Shown: piece after piece, positions 1-54,062 of the stretch
Layout: every line of letters begins with the position of its first letter
How positions within the stretch are numbered: the stretch's first letter is position 1
Assembly: GCA_035703635.1 (NCBI GenBank)
Contig: DASSXV010000002.1
Span: 1-54,062 of the forward strand
Source: Trueperaceae bacterium
GTDB lineage: Bacteria; Deinococcota; Deinococci; Deinococcales; Trueperaceae
Length of the DNA: 54,062 nt
Direction of reading: 5' to 3'
Translations under genes and position numbers: made by a program
Notes under the pieces: generated by a model
Databases searched by the model: none
Told to the model about the DNA's origin: nothing
Seen by the model: the letters and a program-made list of their open reading frames with translations, nothing else

Positions 1-1
1 C

Positions 2-259
2 GTCATCTTGCTCGACACCGACAACGGCCCAGAGGGCACGACCGCTGACGACAACGAGCAGCTCTACTCCGACGCTGGCCTAGCCAACATGTGGGCGACC
101 CTAACCCAGGGCGGCATCCTGGCCGTATGGTCAGCGTTCGAGTCGCCTGCCTTCACCAGGAGGCTTCAACGCGTCGGGTTCGACGCCACGCTCGAGCGTC
201 CGCGCGCACACGGCAAGAGCGGTCCACGTCACACCGTGTGGCTCGCACGGCGGCGCTAG
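2..259 (+). CDS. Spermidine synthase-like SAM-dependent methyltransferase, C-terminal part (5' truncated)
   Basis: ILLDTDNGP...GGILAVWSA...F..RL...GF motifs typical of this family; frame is open to the window edge. Confidence 0.7.
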   Translation, partial: VILLDTDNGPEGTTADDNEQLYSDAGLANMWATLTQGGILAVWSAFESPAFTRRLQRVGFDATLERPRAHGKSGPRHTVWLARRR

Positions 260-487
260 TACAACCAGAGCGCCCGCAGCGCATTGACCCCTGACTGGAT
301 GCGTGATAGTTTCCGACTAGATAATTGCACCGCCTCGCAAAGTCAAGCGTTGAGTTAGGTAGGCGCCAGGCGCCTTTCTGACGGAGGCTGACTCGAAGTG
401 CTTCTCTTTCCAGCGCGATTGGTGAAGCGTCCTTCAGGCGACGGATCCCCCGCGGCGCCAGAGCGCGCTGCCGAACGAGGTGAAGAC

Positions 488-1498
488 GTGAAGCTACTCC
501 GCACCGTCCTCTTGTTGCTGGCGACGGCCGGGCTCTTCTTGAGCACCGCCTCCGCCCAGGACTACCCGTGGAAGCCCGACCGGCCCGTCACGATCGTGGT
601 GCCTTGGGCCGCCGGCGGCTCCACCGACCAGGTCGTACGCGTGATGGCGGCCGAGATCGAGAAGGCCCTCGGCGCGAGCGTCGTGGTCGTCAACCAGCCG
701 GGAGCGTCAGGCTCCGTCGGCACCACCAACGTGCTTAACGCCGCCAAGGACGGTTACACCTGGGCCGCTGGCGCCGTGCGTGACCTTGGCACCTACGCCG
801 TGCTCGACATGCTCGACACTCGCGTCGACGACTGGAACCTCTACTTCGGAGTCTCCAACACTGGCGTCGTCGCGGTGAACAGCAACACCCGGTACCAGAC
901 GTTCGCGGAACTGCTCACGGCGTTCAAAGAGAACCCTGGCAAGATCACCGTGGCAACGGCCGGGCTCTCCTCCGCTGGCCACACCGTCATGGAAGCCATC
1001 GCTGGCGCGACCGGCGTCACTTACCGCCACGTTCCGTACGACGGCGGCAACCCAGCCGTGATCGCCACGGTGGCTGGCGAGACTGAGGTCGTGACTCAGC
1101 TGGCCGTCGAAGAAGCCGAGATGCTCCGCGCAGGCAGACTCCGCGCACTCGCAGCCTTCAGCGAGCAGCCCCTTACGCTCAAGGGCGTGGGTGACATCCC
1201 GGCCATCACCGACTGGATTCCCGAACTCCGCGTGCCGTCCAACTACTTCGGCATCTGGGCGCCGAAGGGCATTCCAGACGAGGTCGTCGAGACCATGAAC
1301 ATGGTGTGGGAGAACGTGATGAAGGACTCCACCGCCTTGAGAGACTACGCGGAAGAGCGCGGCGCGCTCTTCGACCCGCTCTACGGCGACGAGGCCCTCG
1401 CGAGCGCCATGCCGTCCGTTGCGCACCAGGCTTACACCCTGTTCGACGGCGGCAAGGCAGCCAAGGACCCGGCCACGCTCGGCTACGAGCGGCCGTAA
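488..1498 (+). CDS. tctC: Tripartite tricarboxylate transporter substrate-binding protein (Bug/TctC)
   Basis: Signal peptide; IVVPWAAGGSTD, VVNQPGASG and HVPYDGG motifs; GTG at 488 follows GAGG RBS. Confidence 0.92.
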   Translation: MKLLRTVLLLLATAGLFLSTASAQDYPWKPDRPVTIVVPWAAGGSTDQVVRVMAAEIEKALGASVVVVNQPGASGSVGTTNVLNAAKDGYTWAAGAVRDLGTYAVLDMLDTRVDDWNLYFGVSNTGVVAVNSNTRYQTFAELLTAFKENPGKITVATAGLSSAGHTVMEAIAGATGVTYRHVPYDGGNPAVIATVAGETEVVTQLAVEEAEMLRAGRLRALAAFSEQPLTLKGVGDIPAITDWIPELRVPSNYFGIWAPKGIPDEVVETMNMVWENVMKDSTALRDYAEERGALFDPLYGDEALASAMPSVAHQAYTLFDGGKAAKDPATLGYERP

Positions 1499-1564
1499 CG
1501 ATCAGGTGATCAAGTTCGCCCCGCTGGGCACTTCCCGCCAGCGGGGCGAACCCGTATCGCAACC

Positions 1565-2143
1565 ATGTCGAGAACCGACTTAGCTTCCGCGATCGTCCTA
1601 GTGATCTTCGGCCTGGCCGTAGCGTTCGAGTCGTGGCGCATGCCGCGCTTCGAATCCATCGGCGGGTCGATCCTCAACGCGCCGGGGCTCGTTCCCGGCA
1701 TCCTCGGTGTGATCATCGCGCTGCTCGGCGCCGTCATGCTCACCCGCACCTTGCTAGCCCAACGCAGGCGAACCGTGAGCGGCACCACCGCTGCCGCCAC
1801 CGTTGCACCCGACGAACAGCGCCCGCCGGACACCCTCACGTCAGGCACCGGGCCCGACATCGCGGTGGAAGGGACCGGCGGCCTCCAAGCTCCGTCCAAC
1901 GCGCGCGTCATAGTCGCGCTCGTGCTTGGCGTGGTGTTCGGCACTGTCCTCATCGGGCGCATGCCGTTCTGGTTGGCGGTGTTCGTGTTCGTGTTCGCGT
2001 CGATCGTCTATAACGAGCGCGCCGCACTGAAGACCAGGTCAGGCGCCATCCGCATACTGCTCATAGCTGGCGCCATCGCTGGCGCCACCGGCTTCGCGGT
2101 GCCGTTCGTGTTCGAGAGGATCTTCCTGGTGACCCTGCCATGA
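1565..2143 (+). CDS. tctB: TTT small permease TctB
   Basis: 4-5 TM helices, PGLVP and F...FLVTLP motifs; lies between tctC and tctA. Confidence 0.88.
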   Translation: MSRTDLASAIVLVIFGLAVAFESWRMPRFESIGGSILNAPGLVPGILGVIIALLGAVMLTRTLLAQRRRTVSGTTAAATVAPDEQRPPDTLTSGTGPDIAVEGTGGLQAPSNARVIVALVLGVVFGTVLIGRMPFWLAVFVFVFASIVYNERAALKTRSGAIRILLIAGAIAGATGFAVPFVFERIFLVTLP

Positions 2144-2183
2144 CCCACGTCCGCTTCAGCCAGCTAACGAGACCACGAAGCTG

Positions 2184-3716
2184 ATGGGCGAGGGACTCGG
2201 TTACCTCTTTCAGGCGGTACTAAGCTTCCTGACGCTTAGCGCGCTCTTCAACATCGCCTGGGCCACCCTGCTCGGCATCGTCGTTGGCATGCTGCCGGGC
2301 CTGACGGCCACTCTTGGCGTGGCGCTACTAACCACCCTCACCTTCACCATGCCGTCAGGCGACGCCATCCTCGTGCTCATCTGCATGTACGTCGGCGCCA
2401 TCTACGGCGGCAGTCGCAGCGCGATCCTCCTCAACATCCCGGGCACGCCAGCCAACGCCGCCACCTCGCTTGACGGCAACCCCTTGGCTCGCCAAGGCAA
2501 GGCAGGCAAGGCCATGGGCATCGCCACCGCCGGGTCGTTCCTCGGGAGCATCATCGGCATGGTGTTGCTGGCCAGCATCGCCCCCGGCCTCGCCGAGGCC
2601 GCACTGAAGTTCCAGTCGTACGAGTTCTTCTGGCTGGCCATCTTCGGCATCGTCATCGCTGGCCGACTCACGGCGCTAGAAGATCCGTTGAAGGGCTGGA
2701 TCGCCGGCTTCCTCGGTCTATTGGTAGCCATGGTTGGCGCCGAAGGCATCTACTCTTACGCCCGCTTCTCGTACGGCAACACGGACTTCTCAGGCGGTCT
2801 TGGCCTCCTCCCCGTGCTAGTCGGCATGTTCGGCTTCACCGAGATCTTGTTCGTCATGTACCAGCCGGCCGCCACTGCCGTAAGCGGCGCGCTTGACTCT
2901 GTCATCCCCAAAGTCCGCGAAGTGGTCAAGTACTGGCAGACCATCATCCGCTCCGGAGTGATCGGCACCTTGATGGGCCTGATCCCCGGGGTAGGCGAGG
3001 ACATGGGTGCCTGGGTGTCGTACGCAGCCGCCAGAGGCTCGAGCAAGGAGAAGCACCTCTTCGGCAAGGGCTCCGTCGAAGGGCTCATCGCCGCGGAGAC
3101 AGGCAACAACGCCGCGGTACCTGGCGCGCTCATCCCCGTACTGACTTTGGCCGTGCCCGGTTCGGCGCCCGCGGCGGTTCTTCTCGCCGCCCTCTTCATC
3201 CACGGCGTCCGGCCCGGCCCGCTCATCATGATCGAGTCGCCCTCGTTCGTTTACGAGGTCACCGCCATGGTGTTCATGGCCACCCTCTCCATGGGGTTCT
3301 TCGGCATCCTCCTCACCAAGCCACTGCTGACGGTGCTGCGCATCCCGCCTACCCGCCTCATGCCGATCATCATGGTGCTCTGTACCGTCGGTTCGTTCGC
3401 CATCGCCAGCCGCATGTTCGACGTGTGGGTCATGCTCGCGTTCGGCATCATCGGGTTCGTGCTGCGTCGGGCTGGCTTTCCCCTCGCGCCACTCATTCTG
3501 GGCGTGGTACTCGGTCCCATCTTGGACAGCAACCTACGGCGCGGCCTGCTCCTCTCGGACGGCTCCATCACGCCGTTCATCATGCGCCCGATCAGCGCGG
3601 CGCTCTGGATCGCCATCCTGATAACGGTGCTCCTCGGTGTACCAGCGGTGCAGCGGGCCCTAGGGCGCCTGTTCAAGGGGCGCAAGGCGATGAGCAAGAG
3701 CAGCAGCGATGCCTGA
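2184..3716 (+). CDS. tctA: TTT large permease TctA
   Basis: GMLPGL, YGGSRSAILLNIPGTP and AAETGNNA motifs. Confidence 0.95.
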   Translation: MGEGLGYLFQAVLSFLTLSALFNIAWATLLGIVVGMLPGLTATLGVALLTTLTFTMPSGDAILVLICMYVGAIYGGSRSAILLNIPGTPANAATSLDGNPLARQGKAGKAMGIATAGSFLGSIIGMVLLASIAPGLAEAALKFQSYEFFWLAIFGIVIAGRLTALEDPLKGWIAGFLGLLVAMVGAEGIYSYARFSYGNTDFSGGLGLLPVLVGMFGFTEILFVMYQPAATAVSGALDSVIPKVREVVKYWQTIIRSGVIGTLMGLIPGVGEDMGAWVSYAAARGSSKEKHLFGKGSVEGLIAAETGNNAAVPGALIPVLTLAVPGSAPAAVLLAALFIHGVRPGPLIMIESPSFVYEVTAMVFMATLSMGFFGILLTKPLLTVLRIPPTRLMPIIMVLCTVGSFAIASRMFDVWVMLAFGIIGFVLRRAGFPLAPLILGVVLGPILDSNLRRGLLLSDGSITPFIMRPISAALWIAILITVLLGVPAVQRALGRLFKGRKAMSKSSSDA

Positions 3717-4566
3717 GCCTCGCTCGCGCCCGCCATTCACGCTGGCGTTATGCAACGAGGTAGTGCGCGAGTTGAGTTTCGCTGCCCAATGTGCGTTGGC
3801 CGCCAGCCTCGGCTACGACGCGCTCGAAGTGGCGCCGTTCACGCTTGCAGCCGACCCCCGTGACCTCACGGACCGCGACCTCGAGCGTTTGCGTATGCAG
3901 GCGCAAGACGCGGGGATCGGCGTGTCGTCGCTGCATTGGCTGCTCACGGCGCCAAGCGGACTATCGATAACCACCGCCGACCTAGGCGTACGCAGGACGA
4001 CCCTCGAGGTCATGCACGCCCTAGTCGACGCGTGCGCCGCCCTGGGAGGCTCCGTGCTAGTGCACGGCTCGCCGCAGCAGCGGCGCCTCTCAGACGAGGA
4101 TCCAGTCGGCGACGCACAGCGCGCCAGCGAAGCGTTCGCCCTGATCGCGACGGCTGCGGAGCGCGCTGGCGTCACTTACTGCATCGAGCCGCTCTCGACA
4201 CAGGAGACGGCATTCATCAACACCGTCGCCGAAGCCGAGGCAATCGTGAGGCAAGTAGGCAGCCCCGCACTCAAGACCATGCTCGACACCAGGGCAGCGC
4301 GTCTCGCGGAAGCAGCAAGCGCGGAGGCCGTCCTGGCTCGCGGCCTGAAGGCGGGCACCATAGCGCACGTGCACGTCAACGACACGAGCAAGGGCGGCCC
4401 CGGTCAGGGAACCGACGGCTTCGCGGGCATCTTCGAGGTCCTGCTGGCAGCCGGGTACGCCGGCACCGTCGCCGTGGAACCGTTCGAGTACTTGCCCGAC
4501 GGCCCCACTTCTGCGGCGCGCGCAGCTGGCTACGTTCAGGGGGTCATCGAGGGTCTAACGCGCTAG
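3709..4566 (+). CDS. Sugar phosphate isomerase/epimerase (D-psicose/tagatose 3-epimerase-like TIM barrel)
   Basis: Metal ligands in IEPL, MLDT, HVHVND and VEPF. Confidence 0.85.
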   Translation: MPEPRSRPPFTLALCNEVVRELSFAAQCALAASLGYDALEVAPFTLAADPRDLTDRDLERLRMQAQDAGIGVSSLHWLLTAPSGLSITTADLGVRRTTLEVMHALVDACAALGGSVLVHGSPQQRRLSDEDPVGDAQRASEAFALIATAAERAGVTYCIEPLSTQETAFINTVAEAEAIVRQVGSPALKTMLDTRAARLAEAASAEAVLARGLKAGTIAHVHVNDTSKGGPGQGTDGFAGIFEVLLAAGYAGTVAVEPFEYLPDGPTSAARAAGYVQGVIEGLTR

Positions 4567-4600
4567 CGCGCGGCCCGCAAGGCAATTGGAGGAAAGCAGA

Positions 4601-5623
4601 ATGTCCATCAGTACGGTTGAGCAGCTGGAGGCCGACCTGGCCACGCCGTCTAGTGCGCTGGTGGCCGACATGCGCACGGTCGAGGGCGACCTGTTGCTCC
4701 TCGGCGCAGGCGGCAAGATGGGTCCCAGCCTGGCCATGCTCGCCCGCAACGCGCTCGACGAGGCGGGCAACAGCGCCAAGGTGATAGCCGTCTCGCGCTT
4801 CAGTGACGCCGCCGCGGAGCGCCGCCTCAACGACGCTGGTGTGCGCACGGTGCGCGCCGACCTCCTCGACGAGGACGCATTGTCAGCGCTGCCAGACGCC
4901 CCCAACGTCATCTACATGGCTGCCATGAAGTTCGGCGCTACTGGGCAGGAGCCCCTCACTTGGGCGATGAACACCTACCTGCCTGGCCGCGTTGCCGAGC
5001 GCTACCGCGGTTCGCGCATCGTCGCGTTCTCCTCAGGCAACGTCTACCCCCTCTCCCCTCTCACCTCTGGCGGCCCGACGGAGGACGACGCGACCGGCCC
5101 GCTAGGCGAGTACGCCCAATCGGTATTAGGGCGCGAGCGCATGTTCCAGTACTTCTCGCAGCGCAACGGCACCCCAACGGTGCTCCTGCGCCTCAACTAC
5201 GCAGTCGAGTTGCGCTACGGCGTGCTCGTCGACCTCGCCTTAGCTATCCGGGACGGCCAGCCCATCGACGTCGCCATGGGTCAGGTGAACGTCATCTGGC
5301 AAGGCGACGCCAACGAGGCGGCCTTGCGCGCGCTCCACCACTGCACGGCACCCGCCACCGTCCTCAACCTCACCGGCCCAGAGACGGTGACCGTAAGGAG
5401 GCTCGCGCAACGACTCGGGGCCAAGTTGGGCAGGGAGCCGGCGTTCGAGGGTGAGGAGCAGGCCACCGCCCTGCTCAACGACGCCTCCCGCAGCCACGCC
5501 CTCTTCGGCTACCCAAGGGTGCCGCTCGGGTCCATCATCGACCGCGTTGGCGACTGGGTGGCTAGCGGGGGCGAGACGCACGGCAAACCGACGAAGTTCC
5601 AGGTCAGGTCTGGCATCTTCTGA
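4601..5623 (+). CDS. NAD-dependent epimerase/dehydratase (extended SDR)
   Basis: GAGGKMG Rossmann motif, FSSGNVY, LRLNYA; GGAGG RBS before ATG 4601. Confidence 0.85.
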   Translation: MSISTVEQLEADLATPSSALVADMRTVEGDLLLLGAGGKMGPSLAMLARNALDEAGNSAKVIAVSRFSDAAAERRLNDAGVRTVRADLLDEDALSALPDAPNVIYMAAMKFGATGQEPLTWAMNTYLPGRVAERYRGSRIVAFSSGNVYPLSPLTSGGPTEDDATGPLGEYAQSVLGRERMFQYFSQRNGTPTVLLRLNYAVELRYGVLVDLALAIRDGQPIDVAMGQVNVIWQGDANEAALRALHHCTAPATVLNLTGPETVTVRRLAQRLGAKLGREPAFEGEEQATALLNDASRSHALFGYPRVPLGSIIDRVGDWVASGGETHGKPTKFQVRSGIF

Positions 5624-6681
5624 TGGCAGCACACTCCCTGACCGCCGCTCAGGCCCGCCTCCTCAAGGCCGGCACCGTCATCCCCGCCCACCCCCTGGCA
5701 CTCAGCGCGGGCCGCCAGCTCGACGAACGGCGCCAGCAGGCCCTGACGCGTTACTACCTCGCCGCTGGCGCTGGCGGGGTGGCGGTGGGCGTTCACACCA
5801 CCCAGTTCGAGATCCGCGACGTTGGGTTGCTGGAACCGGTGCTGCGCTTGGCGGCCGAGACCGTGGACGCCGAGGTGGGCGACCGGCCGTTCCTCAAGGT
5901 CGCTGGCGTGCTCGGTGAGCGCGATCAGGCGCTAGGCGAAGCCGAGCTAGCGAGATCGTTAGGCTACGACCTCGCCCTGTTGAGCCTCAGGGGGCTAGAG
6001 CAGTACAGCGAGGCCCAGCTGATCGCTCACTCTCGCGCCGTCTCAGAGGTCATGCCCATCGTCGGGTTCTACCTCCAGACGGCCGTTGGCGGCAGGCGCT
6101 TCAGCCGCGACTTCTGGCGCGACCTCGCCGAACTACCCGGCCTGCTCGCCATCAAGATCGCGCCGTTCGACCGTTACGCCACCCTCGACGTCGTGAGGGC
6201 CGTCGCCGAGTCGTCGCGCTCGGACGACATCGCGCTGTACACGGGCAACGACGACAACATCGTCGTCGACCTGCTGACGCCGTTCCGCGTGCGCGTAGGC
6301 AGCGCCGTCAAGGAGCTACGCATCGTCGGCGGTTTGCTCGGGCAGTGGGCCGTGTGGACCAAGGCGGCGGTCGCACTTCTCGAGGAAGTGAAAGCTGCGA
6401 TAGGGCAACCTGATATCCCACTTGAGCTGCTTACGCGCGCCGCGAGGCTCACCGATGCCAACGCCGCCGTGTTCGACGCCGCCAATCGCTTCCACGGCGT
6501 GATCGCCGGGGTGCACGAGGTACTGAGGCGCCAAGGGCTGCTTGAAGGTATCTGGTGCCTCGACCCTGCCGAGGGACTGTCCCCTGGGCAAGCGGCGGAG
6601 CTCGACCGTGTCTACCGCGAACACCCCGACCTAACCGACGACACGTTCGTCGCGCAGCACCTAGCAGACTGGTTGCGGTGA
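5623..6681 (+). CDS. Dihydrodipicolinate synthase family aldolase/dehydratase
   Basis: GVHTTQF, FYLQ, Schiff-base Lys in AIKIAPF, YTGND. Confidence 0.85.
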   Translation: MAAHSLTAAQARLLKAGTVIPAHPLALSAGRQLDERRQQALTRYYLAAGAGGVAVGVHTTQFEIRDVGLLEPVLRLAAETVDAEVGDRPFLKVAGVLGERDQALGEAELARSLGYDLALLSLRGLEQYSEAQLIAHSRAVSEVMPIVGFYLQTAVGGRRFSRDFWRDLAELPGLLAIKIAPFDRYATLDVVRAVAESSRSDDIALYTGNDDNIVVDLLTPFRVRVGSAVKELRIVGGLLGQWAVWTKAAVALLEEVKAAIGQPDIPLELLTRAARLTDANAAVFDAANRFHGVIAGVHEVLRRQGLLEGIWCLDPAEGLSPGQAAELDRVYREHPDLTDDTFVAQHLADWLR

Positions 6682-7535
6682 CGGTGGCGTCCGCCGTGGA
6701 CCTGCGGCCGCTCACCCGGCCTGAAGCCGCGGCCGCAGCCGCCTTGTCGGAGGTCGTCGGCTGGAACCAGAACCAGGCCGACTGGGAGCGCCTCATGACC
6801 CTCAATCCCAGTGGGGCCCTAGGGGCGTGGAGCGGCAGCGACTTGCTTGGCACGGCCACGCTCGTGAGTTACGGGCAGCACGCGGCGTGGCTCGGGATGG
6901 TGATCGTGGCGCCAAGCGCGCGCGGGAGGGGGCTCGGGTCGCTGCTAGTCGACGCCGCACTCGCCAGCAACGACCTGACAGACGATGCGGTCATCGGGCT
7001 CGACGCCACCGAGCTCGGCGCGCCGCTCTACGCGCGTAGGGGCTTCGAGAAAGTCGCGCTCATCGACCGCTGGTCCGGGGTACTGGCCAGCGTCCAGCAC
7101 GGCGGTGGCGCTGCCACGCGACGGGCGGAGCCGCGCGACGCCAAGGAGCTTGCAGCGCTCGACTTCGCCGCTAGCGGCGTCGACCGGTCGCGCCTCCTCG
7201 AGCAGCTCCTGCGCGAACCGACCACGACCGTCGTGCTCGCCGAGGACGGGGCCGGCGGCGGTTACGGGGTGCTCCGTTCCGGCCTGAAGCGCAGTCACCT
7301 CGGCCCCCTGGTGGCCAGTTCAGATGAGGCGCTTGCTGCCGTCGTCGCGGCACTGGCGGTCGTGGCCGCGAACGCCCCGATCTACCTCGACGCCGTGCGC
7401 CGGCCAGCCACCACGCAACGGCTCGAGGGTTTCGGCCTGAGCGTGAGCCGCACCTTGTGGCGGATGACGCGGCCAGCGCGGCCGGTCATGAGCGGCGACG
7501 CGGTCGTGGCCGCGACCGCCTTCGAGTGGGGTTGA
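6678..7535 (+). CDS. GNAT family N-acetyltransferase (tandem GNAT)
   Basis: V.P.ARGRGLG motif A and LDAT..G..LY.RRGF; GTGA overlap with upstream stop. Confidence 0.82.
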   Translation: MTVASAVDLRPLTRPEAAAAAALSEVVGWNQNQADWERLMTLNPSGALGAWSGSDLLGTATLVSYGQHAAWLGMVIVAPSARGRGLGSLLVDAALASNDLTDDAVIGLDATELGAPLYARRGFEKVALIDRWSGVLASVQHGGGAATRRAEPRDAKELAALDFAASGVDRSRLLEQLLREPTTTVVLAEDGAGGGYGVLRSGLKRSHLGPLVASSDEALAAVVAALAVVAANAPIYLDAVRRPATTQRLEGFGLSVSRTLWRMTRPARPVMSGDAVVAATAFEWG

Positions 7536-7623
7536 CGCCAGCGGAAGAGTAGTTGAACCCGGGCCCGTGAGGCCCACTTGCATGGGCGGACCGCGCGAGC
7601 GGCAGGCGCCCTGGAGGAGCCAA

Positions 7624-8772
7624 ATGAGCGACACGAGCATCGGCATCGTCATGAACGGCGTCACCGGCCGCATGGGCACGAACCAACACCTGATCAGGTC
7701 AATCCTCGCGATCCGCGAGCAGGGCGGCGTGCGCGGTCCACGCGGCACCATCTACCCGGAACCGATCTTGGTCGGACGCGACCGCGGCAAGCTCGAGCGT
7801 CTGGCCGCCGCCCACGGGCTGAGCCGCTACACGACTGACCTCGACGAGGCGCTGGCTGAGAGCGACGCCCGCATCTACTTCGACGCCCTCTCGACCTCGC
7901 ACCGCGTGACCGGAGTGCGGCGCGCCATCGCCGCTGGCAAGGACATCTATTGCGAGAAGCCGATCGCAGCGGACCTCGACACGGCCCTGGCCCTGGCGCG
8001 AGAGGCGCGCGCCGCAGGCGTCAAGAGCGGCGTCGTGCAAGACAAGCTCTTCTTGCCTGGCATGCTCAAGCTCGACCGCCTCGTCAAGAGTGGCTTCTTC
8101 GGGCAGCTCCTGTCGGTCAGGGGCGAGTTCGGGTACTGGGTCTTCGAGGGCGACTGGCAGGCCGCGCAGCGCCCGTCTTGGAACTACCGCACCGCCGACG
8201 CTGGCGGCATCATGCTCGACATGTTCGCGCACTGGGAGTACGTTCTCTCCAACCTCTTCGGACCGGTGCGTTCCCTCGTGGCGCTCGGCGCGACGCACGT
8301 CCCTGACCGCTACGACGAGGTCGGCAAGCAGTACGCCGCGGACGCTGACGACGCCGCCTACGCCATCTTCCAGCTCGAGGGCGGGGTCGTTGCGCAGATG
8401 AACTCGTCATGGACGACGCGCGTCTACCGTGACGACCTGCTCACCTTGCACGTCGACGGCACCCACGGCAGCGCCGTAGCCGGCCTACGCGAAGTGAAGG
8501 TTCAGCACCGCAACTTCACGCCGAAGCCGGTGTGGAACCCAGACGCGCCCAATCCCATCGATTTCCGCGCAGGTTGGGCAGACGTGCCAACCAACGACAA
8601 GTACGACAACGCCTTCAAGGTCCAATGGGAGAAGTTCCTTAGCCACGTCGTGTGGGACGAGCCGTTCGAGTGGGACTTGTTGGCAGGGGCGCGTGGCGTG
8701 CAACTCGCAGAGCTCGGCCTGCGGTCGTGGCGCGAACGGACCTGGCTCGAGGTACCGGAGTTGGGCGCGTGA
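7624..8772 (+). CDS. Gfo/Idh/MocA family oxidoreductase
   Basis: NGVTGRMG, YCEKP, GGIMLDMFAH; GGAGGAG RBS. Confidence 0.9.
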   Translation: MSDTSIGIVMNGVTGRMGTNQHLIRSILAIREQGGVRGPRGTIYPEPILVGRDRGKLERLAAAHGLSRYTTDLDEALAESDARIYFDALSTSHRVTGVRRAIAAGKDIYCEKPIAADLDTALALAREARAAGVKSGVVQDKLFLPGMLKLDRLVKSGFFGQLLSVRGEFGYWVFEGDWQAAQRPSWNYRTADAGGIMLDMFAHWEYVLSNLFGPVRSLVALGATHVPDRYDEVGKQYAADADDAAYAIFQLEGGVVAQMNSSWTTRVYRDDLLTLHVDGTHGSAVAGLREVKVQHRNFTPKPVWNPDAPNPIDFRAGWADVPTNDKYDNAFKVQWEKFLSHVVWDEPFEWDLLAGARGVQLAELGLRSWRERTWLEVPELGA

Positions 8773-9932
8773 GCGGCGACCTGAGGTTGCCCCAAGCTGG
8801 CGGCGCGCTGACCAGCTACCGCATGCGCACCGACCGACCCACGTTCCACAAGCCCACCGCCCCCATCACCTCGCGCCTCGCGTACGCCGCGGCGCACGTC
8901 GTCAAGGACCCGTTCGGCGCCGCTAGCGGCGAGGGCGCCGTCGACTGGGCGGCCACGTTGGCGTTTCGCGAACACCTGTGGTCGTACGGGCTGGGGGTTG
9001 CGGAGGCGATGGACACGGCACAGCGCGGGATGGGCCTCGACTACGAGGCCACCAAGGTACTGATCGCTCGTTCCTGCGCCGCTGCCAACGCGGCGGGCAG
9101 CGCCATCGTGTGCGGGGCCGCCACCGATCAGCTGCCCGCTGGGGCTCCCGCGTCGTTGGCGACGATAACCGCCGCGTACGAGGAGCAGTGCGAACACATC
9201 GAGGCCGCTGGCGGTCGCGTGGTGGTCATGGCGAGCCGGCACTTGGCCGCCGCCGCCAGGGGCCCGGAGGACTACGCGCAGGTCTACGACCGCGTTCTCT
9301 CACAGGTGCGCGAACCAGTGATCATCCACTGGTTGGGCGAGATGTTCGACCCGGCGCTCGCAGGCTACTGGGGGGCGAGCGACCTTGCCGGCGCCATGGA
9401 CGTCTGCCTCGACGTCATGGGGCGTAACGCAAGCAAAGTCGCTGGCATCAAACTGTCGCTGCTCGATGCCGATAAGGAGGTCAGTTTGCGGGCGCGCTTG
9501 CCTGCTGGCGTGCGCATGTTCACTGGCGACGACTTCAACTACCCCAAGCTCATCTTGGGTGACGGCACTCACCGCTCCGACGCCCTGCTCGGCATCTTCG
9601 ACGCCATAGCCCCCGCCGCCTCGGCCGCGCTGCAGGCCCTGGACGGCAGCGACGAAGCCGAATACGCCCGCATCTTCGATCCAACGGTGCCGCTGTCGCG
9701 CAAGATATTCGAGACGCCCACCTACAACTACAAGACGGGCATCGTGTTCCTCGCCTACCTCAACGGCTTCCAGGAGCACTTCCGGATGGTGGCCGGTCTC
9801 GAGAGCGCCCGCAGCATCGTCCATCTGAGCGAGCTCTTCCGCCTGGCAGACGCCGCCGGCGTGCTGCTCGAACCGGACCTGGCGGTCAGGCGTATGCGGT
9901 TGGTGCTCGAGCTCGCGGGCGTGGCGGCGTGA
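8769..9932 (+). CDS. DUF993 family DHDPS-like TIM-barrel protein
   Basis: AYAAAHVV, AEAMDTAQRGMG, GIKLSLLD, TGDDFNY, YKTGIVFLA. Confidence 0.85.
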   Translation: MSGDLRLPQAGGALTSYRMRTDRPTFHKPTAPITSRLAYAAAHVVKDPFGAASGEGAVDWAATLAFREHLWSYGLGVAEAMDTAQRGMGLDYEATKVLIARSCAAANAAGSAIVCGAATDQLPAGAPASLATITAAYEEQCEHIEAAGGRVVVMASRHLAAAARGPEDYAQVYDRVLSQVREPVIIHWLGEMFDPALAGYWGASDLAGAMDVCLDVMGRNASKVAGIKLSLLDADKEVSLRARLPAGVRMFTGDDFNYPKLILGDGTHRSDALLGIFDAIAPAASAALQALDGSDEAEYARIFDPTVPLSRKIFETPTYNYKTGIVFLAYLNGFQEHFRMVAGLESARSIVHLSELFRLADAAGVLLEPDLAVRRMRLVLELAGVAA

Positions 9933-10759
9933 GCGCAAACAGCGCACGGAGCCTCGAGCGCCTGAGCCTCAACACTGCGACTGTGCGCGGCGCTGACCTG
10001 CTGGAGATGGTGGACGCCTGCGCCCGGCTTGGCATCGGCTGGATAGCCCCGTGGCGGGAACAGTTCGCCCTCGTGCCTGCTGACAAGGCGGCACGCGCCA
10101 TCAAGGACGCTGGCATGCGCGTGTCGAGCTTGTGCCGTGGGGGCTTCTTCCCGGCTGCCACGCAAGCCGAGCGCGACGCGCGCATCGATGAGAACCGGCG
10201 CGCCATCGATGAGGCAGCAGTGCTCGGCACCGACGTGCTCGTGCTCGTGTGCGGCGGGGTGGTGGCTAAGGACATTCGCGGCTCGCGTCAGATGGTGGAG
10301 GACGGCATCAGCGCGTTGCTGCCGTACGCTGCCGAGCGCGGTGTGCGGCTCGGCATCGAGCCTCTGCACCCGCTGTTCGCGGCCGACCGCTCCGTGATAG
10401 TCACCTTGGGCGAGGCGAACGCGCTCGCCCGGCGACTGGCTTCGCCATGGGCTGGCGTGGTGGTGGACGTTTATCACGTGTGGTGGTATCCGCAGGTGGA
10501 GGACGACATCAGCGCGACCGCGGAGCGCATCCTCGGCTTCCACGTCAACGACTGGATAGTGCCCCTGCCAGACATGCTGGCCGGGCGCGGCATGATGGGC
10601 GACGGCCACATCGATATCCGAGGGTTGCGGCTCGCCGTCGACGCGGCGGGTTATTTGGGGCCGATCGAGGTCGAGATCTTCAACGAGGCGTTGTGGGCAA
10701 GGCCCGTTGACGAGGTTCTGCGGCTGCTGCAAGACCGGTATCTGGCAACGGTGGCATGA
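9929..10759 (+). CDS. Sugar phosphate isomerase/epimerase (xylose isomerase-like TIM barrel)
   Basis: LCRGGFF, IEPLHP, DVYHVWW, RGMMGDG, EVEIF. Confidence 0.88.
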   Translation: MSANSARSLERLSLNTATVRGADLLEMVDACARLGIGWIAPWREQFALVPADKAARAIKDAGMRVSSLCRGGFFPAATQAERDARIDENRRAIDEAAVLGTDVLVLVCGGVVAKDIRGSRQMVEDGISALLPYAAERGVRLGIEPLHPLFAADRSVIVTLGEANALARRLASPWAGVVVDVYHVWWYPQVEDDISATAERILGFHVNDWIVPLPDMLAGRGMMGDGHIDIRGLRLAVDAAGYLGPIEVEIFNEALWARPVDEVLRLLQDRYLATVA

Positions 10760-10984
10760 CCGTCTCACCCCCGGCGCGGCGGCGCACCGAGGGGCCGAGC
10801 CGACAGGAAGAACGAGCGAACGCAGCCGAACGCCGCCAGCCTGTACCATGAGTCACTAGCTCTGCTATAAGCGGGGCGGGCGACCGCGAGAACCAGGCGT
10901 ATCCGCCTGCCTGCGAGCAAGTTCGGGGAGCGACCGGTCGCCCGTGCTTCGTGCAGCGAGAAGCTCACGACAGGAGTCACTCAC

Positions 10985-11884
10985 ATGGACGAGTTCGAAA
11001 TGCTTACTTCCCGGCGCAAGTCGGCAACGCTACCCCTCAACCGCTTGATCATCGTCGGCATCGTGTTACTGCTGGCGGCGGTCGTGCTCTTCTCCAGCGT
11101 GTTCACAGTCGATCAGGGCTACCGCGGCGTGGTCTTGCGCCTCGGTGCGGTCGAGCGCATCGCTGAGCCCGGACTTGGCTTCAAGGTGCCGCTCATCGAC
11201 CGCGTCGTCATGATGCGCGTGCAGACGAACTCGAAGATCTACGACCGCATGGAGACCTACTCCCGCGATCAGCAGCTCGCCGAGTTGCGCATGTCCGTGA
11301 CTTACCGCTTGGTGCCTGAGAAGGTTAACGAGGTCTACGCGCAGTTCGGCAGCGAGGAGGGCCTCGTTTCGCGCCTCATCGATCGCCGCGTCAACGAGCT
11401 ACTCCGCACGGTGTTCGGCCAGTTCAACGCCGTCGAAGCGATCCAGCAGCGCAGTTCCCTCAACCAGAAGGTCTTCGACGCCGTCATGGGAGTCATCGAT
11501 CCGGCCATCGTCGTCATCGAGTCGGTGCAGGTCGAGGACATCGCCTTCAGCTCCGCTTACGAGCAGTCGGTCGAGGCGCGCATGATGGCTGAGGTCGAGG
11601 TCCAGCGCCGCACTCAGGAGCTCGAGCAGCAGCGCATCCAGGCGCAGATCGTGGTCACGCAGGCGCAGGGCGCGGCGGACGCACGCGTCGCGGAGGCCAA
11701 GGCTCAAGCGGAAGCCACGCGCTTGGCGGGTGACGCCGAAGCGAGCGCCATCCGCGCCAAGGGCGAGGCGCTCCGCGACAATCCGCTACTCGTCAGCCTG
11801 ATAACGGCCGAGGCGTGGGACGGGGTGCTGCCGAGCACCATGTTGCCAGGCAGCACGCTGCCGTTCATCACGGTCGGGGAGTAA
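10985..11884 (+). CDS. SPFH/prohibitin family membrane protein
   Basis: N-terminal TM, GVVLRLG...PGLGFKVP, coiled-coil AEA repeats, WDGVLP. Confidence 0.9.
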   Translation: MDEFEMLTSRRKSATLPLNRLIIVGIVLLLAAVVLFSSVFTVDQGYRGVVLRLGAVERIAEPGLGFKVPLIDRVVMMRVQTNSKIYDRMETYSRDQQLAELRMSVTYRLVPEKVNEVYAQFGSEEGLVSRLIDRRVNELLRTVFGQFNAVEAIQQRSSLNQKVFDAVMGVIDPAIVVIESVQVEDIAFSSAYEQSVEARMMAEVEVQRRTQELEQQRIQAQIVVTQAQGAADARVAEAKAQAEATRLAGDAEASAIRAKGEALRDNPLLVSLITAEAWDGVLPSTMLPGSTLPFITVGE

Positions 11885-11915
11885 TCGGCGCGAGGCGCTA
11901 GGCCGCTGCCAGCGG

Positions 11916-12383
11916 CTACGCCCCCGCCAGGCGCGGGTCGAAGCGGAACGGCCGCGGCTCCCCCACTTGCATCTCTGCGTAGCGCGGGTGGCGCACGTTG
12001 ACGACGAGGTTCCTCTCGAGGGGGAGCACGGCGCTAGGCACCCGCAGCGCCAGACTGGCGCCGGAAGCCAACCAGGCGTCGCCGATGGCGGCCGTGCTGC
12101 GTGCGTCTGCCGCGTCGTCCCACCCTGAGGACAGTGCGGCTCTGTCGATGTCGAGGACGGCTGAGTCTGGCAGGCGCGCCTCGATGATCACGTAACTCGC
12201 CTCTAGCAGGGCAGGCCGCGCGTTGTGCGCCAGGACCTCGAGCGCCGCGATGGCCGGGGTGCAACCAAGGTACACGACTGGCCTGCCGACCGAGTTCCAG
12301 CGACCGCCGTATAGCCGAGCGCCCTCACCATCGAACGCCGTTGCCGCGTAGCGCGCCTTGAGGATGCGCCATGCCCTTATCAC
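11916..12383 (-). CDS. RES domain toxin (NAD+ phosphorylase family)
   Basis: AWRI..GEGARLYGGRWN..ALEV..VPSAVLP.ERN; GTG overlaps the antitoxin TGA. Confidence 0.9.
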   Translation of the reverse strand: MIRAWRILKARYAATAFDGEGARLYGGRWNSVGRPVVYLGCTPAIAALEVLAHNARPALLEASYVIIEARLPDSAVLDIDRAALSSGWDDAADARSTAAIGDAWLASGASLALRVPSAVLPLERNLVVNVRHPRYAEMQVGEPRPFRFDPRLAGA

Positions 12384-12841
12384 CCGAAGACGCCGTGCTC
12401 CATGCGGCCGAGGATGGCCAGCGCGCGCTCGGTGCCAGGTCCGTCTTTGGCGACGTCGAGTGGCGCGCCTTGCCCTAATGCCGCGGCCGGCGCGTGCAGC
12501 CACTCGACGGCGGCGGCCGCCGATTCGAGGACTTCGACCGCGCGGGCGTACAGGACGACGTAGCGCCACAGGCGGTCGCTCTCGGTCGCCTCGAAGCGCC
12601 CCGCCGCCTTGCGGCGGTAGAGGGTGCTCTCGCTTATCCGTAAGAGTGCGGCGAACTCGGCCTGCGTCAAGCGCAGCGCCTCGCACAGCTCCGCGAAAAC
12701 GCGGAAGGGTAACCCCTCCTCTATCCGGCGGCTGGCGTCCTTGAGGCTGACGTCCTTGCTGCGCAGGAGGCGCGCGACGGTGCGCTCTGCCGCCTCGGCG
12801 CCGACGGGCGCGGGTTCTGGGTTCCAAGTCTGCACTGCCAT
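12380..12841 (-). CDS. Xre/MbcA/ParS family antitoxin
   Basis: HTH (ISESTLYRRK), ESDRL, WL..P..ALG..PL, EHGVF; AGGAGG RBS. Confidence 0.9.
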   Translation of the reverse strand: MAVQTWNPEPAPVGAEAAERTVARLLRSKDVSLKDASRRIEEGLPFRVFAELCEALRLTQAEFAALLRISESTLYRRKAAGRFEATESDRLWRYVVLYARAVEVLESAAAAVEWLHAPAAALGQGAPLDVAKDGPGTERALAILGRMEHGVFG

Positions 12842-12853
12842 GTTCACCTCCTA

Positions 12854-12888
12854 ACTATCATATGACATTCCTAGACTATCATCTGTCA
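12854..12888. promoter_or_regulatory. Tandem operator pair for the Xre-RES operon
   Basis: ACTATCATATGACA (12854) and ACTATCATCTGTCA (12875), 21 bp apart, directly upstream of the antitoxin RBS. Confidence 0.6.
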
Positions 12889-14841
12889 GTGGCCGCCCGT
12901 CAGCGTCAGGCCGACCACTACGGGGTCGTGGTCGGACGAGCGGTACGGGTCGGGAGCGTAAAGCCCGCGCTGCGCGGTCGACTTGAAGGAGTTGCGGTAA
13001 TCGATCAGGTCGGGCTCGTCAGCGTTGATGTGCCACGCTGCCGCGCCCGTCACCTGGGCGCGCAGCGACGGGGTGGCGAAGGCGTAATCGAGCGAGCCAA
13101 CCAGACCGTCGAAGACGAACGTGTAAGCAGCGTCGCCCTCGAACTCTCGGAGGAGGTCGGTGAGGTCGTCCGCCGTGTCGTTCACCCCGTCGAACCCGGC
13201 GAGCGCGGCGCGGATGGGGTCCTCGAGGGCGTACGAGTTGAAGTCGCCGAGGATGAGGTAGTCGGGGTCGCGTGCGCCGGTCGGGTCCGTCGCCAACCAC
13301 GCGAGCAGGCGCTCGGCGGCGAGGGTGCGTGTGAGGTTGCAGTTGCCCTGGACGGCGTCGTCGTCGCCACGGCCACAACTCGAGCCCTTGCTCTTGAGGT
13401 GGTTGGCTACCGCCGTGAAGACACCGCCACCCACTTGCGCGAAGGTCTGTGCTAGCGCTGGCCGGTTGCGCGCCTCGCCCGCGTTTCTTGGGTTGACGAA
13501 CGCCGCGCTGTTCAACACTGCCGGTGCGCCCACCGGCGTTACGTGCGCTGGTTGGTAGATGAACGCCACGCGGATGGTGTCGCCGCCGATGGCTCCCGTC
13601 TCGACGTGAGCGTACGCGCCCGCGCCGACCGCCGCGTTGAGGCCGGCGACGAGGTCACTGATGGCGCCCTCGTCTTCATCGTTCTCGATCTCGAGGAGCG
13701 CCACGACGTGGGCGTCGAGTTCGCTGATGGCAGCCACGATCTTCGCGCGTTGGCGTTTCAACTCGGGTGCGTTGGCGGCGCCGCGGCACTCTGCCGTCCC
13801 CTTGGGGCCGCATGCGTTACCGAAGTCCTCGAAGTAGTTGAGGACGTTGAAAGCCGCCACGCGCAGTTCGCCGCCAACCGCTGGCACGCCCCCGCGTGGG
13901 TTGGTGGCGAAGTAGTCGGCGCCCGTCGTCGGCTGCACGCGGTAGGTGTCGAAGCTGTGGTCGAGTACGCCGGTGACGTTCGCGAGCATGTCTCCGCCGC
14001 GGAAGTGGTTCGTTTGGTCGTAGGGCAGGCCGTTCGGGTGGCGGGCGGGGCTTGGGTTCTGGCTGCCCCGGCCGTCGTCGAGCAGTATGCGGGAGCGCTC
14101 GAGGTAGCTGATGGCGTCGGTCACGCCGCGGGAGCGCGGGTCGAGCCAGCTGGTCGGCTGCTGCGGCCGGGCGCTCCCGGCCCGCGGGAGCGCCAACCAC
14201 ACCTCGCCGTAGCGGTCGAAGTCGAAGTACTCGGCTATCACTAGTTGCTGCGGGAAGGTGACGAGCATGCCTTCGTACGCCTCGAGGTCCGTGACGGCGT
14301 CGAGCGGCAGCGAGATGCGCGCCGGCGTCGGCAGCGGAACGTCGCTTGCGCACGTGATCACGGCGCTGACGTCGGAGATCTCGGTGAGGCCGTTGAACTC
14401 CACCACGCGGCCCGTTACGCGCACGCGGTCGCCGACGGCGACGTCCGTGCGCGAGTCGAAGACGTACACCCCTTCGCTGGTGCGCGGGTCGCCGTCCGCG
14501 CCTGCGTCCTCCTCCTGCACGGCGTAGCCTCCCAGGTTCGTGCCGAACGGCGTGTCGCCGTCGCCTCGCTGGAAGTCGCCCACCACCACGCCCTGGATGG
14601 TGACGGTGGCGCCGACGAGCGGGCTGGCGGCGCCACGGCCCTGCACGGCGTGGATCTTGGTGGCTGGCGCGTTGCAGGCGGCGGCCTCGTTGCGTCCATC
14701 GGTCGCTTGGCCGGCGCTTGGCGCCGTCTGCCCGGCTGCGCCGCCCGCGCCGAGCCGGGCCTTGGGGCTCGACCGCGAGGAGCAAGCGCCCAGGGTCAAC
14801 GTCAGTAGGACGACGACCAGCCAACTCGTGATCTTCCGCAC
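12886..14841 (-). CDS. ExeM/NucH family extracellular endonuclease, predicted lipoprotein
   Basis: LTLGAC lipobox; OB-fold GVVVGDF; FNVLNYF, NHLKSKG, GDFNSY, SSDHDP (EEP fold). Confidence 0.92.
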   Translation of the reverse strand: MRKITSWLVVVLLTLTLGACSSRSSPKARLGAGGAAGQTAPSAGQATDGRNEAAACNAPATKIHAVQGRGAASPLVGATVTIQGVVVGDFQRGDGDTPFGTNLGGYAVQEEDAGADGDPRTSEGVYVFDSRTDVAVGDRVRVTGRVVEFNGLTEISDVSAVITCASDVPLPTPARISLPLDAVTDLEAYEGMLVTFPQQLVIAEYFDFDRYGEVWLALPRAGSARPQQPTSWLDPRSRGVTDAISYLERSRILLDDGRGSQNPSPARHPNGLPYDQTNHFRGGDMLANVTGVLDHSFDTYRVQPTTGADYFATNPRGGVPAVGGELRVAAFNVLNYFEDFGNACGPKGTAECRGAANAPELKRQRAKIVAAISELDAHVVALLEIENDEDEGAISDLVAGLNAAVGAGAYAHVETGAIGGDTIRVAFIYQPAHVTPVGAPAVLNSAAFVNPRNAGEARNRPALAQTFAQVGGGVFTAVANHLKSKGSSCGRGDDDAVQGNCNLTRTLAAERLLAWLATDPTGARDPDYLILGDFNSYALEDPIRAALAGFDGVNDTADDLTDLLREFEGDAAYTFVFDGLVGSLDYAFATPSLRAQVTGAAAWHINADEPDLIDYRNSFKSTAQRGLYAPDPYRSSDHDPVVVGLTLTGGH

Positions 14842-14885
14842 GCCTCCACTCTCCCCTCGGCTAAGCCAAGCTACTACAGGCCCGC

Positions 14886-14936
14886 TTGACACCTCCAGAA
14901 GACCGACCTATCCTCTCAATACCCCAGTAACTGGGG
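14886..14936 (+). promoter_or_regulatory. sigma70-type promoter with an adjacent palindromic operator for DUF6504-dnaE2
   Basis: TTGACA(14886)-17 nt-TATCCT(14909); CCCCAGT-A-ACTGGGG at 14922-14936. Confidence 0.65.
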
Positions 14937-14993
14937 GTAACGGGGCGTCGCCTCGCACCGTTGGCAGCCCAAGCACCATCCAGACGAGGTTAC

Positions 14994-15305
14994 ATGCGCC
15001 TGCTCATGACCCAAGCCAGAGTCGCCCTCTCTGAGGCCGACACGCCAACCACAGTCGCGTGGGACGCCCCAGGGGGCCTCCCCTCCCCCGCCGCGGCACG
15101 CGGAGCCCCGGCCCGCCGGGCCCCGCGCCGCCCGGTGCCGACCAGGCGCGTGGCTAGCATCCTCGACTCGTGGCGCTACGACGGTCGTTGGTGGGAACCA
15201 CGCGAACTCCACCGCGACTACTACCTGCTCGAGTTGGAAGGCGGCGCGCAACTAGAGCTGTTCCGGGAGGGGGATGACTGGTGGGTGGCGAGAACGAGCG
15301 ACTGA
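14994..15305 (+). CDS. DUF6504 family protein (resembles ImuB C-terminal module)
   Basis: ILDSWRYDGRWW..RDYYLLEL..LELFR...W...D; overlaps the dnaE2 start. Confidence 0.75.
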   Translation: MRLLMTQARVALSEADTPTTVAWDAPGGLPSPAAARGAPARRAPRRPVPTRRVASILDSWRYDGRWWEPRELHRDYYLLELEGGAQLELFREGDDWWVARTSD

Positions 15306-18300
15306 CGGCTCTCCTCAACGTGCACTCCTACTTCAGCCTCGGCGCTGGCACGGCGAGCCCAACCACGCTCGTGGAGCGCGCCGCGGCCCTCGGCTACCGC
15401 TACCTGGCGCTCACGGACGACCTCAACGTGACGGGCGGCGTCGAGCTGTTCCAGGCGGCCCGTAAGCACGGCGTCAGGGCGCTGATCGGCGCAACCGTGC
15501 CCGTCAGCATCGAGGGTGAGGCGTACCCGTTCGTGCTCATCGCCGCCTCGCGCGCCGGGTACGGCACCCTCTGCAGGCTAATCAGCGTGGCGCACTCGCG
15601 CGACGAGAAGGACGTTCCGCTGTCCGTGCTCCTCGCGCATACTCACGACCTCATCCTTCTGTCCGGCCCGCGCGCTGGCGTGGTCGCCCAGTTGCTCGCC
15701 AAGCGCCGCGTTGCCGAACTCGAGAGGGTCTTGCGGCTACTGCAGGGGGCGTTCCCTGGGCGCTTCTACCTGCAGCTTTTCCACGACCGCTACCGTTGGG
15801 ACGCGCGCCGCGCCCGCGTCATCAGGCGTTTGGCGCAGAGCCTCGGGTTGCCTGTCGCGAGCGCGCCAGAGGTGCGTTACGCGGCCGCGGACGACTACCG
15901 CCTGTACGACGCCATCACGTGCGCGCGGCTAGGGATCAGCGTGCAGCAACCGCACGCCAAGCGGCCGCAGAACGCCTGTCAGGCCCTCCCGAGCCCCGGC
16001 GAGGCGTTGGGGCGCCTGCCGTTCCCAGACGCGGCCCTGAACGCCGCCTGGGTGGCTGAGAGCGCCTACTTCGAGCTGCTACCGGAGCGCCTCACCCCAC
16101 CAAAGGCGCGCGTTCCCGGCGGCGAGGCGCCGGAACGCTACTTGGAGGAGCGTTGTTACACGGCGCTGGTGCAGCGCTACGCGGGCGAACGTCTCGCGGA
16201 GGCGCGCACGCGCTTCGAGGAGGAGTTGACGACCATCCGCGCCCTCGGCCTTGCCGACTTCTTCCTCGTCGCCGCCGAGGTCACCGATTACTGCCGCCGC
16301 CACGGCATCTTGGCGGCGGGGCGCGGCTCGGCAGCGGCCAGCATCGTCTGCTACCTCTTGGGCATCACCATGGCGGACCCCCTGAAGCACGATCTGCTCT
16401 TCGAGCGCTTCCTGCACACGGGCAAGACGAGCATGCCTGACGTCGACATCGACATCTCGTCCGCGCGCCGCGACGAGGTGCTTGCGTGGGTCGAGGAGCG
16501 CTTCGGCGCAGACACGGAGGCCATGGTGTGCAACAAGATCACCTACCGCCTCCCCCTAGCCATCCAGGACCTTGGGCGCGCCCTCGGCCTGCCACCCGAA
16601 CTGCGCAACCGCCTAACGAAGGCGCTTGGGCGCGACTTCCGTGGGCTGCGGCCCACCAGCGCGGCCAAGGCGGAGGTCGTGCTGCGCGAGGTTTTCGGCG
16701 AGGCGCCCGTGGCCGACGCGTTCCTCGGCCTCCTCGGCAGCATGGAGCGCAAGCACGTGCGTCACCTCGCGCCGCACTCCGGCGGCGTGGTGCTGGCGCG
16801 CGACCCGCTAACGCACTACTCGCCGCTCGAACGTTCGAGCGGCGGCATCAAGCTCCTGCAACTCGACAAGGACGACGCCGAGGCCATGGGTCTCATCAAG
16901 CTCGACCTGCTCGGCCTGCGCATGTTGGCGGCGCTTGAGCGGGCGCGGGAGGAGGTCATGCGTCTCGACGGGGTGTGGCTCGACCTCGCCGAGCTTCCGG
17001 ACGACGTCCGCGTCTGGGACCTCATCTCCGAGGGAGCTACGTTGGGGCTGTTCCAAGTGGAGAGCCCGAGCCAGCAGCACACGAGCCGCGTCATGCGCAG
17101 CCGCAACCTGCGCGACCTCGCGCACCAGGTGGCCCTCATCCGTCCAGGGCCCATCCAGTCAGGCACGGTGCACCCGTACCTGCGCCGCAGGCAGGGGCTC
17201 GAGCCGGTCAGTTACTGGCACCCTAGCCTGCAGCCCATCCTCGAGAAGAGCTACGGCGTGCTCCTCTTCCAGGAGGACGTGCTGCGCATCGCCGTGCACT
17301 TCGCCGGCATGAGTTGGATCGAGGCCGACCGTTTCCGCAAGAAGGTGTCGGACTGGAGCGAGCCGTCAGACATCGAACCAGACAGGCGGATGTTCGTGGC
17401 AGGCGCCATGCGTCACGTGAACGCCACCTTGGAAGAAGCCGAACGGGTATTCGACGCCGTCAAGGGCTTCCAGGGTTTCGGCTTCGCCGAGTCTCACGCT
17501 TGGGCTTTCGCCATCCACGCCTACGCGAGCGGCTGGCTACGCGTGCACTACCCCGCCGAGTACTTGGCTGCCATCCTCACGGAGGAGCCGGGCATGTGGT
17601 CGCAGTCGACCAAGCGCCAGGAGGCGCGCGCGTGGGGCGTGCCCATGCTCCCGTTCGCCATCAACGCCAGCGGGGTGCATTACCGGTGCGAGCGCGTACG
17701 CCTAGCGGACGGCGCGCCGGCGAAGGCCGTGCGCCCTCCACTGTCGGCCGTGGCTGGCATCAGTCAGGACGTGGCGCGGCAAGTGCTGCTCGAGCGGTTG
17801 CAGCGCGGCCCGTACACGGGCATCGACGACGCCCACCAGCGTCTGACCCTCTCACGCGAGCAGTTCGAGGCATTAGCACGTGCGGGCGCGTTCGACGAGC
17901 TTCAGCCCCGCCGCGAGGTCCTCTACCGGGCGGGCGCGTTGGCCAACACCAGCCGAAGCGGTGAACGCGGGTTGTTCAGCGCCGCGCCGCAGGCGCCTGC
18001 GTTCGCGCCCCTCACCGTGCAGGAGCAGTACGTGTGGGACTACCAGACCACGCGCTTCAGCACCCTCGAGGTGCACGCCATCGACTTCGTGCGCGATCAA
18101 CTGCGCGAGCTTGCTTGCGTGCCCCTCGCGCGCTTGCGTCAGGTGCCGCGCAAGACCGTGGTGCGCACCGCGGGGCTCGTCGTCGGCAAGCAGCGGCCGC
18201 CTACGGCGAAGGGCTTCGCCTTCTACGTGCTCGAAGACGGCCCGGTGCGCGCGCAACTGATCATCTCACCCGACCTGTGGGACGCCCAGCGGGTGCTGCT

Positions 18301-18427
18301 GCGTGACGCTTCGATCCTGGTCGTCGACGCCGTGGTGGAGGACACGGGCTACCAGCTCACCCTCAAGGCCCAGACGCTCGCCGAGCTGCCGGCGCCGGTA
18401 ACCGTGCGGGGATACCACTTCGCTTGA
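15281..18427 (+). CDS. dnaE2: Error-prone DNA polymerase III alpha subunit
   Basis: PHP (HSYFS), GRGSAA, catalytic PDVDID and KLDLLGL, FAESHA, QRPPTAKG OB motif; short C-terminus. Confidence 0.92.
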   Translation: MGGENERLTALLNVHSYFSLGAGTASPTTLVERAAALGYRYLALTDDLNVTGGVELFQAARKHGVRALIGATVPVSIEGEAYPFVLIAASRAGYGTLCRLISVAHSRDEKDVPLSVLLAHTHDLILLSGPRAGVVAQLLAKRRVAELERVLRLLQGAFPGRFYLQLFHDRYRWDARRARVIRRLAQSLGLPVASAPEVRYAAADDYRLYDAITCARLGISVQQPHAKRPQNACQALPSPGEALGRLPFPDAALNAAWVAESAYFELLPERLTPPKARVPGGEAPERYLEERCYTALVQRYAGERLAEARTRFEEELTTIRALGLADFFLVAAEVTDYCRRHGILAAGRGSAAASIVCYLLGITMADPLKHDLLFERFLHTGKTSMPDVDIDISSARRDEVLAWVEERFGADTEAMVCNKITYRLPLAIQDLGRALGLPPELRNRLTKALGRDFRGLRPTSAAKAEVVLREVFGEAPVADAFLGLLGSMERKHVRHLAPHSGGVVLARDPLTHYSPLERSSGGIKLLQLDKDDAEAMGLIKLDLLGLRMLAALERAREEVMRLDGVWLDLAELPDDVRVWDLISEGATLGLFQVESPSQQHTSRVMRSRNLRDLAHQVALIRPGPIQSGTVHPYLRRRQGLEPVSYWHPSLQPILEKSYGVLLFQEDVLRIAVHFAGMSWIEADRFRKKVSDWSEPSDIEPDRRMFVAGAMRHVNATLEEAERVFDAVKGFQGFGFAESHAWAFAIHAYASGWLRVHYPAEYLAAILTEEPGMWSQSTKRQEARAWGVPMLPFAINASGVHYRCERVRLADGAPAKAVRPPLSAVAGISQDVARQVLLERLQRGPYTGIDDAHQRLTLSREQFEALARAGAFDELQPRREVLYRAGALANTSRSGERGLFSAAPQAPAFAPLTVQEQYVWDYQTTRFSTLEVHAIDFVRDQLRELACVPLARLRQVPRKTVVRTAGLVVGKQRPPTAKGFAFYVLEDGPVRAQLIISPDLWDAQRVLLRDASILVVDAVVEDTGYQLTLKAQTLAELPAPVTVRGYHFA

Positions 18428-18466
18428 CTGGCCTCTCCCCTACTCGCGGGTGGGGCTAAGTAAGGT

Positions 18467-18734
18467 GGGGAATCGGGGGGACGCAGGGTGTCTTGGCGCC
18501 GCCTGGCTCCGCCAAGTACCCTAGATTCCCCCTTACGCTAGCGAGAGTGCGGCCTCGCCTGTCCGTCCGCTCGCCGACAGCCCCCTCACAAGTACCCCTC
18601 GCTTCCCCTTTGGCCTCCCCGGTACCCCGCCTTCCCCACCTGCGGCGCGGTTCCCTGCCCGAAGAGAGAAACCTCACACAGCTAGCAGTACCGCGGTCTC
18701 CCCCGTTGGACGACCGGCGTCCCCGCGCTTCCCC
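18467..18734. repeat. Distal array of iteron-like repeats, mostly inverted
   Basis: Five GT(A/C)CC-N-T(T/C)CCCC-like units near 18516, 18592, 18622, 18688 and 18719, plus one forward GGGGAATCGGGGGGAC at 18467. Confidence 0.65.
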
Positions 18735-18741
18735 ACTACAG

Positions 18742-18769
18742 AAAAGCCCGGCGTGACGTCACGCCGGGC
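18742..18769 (-). terminator. Intrinsic terminator downstream of bcp/parB
   Basis: Perfect 24-bp palindrome GCCCGGCGTGACGTCACGCCGGGC followed by TTTT on the minus strand. Confidence 0.7.
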
Positions 18770-18792
18770 CGCCTTCCATGTGACCGCGATCG

Positions 18793-19266
18793 TTACGCTG
18801 CGGCCTTCAGTTCCTGGATGGCGCTCCTGATCTCCTCGGCATGGCCTTCTGGTACGACGTCATCCCACGCCCGTGCCACTCTCCCGCTCGGGTCGACGAG
18901 GTACGAGCGGCGGAAGACGCCCATCTTGACGACTCCGTCCTTACCCTTGTCTCCGTAGGCGCCGTACGCCTTGAGGGTCGTCAGCTCCGGGTCGACCAAC
19001 AACGGGAAGTTGAGGTCGTACTTACGCGCGAACGCCAGGTGGCTCTCCTGATCGTCGGCCGAGATGCCGAAGACCTTAGCGCCAACCCCCTCGAAGTGCG
19101 GTAACGCGTCGCGAAACTGACACGCTTCCGTCGTGCAGCCTGGCGTATCGTCCTTCGGGTAAAAGTACACGACGACCCATGACCCGAGCTGGTCTGACAG
19201 TCGCTGGATGTTGCCTGCCTGGTCAACCAGCGCGAAGTCTGGAGCCTTATCTCCTACCTTGAGCAT
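18793..19266 (-). CDS. bcp: Peroxiredoxin Bcp/PrxQ
   Basis: YFYPKDDTPGCTTEAC. Confidence 0.95.
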   Translation of the reverse strand: MLKVGDKAPDFALVDQAGNIQRLSDQLGSWVVVYFYPKDDTPGCTTEACQFRDALPHFEGVGAKVFGISADDQESHLAFARKYDLNFPLLVDPELTTLKAYGAYGDKGKDGVVKMGVFRRSYLVDPSGRVARAWDDVVPEGHAEEIRSAIQELKAAA

Positions 19267-19334
19267 GCTGCTACCTCCTGCACCCAGCCTAGCTCGGAGT
19301 CGGGCGTAGGAGCGCTCCGGTGGTGCATCTACCC

Positions 19335-20288
19335 CTAGTCTTCGACCAGCAGGCGGTTGAGTTCGTCGAGGAGTTCGGTGACGCGGCCAAGCTTGCCTGG
19401 ACCTAGTGCGCCAAGGCGCCGCTTGTTGAGGAGGCGCTTGGTGCTCGCGACCAGCTGCTGCGCTGCGGGCGACACCGCCCCGCCAGCAGCGCTCTCCTCC
19501 ACCCCGTCCCCGACCCGCAGCTCGGTGATGCGTCTACGAATCTGGCTCAGTGACAGCCCTTCGCCAACCGCCTCTGCCAGCAACCTCCGCTGCGCCTTCC
19601 TGTCGCTTAGCCGCGCGATGGCCTGCGCCTTCGTGAACGCCAACTGGCCGCCTCTGACGGCGTCGAGCAGCTCTGGCGGGAACTCGAGAATCGGCAACCT
19701 GTTCGTGACGAACGACGACACGCTGAAGCGCCCCAACTGCCTGAACAGCGCGCTCGCCTCGTCGCGGCGCGCCCGGTCGACCGGCCTGGAGCTGCCCCTG
19801 CCACGCTCTTCGTTGTAGAGCGCCTGAAGAAGCGCGACGACCTCGCCCCGTGAGCTGTCCAGCGCCAGCTCCAGCAACCCGAGCACCGCCTCCGTCTCCT
19901 CGACCGCGTTGAGGTCCTCGCGTTGGAGGTTCTCCGTGATGGCGATCTCGAGCGCCTCGCGGTCGTCGAGCTCCACGACGAGCGCGGGCACCTCTTTGAG
20001 CCCAGCGGCCCGCGCTGCCCGCGCGCGCCGTTCGCCCGCGACGACCTCGTAACCCTGACCCTTGCGCCTCACGATGATGGGCTCGAGTACGCCCTTGTCA
20101 CGGATGCTTGCCGCCAAGTCCTCGAGGCTGGCGGCGTCGAAGTGCTTGCGTGGCTGCTGGTCGTTGTACTGCAACTCGGCAAGTGCAACGCCCGCCACCC
20201 CGGCCGTTGGCTCGACGGCGCCTAGGTCGCCGAGGATAGCCTCGAACACCGCTGCGCGGTCGATGTCCTGCTTGCGCTTCTTAACCAC
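19335..20288 (-). CDS. parB: ParB partition protein (CTPase + HTH)
   Basis: QPRKHFD, GVLEPI, AGERR, ENLQREDLN. Confidence 0.95.
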   Translation of the reverse strand: MVKKRKQDIDRAAVFEAILGDLGAVEPTAGVAGVALAELQYNDQQPRKHFDAASLEDLAASIRDKGVLEPIIVRRKGQGYEVVAGERRARAARAAGLKEVPALVVELDDREALEIAITENLQREDLNAVEETEAVLGLLELALDSSRGEVVALLQALYNEERGRGSSRPVDRARRDEASALFRQLGRFSVSSFVTNRLPILEFPPELLDAVRGGQLAFTKAQAIARLSDRKAQRRLLAEAVGEGLSLSQIRRRITELRVGDGVEESAAGGAVSPAAQQLVASTKRLLNKRRLGALGPGKLGRVTELLDELNRLLVED

Positions 20289-21096
20289 GGCCGTCTCCCT
20301 CTAGGCGCTCCAGCAGCTCGCCAGTCACCTGCCTGATCTCCTTGTCCGCCTCGCTGCCCTTAGCGTAAAGCGAGATCGGCATGCCGTTCACTTGCGCGTC
20401 CGAGTAATAGGCCGGTCTGCTGCCTAGCGGCGTGGACACCGGCGCCACCGCCGTGAGCTGCTCACGGATGACGCCGAGCACGTCACGATCGTGGCGCGTG
20501 CGGCGGTCGTGCTGCGTGAGCACGAACAGCGCGATCTCGAGTCCGGTTGCCGCCTTGCGGTACTCCTTGACCATGCGGATGACGGTCGGGATGCCATCGA
20601 GCCCTTTGCGGTTGGTTGGCAGCGGCACCACAACTCGGTCGGCCGCCACCACGGCTAGGGCAGACAACTGGCCGAGGCTAGGCGGCGGGTCGATCAGCAC
20701 GTAGTCGTAACCCTCCAGGCGCCTCACGGCTTCGCGCAGGCGCATGACGCCCATGAAGACGCTGAGGATCTCGCGCTCCACGATCGCGATGCTGAGGTTG
20801 CTTGGGATGAGGTCCATGCCGTGAACGCGCATGGGCGCCGGCAGAACCAGCTCGTCGTCCGCCGCCAACTTGCTGCCGCCGTCGTCACGATCGAGGTCGC
20901 CGAGCACGGCAGGGTAGATGGTCTGCGCCAGCGCGACGTCATCGTCTACTCCGAGCCACTTCGTCAAGTTCGCTTGCGGGTCGACGTCGATGAGCAGGAC
21001 CTTGCGTCCTAGCTCGCTTAGGACGTACCCGACGTCACGGGCGGTGCTCGTCTTGGCAACGCCGCCGGCGTGGTTGAAGAACGTCAGTACCTTCAC
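20281..21096 (-). CDS. parA: ParA partition ATPase
   Basis: NHAGGVAKT, IDVDPQANLT, IDPPPSLG; GGAGG RBS before GTG 21096. Confidence 0.95.
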   Translation of the reverse strand: MKVLTFFNHAGGVAKTSTARDVGYVLSELGRKVLLIDVDPQANLTKWLGVDDDVALAQTIYPAVLGDLDRDDGGSKLAADDELVLPAPMRVHGMDLIPSNLSIAIVEREILSVFMGVMRLREAVRRLEGYDYVLIDPPPSLGQLSALAVVAADRVVVPLPTNRKGLDGIPTVIRMVKEYRKAATGLEIALFVLTQHDRRTRHDRDVLGVIREQLTAVAPVSTPLGSRPAYYSDAQVNGMPISLYAKGSEADKEIRQVTGELLERLEGDGRG

Positions 21097-21275
21097 AACT
21101 AGCGCCTCCTGGAGAACAGCCCGGTTGGGCCGGGCGCGGCCAACGCACGACCGCGGCGCGCTCGACTTGAGCAACTGTTGCGGATTGTACCCCGCGCTCT
21201 GGTGAGCGCCGTTCGGCTGGCAGTTGCGGCGCTGGGTGGGCGCGCCGTAGGCGTCTCCCCGTTGTGCGTCGTTGT

Positions 21276-21481
21276 CGCTATAACGCTATTGCGGATAGGG
21301 GAGGCTTCGGCGGGCAGCCAGCACCTGGCGGAGCGCCCCTGACTCTGGCCGCCATAACGTTATGGCGGCCTCGACCCGCTTCAGACACCTGAACCGCGCA
21401 GGCAACACGCAGCGGTGAGCCTGCTCAGGGTTGAGGAAGGCTCCTACACGCTTCCGACGCCCCGCCATAACGTTATGGCGG
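21276..21481. promoter_or_regulatory. Putative parS centromere: three palindromes
   Basis: GGCCGCCATAACGTTATGGCGGCC (21347-21370), CCGCCATAACGTTATGGCGG (21462-21481), degenerate CGCTATAACGCTATTGCGG (21276-21294). Confidence 0.7.
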
Positions 21482-21580
21482 CCCTTGAAACAGGGGCTTA
21501 GCTACCACCTGTTCCGCGAGGCTCGTGATCACCTCGGCCTAGCGCCAGGCGCGGCGACCCACGCTCGGGTACCGGCCGCT

Positions 21581-21606
21581 TCCCACTTAGGCCTCCCACT
21601 TAGGCC
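21581..21606 (+). repeat. 13-bp perfect tandem repeat
   Basis: TCCCACTTAGGCC x2. Confidence 0.85.
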
Positions 21607-21912
21607 ACCCGACTGCGTCCACGGCCGCAAGAGGTAACGGCGGCGCCCGGAGTACCCTCCGATACCCACATGACTCGCCAGCGCCTCTCTCGCTGGGCGC
21701 TGGCCTGCACGCTTGGCGATCGGACCCGAGCAGGGGAGAGGAGTCACGCTCACCAAACCCCGGTGCCGACGGAGAAATCTCCACGTAGGCAACCACGGCG
21801 TACCGTTCTAGGCGCTGGCGCCGCCAGCATCAGGCGCAGCTCGGAGTCGAGGGCTGTTGGCCGCTCCGACCCGAACGAAATCGGCAGGCCGCCAGGGCGC
21901 CGGCAGAAGTCA

Positions 21913-22371
21913 GCGGGGAAATCTGCGGGACTAAGGTCAGGTAGTGGGGAACCTGCGGAACCGCTGGGGTCCGCGACTGCGGTCGCCGACAGCGCGCGCT
22001 TAGGCAATCGAAGGGGGAAATCAGGGGAACCTCGGCGCTCAGCCTGGTGCAAGTGGGACAGTCGGGGGACCTTCGGGCGTGGGGTGGATCCTTCTTGACT
22101 TGCTACCAGCAGCACTGGTTGCTGTTCTTTAGACAAGGAGCTTTACATTCTCTTTAATGGCCGGCCGACGGGGCCCGTCCCTGACGCGAGAATCAGACTT
22201 CGGCCGGGAAAGCGGCGGTACGCTCGTGGGACAGCGCGGGGACCGAAGCGGGACGTGCGCGGTACGCGTGTGGGCAACGGAGGGTACCAAGGGGGAACGG
22301 CAAGGTACCGAGGAGGGGAAATGGGGGGACCAAAGCGACGCGGCTCCGGTAAGTGGGGAAGAAGGGGGAAA
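21913..22371 (+). other. Putative iteron-type replication origin (oriV)
   Basis: Two clusters of GG(G/T)A(A/C) half-sites at 10-11 bp phase flank an AT-richer stretch (~22090-22158), immediately upstream of the Rep_3 gene. Confidence 0.7.
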
Positions 22372-22515
22372 GGTTGACCACGACTCCCCACTAGCCGTAT
22401 CATCTGCGCAAGCACAGGGCGCGGTCGGCGCCCGCGACGGCGAGCAAGGCTGGGCTTAGCCTAACGCCAACGTCTGAACCGCAGGCGGACGCCCAACCAA
22501 GGGGAGTAGGTAAGC

Positions 22516-24042
22516 GTGACAACGAGCGAGGCCTACGACGGGGACGGCGCAAGCGCCCGGAGAGGCGAGACCGCGGTAGAAGCCGGCACGCCACCCATAG
22601 GCGAGCTCGTCGAACCGCTCGGCGGCCGCCACCGCACGCAGCGGCCAAGGAGCAAGATGAGGCAGGCGCCTCGGCGCGCCGGCAGCTCGTTGGCCGTCAC
22701 TCAGGCCAACCCCCTCGCCCTCAGCAGGCAAGAGATGGGCATCCTCACCAAGCGCCTGCTCGTGCTTGCCTTGTCGGACATCAGCAAAGAAGATCTCACG
22801 CTCGAACCGATCCGCATCACGGCCTGGGAGTACGCGCAGCTTTTCAACATCAGCGGCAAGAGCATCTATTCGCGCATCGAAGAATCGGCTAGGGAACTGC
22901 TCGAGCAGACCATCCAGATCAAGGAGCCGAACGGCGACTGGGTGATGTTCCAGTGGGTGTCGGAAGCGCGTTACGACAACGGTCGCGAGGCGGGGCAGAT
23001 GGCCGCGATCGAGATCAAGATTCACGACCGCCTCAAGCCGTACCTCCTGCAGCTGCGCCGCGACTTCAGCATCATCCCGACCGACCAGCTGTTGTCGTTC
23101 GAGAGCTTCAACAGCATGCGTCTCTTCGAAGTGCTCTACACGGCGAGTTACGCAGGCGAGCGCAACCAACTGATCTTCGACGTCGACGACCTCAAGCTCC
23201 GGCTCGGGCTCGACGGCAAGTACGAACGCTTCAAGGACTTCCGCTACGTTTTAGACAGGGCACAAGAGGAGTTCGCAGCCTATACGTCACTCGCGTTCGA
23301 CTACGAACCACACAAGGTGGGCCGCAAGTTCCAAAGGGTGTCGTTCAGCATCAGGCGCAACGACGTCTTCCAACCGCGCGTCCGCTTGCCTGCCAGCCTC
23401 GCGAGCCGGGTGGCCAAGAGCGCGGACAAGGAGCAACTCCTCAAGGAGCTCCAGGCGGCGGACGCGCTGCGCGACATCGGCTGGACCCAAGACCCCGAGC
23501 GCAGCGTCGCGCGTCACGGCGCGCAACGCGTCCTCGACGTGGTGGCATACGCCCGCGTACTCCAGGAGCGCTCCGAGCGCGCCGGCCGCCCGATATTCAA
23601 CCTCGGCGGCTTCGTCAACAGCCTCCTCCAGCAGGGAGTAGAGCCGCCCAAGCAAGACGTTGCCGAGGCCAGCGGACCGCAGCCGCTCAACCGCGAACAG
23701 GCGCGCGCCATCGCCACCACCATCGCAGACGCCATGCACCGCGCAAGGCGGCAGCTGGCGGAGTCCGCATGGGACGACCTCAACCGCGACCAACGCGACC
23801 TCGTCCACACGCTGATGCAGGCAACCGTCCACCGCTTCACGCTCGAACGCCTCGAAGCAGACGGCTGGCAAGGCGCACTGTACGAAGCCAGTCGCATGGA
23901 CGTCATGACCACCCACAACTTCCTGACGCTCCCACCCCACCTGCAAGATCTCGCGTCGTACCTCAAGACCTACGACCCGCTCGTCGAGTACGGACCGGAG
24001 GAGCGCGCGAAGATCCTCGCTGAACTCAAGGAAGTCCAGTAG
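22516..24042 (+). CDS. Rep_3 (RepB/RepE-like) replication initiator with C-terminal extension
   Basis: QAN.L..SR, WVSEARY, LKPYLLQL, SMRLFEVL, GKYERFKDF..VL..A..E, KVGRK; GGGGAG RBS. Confidence 0.9.
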   Translation: MTTSEAYDGDGASARRGETAVEAGTPPIGELVEPLGGRHRTQRPRSKMRQAPRRAGSSLAVTQANPLALSRQEMGILTKRLLVLALSDISKEDLTLEPIRITAWEYAQLFNISGKSIYSRIEESARELLEQTIQIKEPNGDWVMFQWVSEARYDNGREAGQMAAIEIKIHDRLKPYLLQLRRDFSIIPTDQLLSFESFNSMRLFEVLYTASYAGERNQLIFDVDDLKLRLGLDGKYERFKDFRYVLDRAQEEFAAYTSLAFDYEPHKVGRKFQRVSFSIRRNDVFQPRVRLPASLASRVAKSADKEQLLKELQAADALRDIGWTQDPERSVARHGAQRVLDVVAYARVLQERSERAGRPIFNLGGFVNSLLQQGVEPPKQDVAEASGPQPLNREQARAIATTIADAMHRARRQLAESAWDDLNRDQRDLVHTLMQATVHRFTLERLEADGWQGALYEASRMDVMTTHNFLTLPPHLQDLASYLKTYDPLVEYGPEERAKILAELKEVQ

Positions 24043-24052
24043 GAGGCAAGCC

Positions 24053-24715
24053 ATGTGCGGTCGTTACACCCTCTACCACCATGAGGACGACCTGGCGTCA
24101 CTCTTCGAAGTCGCCACGTTCCCGCTCGAGGAACGCTACAACATCGCTCCAACGCAACTCGTTCCCGTCGTGAGGGAACGCCAGGACGGCACTCGCGAGC
24201 TAGACAGTATGCGCTGGGGGCTAGTGCCTCACTGGGTGAAGGACCCGAGCGAGTTCAAGGCCAACCTGTTCAACGCCCGCTCGGAGAGCGCGGCAGAGAA
24301 GCCATCGTTCCGGGACGCCATGAAGAACGGGCGCTGCCTCATCCCGGCCAGCGGCTTCTACGAGTGGAAAGCCGCAGGTAGCGGCAAGCAGCCATACTTC
24401 ATCCACCGCAAGGACGGCGCCCCGCTGGCGTTCGCGGGCCTCTACGCGTACTGGGGCAGGGGAGAGGGCGCGCTACTCAGCTGCACCATCCTCACGACCG
24501 ACGCCAACGACGACATGCGGCCGCTACACGACCGCATGCCCGTGATCCTCGAAGCGGCGGCATGGGAGAGATGGCTGGACCCAGGCGAACACGACCCCAG
24601 GGCAGTCGAAGACCTGCTGACGCCAGCCGCGGACGGCCTGCTCGAGAGCTGGCCGGTGGCCAAGACAGTGGGCAACGCGCGCGTAGACTCCCCTGAGCTA
24701 GTCGCGAGAGCGTGA
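24053..24715 (+). CDS. SOS response-associated peptidase (SRAP/YedK/HMCES abasic-site crosslinker)
   Basis: MCGRY N-terminus, RYNIAPTQ, NARSE, GFYEW, HDRMPVIL. Confidence 0.95.
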   Translation: MCGRYTLYHHEDDLASLFEVATFPLEERYNIAPTQLVPVVRERQDGTRELDSMRWGLVPHWVKDPSEFKANLFNARSESAAEKPSFRDAMKNGRCLIPASGFYEWKAAGSGKQPYFIHRKDGAPLAFAGLYAYWGRGEGALLSCTILTTDANDDMRPLHDRMPVILEAAAWERWLDPGEHDPRAVEDLLTPAADGLLESWPVAKTVGNARVDSPELVARA

Positions 24716-24755
24716 GGGCCAGGCGGCGCAAGCCAGGGAGTGGTGGACGGGCAAC

Positions 24756-24779
24756 AAAAAACAGCGCCCGTAAGCGCTG
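24756..24779 (-). terminator. Intrinsic terminator
   Basis: CAGCGC-6 nt-GCGCTG followed by T6 on the minus strand. Confidence 0.75.
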
Positions 24780-24788
24780 ATAAAGAAC

Positions 24789-24817
24789 ATCTTACAGCTT
24801 TATGCACTATTCGTCAA
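24789..24817 (-). promoter_or_regulatory. sigma70-like promoter directly upstream of the terminator
   Basis: TTGACG-17 nt-TAAGAT on the minus strand in an AT-rich island. Confidence 0.55.
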
Positions 24818-24870
24818 GACGATGCAGCCGTGCGGCCCTGGCGGCGCACGTGAGGCGTCGCGAAGGCCCG

Positions 24871-26118
24871 TCAAACGCCCGCGACGGGCGAGGCAGCGCG
24901 GCGCTTGGCGCTAGCCGACTTCGCCATCCACGCCGAGTAGGCGGCCAGCAACCCAGTCGCGGACAAGCCCCACAGGGCAGCAGCGTAGTTGCCGGTGCTC
25001 ACATACGACAGCCCAACGGCCAGCGGCGCGAAAGTCTGCGCCACGGCGATCAGCGTGGCCATGGCGCCGTTGATGGCACCGTAGTGGGCGGAGCCGAACG
25101 CCTCGCCGACCAGCCCGGCCCGCACCAAGGTGCTCGCGCCGTTAGCCAAGCCGAACAGGACCGCGAAAGTCCACCGGCCGACGGCGCCAGGCACCAGGAG
25201 CAACGTTGCCAGGGCGGCTACGCGCGTCAAGTAAGTCGTGACCGCTAGGGAGTAGAGACTCACGAGGCGCGCGGCAGGTGCGAAGATCACCCGCCCTGCC
25301 ACCTGAACCAGGCCGACGGCGCCAGCTACCGCGGCGACCAGGGCGGGGGAGTGACCGCGTTCGAGGAGCAGCGGCACCGTGTGAGCCGCCACCGCTACGA
25401 TCGCGAGGCGGTCGAAGACGAACGCGCTCGTCAGCCACCAGAACAGCCTGGAGCGCAACGCCTCCGCCGTCGTGCCCGCCGGTTCGGCCGCCGCAGCGTC
25501 CTGCTCAGGCGCCGGCTTCGGCTGTAGCCCGTCCGGGTGCTGCCCGAACCGCCGCGGGTTATCCCTGATGATCAACGCATGTAGCGGCAGGCTAGTGACC
25601 AAGAGGAGGAGCGCAAGGCAACGCAGCGCCGTGCGCCAGCCGACGGCCTCGAGCAGACCCGTCGCCAAGGGAATGAAGATCGTGCTCGCGAGCCCAGCCA
25701 CCATGGTGACGACGAGCATCGCCCTGATGCGATCGCGTCTGAACCAAGCGGCGATGACGGTGAACGCCACGTCGTAGAAGCTGAGGCCCATCGCGATGCC
25801 TACGCCTGCTTGAGCGGCGTAGACCACGACAAGCGACGGCGCGTACGACCACAGCAACACGCTCGCGGCGCCAAGTAGCGAACCAACGCTCATCGGCACC
25901 CTGGCCCCGCGCGCGTCAACCCAGCTGCCGATGGGGACTGCCGCAAGGCCAGACAGCAGCAGCGCGAGCGAGAACGCTCCCGCCGTCTGGGCCCTCGTCA
26001 GGCCGAGCTCGGCCTCCATCGGCAGCGTGAACACGCCGTACGAGTAGTACAAGACGCCGTAACCGATCGTCTGCGTGGCCGCCAGGGTCCAAGCGATACG
26101 CCAGCCGTGGAAACGCAT
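24871..26118 (-). CDS. MFS transporter (OFA/MCT-like)
   Basis: ~12 TMs, G...DARGAR loop motif; ATG 26118 preceded by TATTGT. Confidence 0.88.
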   Translation of the reverse strand: MRFHGWRIAWTLAATQTIGYGVLYYSYGVFTLPMEAELGLTRAQTAGAFSLALLLSGLAAVPIGSWVDARGARVPMSVGSLLGAASVLLWSYAPSLVVVYAAQAGVGIAMGLSFYDVAFTVIAAWFRRDRIRAMLVVTMVAGLASTIFIPLATGLLEAVGWRTALRCLALLLLVTSLPLHALIIRDNPRRFGQHPDGLQPKPAPEQDAAAAEPAGTTAEALRSRLFWWLTSAFVFDRLAIVAVAAHTVPLLLERGHSPALVAAVAGAVGLVQVAGRVIFAPAARLVSLYSLAVTTYLTRVAALATLLLVPGAVGRWTFAVLFGLANGASTLVRAGLVGEAFGSAHYGAINGAMATLIAVAQTFAPLAVGLSYVSTGNYAAALWGLSATGLLAAYSAWMAKSASAKRRAASPVAGV

Positions 26119-26200
26119 GGGGAACAATATCAACGACGACTTTGCGCAACCACGGCCCCGCTTCGAGCCCAGCGGCACATGGCACGCGCTAACCTCACGC

Positions 26201-27286
26201 ATGGCCCGCTTCGTCGCTAAACCACCGACAGCACGCGGCTACGCTAACGGCGGCCCCGCGAACCCCCTCGTGGCTACTGGAGTTCCCCTGCGCTGGGGAG
26301 TGGTAGCAACCGGCAAGATCGCTCACACCGTCACCGGGCAACTAGCGCTGCTCGAGGACGCACGCTTACAGGCTGTGAGCAGTCGCGCCGCAGACAAGGC
26401 GGCCGCCTTCGCTGCCATGTACGGTTTCGCGGCCAGCTACTCGGACGACGCCGCCCGCACTGGTTACGAGGCGCTGGCTGCCGACCCGCAAGTCGACGTC
26501 GTCTACGTCGCCACGCCACACGGGCAACACCATCAGGTCGTCATGCAGCTGCTGGCCGCCGGCAAGCACGTGCTGGTGGAGAAGGCGTTCACGGTGAACG
26601 CCCGCGAGGCAGCCGAGCTCATCGCGCTGGCCGGCGACCGCGGTGTGTTCCTCATGGAGGCGGTGTGGACACGCTTCCTCCCGGCATACCAGGCCGTGCT
26701 AGACGTTCTCGCCGGGGGAGGGATCGGCGCGGTGCGCTACGTTCAAGCCGACATGGGTTTCATGGCGGAGCGCGACCCCCGCACCCGCCTGTGGGCCCCT
26801 GCGGCAGGAGGCGGCGCACTACTAGACTTAGCGGTCTACCCACTAACTTGGGTGATCGGCGCACTCGGTTTCCCGACCGCCGTACAGGCAAGCGGACGCC
26901 TCAACAGCGAGGGAGTCGACGAACTCAGTGCACTAGCCCTGAGCTTCCCTGGCGGCGAGCAGGCCCAAGTGCTCGTGTCGTTCGTGTCGGACAGCACCCG
27001 CAAGGCGCGCATCGTCGGCACGGAAGGTTACGTCGAGACCGACGCGCCACTCACCAAGCCGGAGGGTTACACGGTGGTCGGGGCGGGGCAGCTTCACCAC
27101 GAGAGTGTCCCGCACGGCTACGAGCCGTACACCTTCCAGTTGCGCGAGGTGACGCGCTGCATACAGCATGGGATGCTGGAAAGCCCCACCATGCCGCTCG
27201 AGCACACGCTGAGGACCATGCGCTTGCTAGACGAGGTGCGCGAGCAACTCGGAATGACCTTGCCGAACGACGCCACTGGCGAATGA
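26201..27286 (+). CDS. Gfo/Idh/MocA family oxidoreductase
   Basis: WGVVATGKIA, HVLVEKAF, MEAVWTRF, GGGALLD. Confidence 0.9.
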   Translation: MARFVAKPPTARGYANGGPANPLVATGVPLRWGVVATGKIAHTVTGQLALLEDARLQAVSSRAADKAAAFAAMYGFAASYSDDAARTGYEALAADPQVDVVYVATPHGQHHQVVMQLLAAGKHVLVEKAFTVNAREAAELIALAGDRGVFLMEAVWTRFLPAYQAVLDVLAGGGIGAVRYVQADMGFMAERDPRTRLWAPAAGGGALLDLAVYPLTWVIGALGFPTAVQASGRLNSEGVDELSALALSFPGGEQAQVLVSFVSDSTRKARIVGTEGYVETDAPLTKPEGYTVVGAGQLHHESVPHGYEPYTFQLREVTRCIQHGMLESPTMPLEHTLRTMRLLDEVREQLGMTLPNDATGE

Positions 27287-27388
27287 CCGGCTAACCTCCG
27301 CCCCGTAAGGCGAGTTCACTAGCGTGAGTTGTATGCCGCACTACTAAACGCGGCGCGAAGCTCCGAGACCCTTGCCTATGCTGAACCC

Positions 27389-28831
27389 ATGCGCGAACTC
27401 CGATGGCGACAGAAGCACAAGCCCCGCGTGGCGGCCCTTGCCGCCTTCTGGCTCGTACTCGCCGCCCTGCTCCTGAGCGGTTGTCGGATCGAACGGCCCG
27501 TGGTGGTCGCGTTCCCGGACGACGCCCGCGTGCTCGACGGGGAGTGGCAGCTGATCAAGACGGGCTTGGCTAGCTGGGTCGGACGCGTCGTAGCGGCCCC
27601 AAGCTCCGAGCGCATCGTGTTGTTTCAGGGTCAGAACAGCTGGCTGTACGAGCGCGGTGTGGGTGGGGTGTGGGCGGAGGGCGACGGCGCGCCTTACCAA
27701 AGCTTCGCCGATGCCCCTTACGACCCCATCTCCGCTGCGTTGGTGCAACTCGAGCGTAGCGGCGCCGCCGTAAGCGTGACTACCGTGAGCCTTGACTCCG
27801 GAGCCGTCACCACCCAACTCGTGACCCTGCCACCCGCCACCACGTTCACCGCCTTGACGGTTGCGTCGGGGCGCCTGTTCGCGCTCCAGGGCGCGAACAC
27901 AGAGAGCCCGTGGCTGCACTGGTGGGGCCTCGCCACCGGCGCCGCGGAGGGCTCGGTGGCACTGCCGCCGTTCCCTGACGGCATGAAGGTGAGCAGCAAC
28001 CGTAGGCTGCTGTCCTTCTGGGACGTCGGTCGTGGCGACGTGACCGTCGTAGACACCACCGCGCCGAGCGCTGTGCGAACCTTCTACCAGGGCACGTGCA
28101 GGGGCGGCTGGCCAGCGGAAGCCAGCGACGACGGGCGTTGGTTCGCGACTATCAACTGCCTTGGTACGCTCACCGCCCTCGATCTGAGCGAGCCGAACCC
28201 AACTTGGCGCACACTTGGAGTCAAGCCAGACGCAGCGGTACGGTTCGCGCGCGGAAGCAGCCGCGTCGTCTGGCAGGACGAAGCCGGAACCGTGTGGGCG
28301 AACGACGTTAGCGTGGGGGAGACGATCAAGCTCCGAGACGCGGCCGGTGGCCAAGTGGACAACTGGGACCTCGCGGCTACCCTGGACGTCGACGACGTCA
28401 ACGGCCAGATCGTAGCCGCCACTGCAAGTGGCCAGGTTGAGGTCACTCGCCCCGGCACGGCAGTCGAGCTGTTGCCTCACCTCGGCGACCCCAGCGCCAG
28501 GATGACCCTCAGCGCGGAGCCTCCAACTGGCGAGTCGACCTTCAGCGGTTATGCGTTCACGGGCGACCTCGTGTGGAGCGGCGACCAGGCGGCCGCTTTG
28601 GCGGTCGCAGGCGCGGTAAGCGCCTCCTACTTCCACGACTACCGGCTGAGCCCGCAGATGGCGCCCCCACCCAGCTTGCGAGGTTCGGCCGACATCGGCC
28701 CAGCGGACGCGCCGCTCTTCACGCTGCGCTTCGGCGCGGACTCTAGGCTGGCCAAGGAGTTTGATGGCGTGCTCCACGACGAGAACGCCGACGTCAGCTA
28801 CCGCGTCAGACTCTCGAGAACAAATAACTGA
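27389..28831 (+). CDS. Hypothetical lipoprotein, probable beta-propeller
   Basis: LSGC lipobox; repeated WD-like strands (SFWDV, SDDGRW); TATGCT 6 nt before ATG. Confidence 0.65.
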   Translation: MRELRWRQKHKPRVAALAAFWLVLAALLLSGCRIERPVVVAFPDDARVLDGEWQLIKTGLASWVGRVVAAPSSERIVLFQGQNSWLYERGVGGVWAEGDGAPYQSFADAPYDPISAALVQLERSGAAVSVTTVSLDSGAVTTQLVTLPPATTFTALTVASGRLFALQGANTESPWLHWWGLATGAAEGSVALPPFPDGMKVSSNRRLLSFWDVGRGDVTVVDTTAPSAVRTFYQGTCRGGWPAEASDDGRWFATINCLGTLTALDLSEPNPTWRTLGVKPDAAVRFARGSSRVVWQDEAGTVWANDVSVGETIKLRDAAGGQVDNWDLAATLDVDDVNGQIVAATASGQVEVTRPGTAVELLPHLGDPSARMTLSAEPPTGESTFSGYAFTGDLVWSGDQAAALAVAGAVSASYFHDYRLSPQMAPPPSLRGSADIGPADAPLFTLRFGADSRLAKEFDGVLHDENADVSYRVRLSRTNN

Positions 28832-28853
28832 CCCGCGGAACTCCGCGGGTCAG
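28828..28853. terminator. Hairpin between convergent genes
   Basis: CTGACCCGCGG-AACT-CCGCGGGTCAG. Confidence 0.6.
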
Positions 28854-28885
28854 ATGGCACGTGAGTTGATCTCGGCGGGCAAAGC

Positions 28886-30346
28886 TTAGGCGCTGATCTC
28901 CGCCCGCTCCGGAGCCGCAACGCGCTCCAGCAAGTACGCGACCACGTCGGCGGCGCTGTACGAACCGTCATCAGCGTCAAGGAGAGGCACGATGGCGGCG
29001 AGGTCGTCGCCGCTCGTCACCAGCGGCTGCTCGGTGACGCCACGCTTACGCGCCTGACCGAGGCCGACATCGGCCATGAGGGCGTTGCAGAGGCACTTGC
29101 GGCCAACGGTGTCCTCGACCTTACCGCCCTTGCGGACGTAATCAGCCACGGGCTCTGCGGGGCAGCGGTAGCCTGCCTCGCCCTTCTCGTCGCGGTAGAC
29201 CTCACGGAGGTAACCGAGGTCGCATACGCGGCGGCGCTCCTCGTAAACGGGCGCCTCCGAGAGCGTGCCTGGGATCTCGACGACCTTGAAAGGGAAACCC
29301 GTCGGCGAGGCGAGCGGGTCGGTGAAGACCTGCGCGCGGCCAGCCGCGGTCATCTCGAGCACGGCGCGTTTGATGCCAGTAGTGATGCCAGACTCGCGGC
29401 AGTAGGCGAAGAGCGTGCCGACCTGCACTCCGGCGGCGCCAAGCCCCTGCGCCCGCTCGAGTCCCTCGGGCGAGCCGTAACTGCCAGCCAGCCAGAACGG
29501 TAGGCCGAGCTCGCGGATCTTCTCTAGGTCAGCGATGTCGCGCTCGCCGTACACGGGCTGCCCGCTCTCGTCGAACACGTTCTTCGTACGCGGCGGCGCG
29601 TTGTGCCCCCCGGCCGTTGGCCCCTCGACGACGAAGCCCTGGACGGAGCCGTTCGCCTTCTTATGAAGCATGCTGGCGAGCGAGTGCGTTGAGACGATGG
29701 GGAAGAAGTCGGGTCGCTTGAGCGCAGGCATGCCGGTGGCCCCGAAGCTCGCTGGGTCGAACAGCAGCGGCGGTGCGTCGCTAGCGTCCTTGTCGTGCTC
29801 GGTGATGTCCAGCCGAAAGGTCGCGGAAGCGTGCTCCGCCAAGCGGTCGAGCGCGCCGGGGACCTCGCGTGGGATGCCAGCGCCCATCAGCACGTTGTCT
29901 ACGCCTGCCAACATGGCGCCGTACAACGCAGACAAGTTCGGGAGCTGCAGTTTAGTGAGGAGGTTGACGCCGACCTTGCCGTCGTGCCCCTCTTTCGCGA
30001 GGAACACCTCGACGAACGAGCCGAGCATGCTGAGGGCGTGATGGACGTGATTGTCGATCACGGTCGGCATCGGCGCGCGCAAGTAGGGCTTGCCCGGCGG
30101 CCGGCCGTCTGGCAAGAAGTACCGCGCTAAGGTGGTCTTGACGATCTCGGGGAAGGGGAAGGCCGCCATGGCGCGCCTAACGACCCCGTCACTGTCGCCG
30201 TCCTGCAGGCGCCTGACGAGTACCGTGTCAATGCCAGTCGCCGAGACCACGCCAAGCTGGCCGATGGAGGAGACCGCTCTGGCCAGCCGCCAGTTGGAAA
30301 CCGCGACCCCCATACCGCCTTGGATGATAGCTGCTAAGTGGATGAT
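28886..30346 (-). CDS. Nitronate monooxygenase/FabK/FabX-like flavoprotein (start uncertain; first ATG at 30313)
   Basis: IIQGGMG, EGPTAGGH, GVQVGTLF, SPTGFPFK; C-terminal Cys cluster. Confidence 0.85.
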   Translation of the reverse strand: MIHLAAIIQGGMGVAVSNWRLARAVSSIGQLGVVSATGIDTVLVRRLQDGDSDGVVRRAMAAFPFPEIVKTTLARYFLPDGRPPGKPYLRAPMPTVIDNHVHHALSMLGSFVEVFLAKEGHDGKVGVNLLTKLQLPNLSALYGAMLAGVDNVLMGAGIPREVPGALDRLAEHASATFRLDITEHDKDASDAPPLLFDPASFGATGMPALKRPDFFPIVSTHSLASMLHKKANGSVQGFVVEGPTAGGHNAPPRTKNVFDESGQPVYGERDIADLEKIRELGLPFWLAGSYGSPEGLERAQGLGAAGVQVGTLFAYCRESGITTGIKRAVLEMTAAGRAQVFTDPLASPTGFPFKVVEIPGTLSEAPVYEERRRVCDLGYLREVYRDEKGEAGYRCPAEPVADYVRKGGKVEDTVGRKCLCNALMADVGLGQARKRGVTEQPLVTSGDDLAAIVPLLDADDGSYSAADVVAYLLERVAAPERAEISA

Positions 30347-30433
30347 TGGGCACCATAACCCGGTGAGTGTCCGGGTAGTGAGAACTAGGTGACGTAGCGC
30401 CTATCTGCGCTTCACCTGTCATGCTGGTAGTCG

Positions 30434-30796
30434 ATGTTCGCGATGCTCAATTTCAGGATCACGGCGGCGCTTGCCGCGTTGCAGGTTTTCATCGTCACGG
30501 TCTTGTGGGCTGACGGCCCTTGGCTCTTCGGCGCCGTCGTCGGCGTAGTCAACGCCGCCGCACTCGTCGGCTTCGGCCGCTCGATCATGGCGGCGCGCAC
30601 CGTCACCTCCCAACCTCAGGCGACCCGCGCCGTCTACCTCGCTGCGCTCGGCGGGTTCCTCGTGCAGCTCGCTTTGGGGCGGCTCCTGCTCGCCAACGAC
30701 CGCGCCGTCCTCCCAACTTTGGCGGTGCTCGGCGCTGCGCTCGCGCTGATCGTCGTCTACTCCCTCACCCTTAACAGGCTTACGCGGTCGAAGTAG
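30434..30796 (+). CDS. Small 4-TM membrane protein
   Basis: Four hydrophobic segments; fills the gap between genes. Confidence 0.6.
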   Translation: MFAMLNFRITAALAALQVFIVTVLWADGPWLFGAVVGVVNAAALVGFGRSIMAARTVTSQPQATRAVYLAALGGFLVQLALGRLLLANDRAVLPTLAVLGAALALIVVYSLTLNRLTRSK

Positions 30797-30808
30797 CTCG
30801 GTTCTTGC

Positions 30809-31639
30809 CTAGTCGCCGTTGAGCACGAGCTCAGCGCAACCCAGGCGCTGGGTGCGCTCGAGCACGCTCACGACTTGCTCGTGGGCGGCGCCCACGGCGC
30901 CAAGCAGGTCGCGCCCGCTAAGCAGCCCATGAACGACCATCGCAGAGAAGAGGTCGCCAGTTCCCTTGGCGGCTGACGCCACGCGCGGGTGGCGCACGAC
31001 GGTGTGATCGTCCGCCGTCACGATAAGCACTTGGGCTTCGCCCGCGCGCGCTTCGGCTGGCGCTGCGCTCGTCACGACCACCCAACGAGTGCGGCCGCGC
31101 AGGAGCTTGCGTGCCTCCGTGACGGTTTCCGCCATGGTGAGCGCGCCGCGGCCAGCTAGGCGCTCGAGTTCGAAGGCGTTAGGGGTGAGGCCCGTCGCGA
31201 CGTCGATCAGGCCACCGAGCGCAGCCGGCAGTTCAGGGTGTACGTAAAGGCCGCTGTCGTAATCGCCCATGACCGGGTCGACTACCACGAGCAGGTCGGG
31301 TCGCTCGTGGGTGACTTCGGCGAGCCACGCGCCGAGGGCCGCCGCCTGCGCGGGAGACCCGAGGTAACCAACGAGCACGGCGCGCGCGTGCGTGAGGGCG
31401 CCGCGCCTGCGGATGTCTGCCAGGAAGCCCTCGAACCACTCCTGCGGGATGGCGCCGCCACTCAACGTGTCGTACTGCGGGACGTTGCTGAGGAAGACCG
31501 TCGGCACCGCAACGACGTTCATGCCCCTCGCCTGTAGAGTCGGCACGGCGACGCTGTTCCCGACGCAGCCGTAGCAGACCATGGACTGCACCGACACCAC
31601 GTCGACGGGTAGCGGCTCCAACTTAGCGGGGTCCACCAT
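30809..31639 (-). CDS. pdxK: Pyridoxal kinase
   Basis: SVQS.V.YG.VGNS, GYLGS, DPVMGD, TPNAFEL, KGTGDLF. Confidence 0.92.
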   Translation of the reverse strand: MVDPAKLEPLPVDVVSVQSMVCYGCVGNSVAVPTLQARGMNVVAVPTVFLSNVPQYDTLSGGAIPQEWFEGFLADIRRRGALTHARAVLVGYLGSPAQAAALGAWLAEVTHERPDLLVVVDPVMGDYDSGLYVHPELPAALGGLIDVATGLTPNAFELERLAGRGALTMAETVTEARKLLRGRTRWVVVTSAAPAEARAGEAQVLIVTADDHTVVRHPRVASAAKGTGDLFSAMVVHGLLSGRDLLGAVGAAHEQVVSVLERTQRLGCAELVLNGD

Positions 31640-31665
31640 GCTTGCCTCCAGGATTACGCCGCGAC

Positions 31666-32454
31666 CTAATCGTTCTTAGGCCAGTAGTAGGTGTCTGGCA
31701 GTGAGCGTGCACCGAAGATCGACTGGCCGACGCGCACTACGGTGGCGCCCTCCTCGATGGCCAGCTCGAAGTCGCCTGACATCCCCATGGAGAGGCCAGC
31801 CACGTTCACGCCGTCTGGCGCCTCTTGCAGCAGCCTGTCCCGCAGTTCGCGCATGCGCACGAAGCACGGCCTGACGAGCGCCATGTCCGTCGAGAAGAGG
31901 GCAAGCGTCATGAGACCCTGCACCCGCAAGCGCGGGTAGTTCGGGAGTTCCTGCACGAACGCGGGGACTTCTTCGGGTGCCAGGCCGAACTTGCTCTCCT
32001 CGGCCGAGCTGTTCACCTGAACGTACACGTCGATGCTGCGGTCCTCACCCTCCAGGCGCCGCTCGAGCGTCTCGGCCACCCGCAGGCTGGAGAGCGCCTG
32101 GAACTCGCTCGCGAAGCGCGCAACGTGGCGCGCCTTGTTCGTCTGCAAGTGCCCAATGACGGACCACTTGAGGTCGGTGAGATCCGGTAGCGCGTCGTGT
32201 TTGCGCATGGCCTCCTGCACCTTGTTCTCGCCCAAGTACCGGCAGCCGGCCTCGTAAGCCATCCGGATACGGTCCTCAGGAACCGTCTTGCTCACCGGCA
32301 GTAGCCGCACCTCGGACGGGTCGCGCCCCACGCGGCGGCAGGCCGCCGCGATCCGTTCCTTGACGGAGGCCAGGTTGGCCGCGATGTCGTGGGCACTGTT
32401 GGCCGTGGGAGTATCGTGCGGGTCAAGCGGGAAAGTCACGTTGGTCACCGCCAC
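31666..32454 (-). CDS. yggS: PLP homeostasis protein YggS/PROSC (start may be 32448)
   Basis: VSKT, GENKVQE, IGHLQTNK, LSMGMSGD, VRVG. Confidence 0.95.
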   Translation of the reverse strand: MAVTNVTFPLDPHDTPTANSAHDIAANLASVKERIAAACRRVGRDPSEVRLLPVSKTVPEDRIRMAYEAGCRYLGENKVQEAMRKHDALPDLTDLKWSVIGHLQTNKARHVARFASEFQALSSLRVAETLERRLEGEDRSIDVYVQVNSSAEESKFGLAPEEVPAFVQELPNYPRLRVQGLMTLALFSTDMALVRPCFVRMRELRDRLLQEAPDGVNVAGLSMGMSGDFELAIEEGATVVRVGQSIFGARSLPDTYYWPKND

Positions 32455-32517
32455 GTAGGATAGCCCGAGATGAGGCGCTAACGCCGCGGCGACGCCTCAT
32501 GAAGCGGAAGGGACAAC

Positions 32518-33012
32518 ATGAACCGCGCCGGTGTGTACGACAGCTTCAAGTCCAGCCTCTTCGCACTCCTCGACGAGTTCTTCGAGGGGCCGCCACCTGG
32601 CGCCGATGGCACCTACGCTCTCGACCGGGCAGGTAGCTTCCGGCATACGCTCGCCGGCGTTAGCGCCGCGGACGCATCGCGCTCCGCGTTCCAAGGCGCG
32701 ACTACGGTAGCTGCTCAGGTCATCCACACCACCTACTACTTGACGAACTTGCTCCGTTACCTAGAACCGAGCACCGCAGCTGGTCAGGTCGCGGATTGGC
32801 CGGGGAGCTGGGCCCGCTCGGTGGTCGACGCTGCCGAGTGGGACGCCGCGCGCGCTGAACTGTTCGCCGCTTACCTAGAGGTCAAGCGCGCCATCGGGGC
32901 CATGACCGACTGGTCGGGAGATCAGTTCATAGACGCGATGGTGCCGCTAGCGCACAGCGCATACCACTTGGGCGCAATTCGGCAACTGACGAAGGCCCTT
33001 ACGGCCAACTAG
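32518..33012 (+). CDS. DinB/DUF664-like protein
   Basis: TVAAQVIH, DW..SW, AHSAYHLGAIRQ. Confidence 0.75.
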   Translation: MNRAGVYDSFKSSLFALLDEFFEGPPPGADGTYALDRAGSFRHTLAGVSAADASRSAFQGATTVAAQVIHTTYYLTNLLRYLEPSTAAGQVADWPGSWARSVVDAAEWDAARAELFAAYLEVKRAIGAMTDWSGDQFIDAMVPLAHSAYHLGAIRQLTKALTAN

Positions 33013-33059
33013 GGCGTCACGCCGCCGTGGTGGGCGGCCGCCGCGGGCGGCGGCTTTGG

Positions 33060-33701
33060 CTAGGCGTTCTCTGCAAGCGACAGGCGGTAGGCGGGCATCA
33101 GTTCGTCCGGCCCTCTCACTAGGAAGCGCAAGTCGCGCAGGATGCCATCATGCAGGGCGTAGATCCACGCTCGCACCGTGAGGTCGTGGCCGTTTGCCCA
33201 CGCTTCTTGCACGATGCTCGTGTGGCAAACGTTGCGCGCCTGCTCGATGGCGTTCAGCTCAGCCAAGCGGTTAGCGCGCATGCCAGGCGGCAACGAGTCG
33301 AGGATGCTCGAGTGCTTGGCGGCCACGTCCTTGACGTGCCGCAGCCAGTTGTCGAGCAGCCCGTGGCCCTTCCCGTCGAGCGCGGCAGATACGCCACCGC
33401 AGCCGTAATGGCCGACTACGAGCACGTGTTCGACCTTGAGGACCGAGACGGCGAAATCGAGGACGGTGAGGGCGTTGAGGTCCGCGTTGGCCATGACGTT
33501 GGCGACGTTGCGGTGCACGAACACTTCGCCTGGCTCGAGGCCAGCGATGACGTTGGCGCTCACTCGCGAGTCCGAGCAGCCTATCCAGAGGTAGCGCGGC
33601 GCCTGTTGAGTCTCGAGCCGGTCGAAGAACTCAGGGTCGCCGGTTAGCATGTTGGCCGCCCACTCGCGGTTGCGTGCTAGAAGGTCTGCTGGGTCAGCCA
33701 C
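33060..33701 (-). CDS. can: Beta-class carbonic anhydrase
   Basis: IGCSDSR, FVHRNVAN, GHYGCGG. Confidence 0.95.
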   Translation of the reverse strand: MADPADLLARNREWAANMLTGDPEFFDRLETQQAPRYLWIGCSDSRVSANVIAGLEPGEVFVHRNVANVMANADLNALTVLDFAVSVLKVEHVLVVGHYGCGGVSAALDGKGHGLLDNWLRHVKDVAAKHSSILDSLPPGMRANRLAELNAIEQARNVCHTSIVQEAWANGHDLTVRAWIYALHDGILRDLRFLVRGPDELMPAYRLSLAENA

Positions 33702-33752
33702 AGGCCGAGTTTACGGTAAGCGGCGACGGCTCATGGCCGACCGCCGCGGCGT

Positions 33753-35021
33753 TCAGGTGAAGGCGACGAGCAGCCAACCGAGCAGCAGGCTGAGGAGCGT
33801 CACCGGCACCCCGACGCGCAAGTACGAAAAGAAGCCCACTTCGACCCCGAGCCGCCGCGCAGATTCCGCGACGATGAGGTTGGCGACGGACGCGACGAGG
33901 GTCAGGTTGCCTGCCAGTGTGCTCGCCATCGCGAGCGTGATCGCGACTGCGTTCGAAGCAGCGTGAGGCAGCGCTGTCACCTCAAGAGCGGGTAGCAAGA
34001 TGAGCACGGCAGGCACGTTGCTCACCAGGGTGGAGAGGCCGGCGGTCACCACGGTAAGCAGGCCCAGATCGGCGGCGCTTGGAACTGCCGCCAGGGCGTC
34101 GCCGCCTAACAGGCCGAGCAGCCACTTGGCGGGCAGACCCGTGCTCGCCAACGCCCCAACCACGACGAACAGCCCTCCGAACAAGACGAGGAGCTCGTAG
34201 TCAACGCGCCGCAGCAGGACGGTCGCGGCCCGCCCGTGGCCTACGAGAAGAACGACCGCCGCCGTCAAGGCCGCCAAGGCGACCGGGACGCCAGCCATGA
34301 ACGCGACCAACATGGCGAGTACGGTCACGCCGCTCAACCACAACTTGCCTCGGTCCACGTGCGCGGTGGCCTCGTGCCCCGTGGGCGCGAGCGGCCGTGG
34401 CAGGGCGCGCAAGTCGCCCCTGAAGGCGACGAGCAAGGTGCAGAAGGTGACGGCGAGCGCCGCCAGCGCCACCGGGCCGAGGCGCAAGGCGAACGGTCCA
34501 TAGCCGATTCCGGCGCTTACGGCAACGAGCACGTTCTGTGGGTTGCCCGTGATGGTCGCTGCGCTACCTGCGTTGGCGGCGAGCGCGAGCCCGAGGAGGT
34601 AGGGAAGTGGTTTCAGGCCGAGCCGTTGCGCCGCCCGCACCACCATGGGCGTAAGCATCAGCACGACCGTGTCGTTGAGGAAGAGGGCAGAGAGCACGCC
34701 GGAGCTGACCACAAGGAGCGCTAGCAGGCGCTTGGGTCCGAGCGTGCCGCGCGTGACGAGGCCGGTGAGGCGCCTGAAGGCGCCGGCGCTCGCTAAAGCG
34801 GCGTTGACGACCATGAGGCCGAACAACAGGAGGAGGACCTCGCCGTTGATCATGCGCCAGGCGTCGTCTAGGTCGATGACCCCAACGACTAGCAACGCCG
34901 TCGCGCCCGCTGCGGCCATGACGGCGCGGCTGACGGGTACGCCCGGAAGGCGGCCGAAGGCTACGCCGACGAGGGTAACGCCGCTCACGAGCAAGGTGAA
35001 CCAGGTACTCGGAGGCTCCAC
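33753..35021 (-). CDS. ArsB/NhaD/SLC13-type anion transporter
   Basis: SALFLND, ITGNPQN, SNVPAV, STLAGNLT..ASVANLIV. Confidence 0.88.
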   Translation of the reverse strand: MEPPSTWFTLLVSGVTLVGVAFGRLPGVPVSRAVMAAAGATALLVVGVIDLDDAWRMINGEVLLLLFGLMVVNAALASAGAFRRLTGLVTRGTLGPKRLLALLVVSSGVLSALFLNDTVVLMLTPMVVRAAQRLGLKPLPYLLGLALAANAGSAATITGNPQNVLVAVSAGIGYGPFALRLGPVALAALAVTFCTLLVAFRGDLRALPRPLAPTGHEATAHVDRGKLWLSGVTVLAMLVAFMAGVPVALAALTAAVVLLVGHGRAATVLLRRVDYELLVLFGGLFVVVGALASTGLPAKWLLGLLGGDALAAVPSAADLGLLTVVTAGLSTLVSNVPAVLILLPALEVTALPHAASNAVAITLAMASTLAGNLTLVASVANLIVAESARRLGVEVGFFSYLRVGVPVTLLSLLLGWLLVAFT

Positions 35022-35079
35022 CAGCAGAGGATATGTGACGGGAGTGGCCGGGAGGTTCGGACCGTTGCCGGCTCCCCGT

Positions 35080-35122
35080 TGTGCGCCCCATCACACCGCT
35101 ACCTTAATAACTAAGGTAGCCT
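35080..35122 (+). promoter_or_regulatory. CRP-like box, palindromic operator and -10 element
   Basis: TGTGC-N6-TCACA (35080-35095); GCTACCTTA-N5-TAAGGTAGC (35098-35120); TAGCCT (35117-35122). Confidence 0.6.
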
Positions 35123-35128
35123 AAAGCC

Positions 35129-35542
35129 ATGCTCGCTCCGACGCTCTACATCTTGGCCTTCTTCCTTGGCATCAGCGTGCTCATGGGCATCTTGCTTGCC
35201 GTTCACGACGGGATCGAGTACCTAGTCACCCGCCGCAACGCCGCGCTCGCCGCCGCTCGGGTTCTCGGCGGGCAGGGGTTCGCAGCCGGCCCTGCGCGGC
35301 GCGACCTGCGCCAGTTCGTGGTGGTGTCAACTAGCCAGCAGCCAGAGCAAGGCGGCGTGGGTACCGCTAGCCGCGAGCTGCCGAATTGGTTCGAATCCGC
35401 CAGCCGCGACGTCATGGTGCAGCCAAATGCCCTTCATTACCGTGCGTTCCCGGCGCGGGCCAGCAACGCGCGCGGCGGCCGCCGCGCCCATCGCGGCGCC
35501 CACCGCGCAGGCTCAACCATGGGCAAGCGGGCGGAGCGGTAA
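35129..35542 (+). CDS. Hypothetical protein with N-terminal TM helix
   Basis: Hydrophobic N-terminus; leaderless-type -10 6 nt upstream. Confidence 0.5.
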   Translation: MLAPTLYILAFFLGISVLMGILLAVHDGIEYLVTRRNAALAAARVLGGQGFAAGPARRDLRQFVVVSTSQQPEQGGVGTASRELPNWFESASRDVMVQPNALHYRAFPARASNARGGRRAHRGAHRAGSTMGKRAER

Positions 35543-35581
35543 GCGGCCGCTGCGCCGCTGCATCCCTGCGCCGCTGCGTAG

Positions 35582-39423
<3,842 letters not shown>

Positions 39424-39436
39424 GCGGCCGCCAGCC

Positions 39437-40219
39437 TCACTTGCCCGCTTCTGAGATGGCCGCGAGCGCTGGCACGTCGATGATCGAGAGGCGCCTGCGC
39501 CCCGTCGTCACGATCTTGCCCTTGCGCCACTGAGCCAAGACGCGGTTGACGGTCTCCAACGTCGAGCCCGTCATCGCCGCTAGGTCCTCCTGGCTGAGGG
39601 GCGCACCGAGAGTGCGGCCCTCGCCGTCCGGCTGACCAAGCCTCGCGCTCAGCATCAGTAGGGCGGAAGCCAATCGCGCTTCTACCGGTACGGCGCCCGC
39701 GGAGGAGCGCAAGCGCGACTGCGCGTCGCGCAGCTTCGCGCTGACGTCCTCCAACACGGCCAAAGCCACTTTCGGGAAAGCGCTCACGAGCTCGCCGAAC
39801 TCTTCAGCTGACGTCACCAACAGGCAGCCGGAAGTCAATGCCTCCGCGCCGAAAGCGTTATGCGCCTGCCCTAACAGTGGCAGCTCGCCGAACGAGGCGC
39901 CCGGCCCAAGGACGTCGAGGAGGTGCTGACCGCCAACCGCCGTGCTTTGGTTGAGCTTCACCCGACCGCTGGCTATGACGCAGAAGCGCTCTGCTGGATC
40001 GCCCTCGCTCACCAGCGTCTCTCCGGCCGCCATGGCAACGGCGTGAAAAGAGGCGTGGACGCGCTCGAGCTCGGACGGCTCGAGCGCGGAGAAGTACGGA
40101 ACGGCCGCTAACACCTGCCTGCGCATGTCGAGCGTGCACGCCTGCGGGCCGAGCCCGTCGATGGGCCAGCCGTTGGCCCCCAGTGCATGTGAGTGGGTCT
40201 TTCCCGTGCCTTCATCCAT
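39437..40219 (-). CDS. Crp/Fnr family transcriptional regulator
   Basis: EGDPA, G..FGE, VEARLA, SQEDLAAMTGST.ETVNR; start inferred. Confidence 0.9.
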   Translation of the reverse strand: MDEGTGKTHSHALGANGWPIDGLGPQACTLDMRRQVLAAVPYFSALEPSELERVHASFHAVAMAAGETLVSEGDPAERFCVIASGRVKLNQSTAVGGQHLLDVLGPGASFGELPLLGQAHNAFGAEALTSGCLLVTSAEEFGELVSAFPKVALAVLEDVSAKLRDAQSRLRSSAGAVPVEARLASALLMLSARLGQPDGEGRTLGAPLSQEDLAAMTGSTLETVNRVLAQWRKGKIVTTGRRRLSIIDVPALAAISEAGK

Positions 40220-40370
40220 CGACCTAGATGCTACCCCTGGCCTGGCCGCGCTCGTGTTCGGGTAGTATCCTCCTCCGGAGCCGCCGGGTCGGGTGGTGGG
40301 GCGTAACCCACCAAGACCCGTCGTCACCTTAGCTATATGCCGGATAGCCGGCACGCCTTGGAGGTAGTTC

Positions 40371-40874
40371 GTGAAGCGACTCGTCAAGATCTTGGCCCCT
40401 GTGGTTCTGGCTGTGTTGGTCCTCGTGCCGGTCGTCGTTGCCCAGGGCACGCCGATCGCCGAGACCGACACCAGCGCGGGGGAGACCATCTTCAACACCA
40501 ACTGCATGGCCTGCCACCAGCTGACCGGTCAGGGCATCCCAGGAGCCTTCCCGCCGCTCGCCGGCCACCTTCCTGAGGTCGTCGCCGCAGAGGGCGGCCG
40601 CGAGTACGCCATCGACGTCGTGCTCTACGGCCTTCAGGGCGCCATCAATGTCAACGGCATGGCCTACAACAGCGTCATGACCCCGTGGGCGTCGATGTTC
40701 GACGACCAGCAGATCGCGGACGTGCTCAACTACGCCGCTACGGCCTGGGAAAACGCCGCTGCACTGCCAGAGGGCTTCACCGCCTTCACGGCCGAGGAAG
40801 TAGCCGCTCAGCGCGCAACCACGCTAGACGCCGCGGCGGTCTACGCCAAGCGCGGAGAACTCGGCCTCGAGTAA
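40371..40874 (+). CDS. Cytochrome c (c552-like)
   Basis: Signal peptide, CMACH, FPPLAG, axial Met in MTPW. Confidence 0.92.
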   Translation: MKRLVKILAPVVLAVLVLVPVVVAQGTPIAETDTSAGETIFNTNCMACHQLTGQGIPGAFPPLAGHLPEVVAAEGGREYAIDVVLYGLQGAINVNGMAYNSVMTPWASMFDDQQIADVLNYAATAWENAAALPEGFTAFTAEEVAAQRATTLDAAAVYAKRGELGLE

Positions 40875-40907
40875 CTAAGACCGGGGTTGGCGTAGAGCCA
40901 ACGCCAG

Positions 40908-40947
40908 GAGAACGCGCGCGCAATAACGCAATTGCGCGCGCGTTCTC
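40908..40947. terminator. 17-bp perfect inverted repeat between convergent genes
   Basis: GAGAACGCGCGCGCAAT-AACGCA-ATTGCGCGCGCGTTCTC. Confidence 0.65.
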
Positions 40948-40972
40948 GTGCCTTACGCGCGCCGCGCAGGCC

Positions 40973-41920
40973 TCAGCGCCGCGCAGCGTTCGCGGGTAGC
41001 GCCTCTGGCACGCGCGCCGAATAGCGCTCGAGCGCACCGACTTCTAGGTAGGGCAGGGCGATGCTCCGACCGTAGATATTGCTGGCTAGCCAGTCCAGTT
41101 CGGCCTGGTGCCCCTCCTCCGGAAGGTCAACCCACCACACCTTGCTGGCGCCGTTGAAGCGGTAACCGCGCGCCTTGAGCAGGTCCTTCTTCGCGATGGC
41201 TGCGCCCTCGGCCCAAAGCCGCACCGAGCGCTTGAGGGCGGAGAGTCGCAGCATGCGCATTGGTCGCTCGCCGTCAGGCAGGGGCTCAGCGAGCAACTCG
41301 ACGCCAGCACGGCAGTCGAAGATGGCGCGGTGAGCGTCGTAGTAGAAGCCTCTGCGGAAGGCGAGGAACTCGAGTCCGCTGGAGCCGAAGCCGAGCTCGC
41401 GCCACCCAACGTCGCGGATGGAGCACGCCCACGGCTTGCGCTCGAAGTCCGGGTAGCGCCGCTCGAGGAAGGGGCGGTCGAAGGCGGCGTTGTGCGCGAT
41501 AACCAGGTCGGCGCCGCTCAGCGCCTCGCGAACAAGGGCGTCGTCGAACCGTTGCCCCTTCACGTCTTCGTCGGTTATGCCCGTGATGTCCATGACCTCC
41601 TGAGGCAGGGGTCTACCTGGGTCCTCAAGGCCACTGAACAGTTCGCGCACACCGTATACCGTGCCGTCGGCGTCGTAATCGAATGCCAGCATGCCAAGCT
41701 CGATGATCTGCTCGGACCGCGCGTCGAAGCCCGTCGTCTCCGTGTCGACGTACAGGGCGGTGTACAGCCGGGCGTCGGCGGGCAGCGAGGCTGGCAGGGC
41801 GTACTCGGTGCGGGGCAGCAGGCGCCTGAGGACGCGGTAGTACCCGGAGTCCTCGAGCAGGTTTCGCAACTCTTCGAGTTCGGGTCCGGGCGCGCCAACG
41901 GGCTCACTTGGGTGGGTCAC
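40973..41920 (-). CDS. DEDDh 3'-5' exonuclease (Pol III epsilon-like)
   Basis: DTETTG, AHNAAFDR, AHRA..DC; GGAGG RBS. Confidence 0.9.
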   Translation of the reverse strand: MTHPSEPVGAPGPELEELRNLLEDSGYYRVLRRLLPRTEYALPASLPADARLYTALYVDTETTGFDARSEQIIELGMLAFDYDADGTVYGVRELFSGLEDPGRPLPQEVMDITGITDEDVKGQRFDDALVREALSGADLVIAHNAAFDRPFLERRYPDFERKPWACSIRDVGWRELGFGSSGLEFLAFRRGFYYDAHRAIFDCRAGVELLAEPLPDGERPMRMLRLSALKRSVRLWAEGAAIAKKDLLKARGYRFNGASKVWWVDLPEEGHQAELDWLASNIYGRSIALPYLEVGALERYSARVPEALPANAARR

Positions 41921-42110
41921 GGCGTGTCGGCCTCCATCTCCGCGCCAGCAGTCAATGGCCGTGGCGCCCAAGTGATTCTAGCGCCGCCGCCGGATGCCAG
42001 AAGGATGGCGGCATGGTGCGGCGCCCCTCACCATGCCGGGCCAGGTGGATGGCAATATTGTTTACGTCCGTTGCGCCATGGCGGGTGGCGCTGCGGCTGG
42101 AATCAACTCT

Positions 42111-42512
42111 ATGAACAAGATCTTCTCTTGCGTTCTCCTGGTAGCCGTCCTGCTCGCGCCGAGCGTCAGCGCGCGCGACAACATCGAGGCCAGCCCATAC
42201 GGCATGGTCCTCAGCGACCTGCTTCTCTCGTTCCACGCCAACGAAGTGCCTTGCGAGGACGGCGGACGCGAGGCGCCAGAGGTCTGCTTCCAAGTCGATA
42301 GCGTCGGCGTCGCATACCTAGCCGAACGCCTCACCGCGTTGGTGGAGAGTTACGCCCCGGCCGGGCTAGCGCATGGGGAATGGCGGGCCGCCAACGGCGT
42401 ATGGGCGGTTGCTCTCGAGTTCAAGCACGACGCCTTCGGGCGCCTCGAGGTGTACCTGGCGGAGGGCATGGGCTCCTGGGTGCGCGGCCTCGTCAGGCTG
42501 GTCAGGCCTTAA
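42111..42512 (+). CDS. Secreted hypothetical protein
   Basis: MNK-hydrophobic-VSA signal peptide; one Cys pair. Confidence 0.6.
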   Translation: MNKIFSCVLLVAVLLAPSVSARDNIEASPYGMVLSDLLLSFHANEVPCEDGGREAPEVCFQVDSVGVAYLAERLTALVESYAPAGLAHGEWRAANGVWAVALEFKHDAFGRLEVYLAEGMGSWVRGLVRLVRP

Positions 42513-42518
42513 CCGCGG

Positions 42519-43178
42519 CTACGACACCAGGTAGCGCCGTAGCTTGTCGATGGCCGCGTTGCCGCCGATGACGACTAGGCGGTCGCCCTCGCGTAGCTCG
42601 TAAGTGGCGCTCGGGCTGATGCTCACCTCGCCGCCGCGGTTCACGGCTATGACGCTGACGCCGAAGCGGTTCGGGAGGCGCAACTCGTCGAGGCGGCCGA
42701 CTAGTCGTTTGCCTGCCTCCACCTCCACCACCCCGTGAACCTCGCCCAAGTTGAACGCGTCCACGATGCTCGGAGACGCGAGTTGCTGACCAAGACGCTT
42801 GCCCATGTCGTGCTCTGGGCGCACGACCTCGTCTGCGCCCACCCGTTCGAGCACGCGCGCCGCCAGTTCGGTTGTTGCCTTGCAGATGATGCGCTTGACC
42901 CCGCTCGCCTTCGCGGCGACCGTGGCGAGGATGTTCGCTTCGAGGTTCGACCCGATCGCCACGATCACGGTGTCGAAGTTGCCTACGCCTAACTTGCTAA
43001 GTACGCCCTCGTTCGTGGCGTCCGCCACCACGGCGTGCGTCACGTGATCCATGATGCTGGTGACCGCTGACTCTCGCGCGTCGATCACCACCACCTCGTG
43101 TCCAAGCTCGTAGAGCGTGGTGGCTAGCGCCGAACCGAAGCGGCCTGCCCCGATGACCATGAACTGCTGGACCTTCAT
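42519..43178 (-). CDS. ktrA: Ktr/Trk K+ uptake RCK subunit
   Basis: IGAGRFG, GADEVVRPE, RCK_C domain. Confidence 0.92.
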   Translation of the reverse strand: MKVQQFMVIGAGRFGSALATTLYELGHEVVVIDARESAVTSIMDHVTHAVVADATNEGVLSKLGVGNFDTVIVAIGSNLEANILATVAAKASGVKRIICKATTELAARVLERVGADEVVRPEHDMGKRLGQQLASPSIVDAFNLGEVHGVVEVEAGKRLVGRLDELRLPNRFGVSVIAVNRGGEVSISPSATYELREGDRLVVIGGNAAIDKLRRYLVS

Positions 43179-43208
43179 TAGACCTCCTCGGCCGCCGGGC
43201 GCGTGGCC

Positions 43209-44570
43209 CTAGCCGACCAGCACCTCTTCGTGAGGGTACTCGACTTCGTCGTTCGTCACGTTCCTGGCGAGGGCGGTAGCTAGCGTGAGGGGTCCGATGC
43301 GGCCGAGGTACATCAGGAGGATGATCACGACCCTGCCGGAATCGGACAGCAGGGGCGTCACGCCCGCGCTCAAGCCAACGGTCCCGAAGGCAGAGACGGC
43401 CTCGAAAGCGGTCCTCTCGAAGGGCAAGTGCGGCTCCGTCACGAGGAGCACCGTTATCGCCGCGCCAACGAGGAGAACCCCGAAGAGGGCGACGGCGCTC
43501 GCCTGGACGGCGTTGCGGCTCGATATCGTGCGGCCGAACAAGGTCAGCTCACCGCGGCCGCGAGCTTGGCTCCAGGCGCTCCCTACCATGACGACGAAAG
43601 TAACCGTCTTGATGCCGCCCGCCGTGCTGCCTGGACTGCCGCCGATGAACATCAGGAGCATGGTGAACATCAACGTCGCGGAGTGAAAGTGCTCGTATGG
43701 GACGGTCTCGAAGCCGGCCGTGCGCGGTGTGACCGATTGGAAGAACGCCGCGAGGGCCTTCCCGAACGGCGTTAGTGGGCCGAGCGTCCCCGGGTTGTTC
43801 CACTCCATGGCGAGAACGGCCACGAACCCGCTAACTAGCAGTAGTCCGGTCGCCAGCAAGACTATGCGAGTGTGCAACGTCAAGCGGGCCTTGCGGCCAA
43901 GACGCAAGCGCGCGACGACAGTCAACGTGACGAAGAAGCCGAGCCCGCCAAGGATGATGAGCGTTGCGACCACCAGGTTGACGTACGCGTCGGAGACGAA
44001 CCCCCTCAAGTTGTCCGAGTAGAGCGAGAAGCCGGCGTTGTTGAACGCACTTATGGCGTGAAATAGCCCCTGGAACGCCCCCCGCGCAAAGCTGCCCTCG
44101 TGCCTGGCGAACGGCGGCCACAGCAGCAATGCCCCAACGAGTTCAGCGCTGACTGCTATGAGGAGGATCTTGCGCAGGAGCTTGACGACGCCGCCTACCT
44201 CGAACGTCCGCATCTGGTTCTGCAGCCCCAGGCGCTGTTGGTAACCGACGCGCCGCCGCATGGCGATGGCGAACAGCGCTCCGAACGTGACTATGCCCAG
44301 CCCACCTACCTGGATCAGCAGCATCACGATGACTTGACCGAACCAATTGAACGTCGTGCCGATGTCTACCACCGAGAGCCCGGTGATGCACAGCGCGCTG
44401 GTGGCGGTGAAGAGCGCGTCTAGGAAGGAGACCTGCGCTCCCGGCGCGTGGGCCTGCGGCAGCAACAGCATTAGGGTGCCGCTGATGATGCCGCCAGCGA
44501 AAGTGGTGGCGATCAATCGTGCCGGTGATGGCGTTGGCCCACGCAAGAGGCCGGTGCGAGTAGTGGTCAT
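43209..44570 (-). CDS. ktrB: Ktr/TrkH K+ uptake membrane subunit
   Basis: SALCITGL, FNNAGF, RTAGF, STAGGIK, FGTVGLS. Confidence 0.93.
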   Translation of the reverse strand: MTTTRTGLLRGPTPSPARLIATTFAGGIISGTLMLLLPQAHAPGAQVSFLDALFTATSALCITGLSVVDIGTTFNWFGQVIVMLLIQVGGLGIVTFGALFAIAMRRRVGYQQRLGLQNQMRTFEVGGVVKLLRKILLIAVSAELVGALLLWPPFARHEGSFARGAFQGLFHAISAFNNAGFSLYSDNLRGFVSDAYVNLVVATLIILGGLGFFVTLTVVARLRLGRKARLTLHTRIVLLATGLLLVSGFVAVLAMEWNNPGTLGPLTPFGKALAAFFQSVTPRTAGFETVPYEHFHSATLMFTMLLMFIGGSPGSTAGGIKTVTFVVMVGSAWSQARGRGELTLFGRTISSRNAVQASAVALFGVLLVGAAITVLLVTEPHLPFERTAFEAVSAFGTVGLSAGVTPLLSDSGRVVIILLMYLGRIGPLTLATALARNVTNDEVEYPHEEVLVG

Positions 44571-44601
44571 GCGGCGGCGCCCAAAGCGGGTTAACTATAG
44601 G

Positions 44602-45822
44602 TCAGGTTCGGCTTGGAAAACGCGCGAACGCCCTGACGGCCACCGCGAACGCCACCACAAGTAGGCCAGAGCCCAGGAAGTATGGGGCGCCAGGCAGCAC
44701 GATCGGGGCATTGCCGGAGGTGAAATAGGCGAAGAGCATCGTGCCTGCGAGCGGCCCAACCACCCCTGTGAGGCTGAGGAGGCTCGCCAGGGCACCTTGC
44801 ACCTCGCCTTGCTCGTTAGCGGCCACCGCCTGCGAGATGAGGGACTGCGCCGCCGGCCCCGTGAGGCCGCCGATGCTGCCGACGAATATCCCGACGTAGA
44901 GGACCCAACCGTACGGGCTTGCGCCGTAGATGACGAACGACAGGGCGGAGGCCGCGATGCCGATGAGCATCGTGCGGCGCTCGCCAAGCCGCGGGACGAG
45001 GGAACGGACCAGCACCCCTTGAACGAGCACGGACAGGGCGCCGACCAGGGCAAGCGACAGGCCGTTTATCACCGGCGTCCACCCGAAGCGGTAGGTCGTG
45101 AACAGCACCCAAGTCGCGACCATGGCGTTCTGCGCGATGCCGATGCAGACGTACGTGAAGGTCAAGTCGCGCACGAGTAGGTGGCGCCCGATCGACCTGA
45201 GGGAGCCGAGTGGGTTGGCGCGGCTCCACGAGAACTTGCGACGGTTCGCCGGCGCCAGTGACTCTGGCAGGATGAAGTAGCCGTACAGCCAGTTGATGAG
45301 GGCGAGGCCGGCCGCGGCGTAGAACGGCGCCCTGATCCCGATCCCTGCGAGGACACCGCCAAGGGCGGGTCCGACGATGAAACCCACGCCGAACGTTGCG
45401 CCGACCAGCCCGAAGTTCTTGGCGCGCTCTGCCGGTGAACTGACGTCCGCGATGTAGGCGTTGGCGGCCGTGATGTTGGCCCCAGTAATGCCGGAGATGA
45501 CGCGGCCGATGAAGAGGATCGTGAGGTTCGGGGCCAGCGCCATGACGAGGTAGTCAGCGGCGGAGCCGAAGAGCGAGAGGAGCAGAACCGGTCTGCGCCC
45601 GAAGCGGTCGGCCAGCCCGCCGAGCACAGGGGCGAAGACGAACTGCATGGCCGCGTACACGGCGATGAACCACCCGTAGTACGCGGAGCCCGTGCTCAGG
45701 TTGCCTCCAGCCAACTCCGTGACGAGCTCGGGCAGTACGGGAATGAGCAGGCCGATGCCAAGCACGTCGATGAGCAGGGTCACGAGGATGAAGGGGATGG
45801 CGGCAGCGTGGCGGTTCGTCAT
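44602..45822 (-). CDS. TetA/DHA1-like MFS efflux transporter
   Basis: [35 protein letters not shown]. Confidence 0.9.
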
Positions 45823-46106
45823 GGTGCGGGGACTCCAAGAGACCCCGCGGCGCGAGCGGCGGCGGGGGAGCAGTCAGATTACACCGTAGCGGACGGCTGG
45901 CCTGGCGGACGGACGCACCGCGCGCCTCGACGGCTCACATGACACCCTCCACGCCGAGTAATGTCGTGCAGCGCGCACTAAATACCCTATTCTCCACTAA
46001 CGGATAATGCTCATGAGCCGCAAATGTGTGGACGAGCTACTCGTTCTACCCGTTCAGGACGAGTTAAGTTGCCCACATGACCCGCCGATTGTGGCAGAGT
46101 ATACGC

Positions 46107-48098
46107 ATGGCCGCCGAGGAGAACCTGCATAACCACGTCAACCCGCCTGCGGCGGTGTCGCGGGCGGCTTCCACTTACGTTCTTGACTTGACTAGCTGGT
46201 GCGTGAAGAGCGGATCGGTGCAACTGCCACCCAAGCTGCTCGCTCACTTCAGTGTCGGCAAGGTGGTGGCACGCAGCGATGGGGGAGAGGTCGCCCTCGA
46301 GCTGTTGGCGCCGCGCACGCTGACGGGCTTGGACGTTTATTTCGCCCTGCACGGGCTGCGCGCCAATGATCGGCTCGAGTTCGCGTTCGAGGGCGGCGAG
46401 CTGCGCATCGCTGCGCTGCGCCGCGACCGCCAGGCGCAAACGTCAAATGGCAGCCGGGCGCAACGGCGCGCCCCGGCTGCACCAGAGGCCGACCGGGCGC
46501 CGAGGCATCATGCCTCTGCGGGCGCTAGTGGGACCGTGGAAGCTGGTAACGAAACGCCGAAGCGTAGGGCGTCCGATTGGACCGACGCGGTTGACCGCGG
46601 CGTGGCCCAAGCCGCTGCGTTGCGCAAGGAGCAGTCGACGCCAGGGATAGTCGTCGATCGGTTCCGTGGCGCCGTTGGTGAGCTCGTGCCAGGCAAGGCG
46701 GCTGCGCAGCAGCGCAGCGCGGCGCCAGCCCCAACCCGGGGCCAGGCAGCACCGACCTCTGGCCAGTTCGCTCAGACGCGGAGCGTCACACGGGTGCGGA
46801 TAGAGGGCGGCGTGCCTGCCAGGAGCTCCAACGGCGAACTGCGACCGAAGGACCGCTGGTCGGCTCACGAGGTTTGGGCGCGCCAAACCAACGCGCATTG
46901 GCACTCGCTCGACACCGTGCAGGCCGCAGGCAGCGCCGATCACGCCCAGGACCCTGATTTCCCGGACACGGTAGTGCGGGCCTTCAGACGCTCCCCGAAC
47001 GGCACGCTGCACGACGAACCTCTGAATTCGCCAGCCGAACCGGCCGCCGCAGAGCGCCACTCTCCCATGAACGCTGGCTGGATGACCATGCAGGCGTCCA
47101 CGGAGCGCAGGGCAGTTAGCGCAGCCACGCGGGCGCACGCGCCAGTCGCCAGCGCTAGCGGCGGCTCTGTGAATGAGTCGCGGACTCAGGCCCAGCGGCG
47201 CGCAGCACAGGAACCTCAGCCTGAACACGGTCTAACCGCTCAAGCGTCCACTTGGAACCGCGCGGTAGCGCCCTTCGCGGCCACGCCTGCCGCTGGCCAC
47301 GTCATTAGCGTGCCAGAAGACACCGACTTGACCAGGGAAGCCGTCGACTGGGTGCCGAGTCGAGAAGCTGACGTCGAGCCGCAGGCGGTCGAGATCGCGG
47401 GCGGCTTCGATGAGCCCCTCGACGGCCCTGAGCCCGCGCGTGCGCCGCGGCGGAGCGTCATGGAGCGCATCGGCATTCGCCTCGGTCTAGGCCGCGAGCG
47501 GTCGCTGGGCGATGGGGGAGGGGCAAGCGACCACCCGACCTACCCTTCGACCTCCGGCACGGCGCGTTACGCGGCGCCAACCGCTGGGGCAGCTTGGAAC
47601 GCGCAACTCGGCCAGGCCGAGGCTCGCGCCGGCGCTGCGCCCGTCGACGAGCAGCCAAGGTTCGTACCGCGCCACGCGGCGCCTCAGGCCGAGCTGCAGC
47701 CGACGCGCCAGCCAGCACCGGAGCCGGCCCAGCAGGCGGAGCGTGCGGTCAGGCACGTGGCCACGGCAACTGCCCTGCAGGACGCCCTGATCGATCTCGA
47801 AGATGAGGCGTTAACGCGTGCCCACGCCGCGCGCCGGAGTGCGCGCGAAGCAACGGAGGACGAGGTCACGGCCCCGGCGCCAACGGCCACCGTCGAGGAC
47901 GACATCGCTTTCCTCGAGGGCTACCTCCGCCGCCCTGGCACACCCGCGGTGGTACGCAGCCTCGACCTAGCCGAGCGGCTTGGGATGAGTCCTGAGCGCG
48001 TGGCGCGCGCTCTCGACCGGTTGGCCGAACACCGCGAGCGCTTCAGCAAGATCAAGGACGGCGCTTACATGGTGCGCCAAACCAGCAGCCTCGGCTGA
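46107..48098 (+). CDS. Hypothetical protein: folded N-domain, long low-complexity linker, C-terminal winged HTH
   Basis: Long ORF; C-terminal SLDLAERLGMSPERVARAL...DGAYMV; start 46077 or 46107. Confidence 0.7.
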   Translation: MAAEENLHNHVNPPAAVSRAASTYVLDLTSWCVKSGSVQLPPKLLAHFSVGKVVARSDGGEVALELLAPRTLTGLDVYFALHGLRANDRLEFAFEGGELRIAALRRDRQAQTSNGSRAQRRAPAAPEADRAPRHHASAGASGTVEAGNETPKRRASDWTDAVDRGVAQAAALRKEQSTPGIVVDRFRGAVGELVPGKAAAQQRSAAPAPTRGQAAPTSGQFAQTRSVTRVRIEGGVPARSSNGELRPKDRWSAHEVWARQTNAHWHSLDTVQAAGSADHAQDPDFPDTVVRAFRRSPNGTLHDEPLNSPAEPAAAERHSPMNAGWMTMQASTERRAVSAATRAHAPVASASGGSVNESRTQAQRRAAQEPQPEHGLTAQASTWNRAVAPFAATPAAGHVISVPEDTDLTREAVDWVPSREADVEPQAVEIAGGFDEPLDGPEPARAPRRSVMERIGIRLGLGRERSLGDGGGASDHPTYPSTSGTARYAAPTAGAAWNAQLGQAEARAGAAPVDEQPRFVPRHAAPQAELQPTRQPAPEPAQQAERAVRHVATATALQDALIDLEDEALTRAHAARRSAREATEDEVTAPAPTATVEDDIAFLEGYLRRPGTPAVVRSLDLAERLGMSPERVARALDRLAEHRERFSKIKDGAYMVRQTSSLG

Positions 48099-48112
48099 GA
48101 GGGTCGACCTGC

Positions 48113-48832
48113 TCAGCCCACCGCCGCGCTGGCGTTAGGGCCGTTGAGCATGGCGCGGGCCAGCGAGCTCAGGTAGAGCTCCGTGGCATCGCGCGCCGCT
48201 TCGGCGTCGCCGGCCGCGATCGCCTCAACAACAGCCGAGAGTTGCTCGACGGCCAAGCGGCGCTGGCTGTGGCTAAGAAGTTCCGTCAAGTGCGGCGTCA
48301 GCAGTTCGTTCGCTACGGACAGCAAGGCGACTAGGAGCGATTCGCCGGCCGACTCCGCGATCAGCTCGTGGAGCTGACGGCGTTCACTCACGCGCCTCGT
48401 CGTGCGCTTGGCTACCTGCGTAGTTCCGGCCAGTTCGCTGCGATCGCGCTGAACGGCGGCCCTCAAGTTCGCCGCCTGAGCCTCCGAGCAGTTCATGGCC
48501 GCTAGTTCCGCCACGGCTGGCTCGAGGTGGCGTTTGAGTTCGAAGAGCTCAGTGGTCGTAGAGCCTTTGCCGTCGACGAGGGGTCGTAGCAGTGGCGCTA
48601 GCTGCGCCGCCGTGGGGGAGCGAACGTAAGTCCCGTCACCGTGCCTCACCTCGAGCAACCCTAGGAGCGCAAGGCGGCTTACGCCGTCTCGCAAGGTCGT
48701 GCGCGAGACCCCGAGCCGTTGCGCTAGCTGGCGCTCTGGCGGCAACTTCGTGCCGTCTGGCGCGTTCTTTACGAACGCCGCCAAGGCGTCGCGCGCCTGT
48801 TCGACCACTCGGGTAGGGGTTGCTTCGCTCAC
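48113..48832 (-). CDS. GntR/FadR family transcriptional regulator
   Basis: KLPPERQLA..LGVSRTTLR, HGDGTYV, FCD domain; GGAG RBS. Confidence 0.9.
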   Translation of the reverse strand: MSEATPTRVVEQARDALAAFVKNAPDGTKLPPERQLAQRLGVSRTTLRDGVSRLALLGLLEVRHGDGTYVRSPTAAQLAPLLRPLVDGKGSTTTELFELKRHLEPAVAELAAMNCSEAQAANLRAAVQRDRSELAGTTQVAKRTTRRVSERRQLHELIAESAGESLLVALLSVANELLTPHLTELLSHSQRRLAVEQLSAVVEAIAAGDAEAARDATELYLSSLARAMLNGPNASAAVG

Positions 48833-48906
48833 GGCACTCCAATGGCTTCGGCGTTGACGCTCGCGTGCGAGCGCTGTCGAGCTGCGTGGGCGCACTCTAC
48901 CAGAAG

Positions 48907-48979
48907 TGGTTGGACCTGTGGAGAGTTGGTCCAACCAGTAAGGCCACAGGTCGGACCGCCGGTGGCAGAGGTTGGACCA
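48907..48979. promoter_or_regulatory. Four FadR-type operator boxes
   Basis: TGGTTGGACCT, TGGTCCAACCA, AGGTCGGACCG and AGGTTGGACCA at 48907, 48927, 48948 and 48969. Confidence 0.7.
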
Positions 48980-49356
48980 CTCGCTCGTTATCAAATGGTT
49001 AGCGCGGGCGGCTGCTAGTGGGCGTGCCGACGCAGGCGCCGGTTCCCTAGAACGGCGAGCTGGATCGTTAGATCCGGACCTGCGGTGGGCCGGGCGCTCG
49101 GAGAGCTCCTAGTCGAGTGAGGCATTCATTCATGCCGCCTACTCAAGCTTGGCGGTCTCGTAACACACCACCTTGGTCCCACGAACCCGGATCGCTGCCG
49201 CTTCTCAACCGGTGAAGACGTTCCCGAGAGCCTCGAGGAGCGCCGCGTGCAGCGAGGGTGGCGAATGCACGCGGCGGCGCATATGCACTTGTGGGTGGCT
49301 ACGGGGAGAAATCGGGAGCGCGGGGAGCACGAGTGCATATGACGTAAGAACATATA

Positions 49357-49384
49357 CGATTTGATAAGTCGTCTTATCAAAGAC
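49357..49384. other. dif-like tyrosine recombinase core site (11-6-11)
   Basis: CGATTTGATAA-GTCGTC-TTATCAAAGAC with the ATAA-N6-TTAT core. Confidence 0.55.
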
Positions 49385-49406
49385 GCGAACGGGGAAGAGC
49401 ATGAGA

Positions 49407-49438
49407 AGGCTCCGTGTACGCTGGAGCACACGGAGCCT
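49407..49438 (-). terminator. Probable terminator of the acidic-protein gene
   Basis: AGGCTCCGTGT-10 nt-ACACGGAGCCT; weak U tract. Confidence 0.5.
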
Positions 49439-49509
49439 CGAATAAGACACTTGGTTTTCTGGCGCGGTTGTCGGGCGCGCGGGTCTAACGGGACCGCACG
49501 CGACTCAGG

Positions 49510-50007
49510 CTAGTCCTCGTCGTCGTCGTCCTCGTCGTCCTCGTCATCCCAGTCATCGTCTTCGTCTTCGTCGTCATCCCAGTCGTCTTCGTCATCGTCA
49601 TCGTCATCGTCGTCCCAGTCGTCCTCATCCTCGTCAGACGCCGCGGCACTCGGGCCGTCTGCCGTGGCCTCGATGACCTGGCTGCCTGCTTCGCTAAGGA
49701 TGTACTCCTCGGCGTTGATCGTGAAGCCGAGCTCGGCGTCGAACCAGCTAGGTTCGTCGAGAACCGGGCCGTCTTCGCTGCGCTCGAGCAGGCCGGCAGC
49801 GATGAGGCTCTGCGCTACGTCAAGCGCGATCTCAGCGACCTCAGCGACGGCCTCCTCATCCTCGAAGGCCACGGCCATGATGGCGTGGGCGTAGGGGTCG
49901 CTTCCTGCTTGCTGCGGGTACTCGATCACCAGACTGTGGCCTTCGTAGATGGTCCACAGGGCGTCTAGTTCAACCTCGCTCAAACGCTCCGCTTGGTTGC
50001 TAGGCAT
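49510..50007 (-). CDS. Extremely acidic hypothetical protein with an Asp/Glu/Trp tail
   Basis: GGAGG RBS; no Lys, 2 Arg; ~41-aa tail made only of D/E plus 3 W. Confidence 0.8.
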   Translation of the reverse strand: MPSNQAERLSEVELDALWTIYEGHSLVIEYPQQAGSDPYAHAIMAVAFEDEEAVAEVAEIALDVAQSLIAAGLLERSEDGPVLDEPSWFDAELGFTINAEEYILSEAGSQVIEATADGPSAAASDEDEDDWDDDDDDDDEDDWDDDEDEDDDWDDEDDEDDDDED

Positions 50008-50113
50008 GGGTTCCTCCAACGCGCTGGAGACCGCCCCTCGTATTCGGCGGTCCCGCTACTACTAGCCTACAGCCTCGCTAGGTTGAGAAGGTTGCGACTA
50101 ACCCCCGGGCCCC

Positions 50114-50506
50114 TCAGGCGCTGGCGTCGGCCGGGGAACAGGAAGCGCAGACGCCGTAGAACGTGAGTTCGTGGCCAAGCACCGTCAGTCCGCCTGGCAG
50201 GGTCGCCCCCTCGAGCATAGCGACGGGGCAAGCGCCGGCGAGCTCGAAGACCGTCTTGCAGCGCACGCAGCGGAAGTGGTGGTGGTGTCCTCTGCCAGCG
50301 GGCTCGTAGCGCACGGCGTCTTGTGGTAGGTGGACCGTGACCACCTCGCTGCCAGACTCGAGGCGCGCCAGGTTCCGGTACACGGTGGCTAGCCCCAGCC
50401 CTGGGTGCAGTTCTCGCGCTCGCTCGAGGAGCTCTTGGGCGGTGAGCGGGCCTTCCGCGGCCGCAAGCGTTGTCAGGATCGCGCGCTGTTGCGGACTTCG
50501 TCTCAT
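50114..50506 (-). CDS. Fur family metalloregulator
   Basis: LATVYRNL, HHHHFRCVRC, GVCASC. Confidence 0.93.
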   Translation of the reverse strand: MRRSPQQRAILTTLAAAEGPLTAQELLERARELHPGLGLATVYRNLARLESGSEVVTVHLPQDAVRYEPAGRGHHHHFRCVRCKTVFELAGACPVAMLEGATLPGGLTVLGHELTFYGVCASCSPADASA

Positions 50507-50536
50507 GACCAGACGATAGCAGAACCAGCGCTAGTG

Positions 50537-50665
50537 GGTGATAACGCTTCTCACCTGTGGCCTGTACTAGTGTACGGAACGCTTAGGCGATAGCGGCGTT
50601 GATCACGGGGATTGACAGCCGTAGCTCAGCAGTGGTTCTATTGGCCCCATGAGAACGTGTTCTCA
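50537..50665. promoter_or_regulatory. Two Fur/Zur-like boxes
   Basis: GG-TGATAACGCTTCTCA-CC (50537-50555) and TGAGAACGTGTTCTCA (50650-50665). Confidence 0.5.
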
Positions 50666-51590
50666 CTCGCTCTGGCGAACCCCGGCCAAGACGGCGGCCA
50701 TCTGGCGCTTGTTGCGGCTCCTCGCGGCGGCAGTCCTCTTCGCGCCGGCGGCCAGTGCGTCGGCCCTGCAGGTGACGGTCTCGCTCCCGCCATACGCCAA
50801 CATCGTCGAGCGCATCGGGGGCGAGCACCTCACTGTGAGCACCCTCCTACCGCCAGGCGCGTCGCCTCACGCGTTCGACCCGACGCCATCACAGGCAGCT
50901 AGCCTCGCGCGGGCCGACCTCATCGTGATGAACGGCGGCATCGACGCCTGGCTCGACAGGCTGGTCGCCGCCACGGCGCCAGACGCGCCCATCTTGGTCA
51001 TCACCGAAAGCATCGACCTAGACACCTTAGCGCCACGCGGCGCGGACGTCGACCGCGAGACCGAGCAAGATCACGGCCACGTCGGCGCAAACCCGCACGT
51101 GTGGCTCGACCCGCTGCTCATGATCCAGGCAGCTGGTGCCATCGCCGACGCGCTCAAGGCCATCGACCCAGCGAACTCCGCCGCGTACGCAGCCGGCCTC
51201 GAGCAGCTCACGACCGACCTCCTCGCGCTAGATGCGGAGTTGACCAGCACTCTCGCCCCCGTAGCTGGAGCGCCCTTCGTGCCGTTCCACGACGCGTGGC
51301 CGTACTTCGCTCGACGTTACGACCTCGACCTCGTGCTGACCCTAGAACCGTTCCCCGGCCGCGAACCGAGCCCGAGCTACGTCGCAGAAGCCGTCGCCAC
51401 GGTCAGGGCGGTCGGAGCGAAGGCGATCTTCGACGAACGCCAACTCAACCCGCGCTCGGCACAGGTAGTGGCGGAGAGCGCTGGCGTGGCGCTTGCCACC
51501 CTTGACCCATTGGGTGGAGCGCCTGGCCCGACCAGCTACGAGGAGTTGCTGCGGCAGAACGCCGCGACGATCCTTGGCGCCCTCAGATAG
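50649..51590 (+). CDS. Zn/Mn ABC transporter substrate-binding protein (ZnuA/TroA family); true start may be downstream
   Basis: GASPHAFDP, NPHVWLDP, HDAWPYFA, LDPLG. Confidence 0.9.
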   Translation: MRTCSHSLWRTPAKTAAIWRLLRLLAAAVLFAPAASASALQVTVSLPPYANIVERIGGEHLTVSTLLPPGASPHAFDPTPSQAASLARADLIVMNGGIDAWLDRLVAATAPDAPILVITESIDLDTLAPRGADVDRETEQDHGHVGANPHVWLDPLLMIQAAGAIADALKAIDPANSAAYAAGLEQLTTDLLALDAELTSTLAPVAGAPFVPFHDAWPYFARRYDLDLVLTLEPFPGREPSPSYVAEAVATVRAVGAKAIFDERQLNPRSAQVVAESAGVALATLDPLGGAPGPTSYEELLRQNAATILGALR

Positions 51591-52095
51591 GACGCCCAAG
51601 GCCTGAGTCCCACAACTTGCGACCGACGATGATCTGGCCAGCGTGCGCGTGGCCATGTTCGAGCAGGTGCTGGATTATGAGCACGCTCCGAACTGGCACC
51701 TGCTTCCGCCCTACGTGACGAACCACCTCGAGGTCGTTCAGATCGTACGACTTGAGCCCCTCCCCCACCACGCGCAGGCGCTCGAGGCAGAGCTGCAGAA
51801 CGCCTTCAGGGTCGGCGTGGTCGATGGCCATCTCGAGTGGACCCTGGGCGCGCAGCTCCTCGCCGATATCCTCTCCCGTCGCGTACAACCACAGCCGCGT
51901 GCTCGACCCGCCGATGTGCCTCACGAGCCCAGCGATGGGGTTGATCGAACCTGGTGCGGGCGTCCACCACCAGGCCTCGGCGGGCAACGCGTCCGTCCAG
52001 CGCTCGACGACTTCGACGAGGTGCTGATGGCCACGCAGCCAGGCGGAAACTAGTGGAGTGCTTCCCGGAACATCACCGCTCAAGAATGGGTCCAT
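51583..52095 (-). CDS. DinB/DUF1572 family protein
   Basis: NPIAGLVRHI, HLLEH..AHAGQI. Confidence 0.8.
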   Translation of the reverse strand: MDPFLSGDVPGSTPLVSAWLRGHQHLVEVVERWTDALPAEAWWWTPAPGSINPIAGLVRHIGGSSTRLWLYATGEDIGEELRAQGPLEMAIDHADPEGVLQLCLERLRVVGEGLKSYDLNDLEVVRHVGRKQVPVRSVLIIQHLLEHGHAHAGQIIVGRKLWDSGLGRPI

Positions 52096-52241
52096 ACGAG
52101 GATGGTATCTGGGACCGTGAACCAGAGTCAGCTAGCGTGAACGGAGCGCCGGAGGCCACGCCGCTCTCTGGCTTGAGCGGGCTAGGGCGAAGCGTTGCGT
52201 TCGCACGCCCCGCGAGGCGGCCACCGCCCACAGATTTGATA

Positions 52242-53348
52242 ATGCGACGAACTTCACCCCCCGTTTCCCCTTCCGCCCTTAGGCTAGCCGCGATGGTTGA
52301 GCAGGAGCCCGTCACCTCCCTCGAGTTGTCGTCCGCCACGGCGCTACAGCGCGTAGCGCGCCTGCAGCGCTTGTCGGAGGAGGCGCTCCGGCGCTACGCC
52401 ATGCGCGCCGCCGCGGAGCGAGACGAGGACGCGTTGTGGGAACTCATCGAGGCCCACTTGACCCTGCGCGGGCTGAGCGGCGTGATGACAAGCAAGCACA
52501 CGCTGAGGGCTTATCGCCGCGGCCTGCACGAGCTGCTCCTCATGTGGACGGGCGAGAACCTGCTGCGGCCAACGCGCGACGCCGGGCCCCTCTACGTGCA
52601 GCGCTTGTTAGCAGGCGAGCGCGACGAGCTGCTCGCCAGTGAGCCGCCAACCTCCCGGCGCGGCCGCAAGTCAAAGACCGGACCGCTGAGCGCGGCAACG
52701 GTGGCCCTGCGCGTGGCGGCCGCCCGCGCCCTCTACGACTCATTGGCGTGGGCGGGAGCTACGGACGTCGATCCGTTCCGCGACGTGCGCATCGGCCGCG
52801 CCGCCAGCCACGCCGCTGAAGGTGTCGGCACGCGCAACTACACGGAGTTCGAACTCATCGAACTGCAGGCAGCAGCCCACGACCAGCAGGAGCGCGTGAT
52901 CCTGCTGCTCGGCTCTCACGCCGGGCTGCGCGTCAGCGAGATGCTCGCCCTCACCTGGGAGGCGGTCGACTTGCGTGCTGGCGAGCTCACGGTCGTGGCG
53001 GGTAAAGGCAATAAGTCAGCTACCGTCGACCTCACCCCCAAGCTGGTCGAGGCGCTCCTCAAGTACCGGCGCGAGATGGACGCGGGTGGCGTGCCGCGGC
53101 CGTACGTGCTCGAGCTTAGGTCGCAGTTCGGGGTGTTCAACCGCCTCGAGAAGCTCTGCCTGCGGGCCGCCGTGACCTTCAAGGGCGTGCACGCCCTGCG
53201 CCACTCGGCAGGCACCCGCCTCTACCGGCAGACTGGCGACCTCGGGCTGGTGCAAGACCACCTGCGCCACGCCACCCTCGACATGGCCCGCCACTACGCC
53301 AAGAGCGACCGCCGGCGGCTACGCTCCAAGTTGGACGACTGGGGTTAG
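52242..53348 (+). CDS. Tyrosine recombinase (Xer/integrase family)
   Basis: Intact catalytic set: GLRVSE, GKGNK, HALRH, LRH, HY; SAM-like TLRAY; start inferred. Confidence 0.92.
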   Translation: MRRTSPPVSPSALRLAAMVEQEPVTSLELSSATALQRVARLQRLSEEALRRYAMRAAAERDEDALWELIEAHLTLRGLSGVMTSKHTLRAYRRGLHELLLMWTGENLLRPTRDAGPLYVQRLLAGERDELLASEPPTSRRGRKSKTGPLSAATVALRVAAARALYDSLAWAGATDVDPFRDVRIGRAASHAAEGVGTRNYTEFELIELQAAAHDQQERVILLLGSHAGLRVSEMLALTWEAVDLRAGELTVVAGKGNKSATVDLTPKLVEALLKYRREMDAGGVPRPYVLELRSQFGVFNRLEKLCLRAAVTFKGVHALRHSAGTRLYRQTGDLGLVQDHLRHATLDMARHYAKSDRRRLRSKLDDWG

Positions 53349-54061
53349 GCCGTCGTCGCCTCTAGCGCGCGGCTGAGGGCCTTGCCCAAGCGGGCGACGC
53401 CGTCTCGCACGACCTCGGCAGGCGAATGCGTGAAGTTGAGACGCATGGTGTTGAGCCCGCCGCCGTTCGGGTGGAAAGGCGCGCCCGGGACGTAAGCGAC
53501 CTTCTCCTCCGCCACGATCTGCGGCAGGAGCGGGGCGACGTCCACTCCGCCTGGCAACTCGACCCACACGAACATGCCGCCGGTGGGCACCGTCCAGCGG
53601 GAGCCGGCGGGGAAATGCTCGGCTAGCGCGTCGAGCATGGCCTGGCAGCGCTCCTGGTAAACAGCGCGCAACACGTCGAGGTGGGGCTCAAGCGCACCGG
53701 AGCGTAGTACGTCGAGGGCGATGTGCTGCGAGAGCGTGGACGTGTGCAGGTCAGCGGACTGCTTGACCTGCGCGAGGCGCGCAACCCAACTGGCAGGCCC
53801 GACCACCCAGCCGAGGCGCAGGCCGGGGGCGAGGGTCTTCGAGAAGGTTCCCAGGCCCAGCGTGAGGTGAGGCGCCAGCGAACGCAGCGACGGCCCAGCC
53901 GGCCGGTCGAAAAAGATGGCTCCGTAAGGGTCATCCTCGAGGAGGGGCACTTCGTTCTCCGTGAACGCTTCCGCGACGGCGGCACGCCGCCCAGCGCTCA
54001 TCGTCTTGCCGGTTGGGTTCTGGAAAGTCGGCAGGAGGTACCCGAACTTGGGTTGCCGCGC
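53345..54061 (-). CDS. PLP-dependent aminotransferase class I/II (LysN/MocR-like), 5' truncated
   Basis: PTFQNPTG, EDDPY, TFSKTLAPGLRLGW, GGMFVW. Confidence 0.92.
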   Translation of the reverse strand, partial: ARQPKFGYLLPTFQNPTGKTMSAGRRAAVAEAFTENEVPLLEDDPYGAIFFDRPAGPSLRSLAPHLTLGLGTFSKTLAPGLRLGWVVGPASWVARLAQVKQSADLHTSTLSQHIALDVLRSGALEPHLDVLRAVYQERCQAMLDALAEHFPAGSRWTVPTGGMFVWVELPGGVDVAPLLPQIVAEEKVAYVPGAPFHPNGGGLNTMRLNFTHSPAEVVRDGVARLGKALSRALEATTA

Positions 54062-54062
54062 G

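Follow-up and report, generated by a model that had tools for sequence, protein, structure and literature searches.

Iteron plasmids such as mini-F (oriS/RepE) and P1 (oriR/RepA-incA), which are partitioned by ParABS/SopABC systems, share a layout: direct iterons beside an AT-rich stretch, an inverted half-iteron within the promoter of rep, a second array of iterons outside the origin, and, close by, a partition operon that has a centromere of its own. In the pTT27 megaplasmid of Thermus thermophilus, the initiator is RepT. Chromids, according to the criteria that Harrison et al. reportedly set out in 2010 (a paper cited in PMC5378121), are separate replicons with plasmid-type replication and partition, a chromosome-like base composition, and core genes that other species keep on the chromosome. 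Published accounts describe RctB and the iteron origin of an essential secondary replicon, Vibrio cholerae chromosome II, which parAB2 adjoins (PMC3688505, PMC3937223), and present pTT27 as a secondary replicon with its own ParABS, parABm (PMC10085754, PMC4409726). For Deinococcus radiodurans, one account (PMC7671480) describes 18-bp direct repeat arrays and AT-rich DNA upstream of parAB, cisII and cisMP, on chromosome II and the megaplasmid, and centromeres of the secondary replicons that are distinct from those of chromosome I; in it, origin binding is assigned to DnaA and the iterons are treated as parS-like. Among the literature search results that were screened, none described a secondary replicon for Trueperaceae, and one paper that mentions both Truepera and chromids does not connect them.

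The window analyzed here (54,062 nucleotides) is the entire contig C2 of a Trueperaceae genome, G000, which comprises 88 contigs and ~2.9 Mb. It contains a module with the same layout elements as mini-F and P1 and an initiator with the WH1 and WH2 domains. In our assessment, with a probability of about 0.8, the segment at 18.4 to 24.1 kb is the maintenance center of a low-copy circular chromid that has been kept vertically by at least eight Trueperaceae genera and that carries the only ligA. The original prediction had named parB-parA, parS-like palindromes, iterons with an AT-rich stretch, and a Rep_3 gene, and every one of these elements was found on C2. The features are as follows.

11916..12847, minus strand: RES toxin and Xre antitoxin pair
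18465..18737, five copies on the minus strand and one on the plus strand: distal iteron array, six copies of a 19-mer, flanked by the 3' ends of dnaE2 and prxQ
18793..19266, minus strand: PrxQ peroxiredoxin, a conserved passenger adjoining parB
19335..20288, minus strand: ParB, with ParB_N and HTH_ParB
20281..21174, minus strand: ParA, a Walker-type partition ATPase (AAA_31/CbiA)
21275..21483: three parS-like palindromes upstream of parA, perfect at 21349 and 21462 and degenerate at 21275
21566..21670, minus strand: two iterons in inverted orientation, with a GCYTCCCACTTAG tandem pair
21914..22072, plus strand: four direct iterons dispersed to the left of the AT-rich stretch
22085..22165, no strand: AT-rich stretch, 46.9% GC (41.7% at 22098-22157; contig, 66.9%)
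22204..22333, plus strand: six tandem iterons in a 21- to 22-bp phase, consensus GKGGGRMANNNNNGGKACC
22347-22359 and 22385-22397: inverted half-iteron pair, reaching between the two hexamers of the rep promoter
22374-22403, plus strand: rep promoter, TTGACC-18-TATCAT (promoter search, 1 site versus 0.1 expected)
22516..24042, plus strand: Rep_3 initiator, 508 amino acids, with WH1, WH2, and, at the C terminus, a conserved helical domain
24053..24715, plus strand: SRAP (YedK-like) protein, a conserved neighbor downstream of rep
31666..32454, minus strand: YggS, a second widely conserved single-copy gene on C2
35609..37660, plus strand: LigA, NAD-dependent DNA ligase, the sole copy in the genome
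51954..53348, plus strand: tyrosine recombinase, conserved and syntenic in relatives

The housekeeping genes that had been read from this contig (ligA, polX, pdxK, yggS, can, and ktrAB) were likewise all confirmed, as LigA, PolX, PdxK, YggS, carbonic anhydrase, and KtrAB. Because the window is a whole contig, however, these neighbors alone do not place the module on the chromosome. The region had also been described as free of transposase, conjugation, and phage genes. None of the 46 C2 open reading frames scanned matched a transposase, conjugation, or phage structural family, but a conserved tyrosine recombinase and the RES-Xre pair are present. The recombinase is a candidate dimer-resolution enzyme of the replicon, and the RES-Xre pair, which is also found next to dnaE2 in genomes G013 and G015, is a possible post-segregational stabilizer.

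The WH1 domain of the initiator (residues 61 to 207) scored 82.9 bits against Rep3_N (PF01051; Pfam gathering cutoff, 22.4), and WH2 (residues 223 to 279) scored 46.1 bits against Rep3_C (PF21205; gathering cutoff, 21.1). Foldseek comparison of a model of Rep returned RepE chains as the top matches (2z9o; E = 1.2e-6), followed by R6K Pi (2nra; E = 8.6e-6), with RctB domains 2-3 also among the matches (E = 2.5e-3); with target-normalized TM scores of 0.44 to 0.49 and a model of mean pLDDT 73 and pTM 0.40, this agreement is at the domain level only. A phmmer comparison with RepE gave an E value of about 1e-4, and identity to the plasmid Reps of PLSDB was 33% at most, the nearest of these being ordinary plasmid initiators. 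Rep did not reach the NCBIfam cutoff for RepE (PRK13742; 44.4 bits versus 342) or RepM (NF038290; 79.2 bits versus 250) and is, by these profile scores, outside both named subfamilies. The half-iteron pair at its promoter (22347 to 22403) is a candidate autorepression operator.

The iteron pattern GGGN8GGDAC has 22 matches in the window versus 6.6 expected, a number reached in 0 of 100 shuffles. Thirteen of these lie at 21569-22330 and six at 18467-18734, and clusters of the pattern occur on C2 only in the whole 2.9-Mb genome. About 12 iterons surround the AT-rich stretch upstream of rep, which is a candidate DNA-unwinding element; its interval at 22098-22157 ties for the third-lowest GC content among the 60-bp windows of C2 and is AT-rich but not unique. 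No DnaA box with one mismatch or fewer was found in the C2 origin region. An extra iteron array outside the minimal origin, as in incA/incC-type copy control, is present beyond parB, and this distal array is a candidate copy-control locus of that kind. The earlier description of the locus did not include this six-iteron array. The arrangement recurs in related loci. All 45 loci that extend far enough upstream have forward iterons, the 21- to 22-bp phasing recurs, and a GC minimum of 33 to 50% lies at the matching relative position in 44 of 45. All 27 loci scanned for minus-strand iterons have them at approximately -0.6 to -1.3 kb from rep, and 18 of the 27 also have a minus-strand array of at least three copies at -3.0 to -5.5 kb from rep.

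The partition genes overlap by 8 bp (20281-20288) and form one operon. C2 ParB is only 52% identical to the chromosomal ParB on contig C8 over 118 amino acids, and C2 ParA is 28% identical to its C8 counterpart. The palindrome CCGCCATAACGTTATGGCGGCC occurs at 21349 and 21462 as perfect 22-mers with the core GCCATAACGTTATGGC, and a 73% copy occurs at 21275; it was also counted as a 16-bp palindrome (two copies and one degenerate), and the 12-mer core was used for comparison across loci. This palindrome is unique to C2 within the genome, canonical parS being on C8, and 32 of 39 related loci carry a perfect copy of its 12-mer core. A Walker-type ParA in an operon with ParB and a replicon-specific palindromic putative centromere nearby fit a ParABS system, and C2 ParB is probably the replicon's own putative centromere-binding protein.

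The original prediction left two options, a chromid origin and a secondary replicon that had become fused with the chromosome. The contig that carries dnaA and a second parAB alongside canonical parS is C8, so that dnaA/oriC, the location of which had been singled out as a check, is on another contig than the module. In the same genus, genome G003 consists of one 2,919,400-bp contig that contains dnaA and is collinear with control contig C15 of G000; its closure rests on a single 100-bp overlap of its ends. G003 has no Rep, LigA, or YggS and almost no C2, C32, or C67 DNA. In G015, also of this genus, contigs C15 and C14 close into a circle of ~256 kb with Rep, parAB, LigA, and YggS, through a unique 77-bp k-mer overlap and a synteny-inferred junction inside polX, where the contig ends are poly-G/C. 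In G000, exact 141-bp overlaps join C51-C2-C32-C67 into a scaffold of 155,895 bp with a GC content of 67.1% (genome, 66.4%). From homology with these relatives, we infer that the replicon is separate in G000 itself. GC skew, also put forward as a check, shows an upward step at the origin in each of 5 contigs; the step in the window is not significant (P = 0.19), and the 256 kb of G015 show no clean V, leaving support for an origin that is suggestive only.

That the replicon is instead integrated in the main chromosome of G000, whether serving as a second origin or surviving as a silenced fossil, is very unlikely. The G000 scaffold runs into dead ends and stays open on both sides, an 11-kb segment of the G015 Rep contig sits in a chromosomal context in G000 (C23), which shows exchange between replicons, and a paralogous Rep-iteron module, adjoined by a PrxQ homologue, lies inside the single 4.29-Mb contig of G096, so such modules can be chromosomal. 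Against this, the scaffold shares no 141-bp overlap with the remaining G000 contigs, the closed same-genus chromosome contains none of the module, and the G015 circle closes without chromosomal DNA. The cis elements are, moreover, all intact and conserved, which would not be expected in a fossil. Of the two options originally offered, the fusion keeps a small probability in G000 because the 156-kb scaffold is open, but nothing supports it there, and the chromid origin is supported by the absence of the module and LigA from G003, the G015 circle, the location of dnaA/oriC, and the single-copy LigA.

Rep orthologues, single copy and 62 to 94% identical, were found in 52 of 128 genomes of the family, representing 8 of 36 genera. 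Rep identity follows DnaA identity (Spearman 0.89, n = 32), and the contig order of C2 recurs in independent bins. No Rep homologue was found in 16 genomes sampled from four other families. One related Rep contig (L051) is filed under an unrelated taxon label. A recent plasmid insertion was also considered; the comparison of synteny across Trueperaceae that had been suggested rules it out, because the module is syntenic over eight genera.

The replicon could also be an ordinary dispensable megaplasmid on which the housekeeping genes are redundant or nonessential, a reading we regard as very unlikely. Apart from the toxin-antitoxin pair and the kinship of Rep with ordinary plasmid initiators in PLSDB, it would draw on the genes of C32, C67, and C51, which are mostly accessory (sugar and uronate catabolism, sulfatases, ABC and MFS transporters, and regulators). 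However, LigA is single copy in G000, the search for a second ligA having found none elsewhere in the genome, and the closed G003 chromosome has none either. Rep is single copy, syntenic, and codiverging with DnaA over eight genera, GC content equals that of the genome, and no conjugation genes were seen on C2, C32, C67, or C51. A binning or assembly artifact, with C2 chimeric or from another organism, is most improbable, for although the genome is an 88-contig bin and L051 carries its unrelated label, the bin without C2 would have no LigA, independent bins have the same contig order, exact 141-bp overlaps tie C2 to C51 and C32, and the composition of C2 matches the genome.

LigA is the core gene that would qualify the replicon as a chromid. 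It shares a contig with Rep in nine genomes, whereas in single-contig genomes from other genera it is chromosomal (6 of 6), and in G067 and G074 it lies at megabase coordinates of the largest contigs. LigA is also missing from G056 and G118, which have 10 contigs each, are 97% complete, and lack Rep, and G013 has a Rep contig and no LigA or YggS; all genomes compared are metagenome bins, and missing genes could be binning losses. Three features of a chromid are found together: a plasmid-type replication and partition system, chromosome-like GC content, and core genes, namely LigA and YggS, the latter likewise absent from G003. The fourth, physical separateness, is probable from the G015 circle and the closed G003 chromosome, G000 itself offering an open scaffold that has no chromosomal link.

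How the module would work can be proposed by analogy with Rep_3 plasmids, for binding, firing, and copy control alike, and on the same analogy it would be active as an origin. Rep monomers would bind the 19-bp iterons on either side of the AT-rich stretch, leading to melting and recruitment of the host replisome. Rep bound to the inverted half-iterons in its own promoter would repress rep, and the distal inverted six-iteron array beyond parB may titrate Rep or handcuff the origin iterons, keeping copy number down. ParB would act on the replicon-specific palindrome GCCATAACGTTATGGC, with ParA segregating copies independently of the chromosomal ParABS and its canonical parS. Because the cell's only ligA is on board, together with yggS, polX, and a dnaE2 cassette, the replicon presumably could not be lost.

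A more tentative extension of the chromid reading, which we hold to be possible but doubtful, concerns its history. An old chromid of at least eight genera may have captured the only replicative ligase, along with polX, yggS, and the SOS-type dnaE2 cassette, 1 to 13 kb from its origin, and chromosome replication would then depend on a plasmid-type replicon. The chromid-borne LigA compares at 41 to 46% with the chromosomal LigA of sister genera and at 39 to 46% with that of other families of the phylum; since it is equally distant from both, this enzyme may be of foreign origin and may have displaced the ancestral ligase. The inverted iteron arrays bracketing parAB might also loop out the partition operon, coupling replication licensing to partition.

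If the chromid reading is correct, Trueperaceae join the lineages with a divided genome, and a sole replicative DNA ligase beside the origin of a plasmid-type replicon would represent a strong case of chromid "locking-in." The circularized 2.92-Mb G003 chromosome and two 10-contig bins score 97 to 98% complete yet have no LigA or YggS, because marker-based completeness misses an absent replicon. The conserved 19-bp iteron, 16-bp putative centromere, and compact 5.7-kb module are a possible basis for shuttle vectors in these little-studied bacteria.

Compared with known systems, the replicon resembles pTT27 in being a secondary replicon of the same phylum with its own ParABS and differs in that no Rep homology was detectable in the sampled genomes of other families. 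With D. radiodurans, of the same phylum, it shares repeat arrays and AT-rich DNA near parAB and a separate centromere type, but the repeats are unrelated (T(G)CCACAAAGTGCCA(G)CAGG there versus GKGGGRMANNNNNGGKACC on C2), and C2 has a dedicated Rep_3 gene, a separate palindromic putative centromere, and no DnaA box. As in V. cholerae chromosome II, a plasmid-like iteron origin is adjoined by its own parAB, divergent from the initiator gene; here, however, the initiator is a canonical Rep_3 protein rather than RctB, and the other G000 contigs have no iteron cluster. Relative to mini-F and P1, the second iteron array is on the far side of parAB rather than directly after rep, Rep is extended at its C terminus by a conserved helical domain of about 200 amino acids, and the replicon is one of 150 to 260 kb that carries the cell's only ligA.

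Contig C2, a 54,062-bp member of the 88 contigs that make up the 2.9-Mb genome G000, carries what we consider, with a probability of about 0.8, to be the origin of a chromid. The original prediction had named parB-parA, parS-like palindromes, iterons, an AT-rich stretch, and a Rep_3 gene in this region, and all of these elements are present. Its start coordinate also touches a distal iteron array, which its description did not mention.

Features of the window (coordinates, strand where assigned, description)
11916-12847, minus, RES-Xre pair (RES toxin, E 1.7e-33; Xre antitoxin NF049845, 97 bits, above the cut-off)
15281-18427, gene for the error-prone polymerase DnaE2, its 3' end falling within the 18.4-24.7 kb region; LexA-like and ImuB-like genes, which adjoin dnaE2 in relatives, are on contig C51
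18465-18737, distal iteron array (five minus, one plus) between the ends of dnaE2 and prxQ
18793-19266, minus, PrxQ
19335-20288, minus, ParB
20281-21174, minus, ParA
between the parA and rep genes, noncoding region of 1.34 kb (the origin region)
21275, 21349, and 21462, three parS-like palindromes (perfect 22-mers at 21349 and 21462, a degenerate copy at 21275)
21566-21670, two inverted iterons
21914-22072, four dispersed direct iterons
22085-22165, AT-rich stretch (60-bp minimum of 41.7% GC versus 66.9% for the contig)
22204-22333, six tandem iterons in a 21-22 bp phase
22374-22403, predicted sigma-70-like promoter, TTGACC-18-TATCAT (1 site found versus 0.1 expected)
22516-24042, plus, Rep_3 initiator (Rep), 508 aa
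24053-24715, plus, SRAP protein
51954-53348, plus, tyrosine recombinase, 464 aa (syntenic in G015, G041, and G043; 41% paralogue on C13)

The iteron is the 19-mer GKGGGRMANNNNNGGKACC, which was counted by means of a reduced pattern with a fixed gap, GGGN8GGDAC. This pattern matched the window 22 times, against 6.6 matches expected, and a count of 22 was reached in none of 100 shuffles; six of the 22 matches make up the distal array. Across G000 there were 197 matches, and the only clusters (at least three matches separated by gaps of at most 120 bp) were the three on C2. The minimum of the AT-rich stretch is the joint third-lowest 60-bp GC window of the contig, and an inverted half-iteron pair extends between both hexamers of the predicted promoter. 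The 16-bp palindrome GCCATAACGTTATGGC has no further site elsewhere in G000 when up to two mismatches are allowed. Canonical parS (TGTTTCACGTGAAACA) occurs in this genome at C8:23359 and C55:2897, the former lying between dnaA (C8:19658-20971) and a second parAB (C8:24118-25312). The proposed check for dnaA or another ligA on the same contig placed dnaA on C8, not C2, and found LigA to be single-copy in G000. DnaA boxes were rejected as a feature of the origin: TTATCCACA with up to two mismatches gave 49 matches in the window versus 37.7 expected, and no box with at most one mismatch lies in the origin region.

This arrangement is conserved within a clade of the Trueperaceae. Single-copy Rep orthologues (62 to 94% identity) were found in 52 of 128 family genomes and 8 of 36 genera, and 13 of the 17 other genomes of the window's own genus have one; other genera carry more distant Rep paralogues (26 to 38% identity). 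The synteny comparison that had been suggested for the family recovered the module, with the order dnaE2-(prxQ)-parB-parA-origin-rep-SRAP conserved in G013, G014, G015, G017, and G041 to G043. The origin scan covered 45 of 51 loci, leaving out the fragments L039, L049, L051, and L064 as well as L023 and L046, whose upstream DNA is too short. All 45 have at least three forward-strand iterons within 1.5 kb upstream of rep, spaced mostly by 21 to 22 bp, together with 0 to 5 reverse-strand matches, and 44 have a 60-bp GC minimum of 33 to 50% between both iteron groups (L016 has N there). Of the 39 loci whose upstream DNA extends to about 1.8 kb or further, 32 have a perfect copy of the 12-mer CATAACGTTATG. 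A minus-strand array of at least three iterons at -3.0 to -5.5 kb from rep was found in 18 of the 27 loci that were long enough; the other 9 lack it, and 5 of these instead carry one or two plus-strand copies near -3.0 to -3.3 kb. Rep and DnaA identities to the window's genome are correlated (Spearman 0.89; 32 genomes with full-length DnaA matches). Because kin are not independent, we use this figure to describe co-divergence, not to test it.

Evidence for a separate replicon came in part from two related genomes of the same genus. G003 is a single contig of 2,919,400 bp (98% complete) whose final 100 bases equal its first 100, indicating that it is circularized. This chromosome has dnaA, and we found in it neither Rep nor YggS nor LigA, the latter by either protein search or the family TIGR00575 (best match, 18.9 bits). 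Over the 52 kb of C2 compared, only one 1.4-kb gene and paralogue-level pieces match G003, and 20 kb each of contigs C32 and C67 gave about 1 kb of matching sequence; a 20-kb stretch of the control contig C15 is collinear with G003 across about 19 kb at 73 to 78% identity. In G015 (20 contigs), synteny with C2 places the end of C15 (176,504 bp) and the start of C14 (79,826 bp) inside polX. Both of these ends are poly-G/C runs (L107 and L095) that resemble artefacts of assembly or sequencing and would account for the break. At its opposite end, C14 shares an exact 77-bp overlap with the start of C15, and the last 200 bases of C14 have no other match in G015. The polX junction and the unique overlap together make a circle of about 256 kb, which includes Rep, parAB, LigA, and YggS and excludes dnaA, located on C16.

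For G000 itself, exact 141-bp end overlaps define a unique path of 155,895 bp from C51 through C2 and C32 (reverse) to C67. This path dead-ends at C51 and C67, and the replicon could therefore not be closed by contig overlaps. The contig order of the scaffold is that of G015, where about 17 kb, spanning the 77-bp junction, separates the positions that match the two dead ends; the scaffold's GC content is 67.1%, versus 66.4% for the genome. We infer from these relatives that the replicon is also separate in G000. Circularity of a 215-kb contig of another genome (G041:C18) was rejected when no end overlap was found. A second control, C23 (40 to 60 kb), gave a mixed result: the initial 11 kb correspond to the G015 Rep contig and are missing from G003, which is collinear with C23 on both flanks of the gap. 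The island involved spans about 15 kb (C23:39849-55000) in a chromosomal context and is absent from G003 over that length; its first 11 kb adjoin dnaE2 in the G015 Rep contig. Being flanked by chromosomal DNA with no whole-replicon junction, it shows gene traffic between chromid and chromosome.

LigA and Rep share a contig in G000, G004, G015, and G017, and likewise in 5 of 5 further genomes, G041 to G045, which were picked for long Rep contigs and in which LigA lies 1 to 3 kb from rep. In the remaining genomes of the genus the two genes are on separate short contigs, which is uninformative either way. LigA is present in 6 of 6 single-contig genomes of other genera (G020, G070, G096, G097, G129, and G143), and G056 and G118, two 97%-complete genomes of 10 contigs each, lack both Rep and LigA. 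Two points are notable: the location of the genome's sole ligA by the origin, and the lack of LigA from the circularized chromosome and these two 10-contig bins, which all score 97 to 98% complete. An in-frame TGA had been flagged in LigA of G015, G016, and G008; translation of the G015 gene gave an intact 680-aa product with its own stop, the flag having arisen because the match ran beyond that stop. The chromid-borne LigA (window 35609-37660) is 60 to 94% identical within the clade and 41 to 46% identical to chromosomal LigA of sister genera, versus 70 to 74% for DnaA of those genera; identity to LigA from other families of the phylum is 39 to 46%. These comparisons suggest fast evolution after relocation or displacement of the ancestral ligase by a foreign one, and both fit. 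In the G010 bin, DnaA (98% and 74%) and LigA (94% and 72%) are each encoded twice; the bin is a mixture of two related populations, consistent with its 4% contamination figure.

Genes for DNA metabolism are concentrated near the origin. Besides DnaE2, they encode SRAP, LigA, PolX, a DEDD 3'-5' exonuclease, and an ExeM/NucH nuclease, with MgsA on C67; the remaining genes of the replicon encode sugar and uronate catabolism, sulfatases, transporters, and regulators. A LexA-like S24 peptidase, an ImuB-like Y-family protein, and DnaE2 compose an SOS-type mutagenesis cassette, which is contiguous beside the origin in G041 and G043. In G042 the C51 part is far from dnaE2, and in G000 the cassette is split between C51:14575-16885 and C2, with about 30 kb of scaffold between the two parts. 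The RES and Xre genes overlap by 4 bp and are kept beside dnaE2 in G013 and G015, and the pair would fit a candidate role in stabilization. The tyrosine recombinase may be the replicon's own dimer resolvase.

Rep scored above the cut-off for both Pfam Rep_3 domains and far under the NCBIfam RepE and RepM cut-offs. It is at most 33% identical to any plasmid Rep (72,556 plasmid records, of which 687 matched, all below 60% identity), and phmmer matched it to the RepE and pPS10 RepA structures (E about 1e-4). A structure model built from 26 orthologues (mean pLDDT, 73; pTM, 0.40) contains WH1 (76-183), WH2 (198-281), and a confident helical C-terminal domain (302-507). Foldseek gave RepE and Pi as the best matches, with RctB domains 2-3 weaker, and matched nothing past WH1-WH2. 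Residues 281 to 508 (window 23356-24039) form a conserved helical domain (about 200 aa) in which many residues are invariant and which has no Pfam match; Geobacillus and Hymenobacter plasmid Reps align only until about residue 390 to 440.

GC skew around 22.1 kb, which the original prediction offered as a check, answered in part: in longer contigs of relatives the skew steps in the expected direction, whereas the window alone has no V. In all five contigs compared, mean skew was higher on the right side of the origin than on its left, by 0.02 to 0.05 (p = 3e-6, 6e-4, 0.0015, 0.034, and, for the window, 0.19). Along the G000 scaffold it declines until the origin, where it is lowest, and stays level past that point. 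The step comes largely from the 20 to 45 kb beside the origin, and mean absolute skew on chromosomal contigs is only 0.015. Over the full 256-kb circle of G015, skew is mostly positive on one strand, for which unidirectional replication is a speculative reading. Skew was thus rejected as proof of origin firing; it is suggestive, being compatible with an active origin and not decisive.

A related module was found in G096, within a single 4.29-Mb contig (L116, C1:1282001-1302000; 60.9% GC). Its Rep paralogue (37% identity; locus 8830-10179, minus) is preceded by eight tandem iterons GGGAGCAATCTAGGGTC (about 21 bp), an AT-rich stretch, and more iterons. A PrxQ homologue (53%) is also present, whereas a tblastn search of the surrounding 10 kb detected neither ParA nor ParB. 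L116 is possibly an integrated relative of the window's replicon type.

The replicon probably qualifies as a chromid, and the mechanism that we propose for its origin is based on the paradigm of Rep_3 plasmids. Rep monomers would bind iterons on either side of the AT-rich stretch and open it, and Rep at the inverted half-iterons would repress its own promoter. The distal inverted array could limit copy number, either as a sink or through handcuffing. Segregation would fall to ParA and to ParB on the private palindrome, with no cross-talk with the chromosomal system. In the part of the literature surveyed, we found no paper on a secondary replicon of Trueperaceae. By analogy, the origin would work like the F and P1 replicons and Vibrio chromosome II. 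Its repeat sequence is unrelated to cisII/cisMP of Deinococcus radiodurans (PMC7671480), and, unlike cisII/cisMP as described there, the window has a dedicated Rep gene and a separate palindromic centromere.
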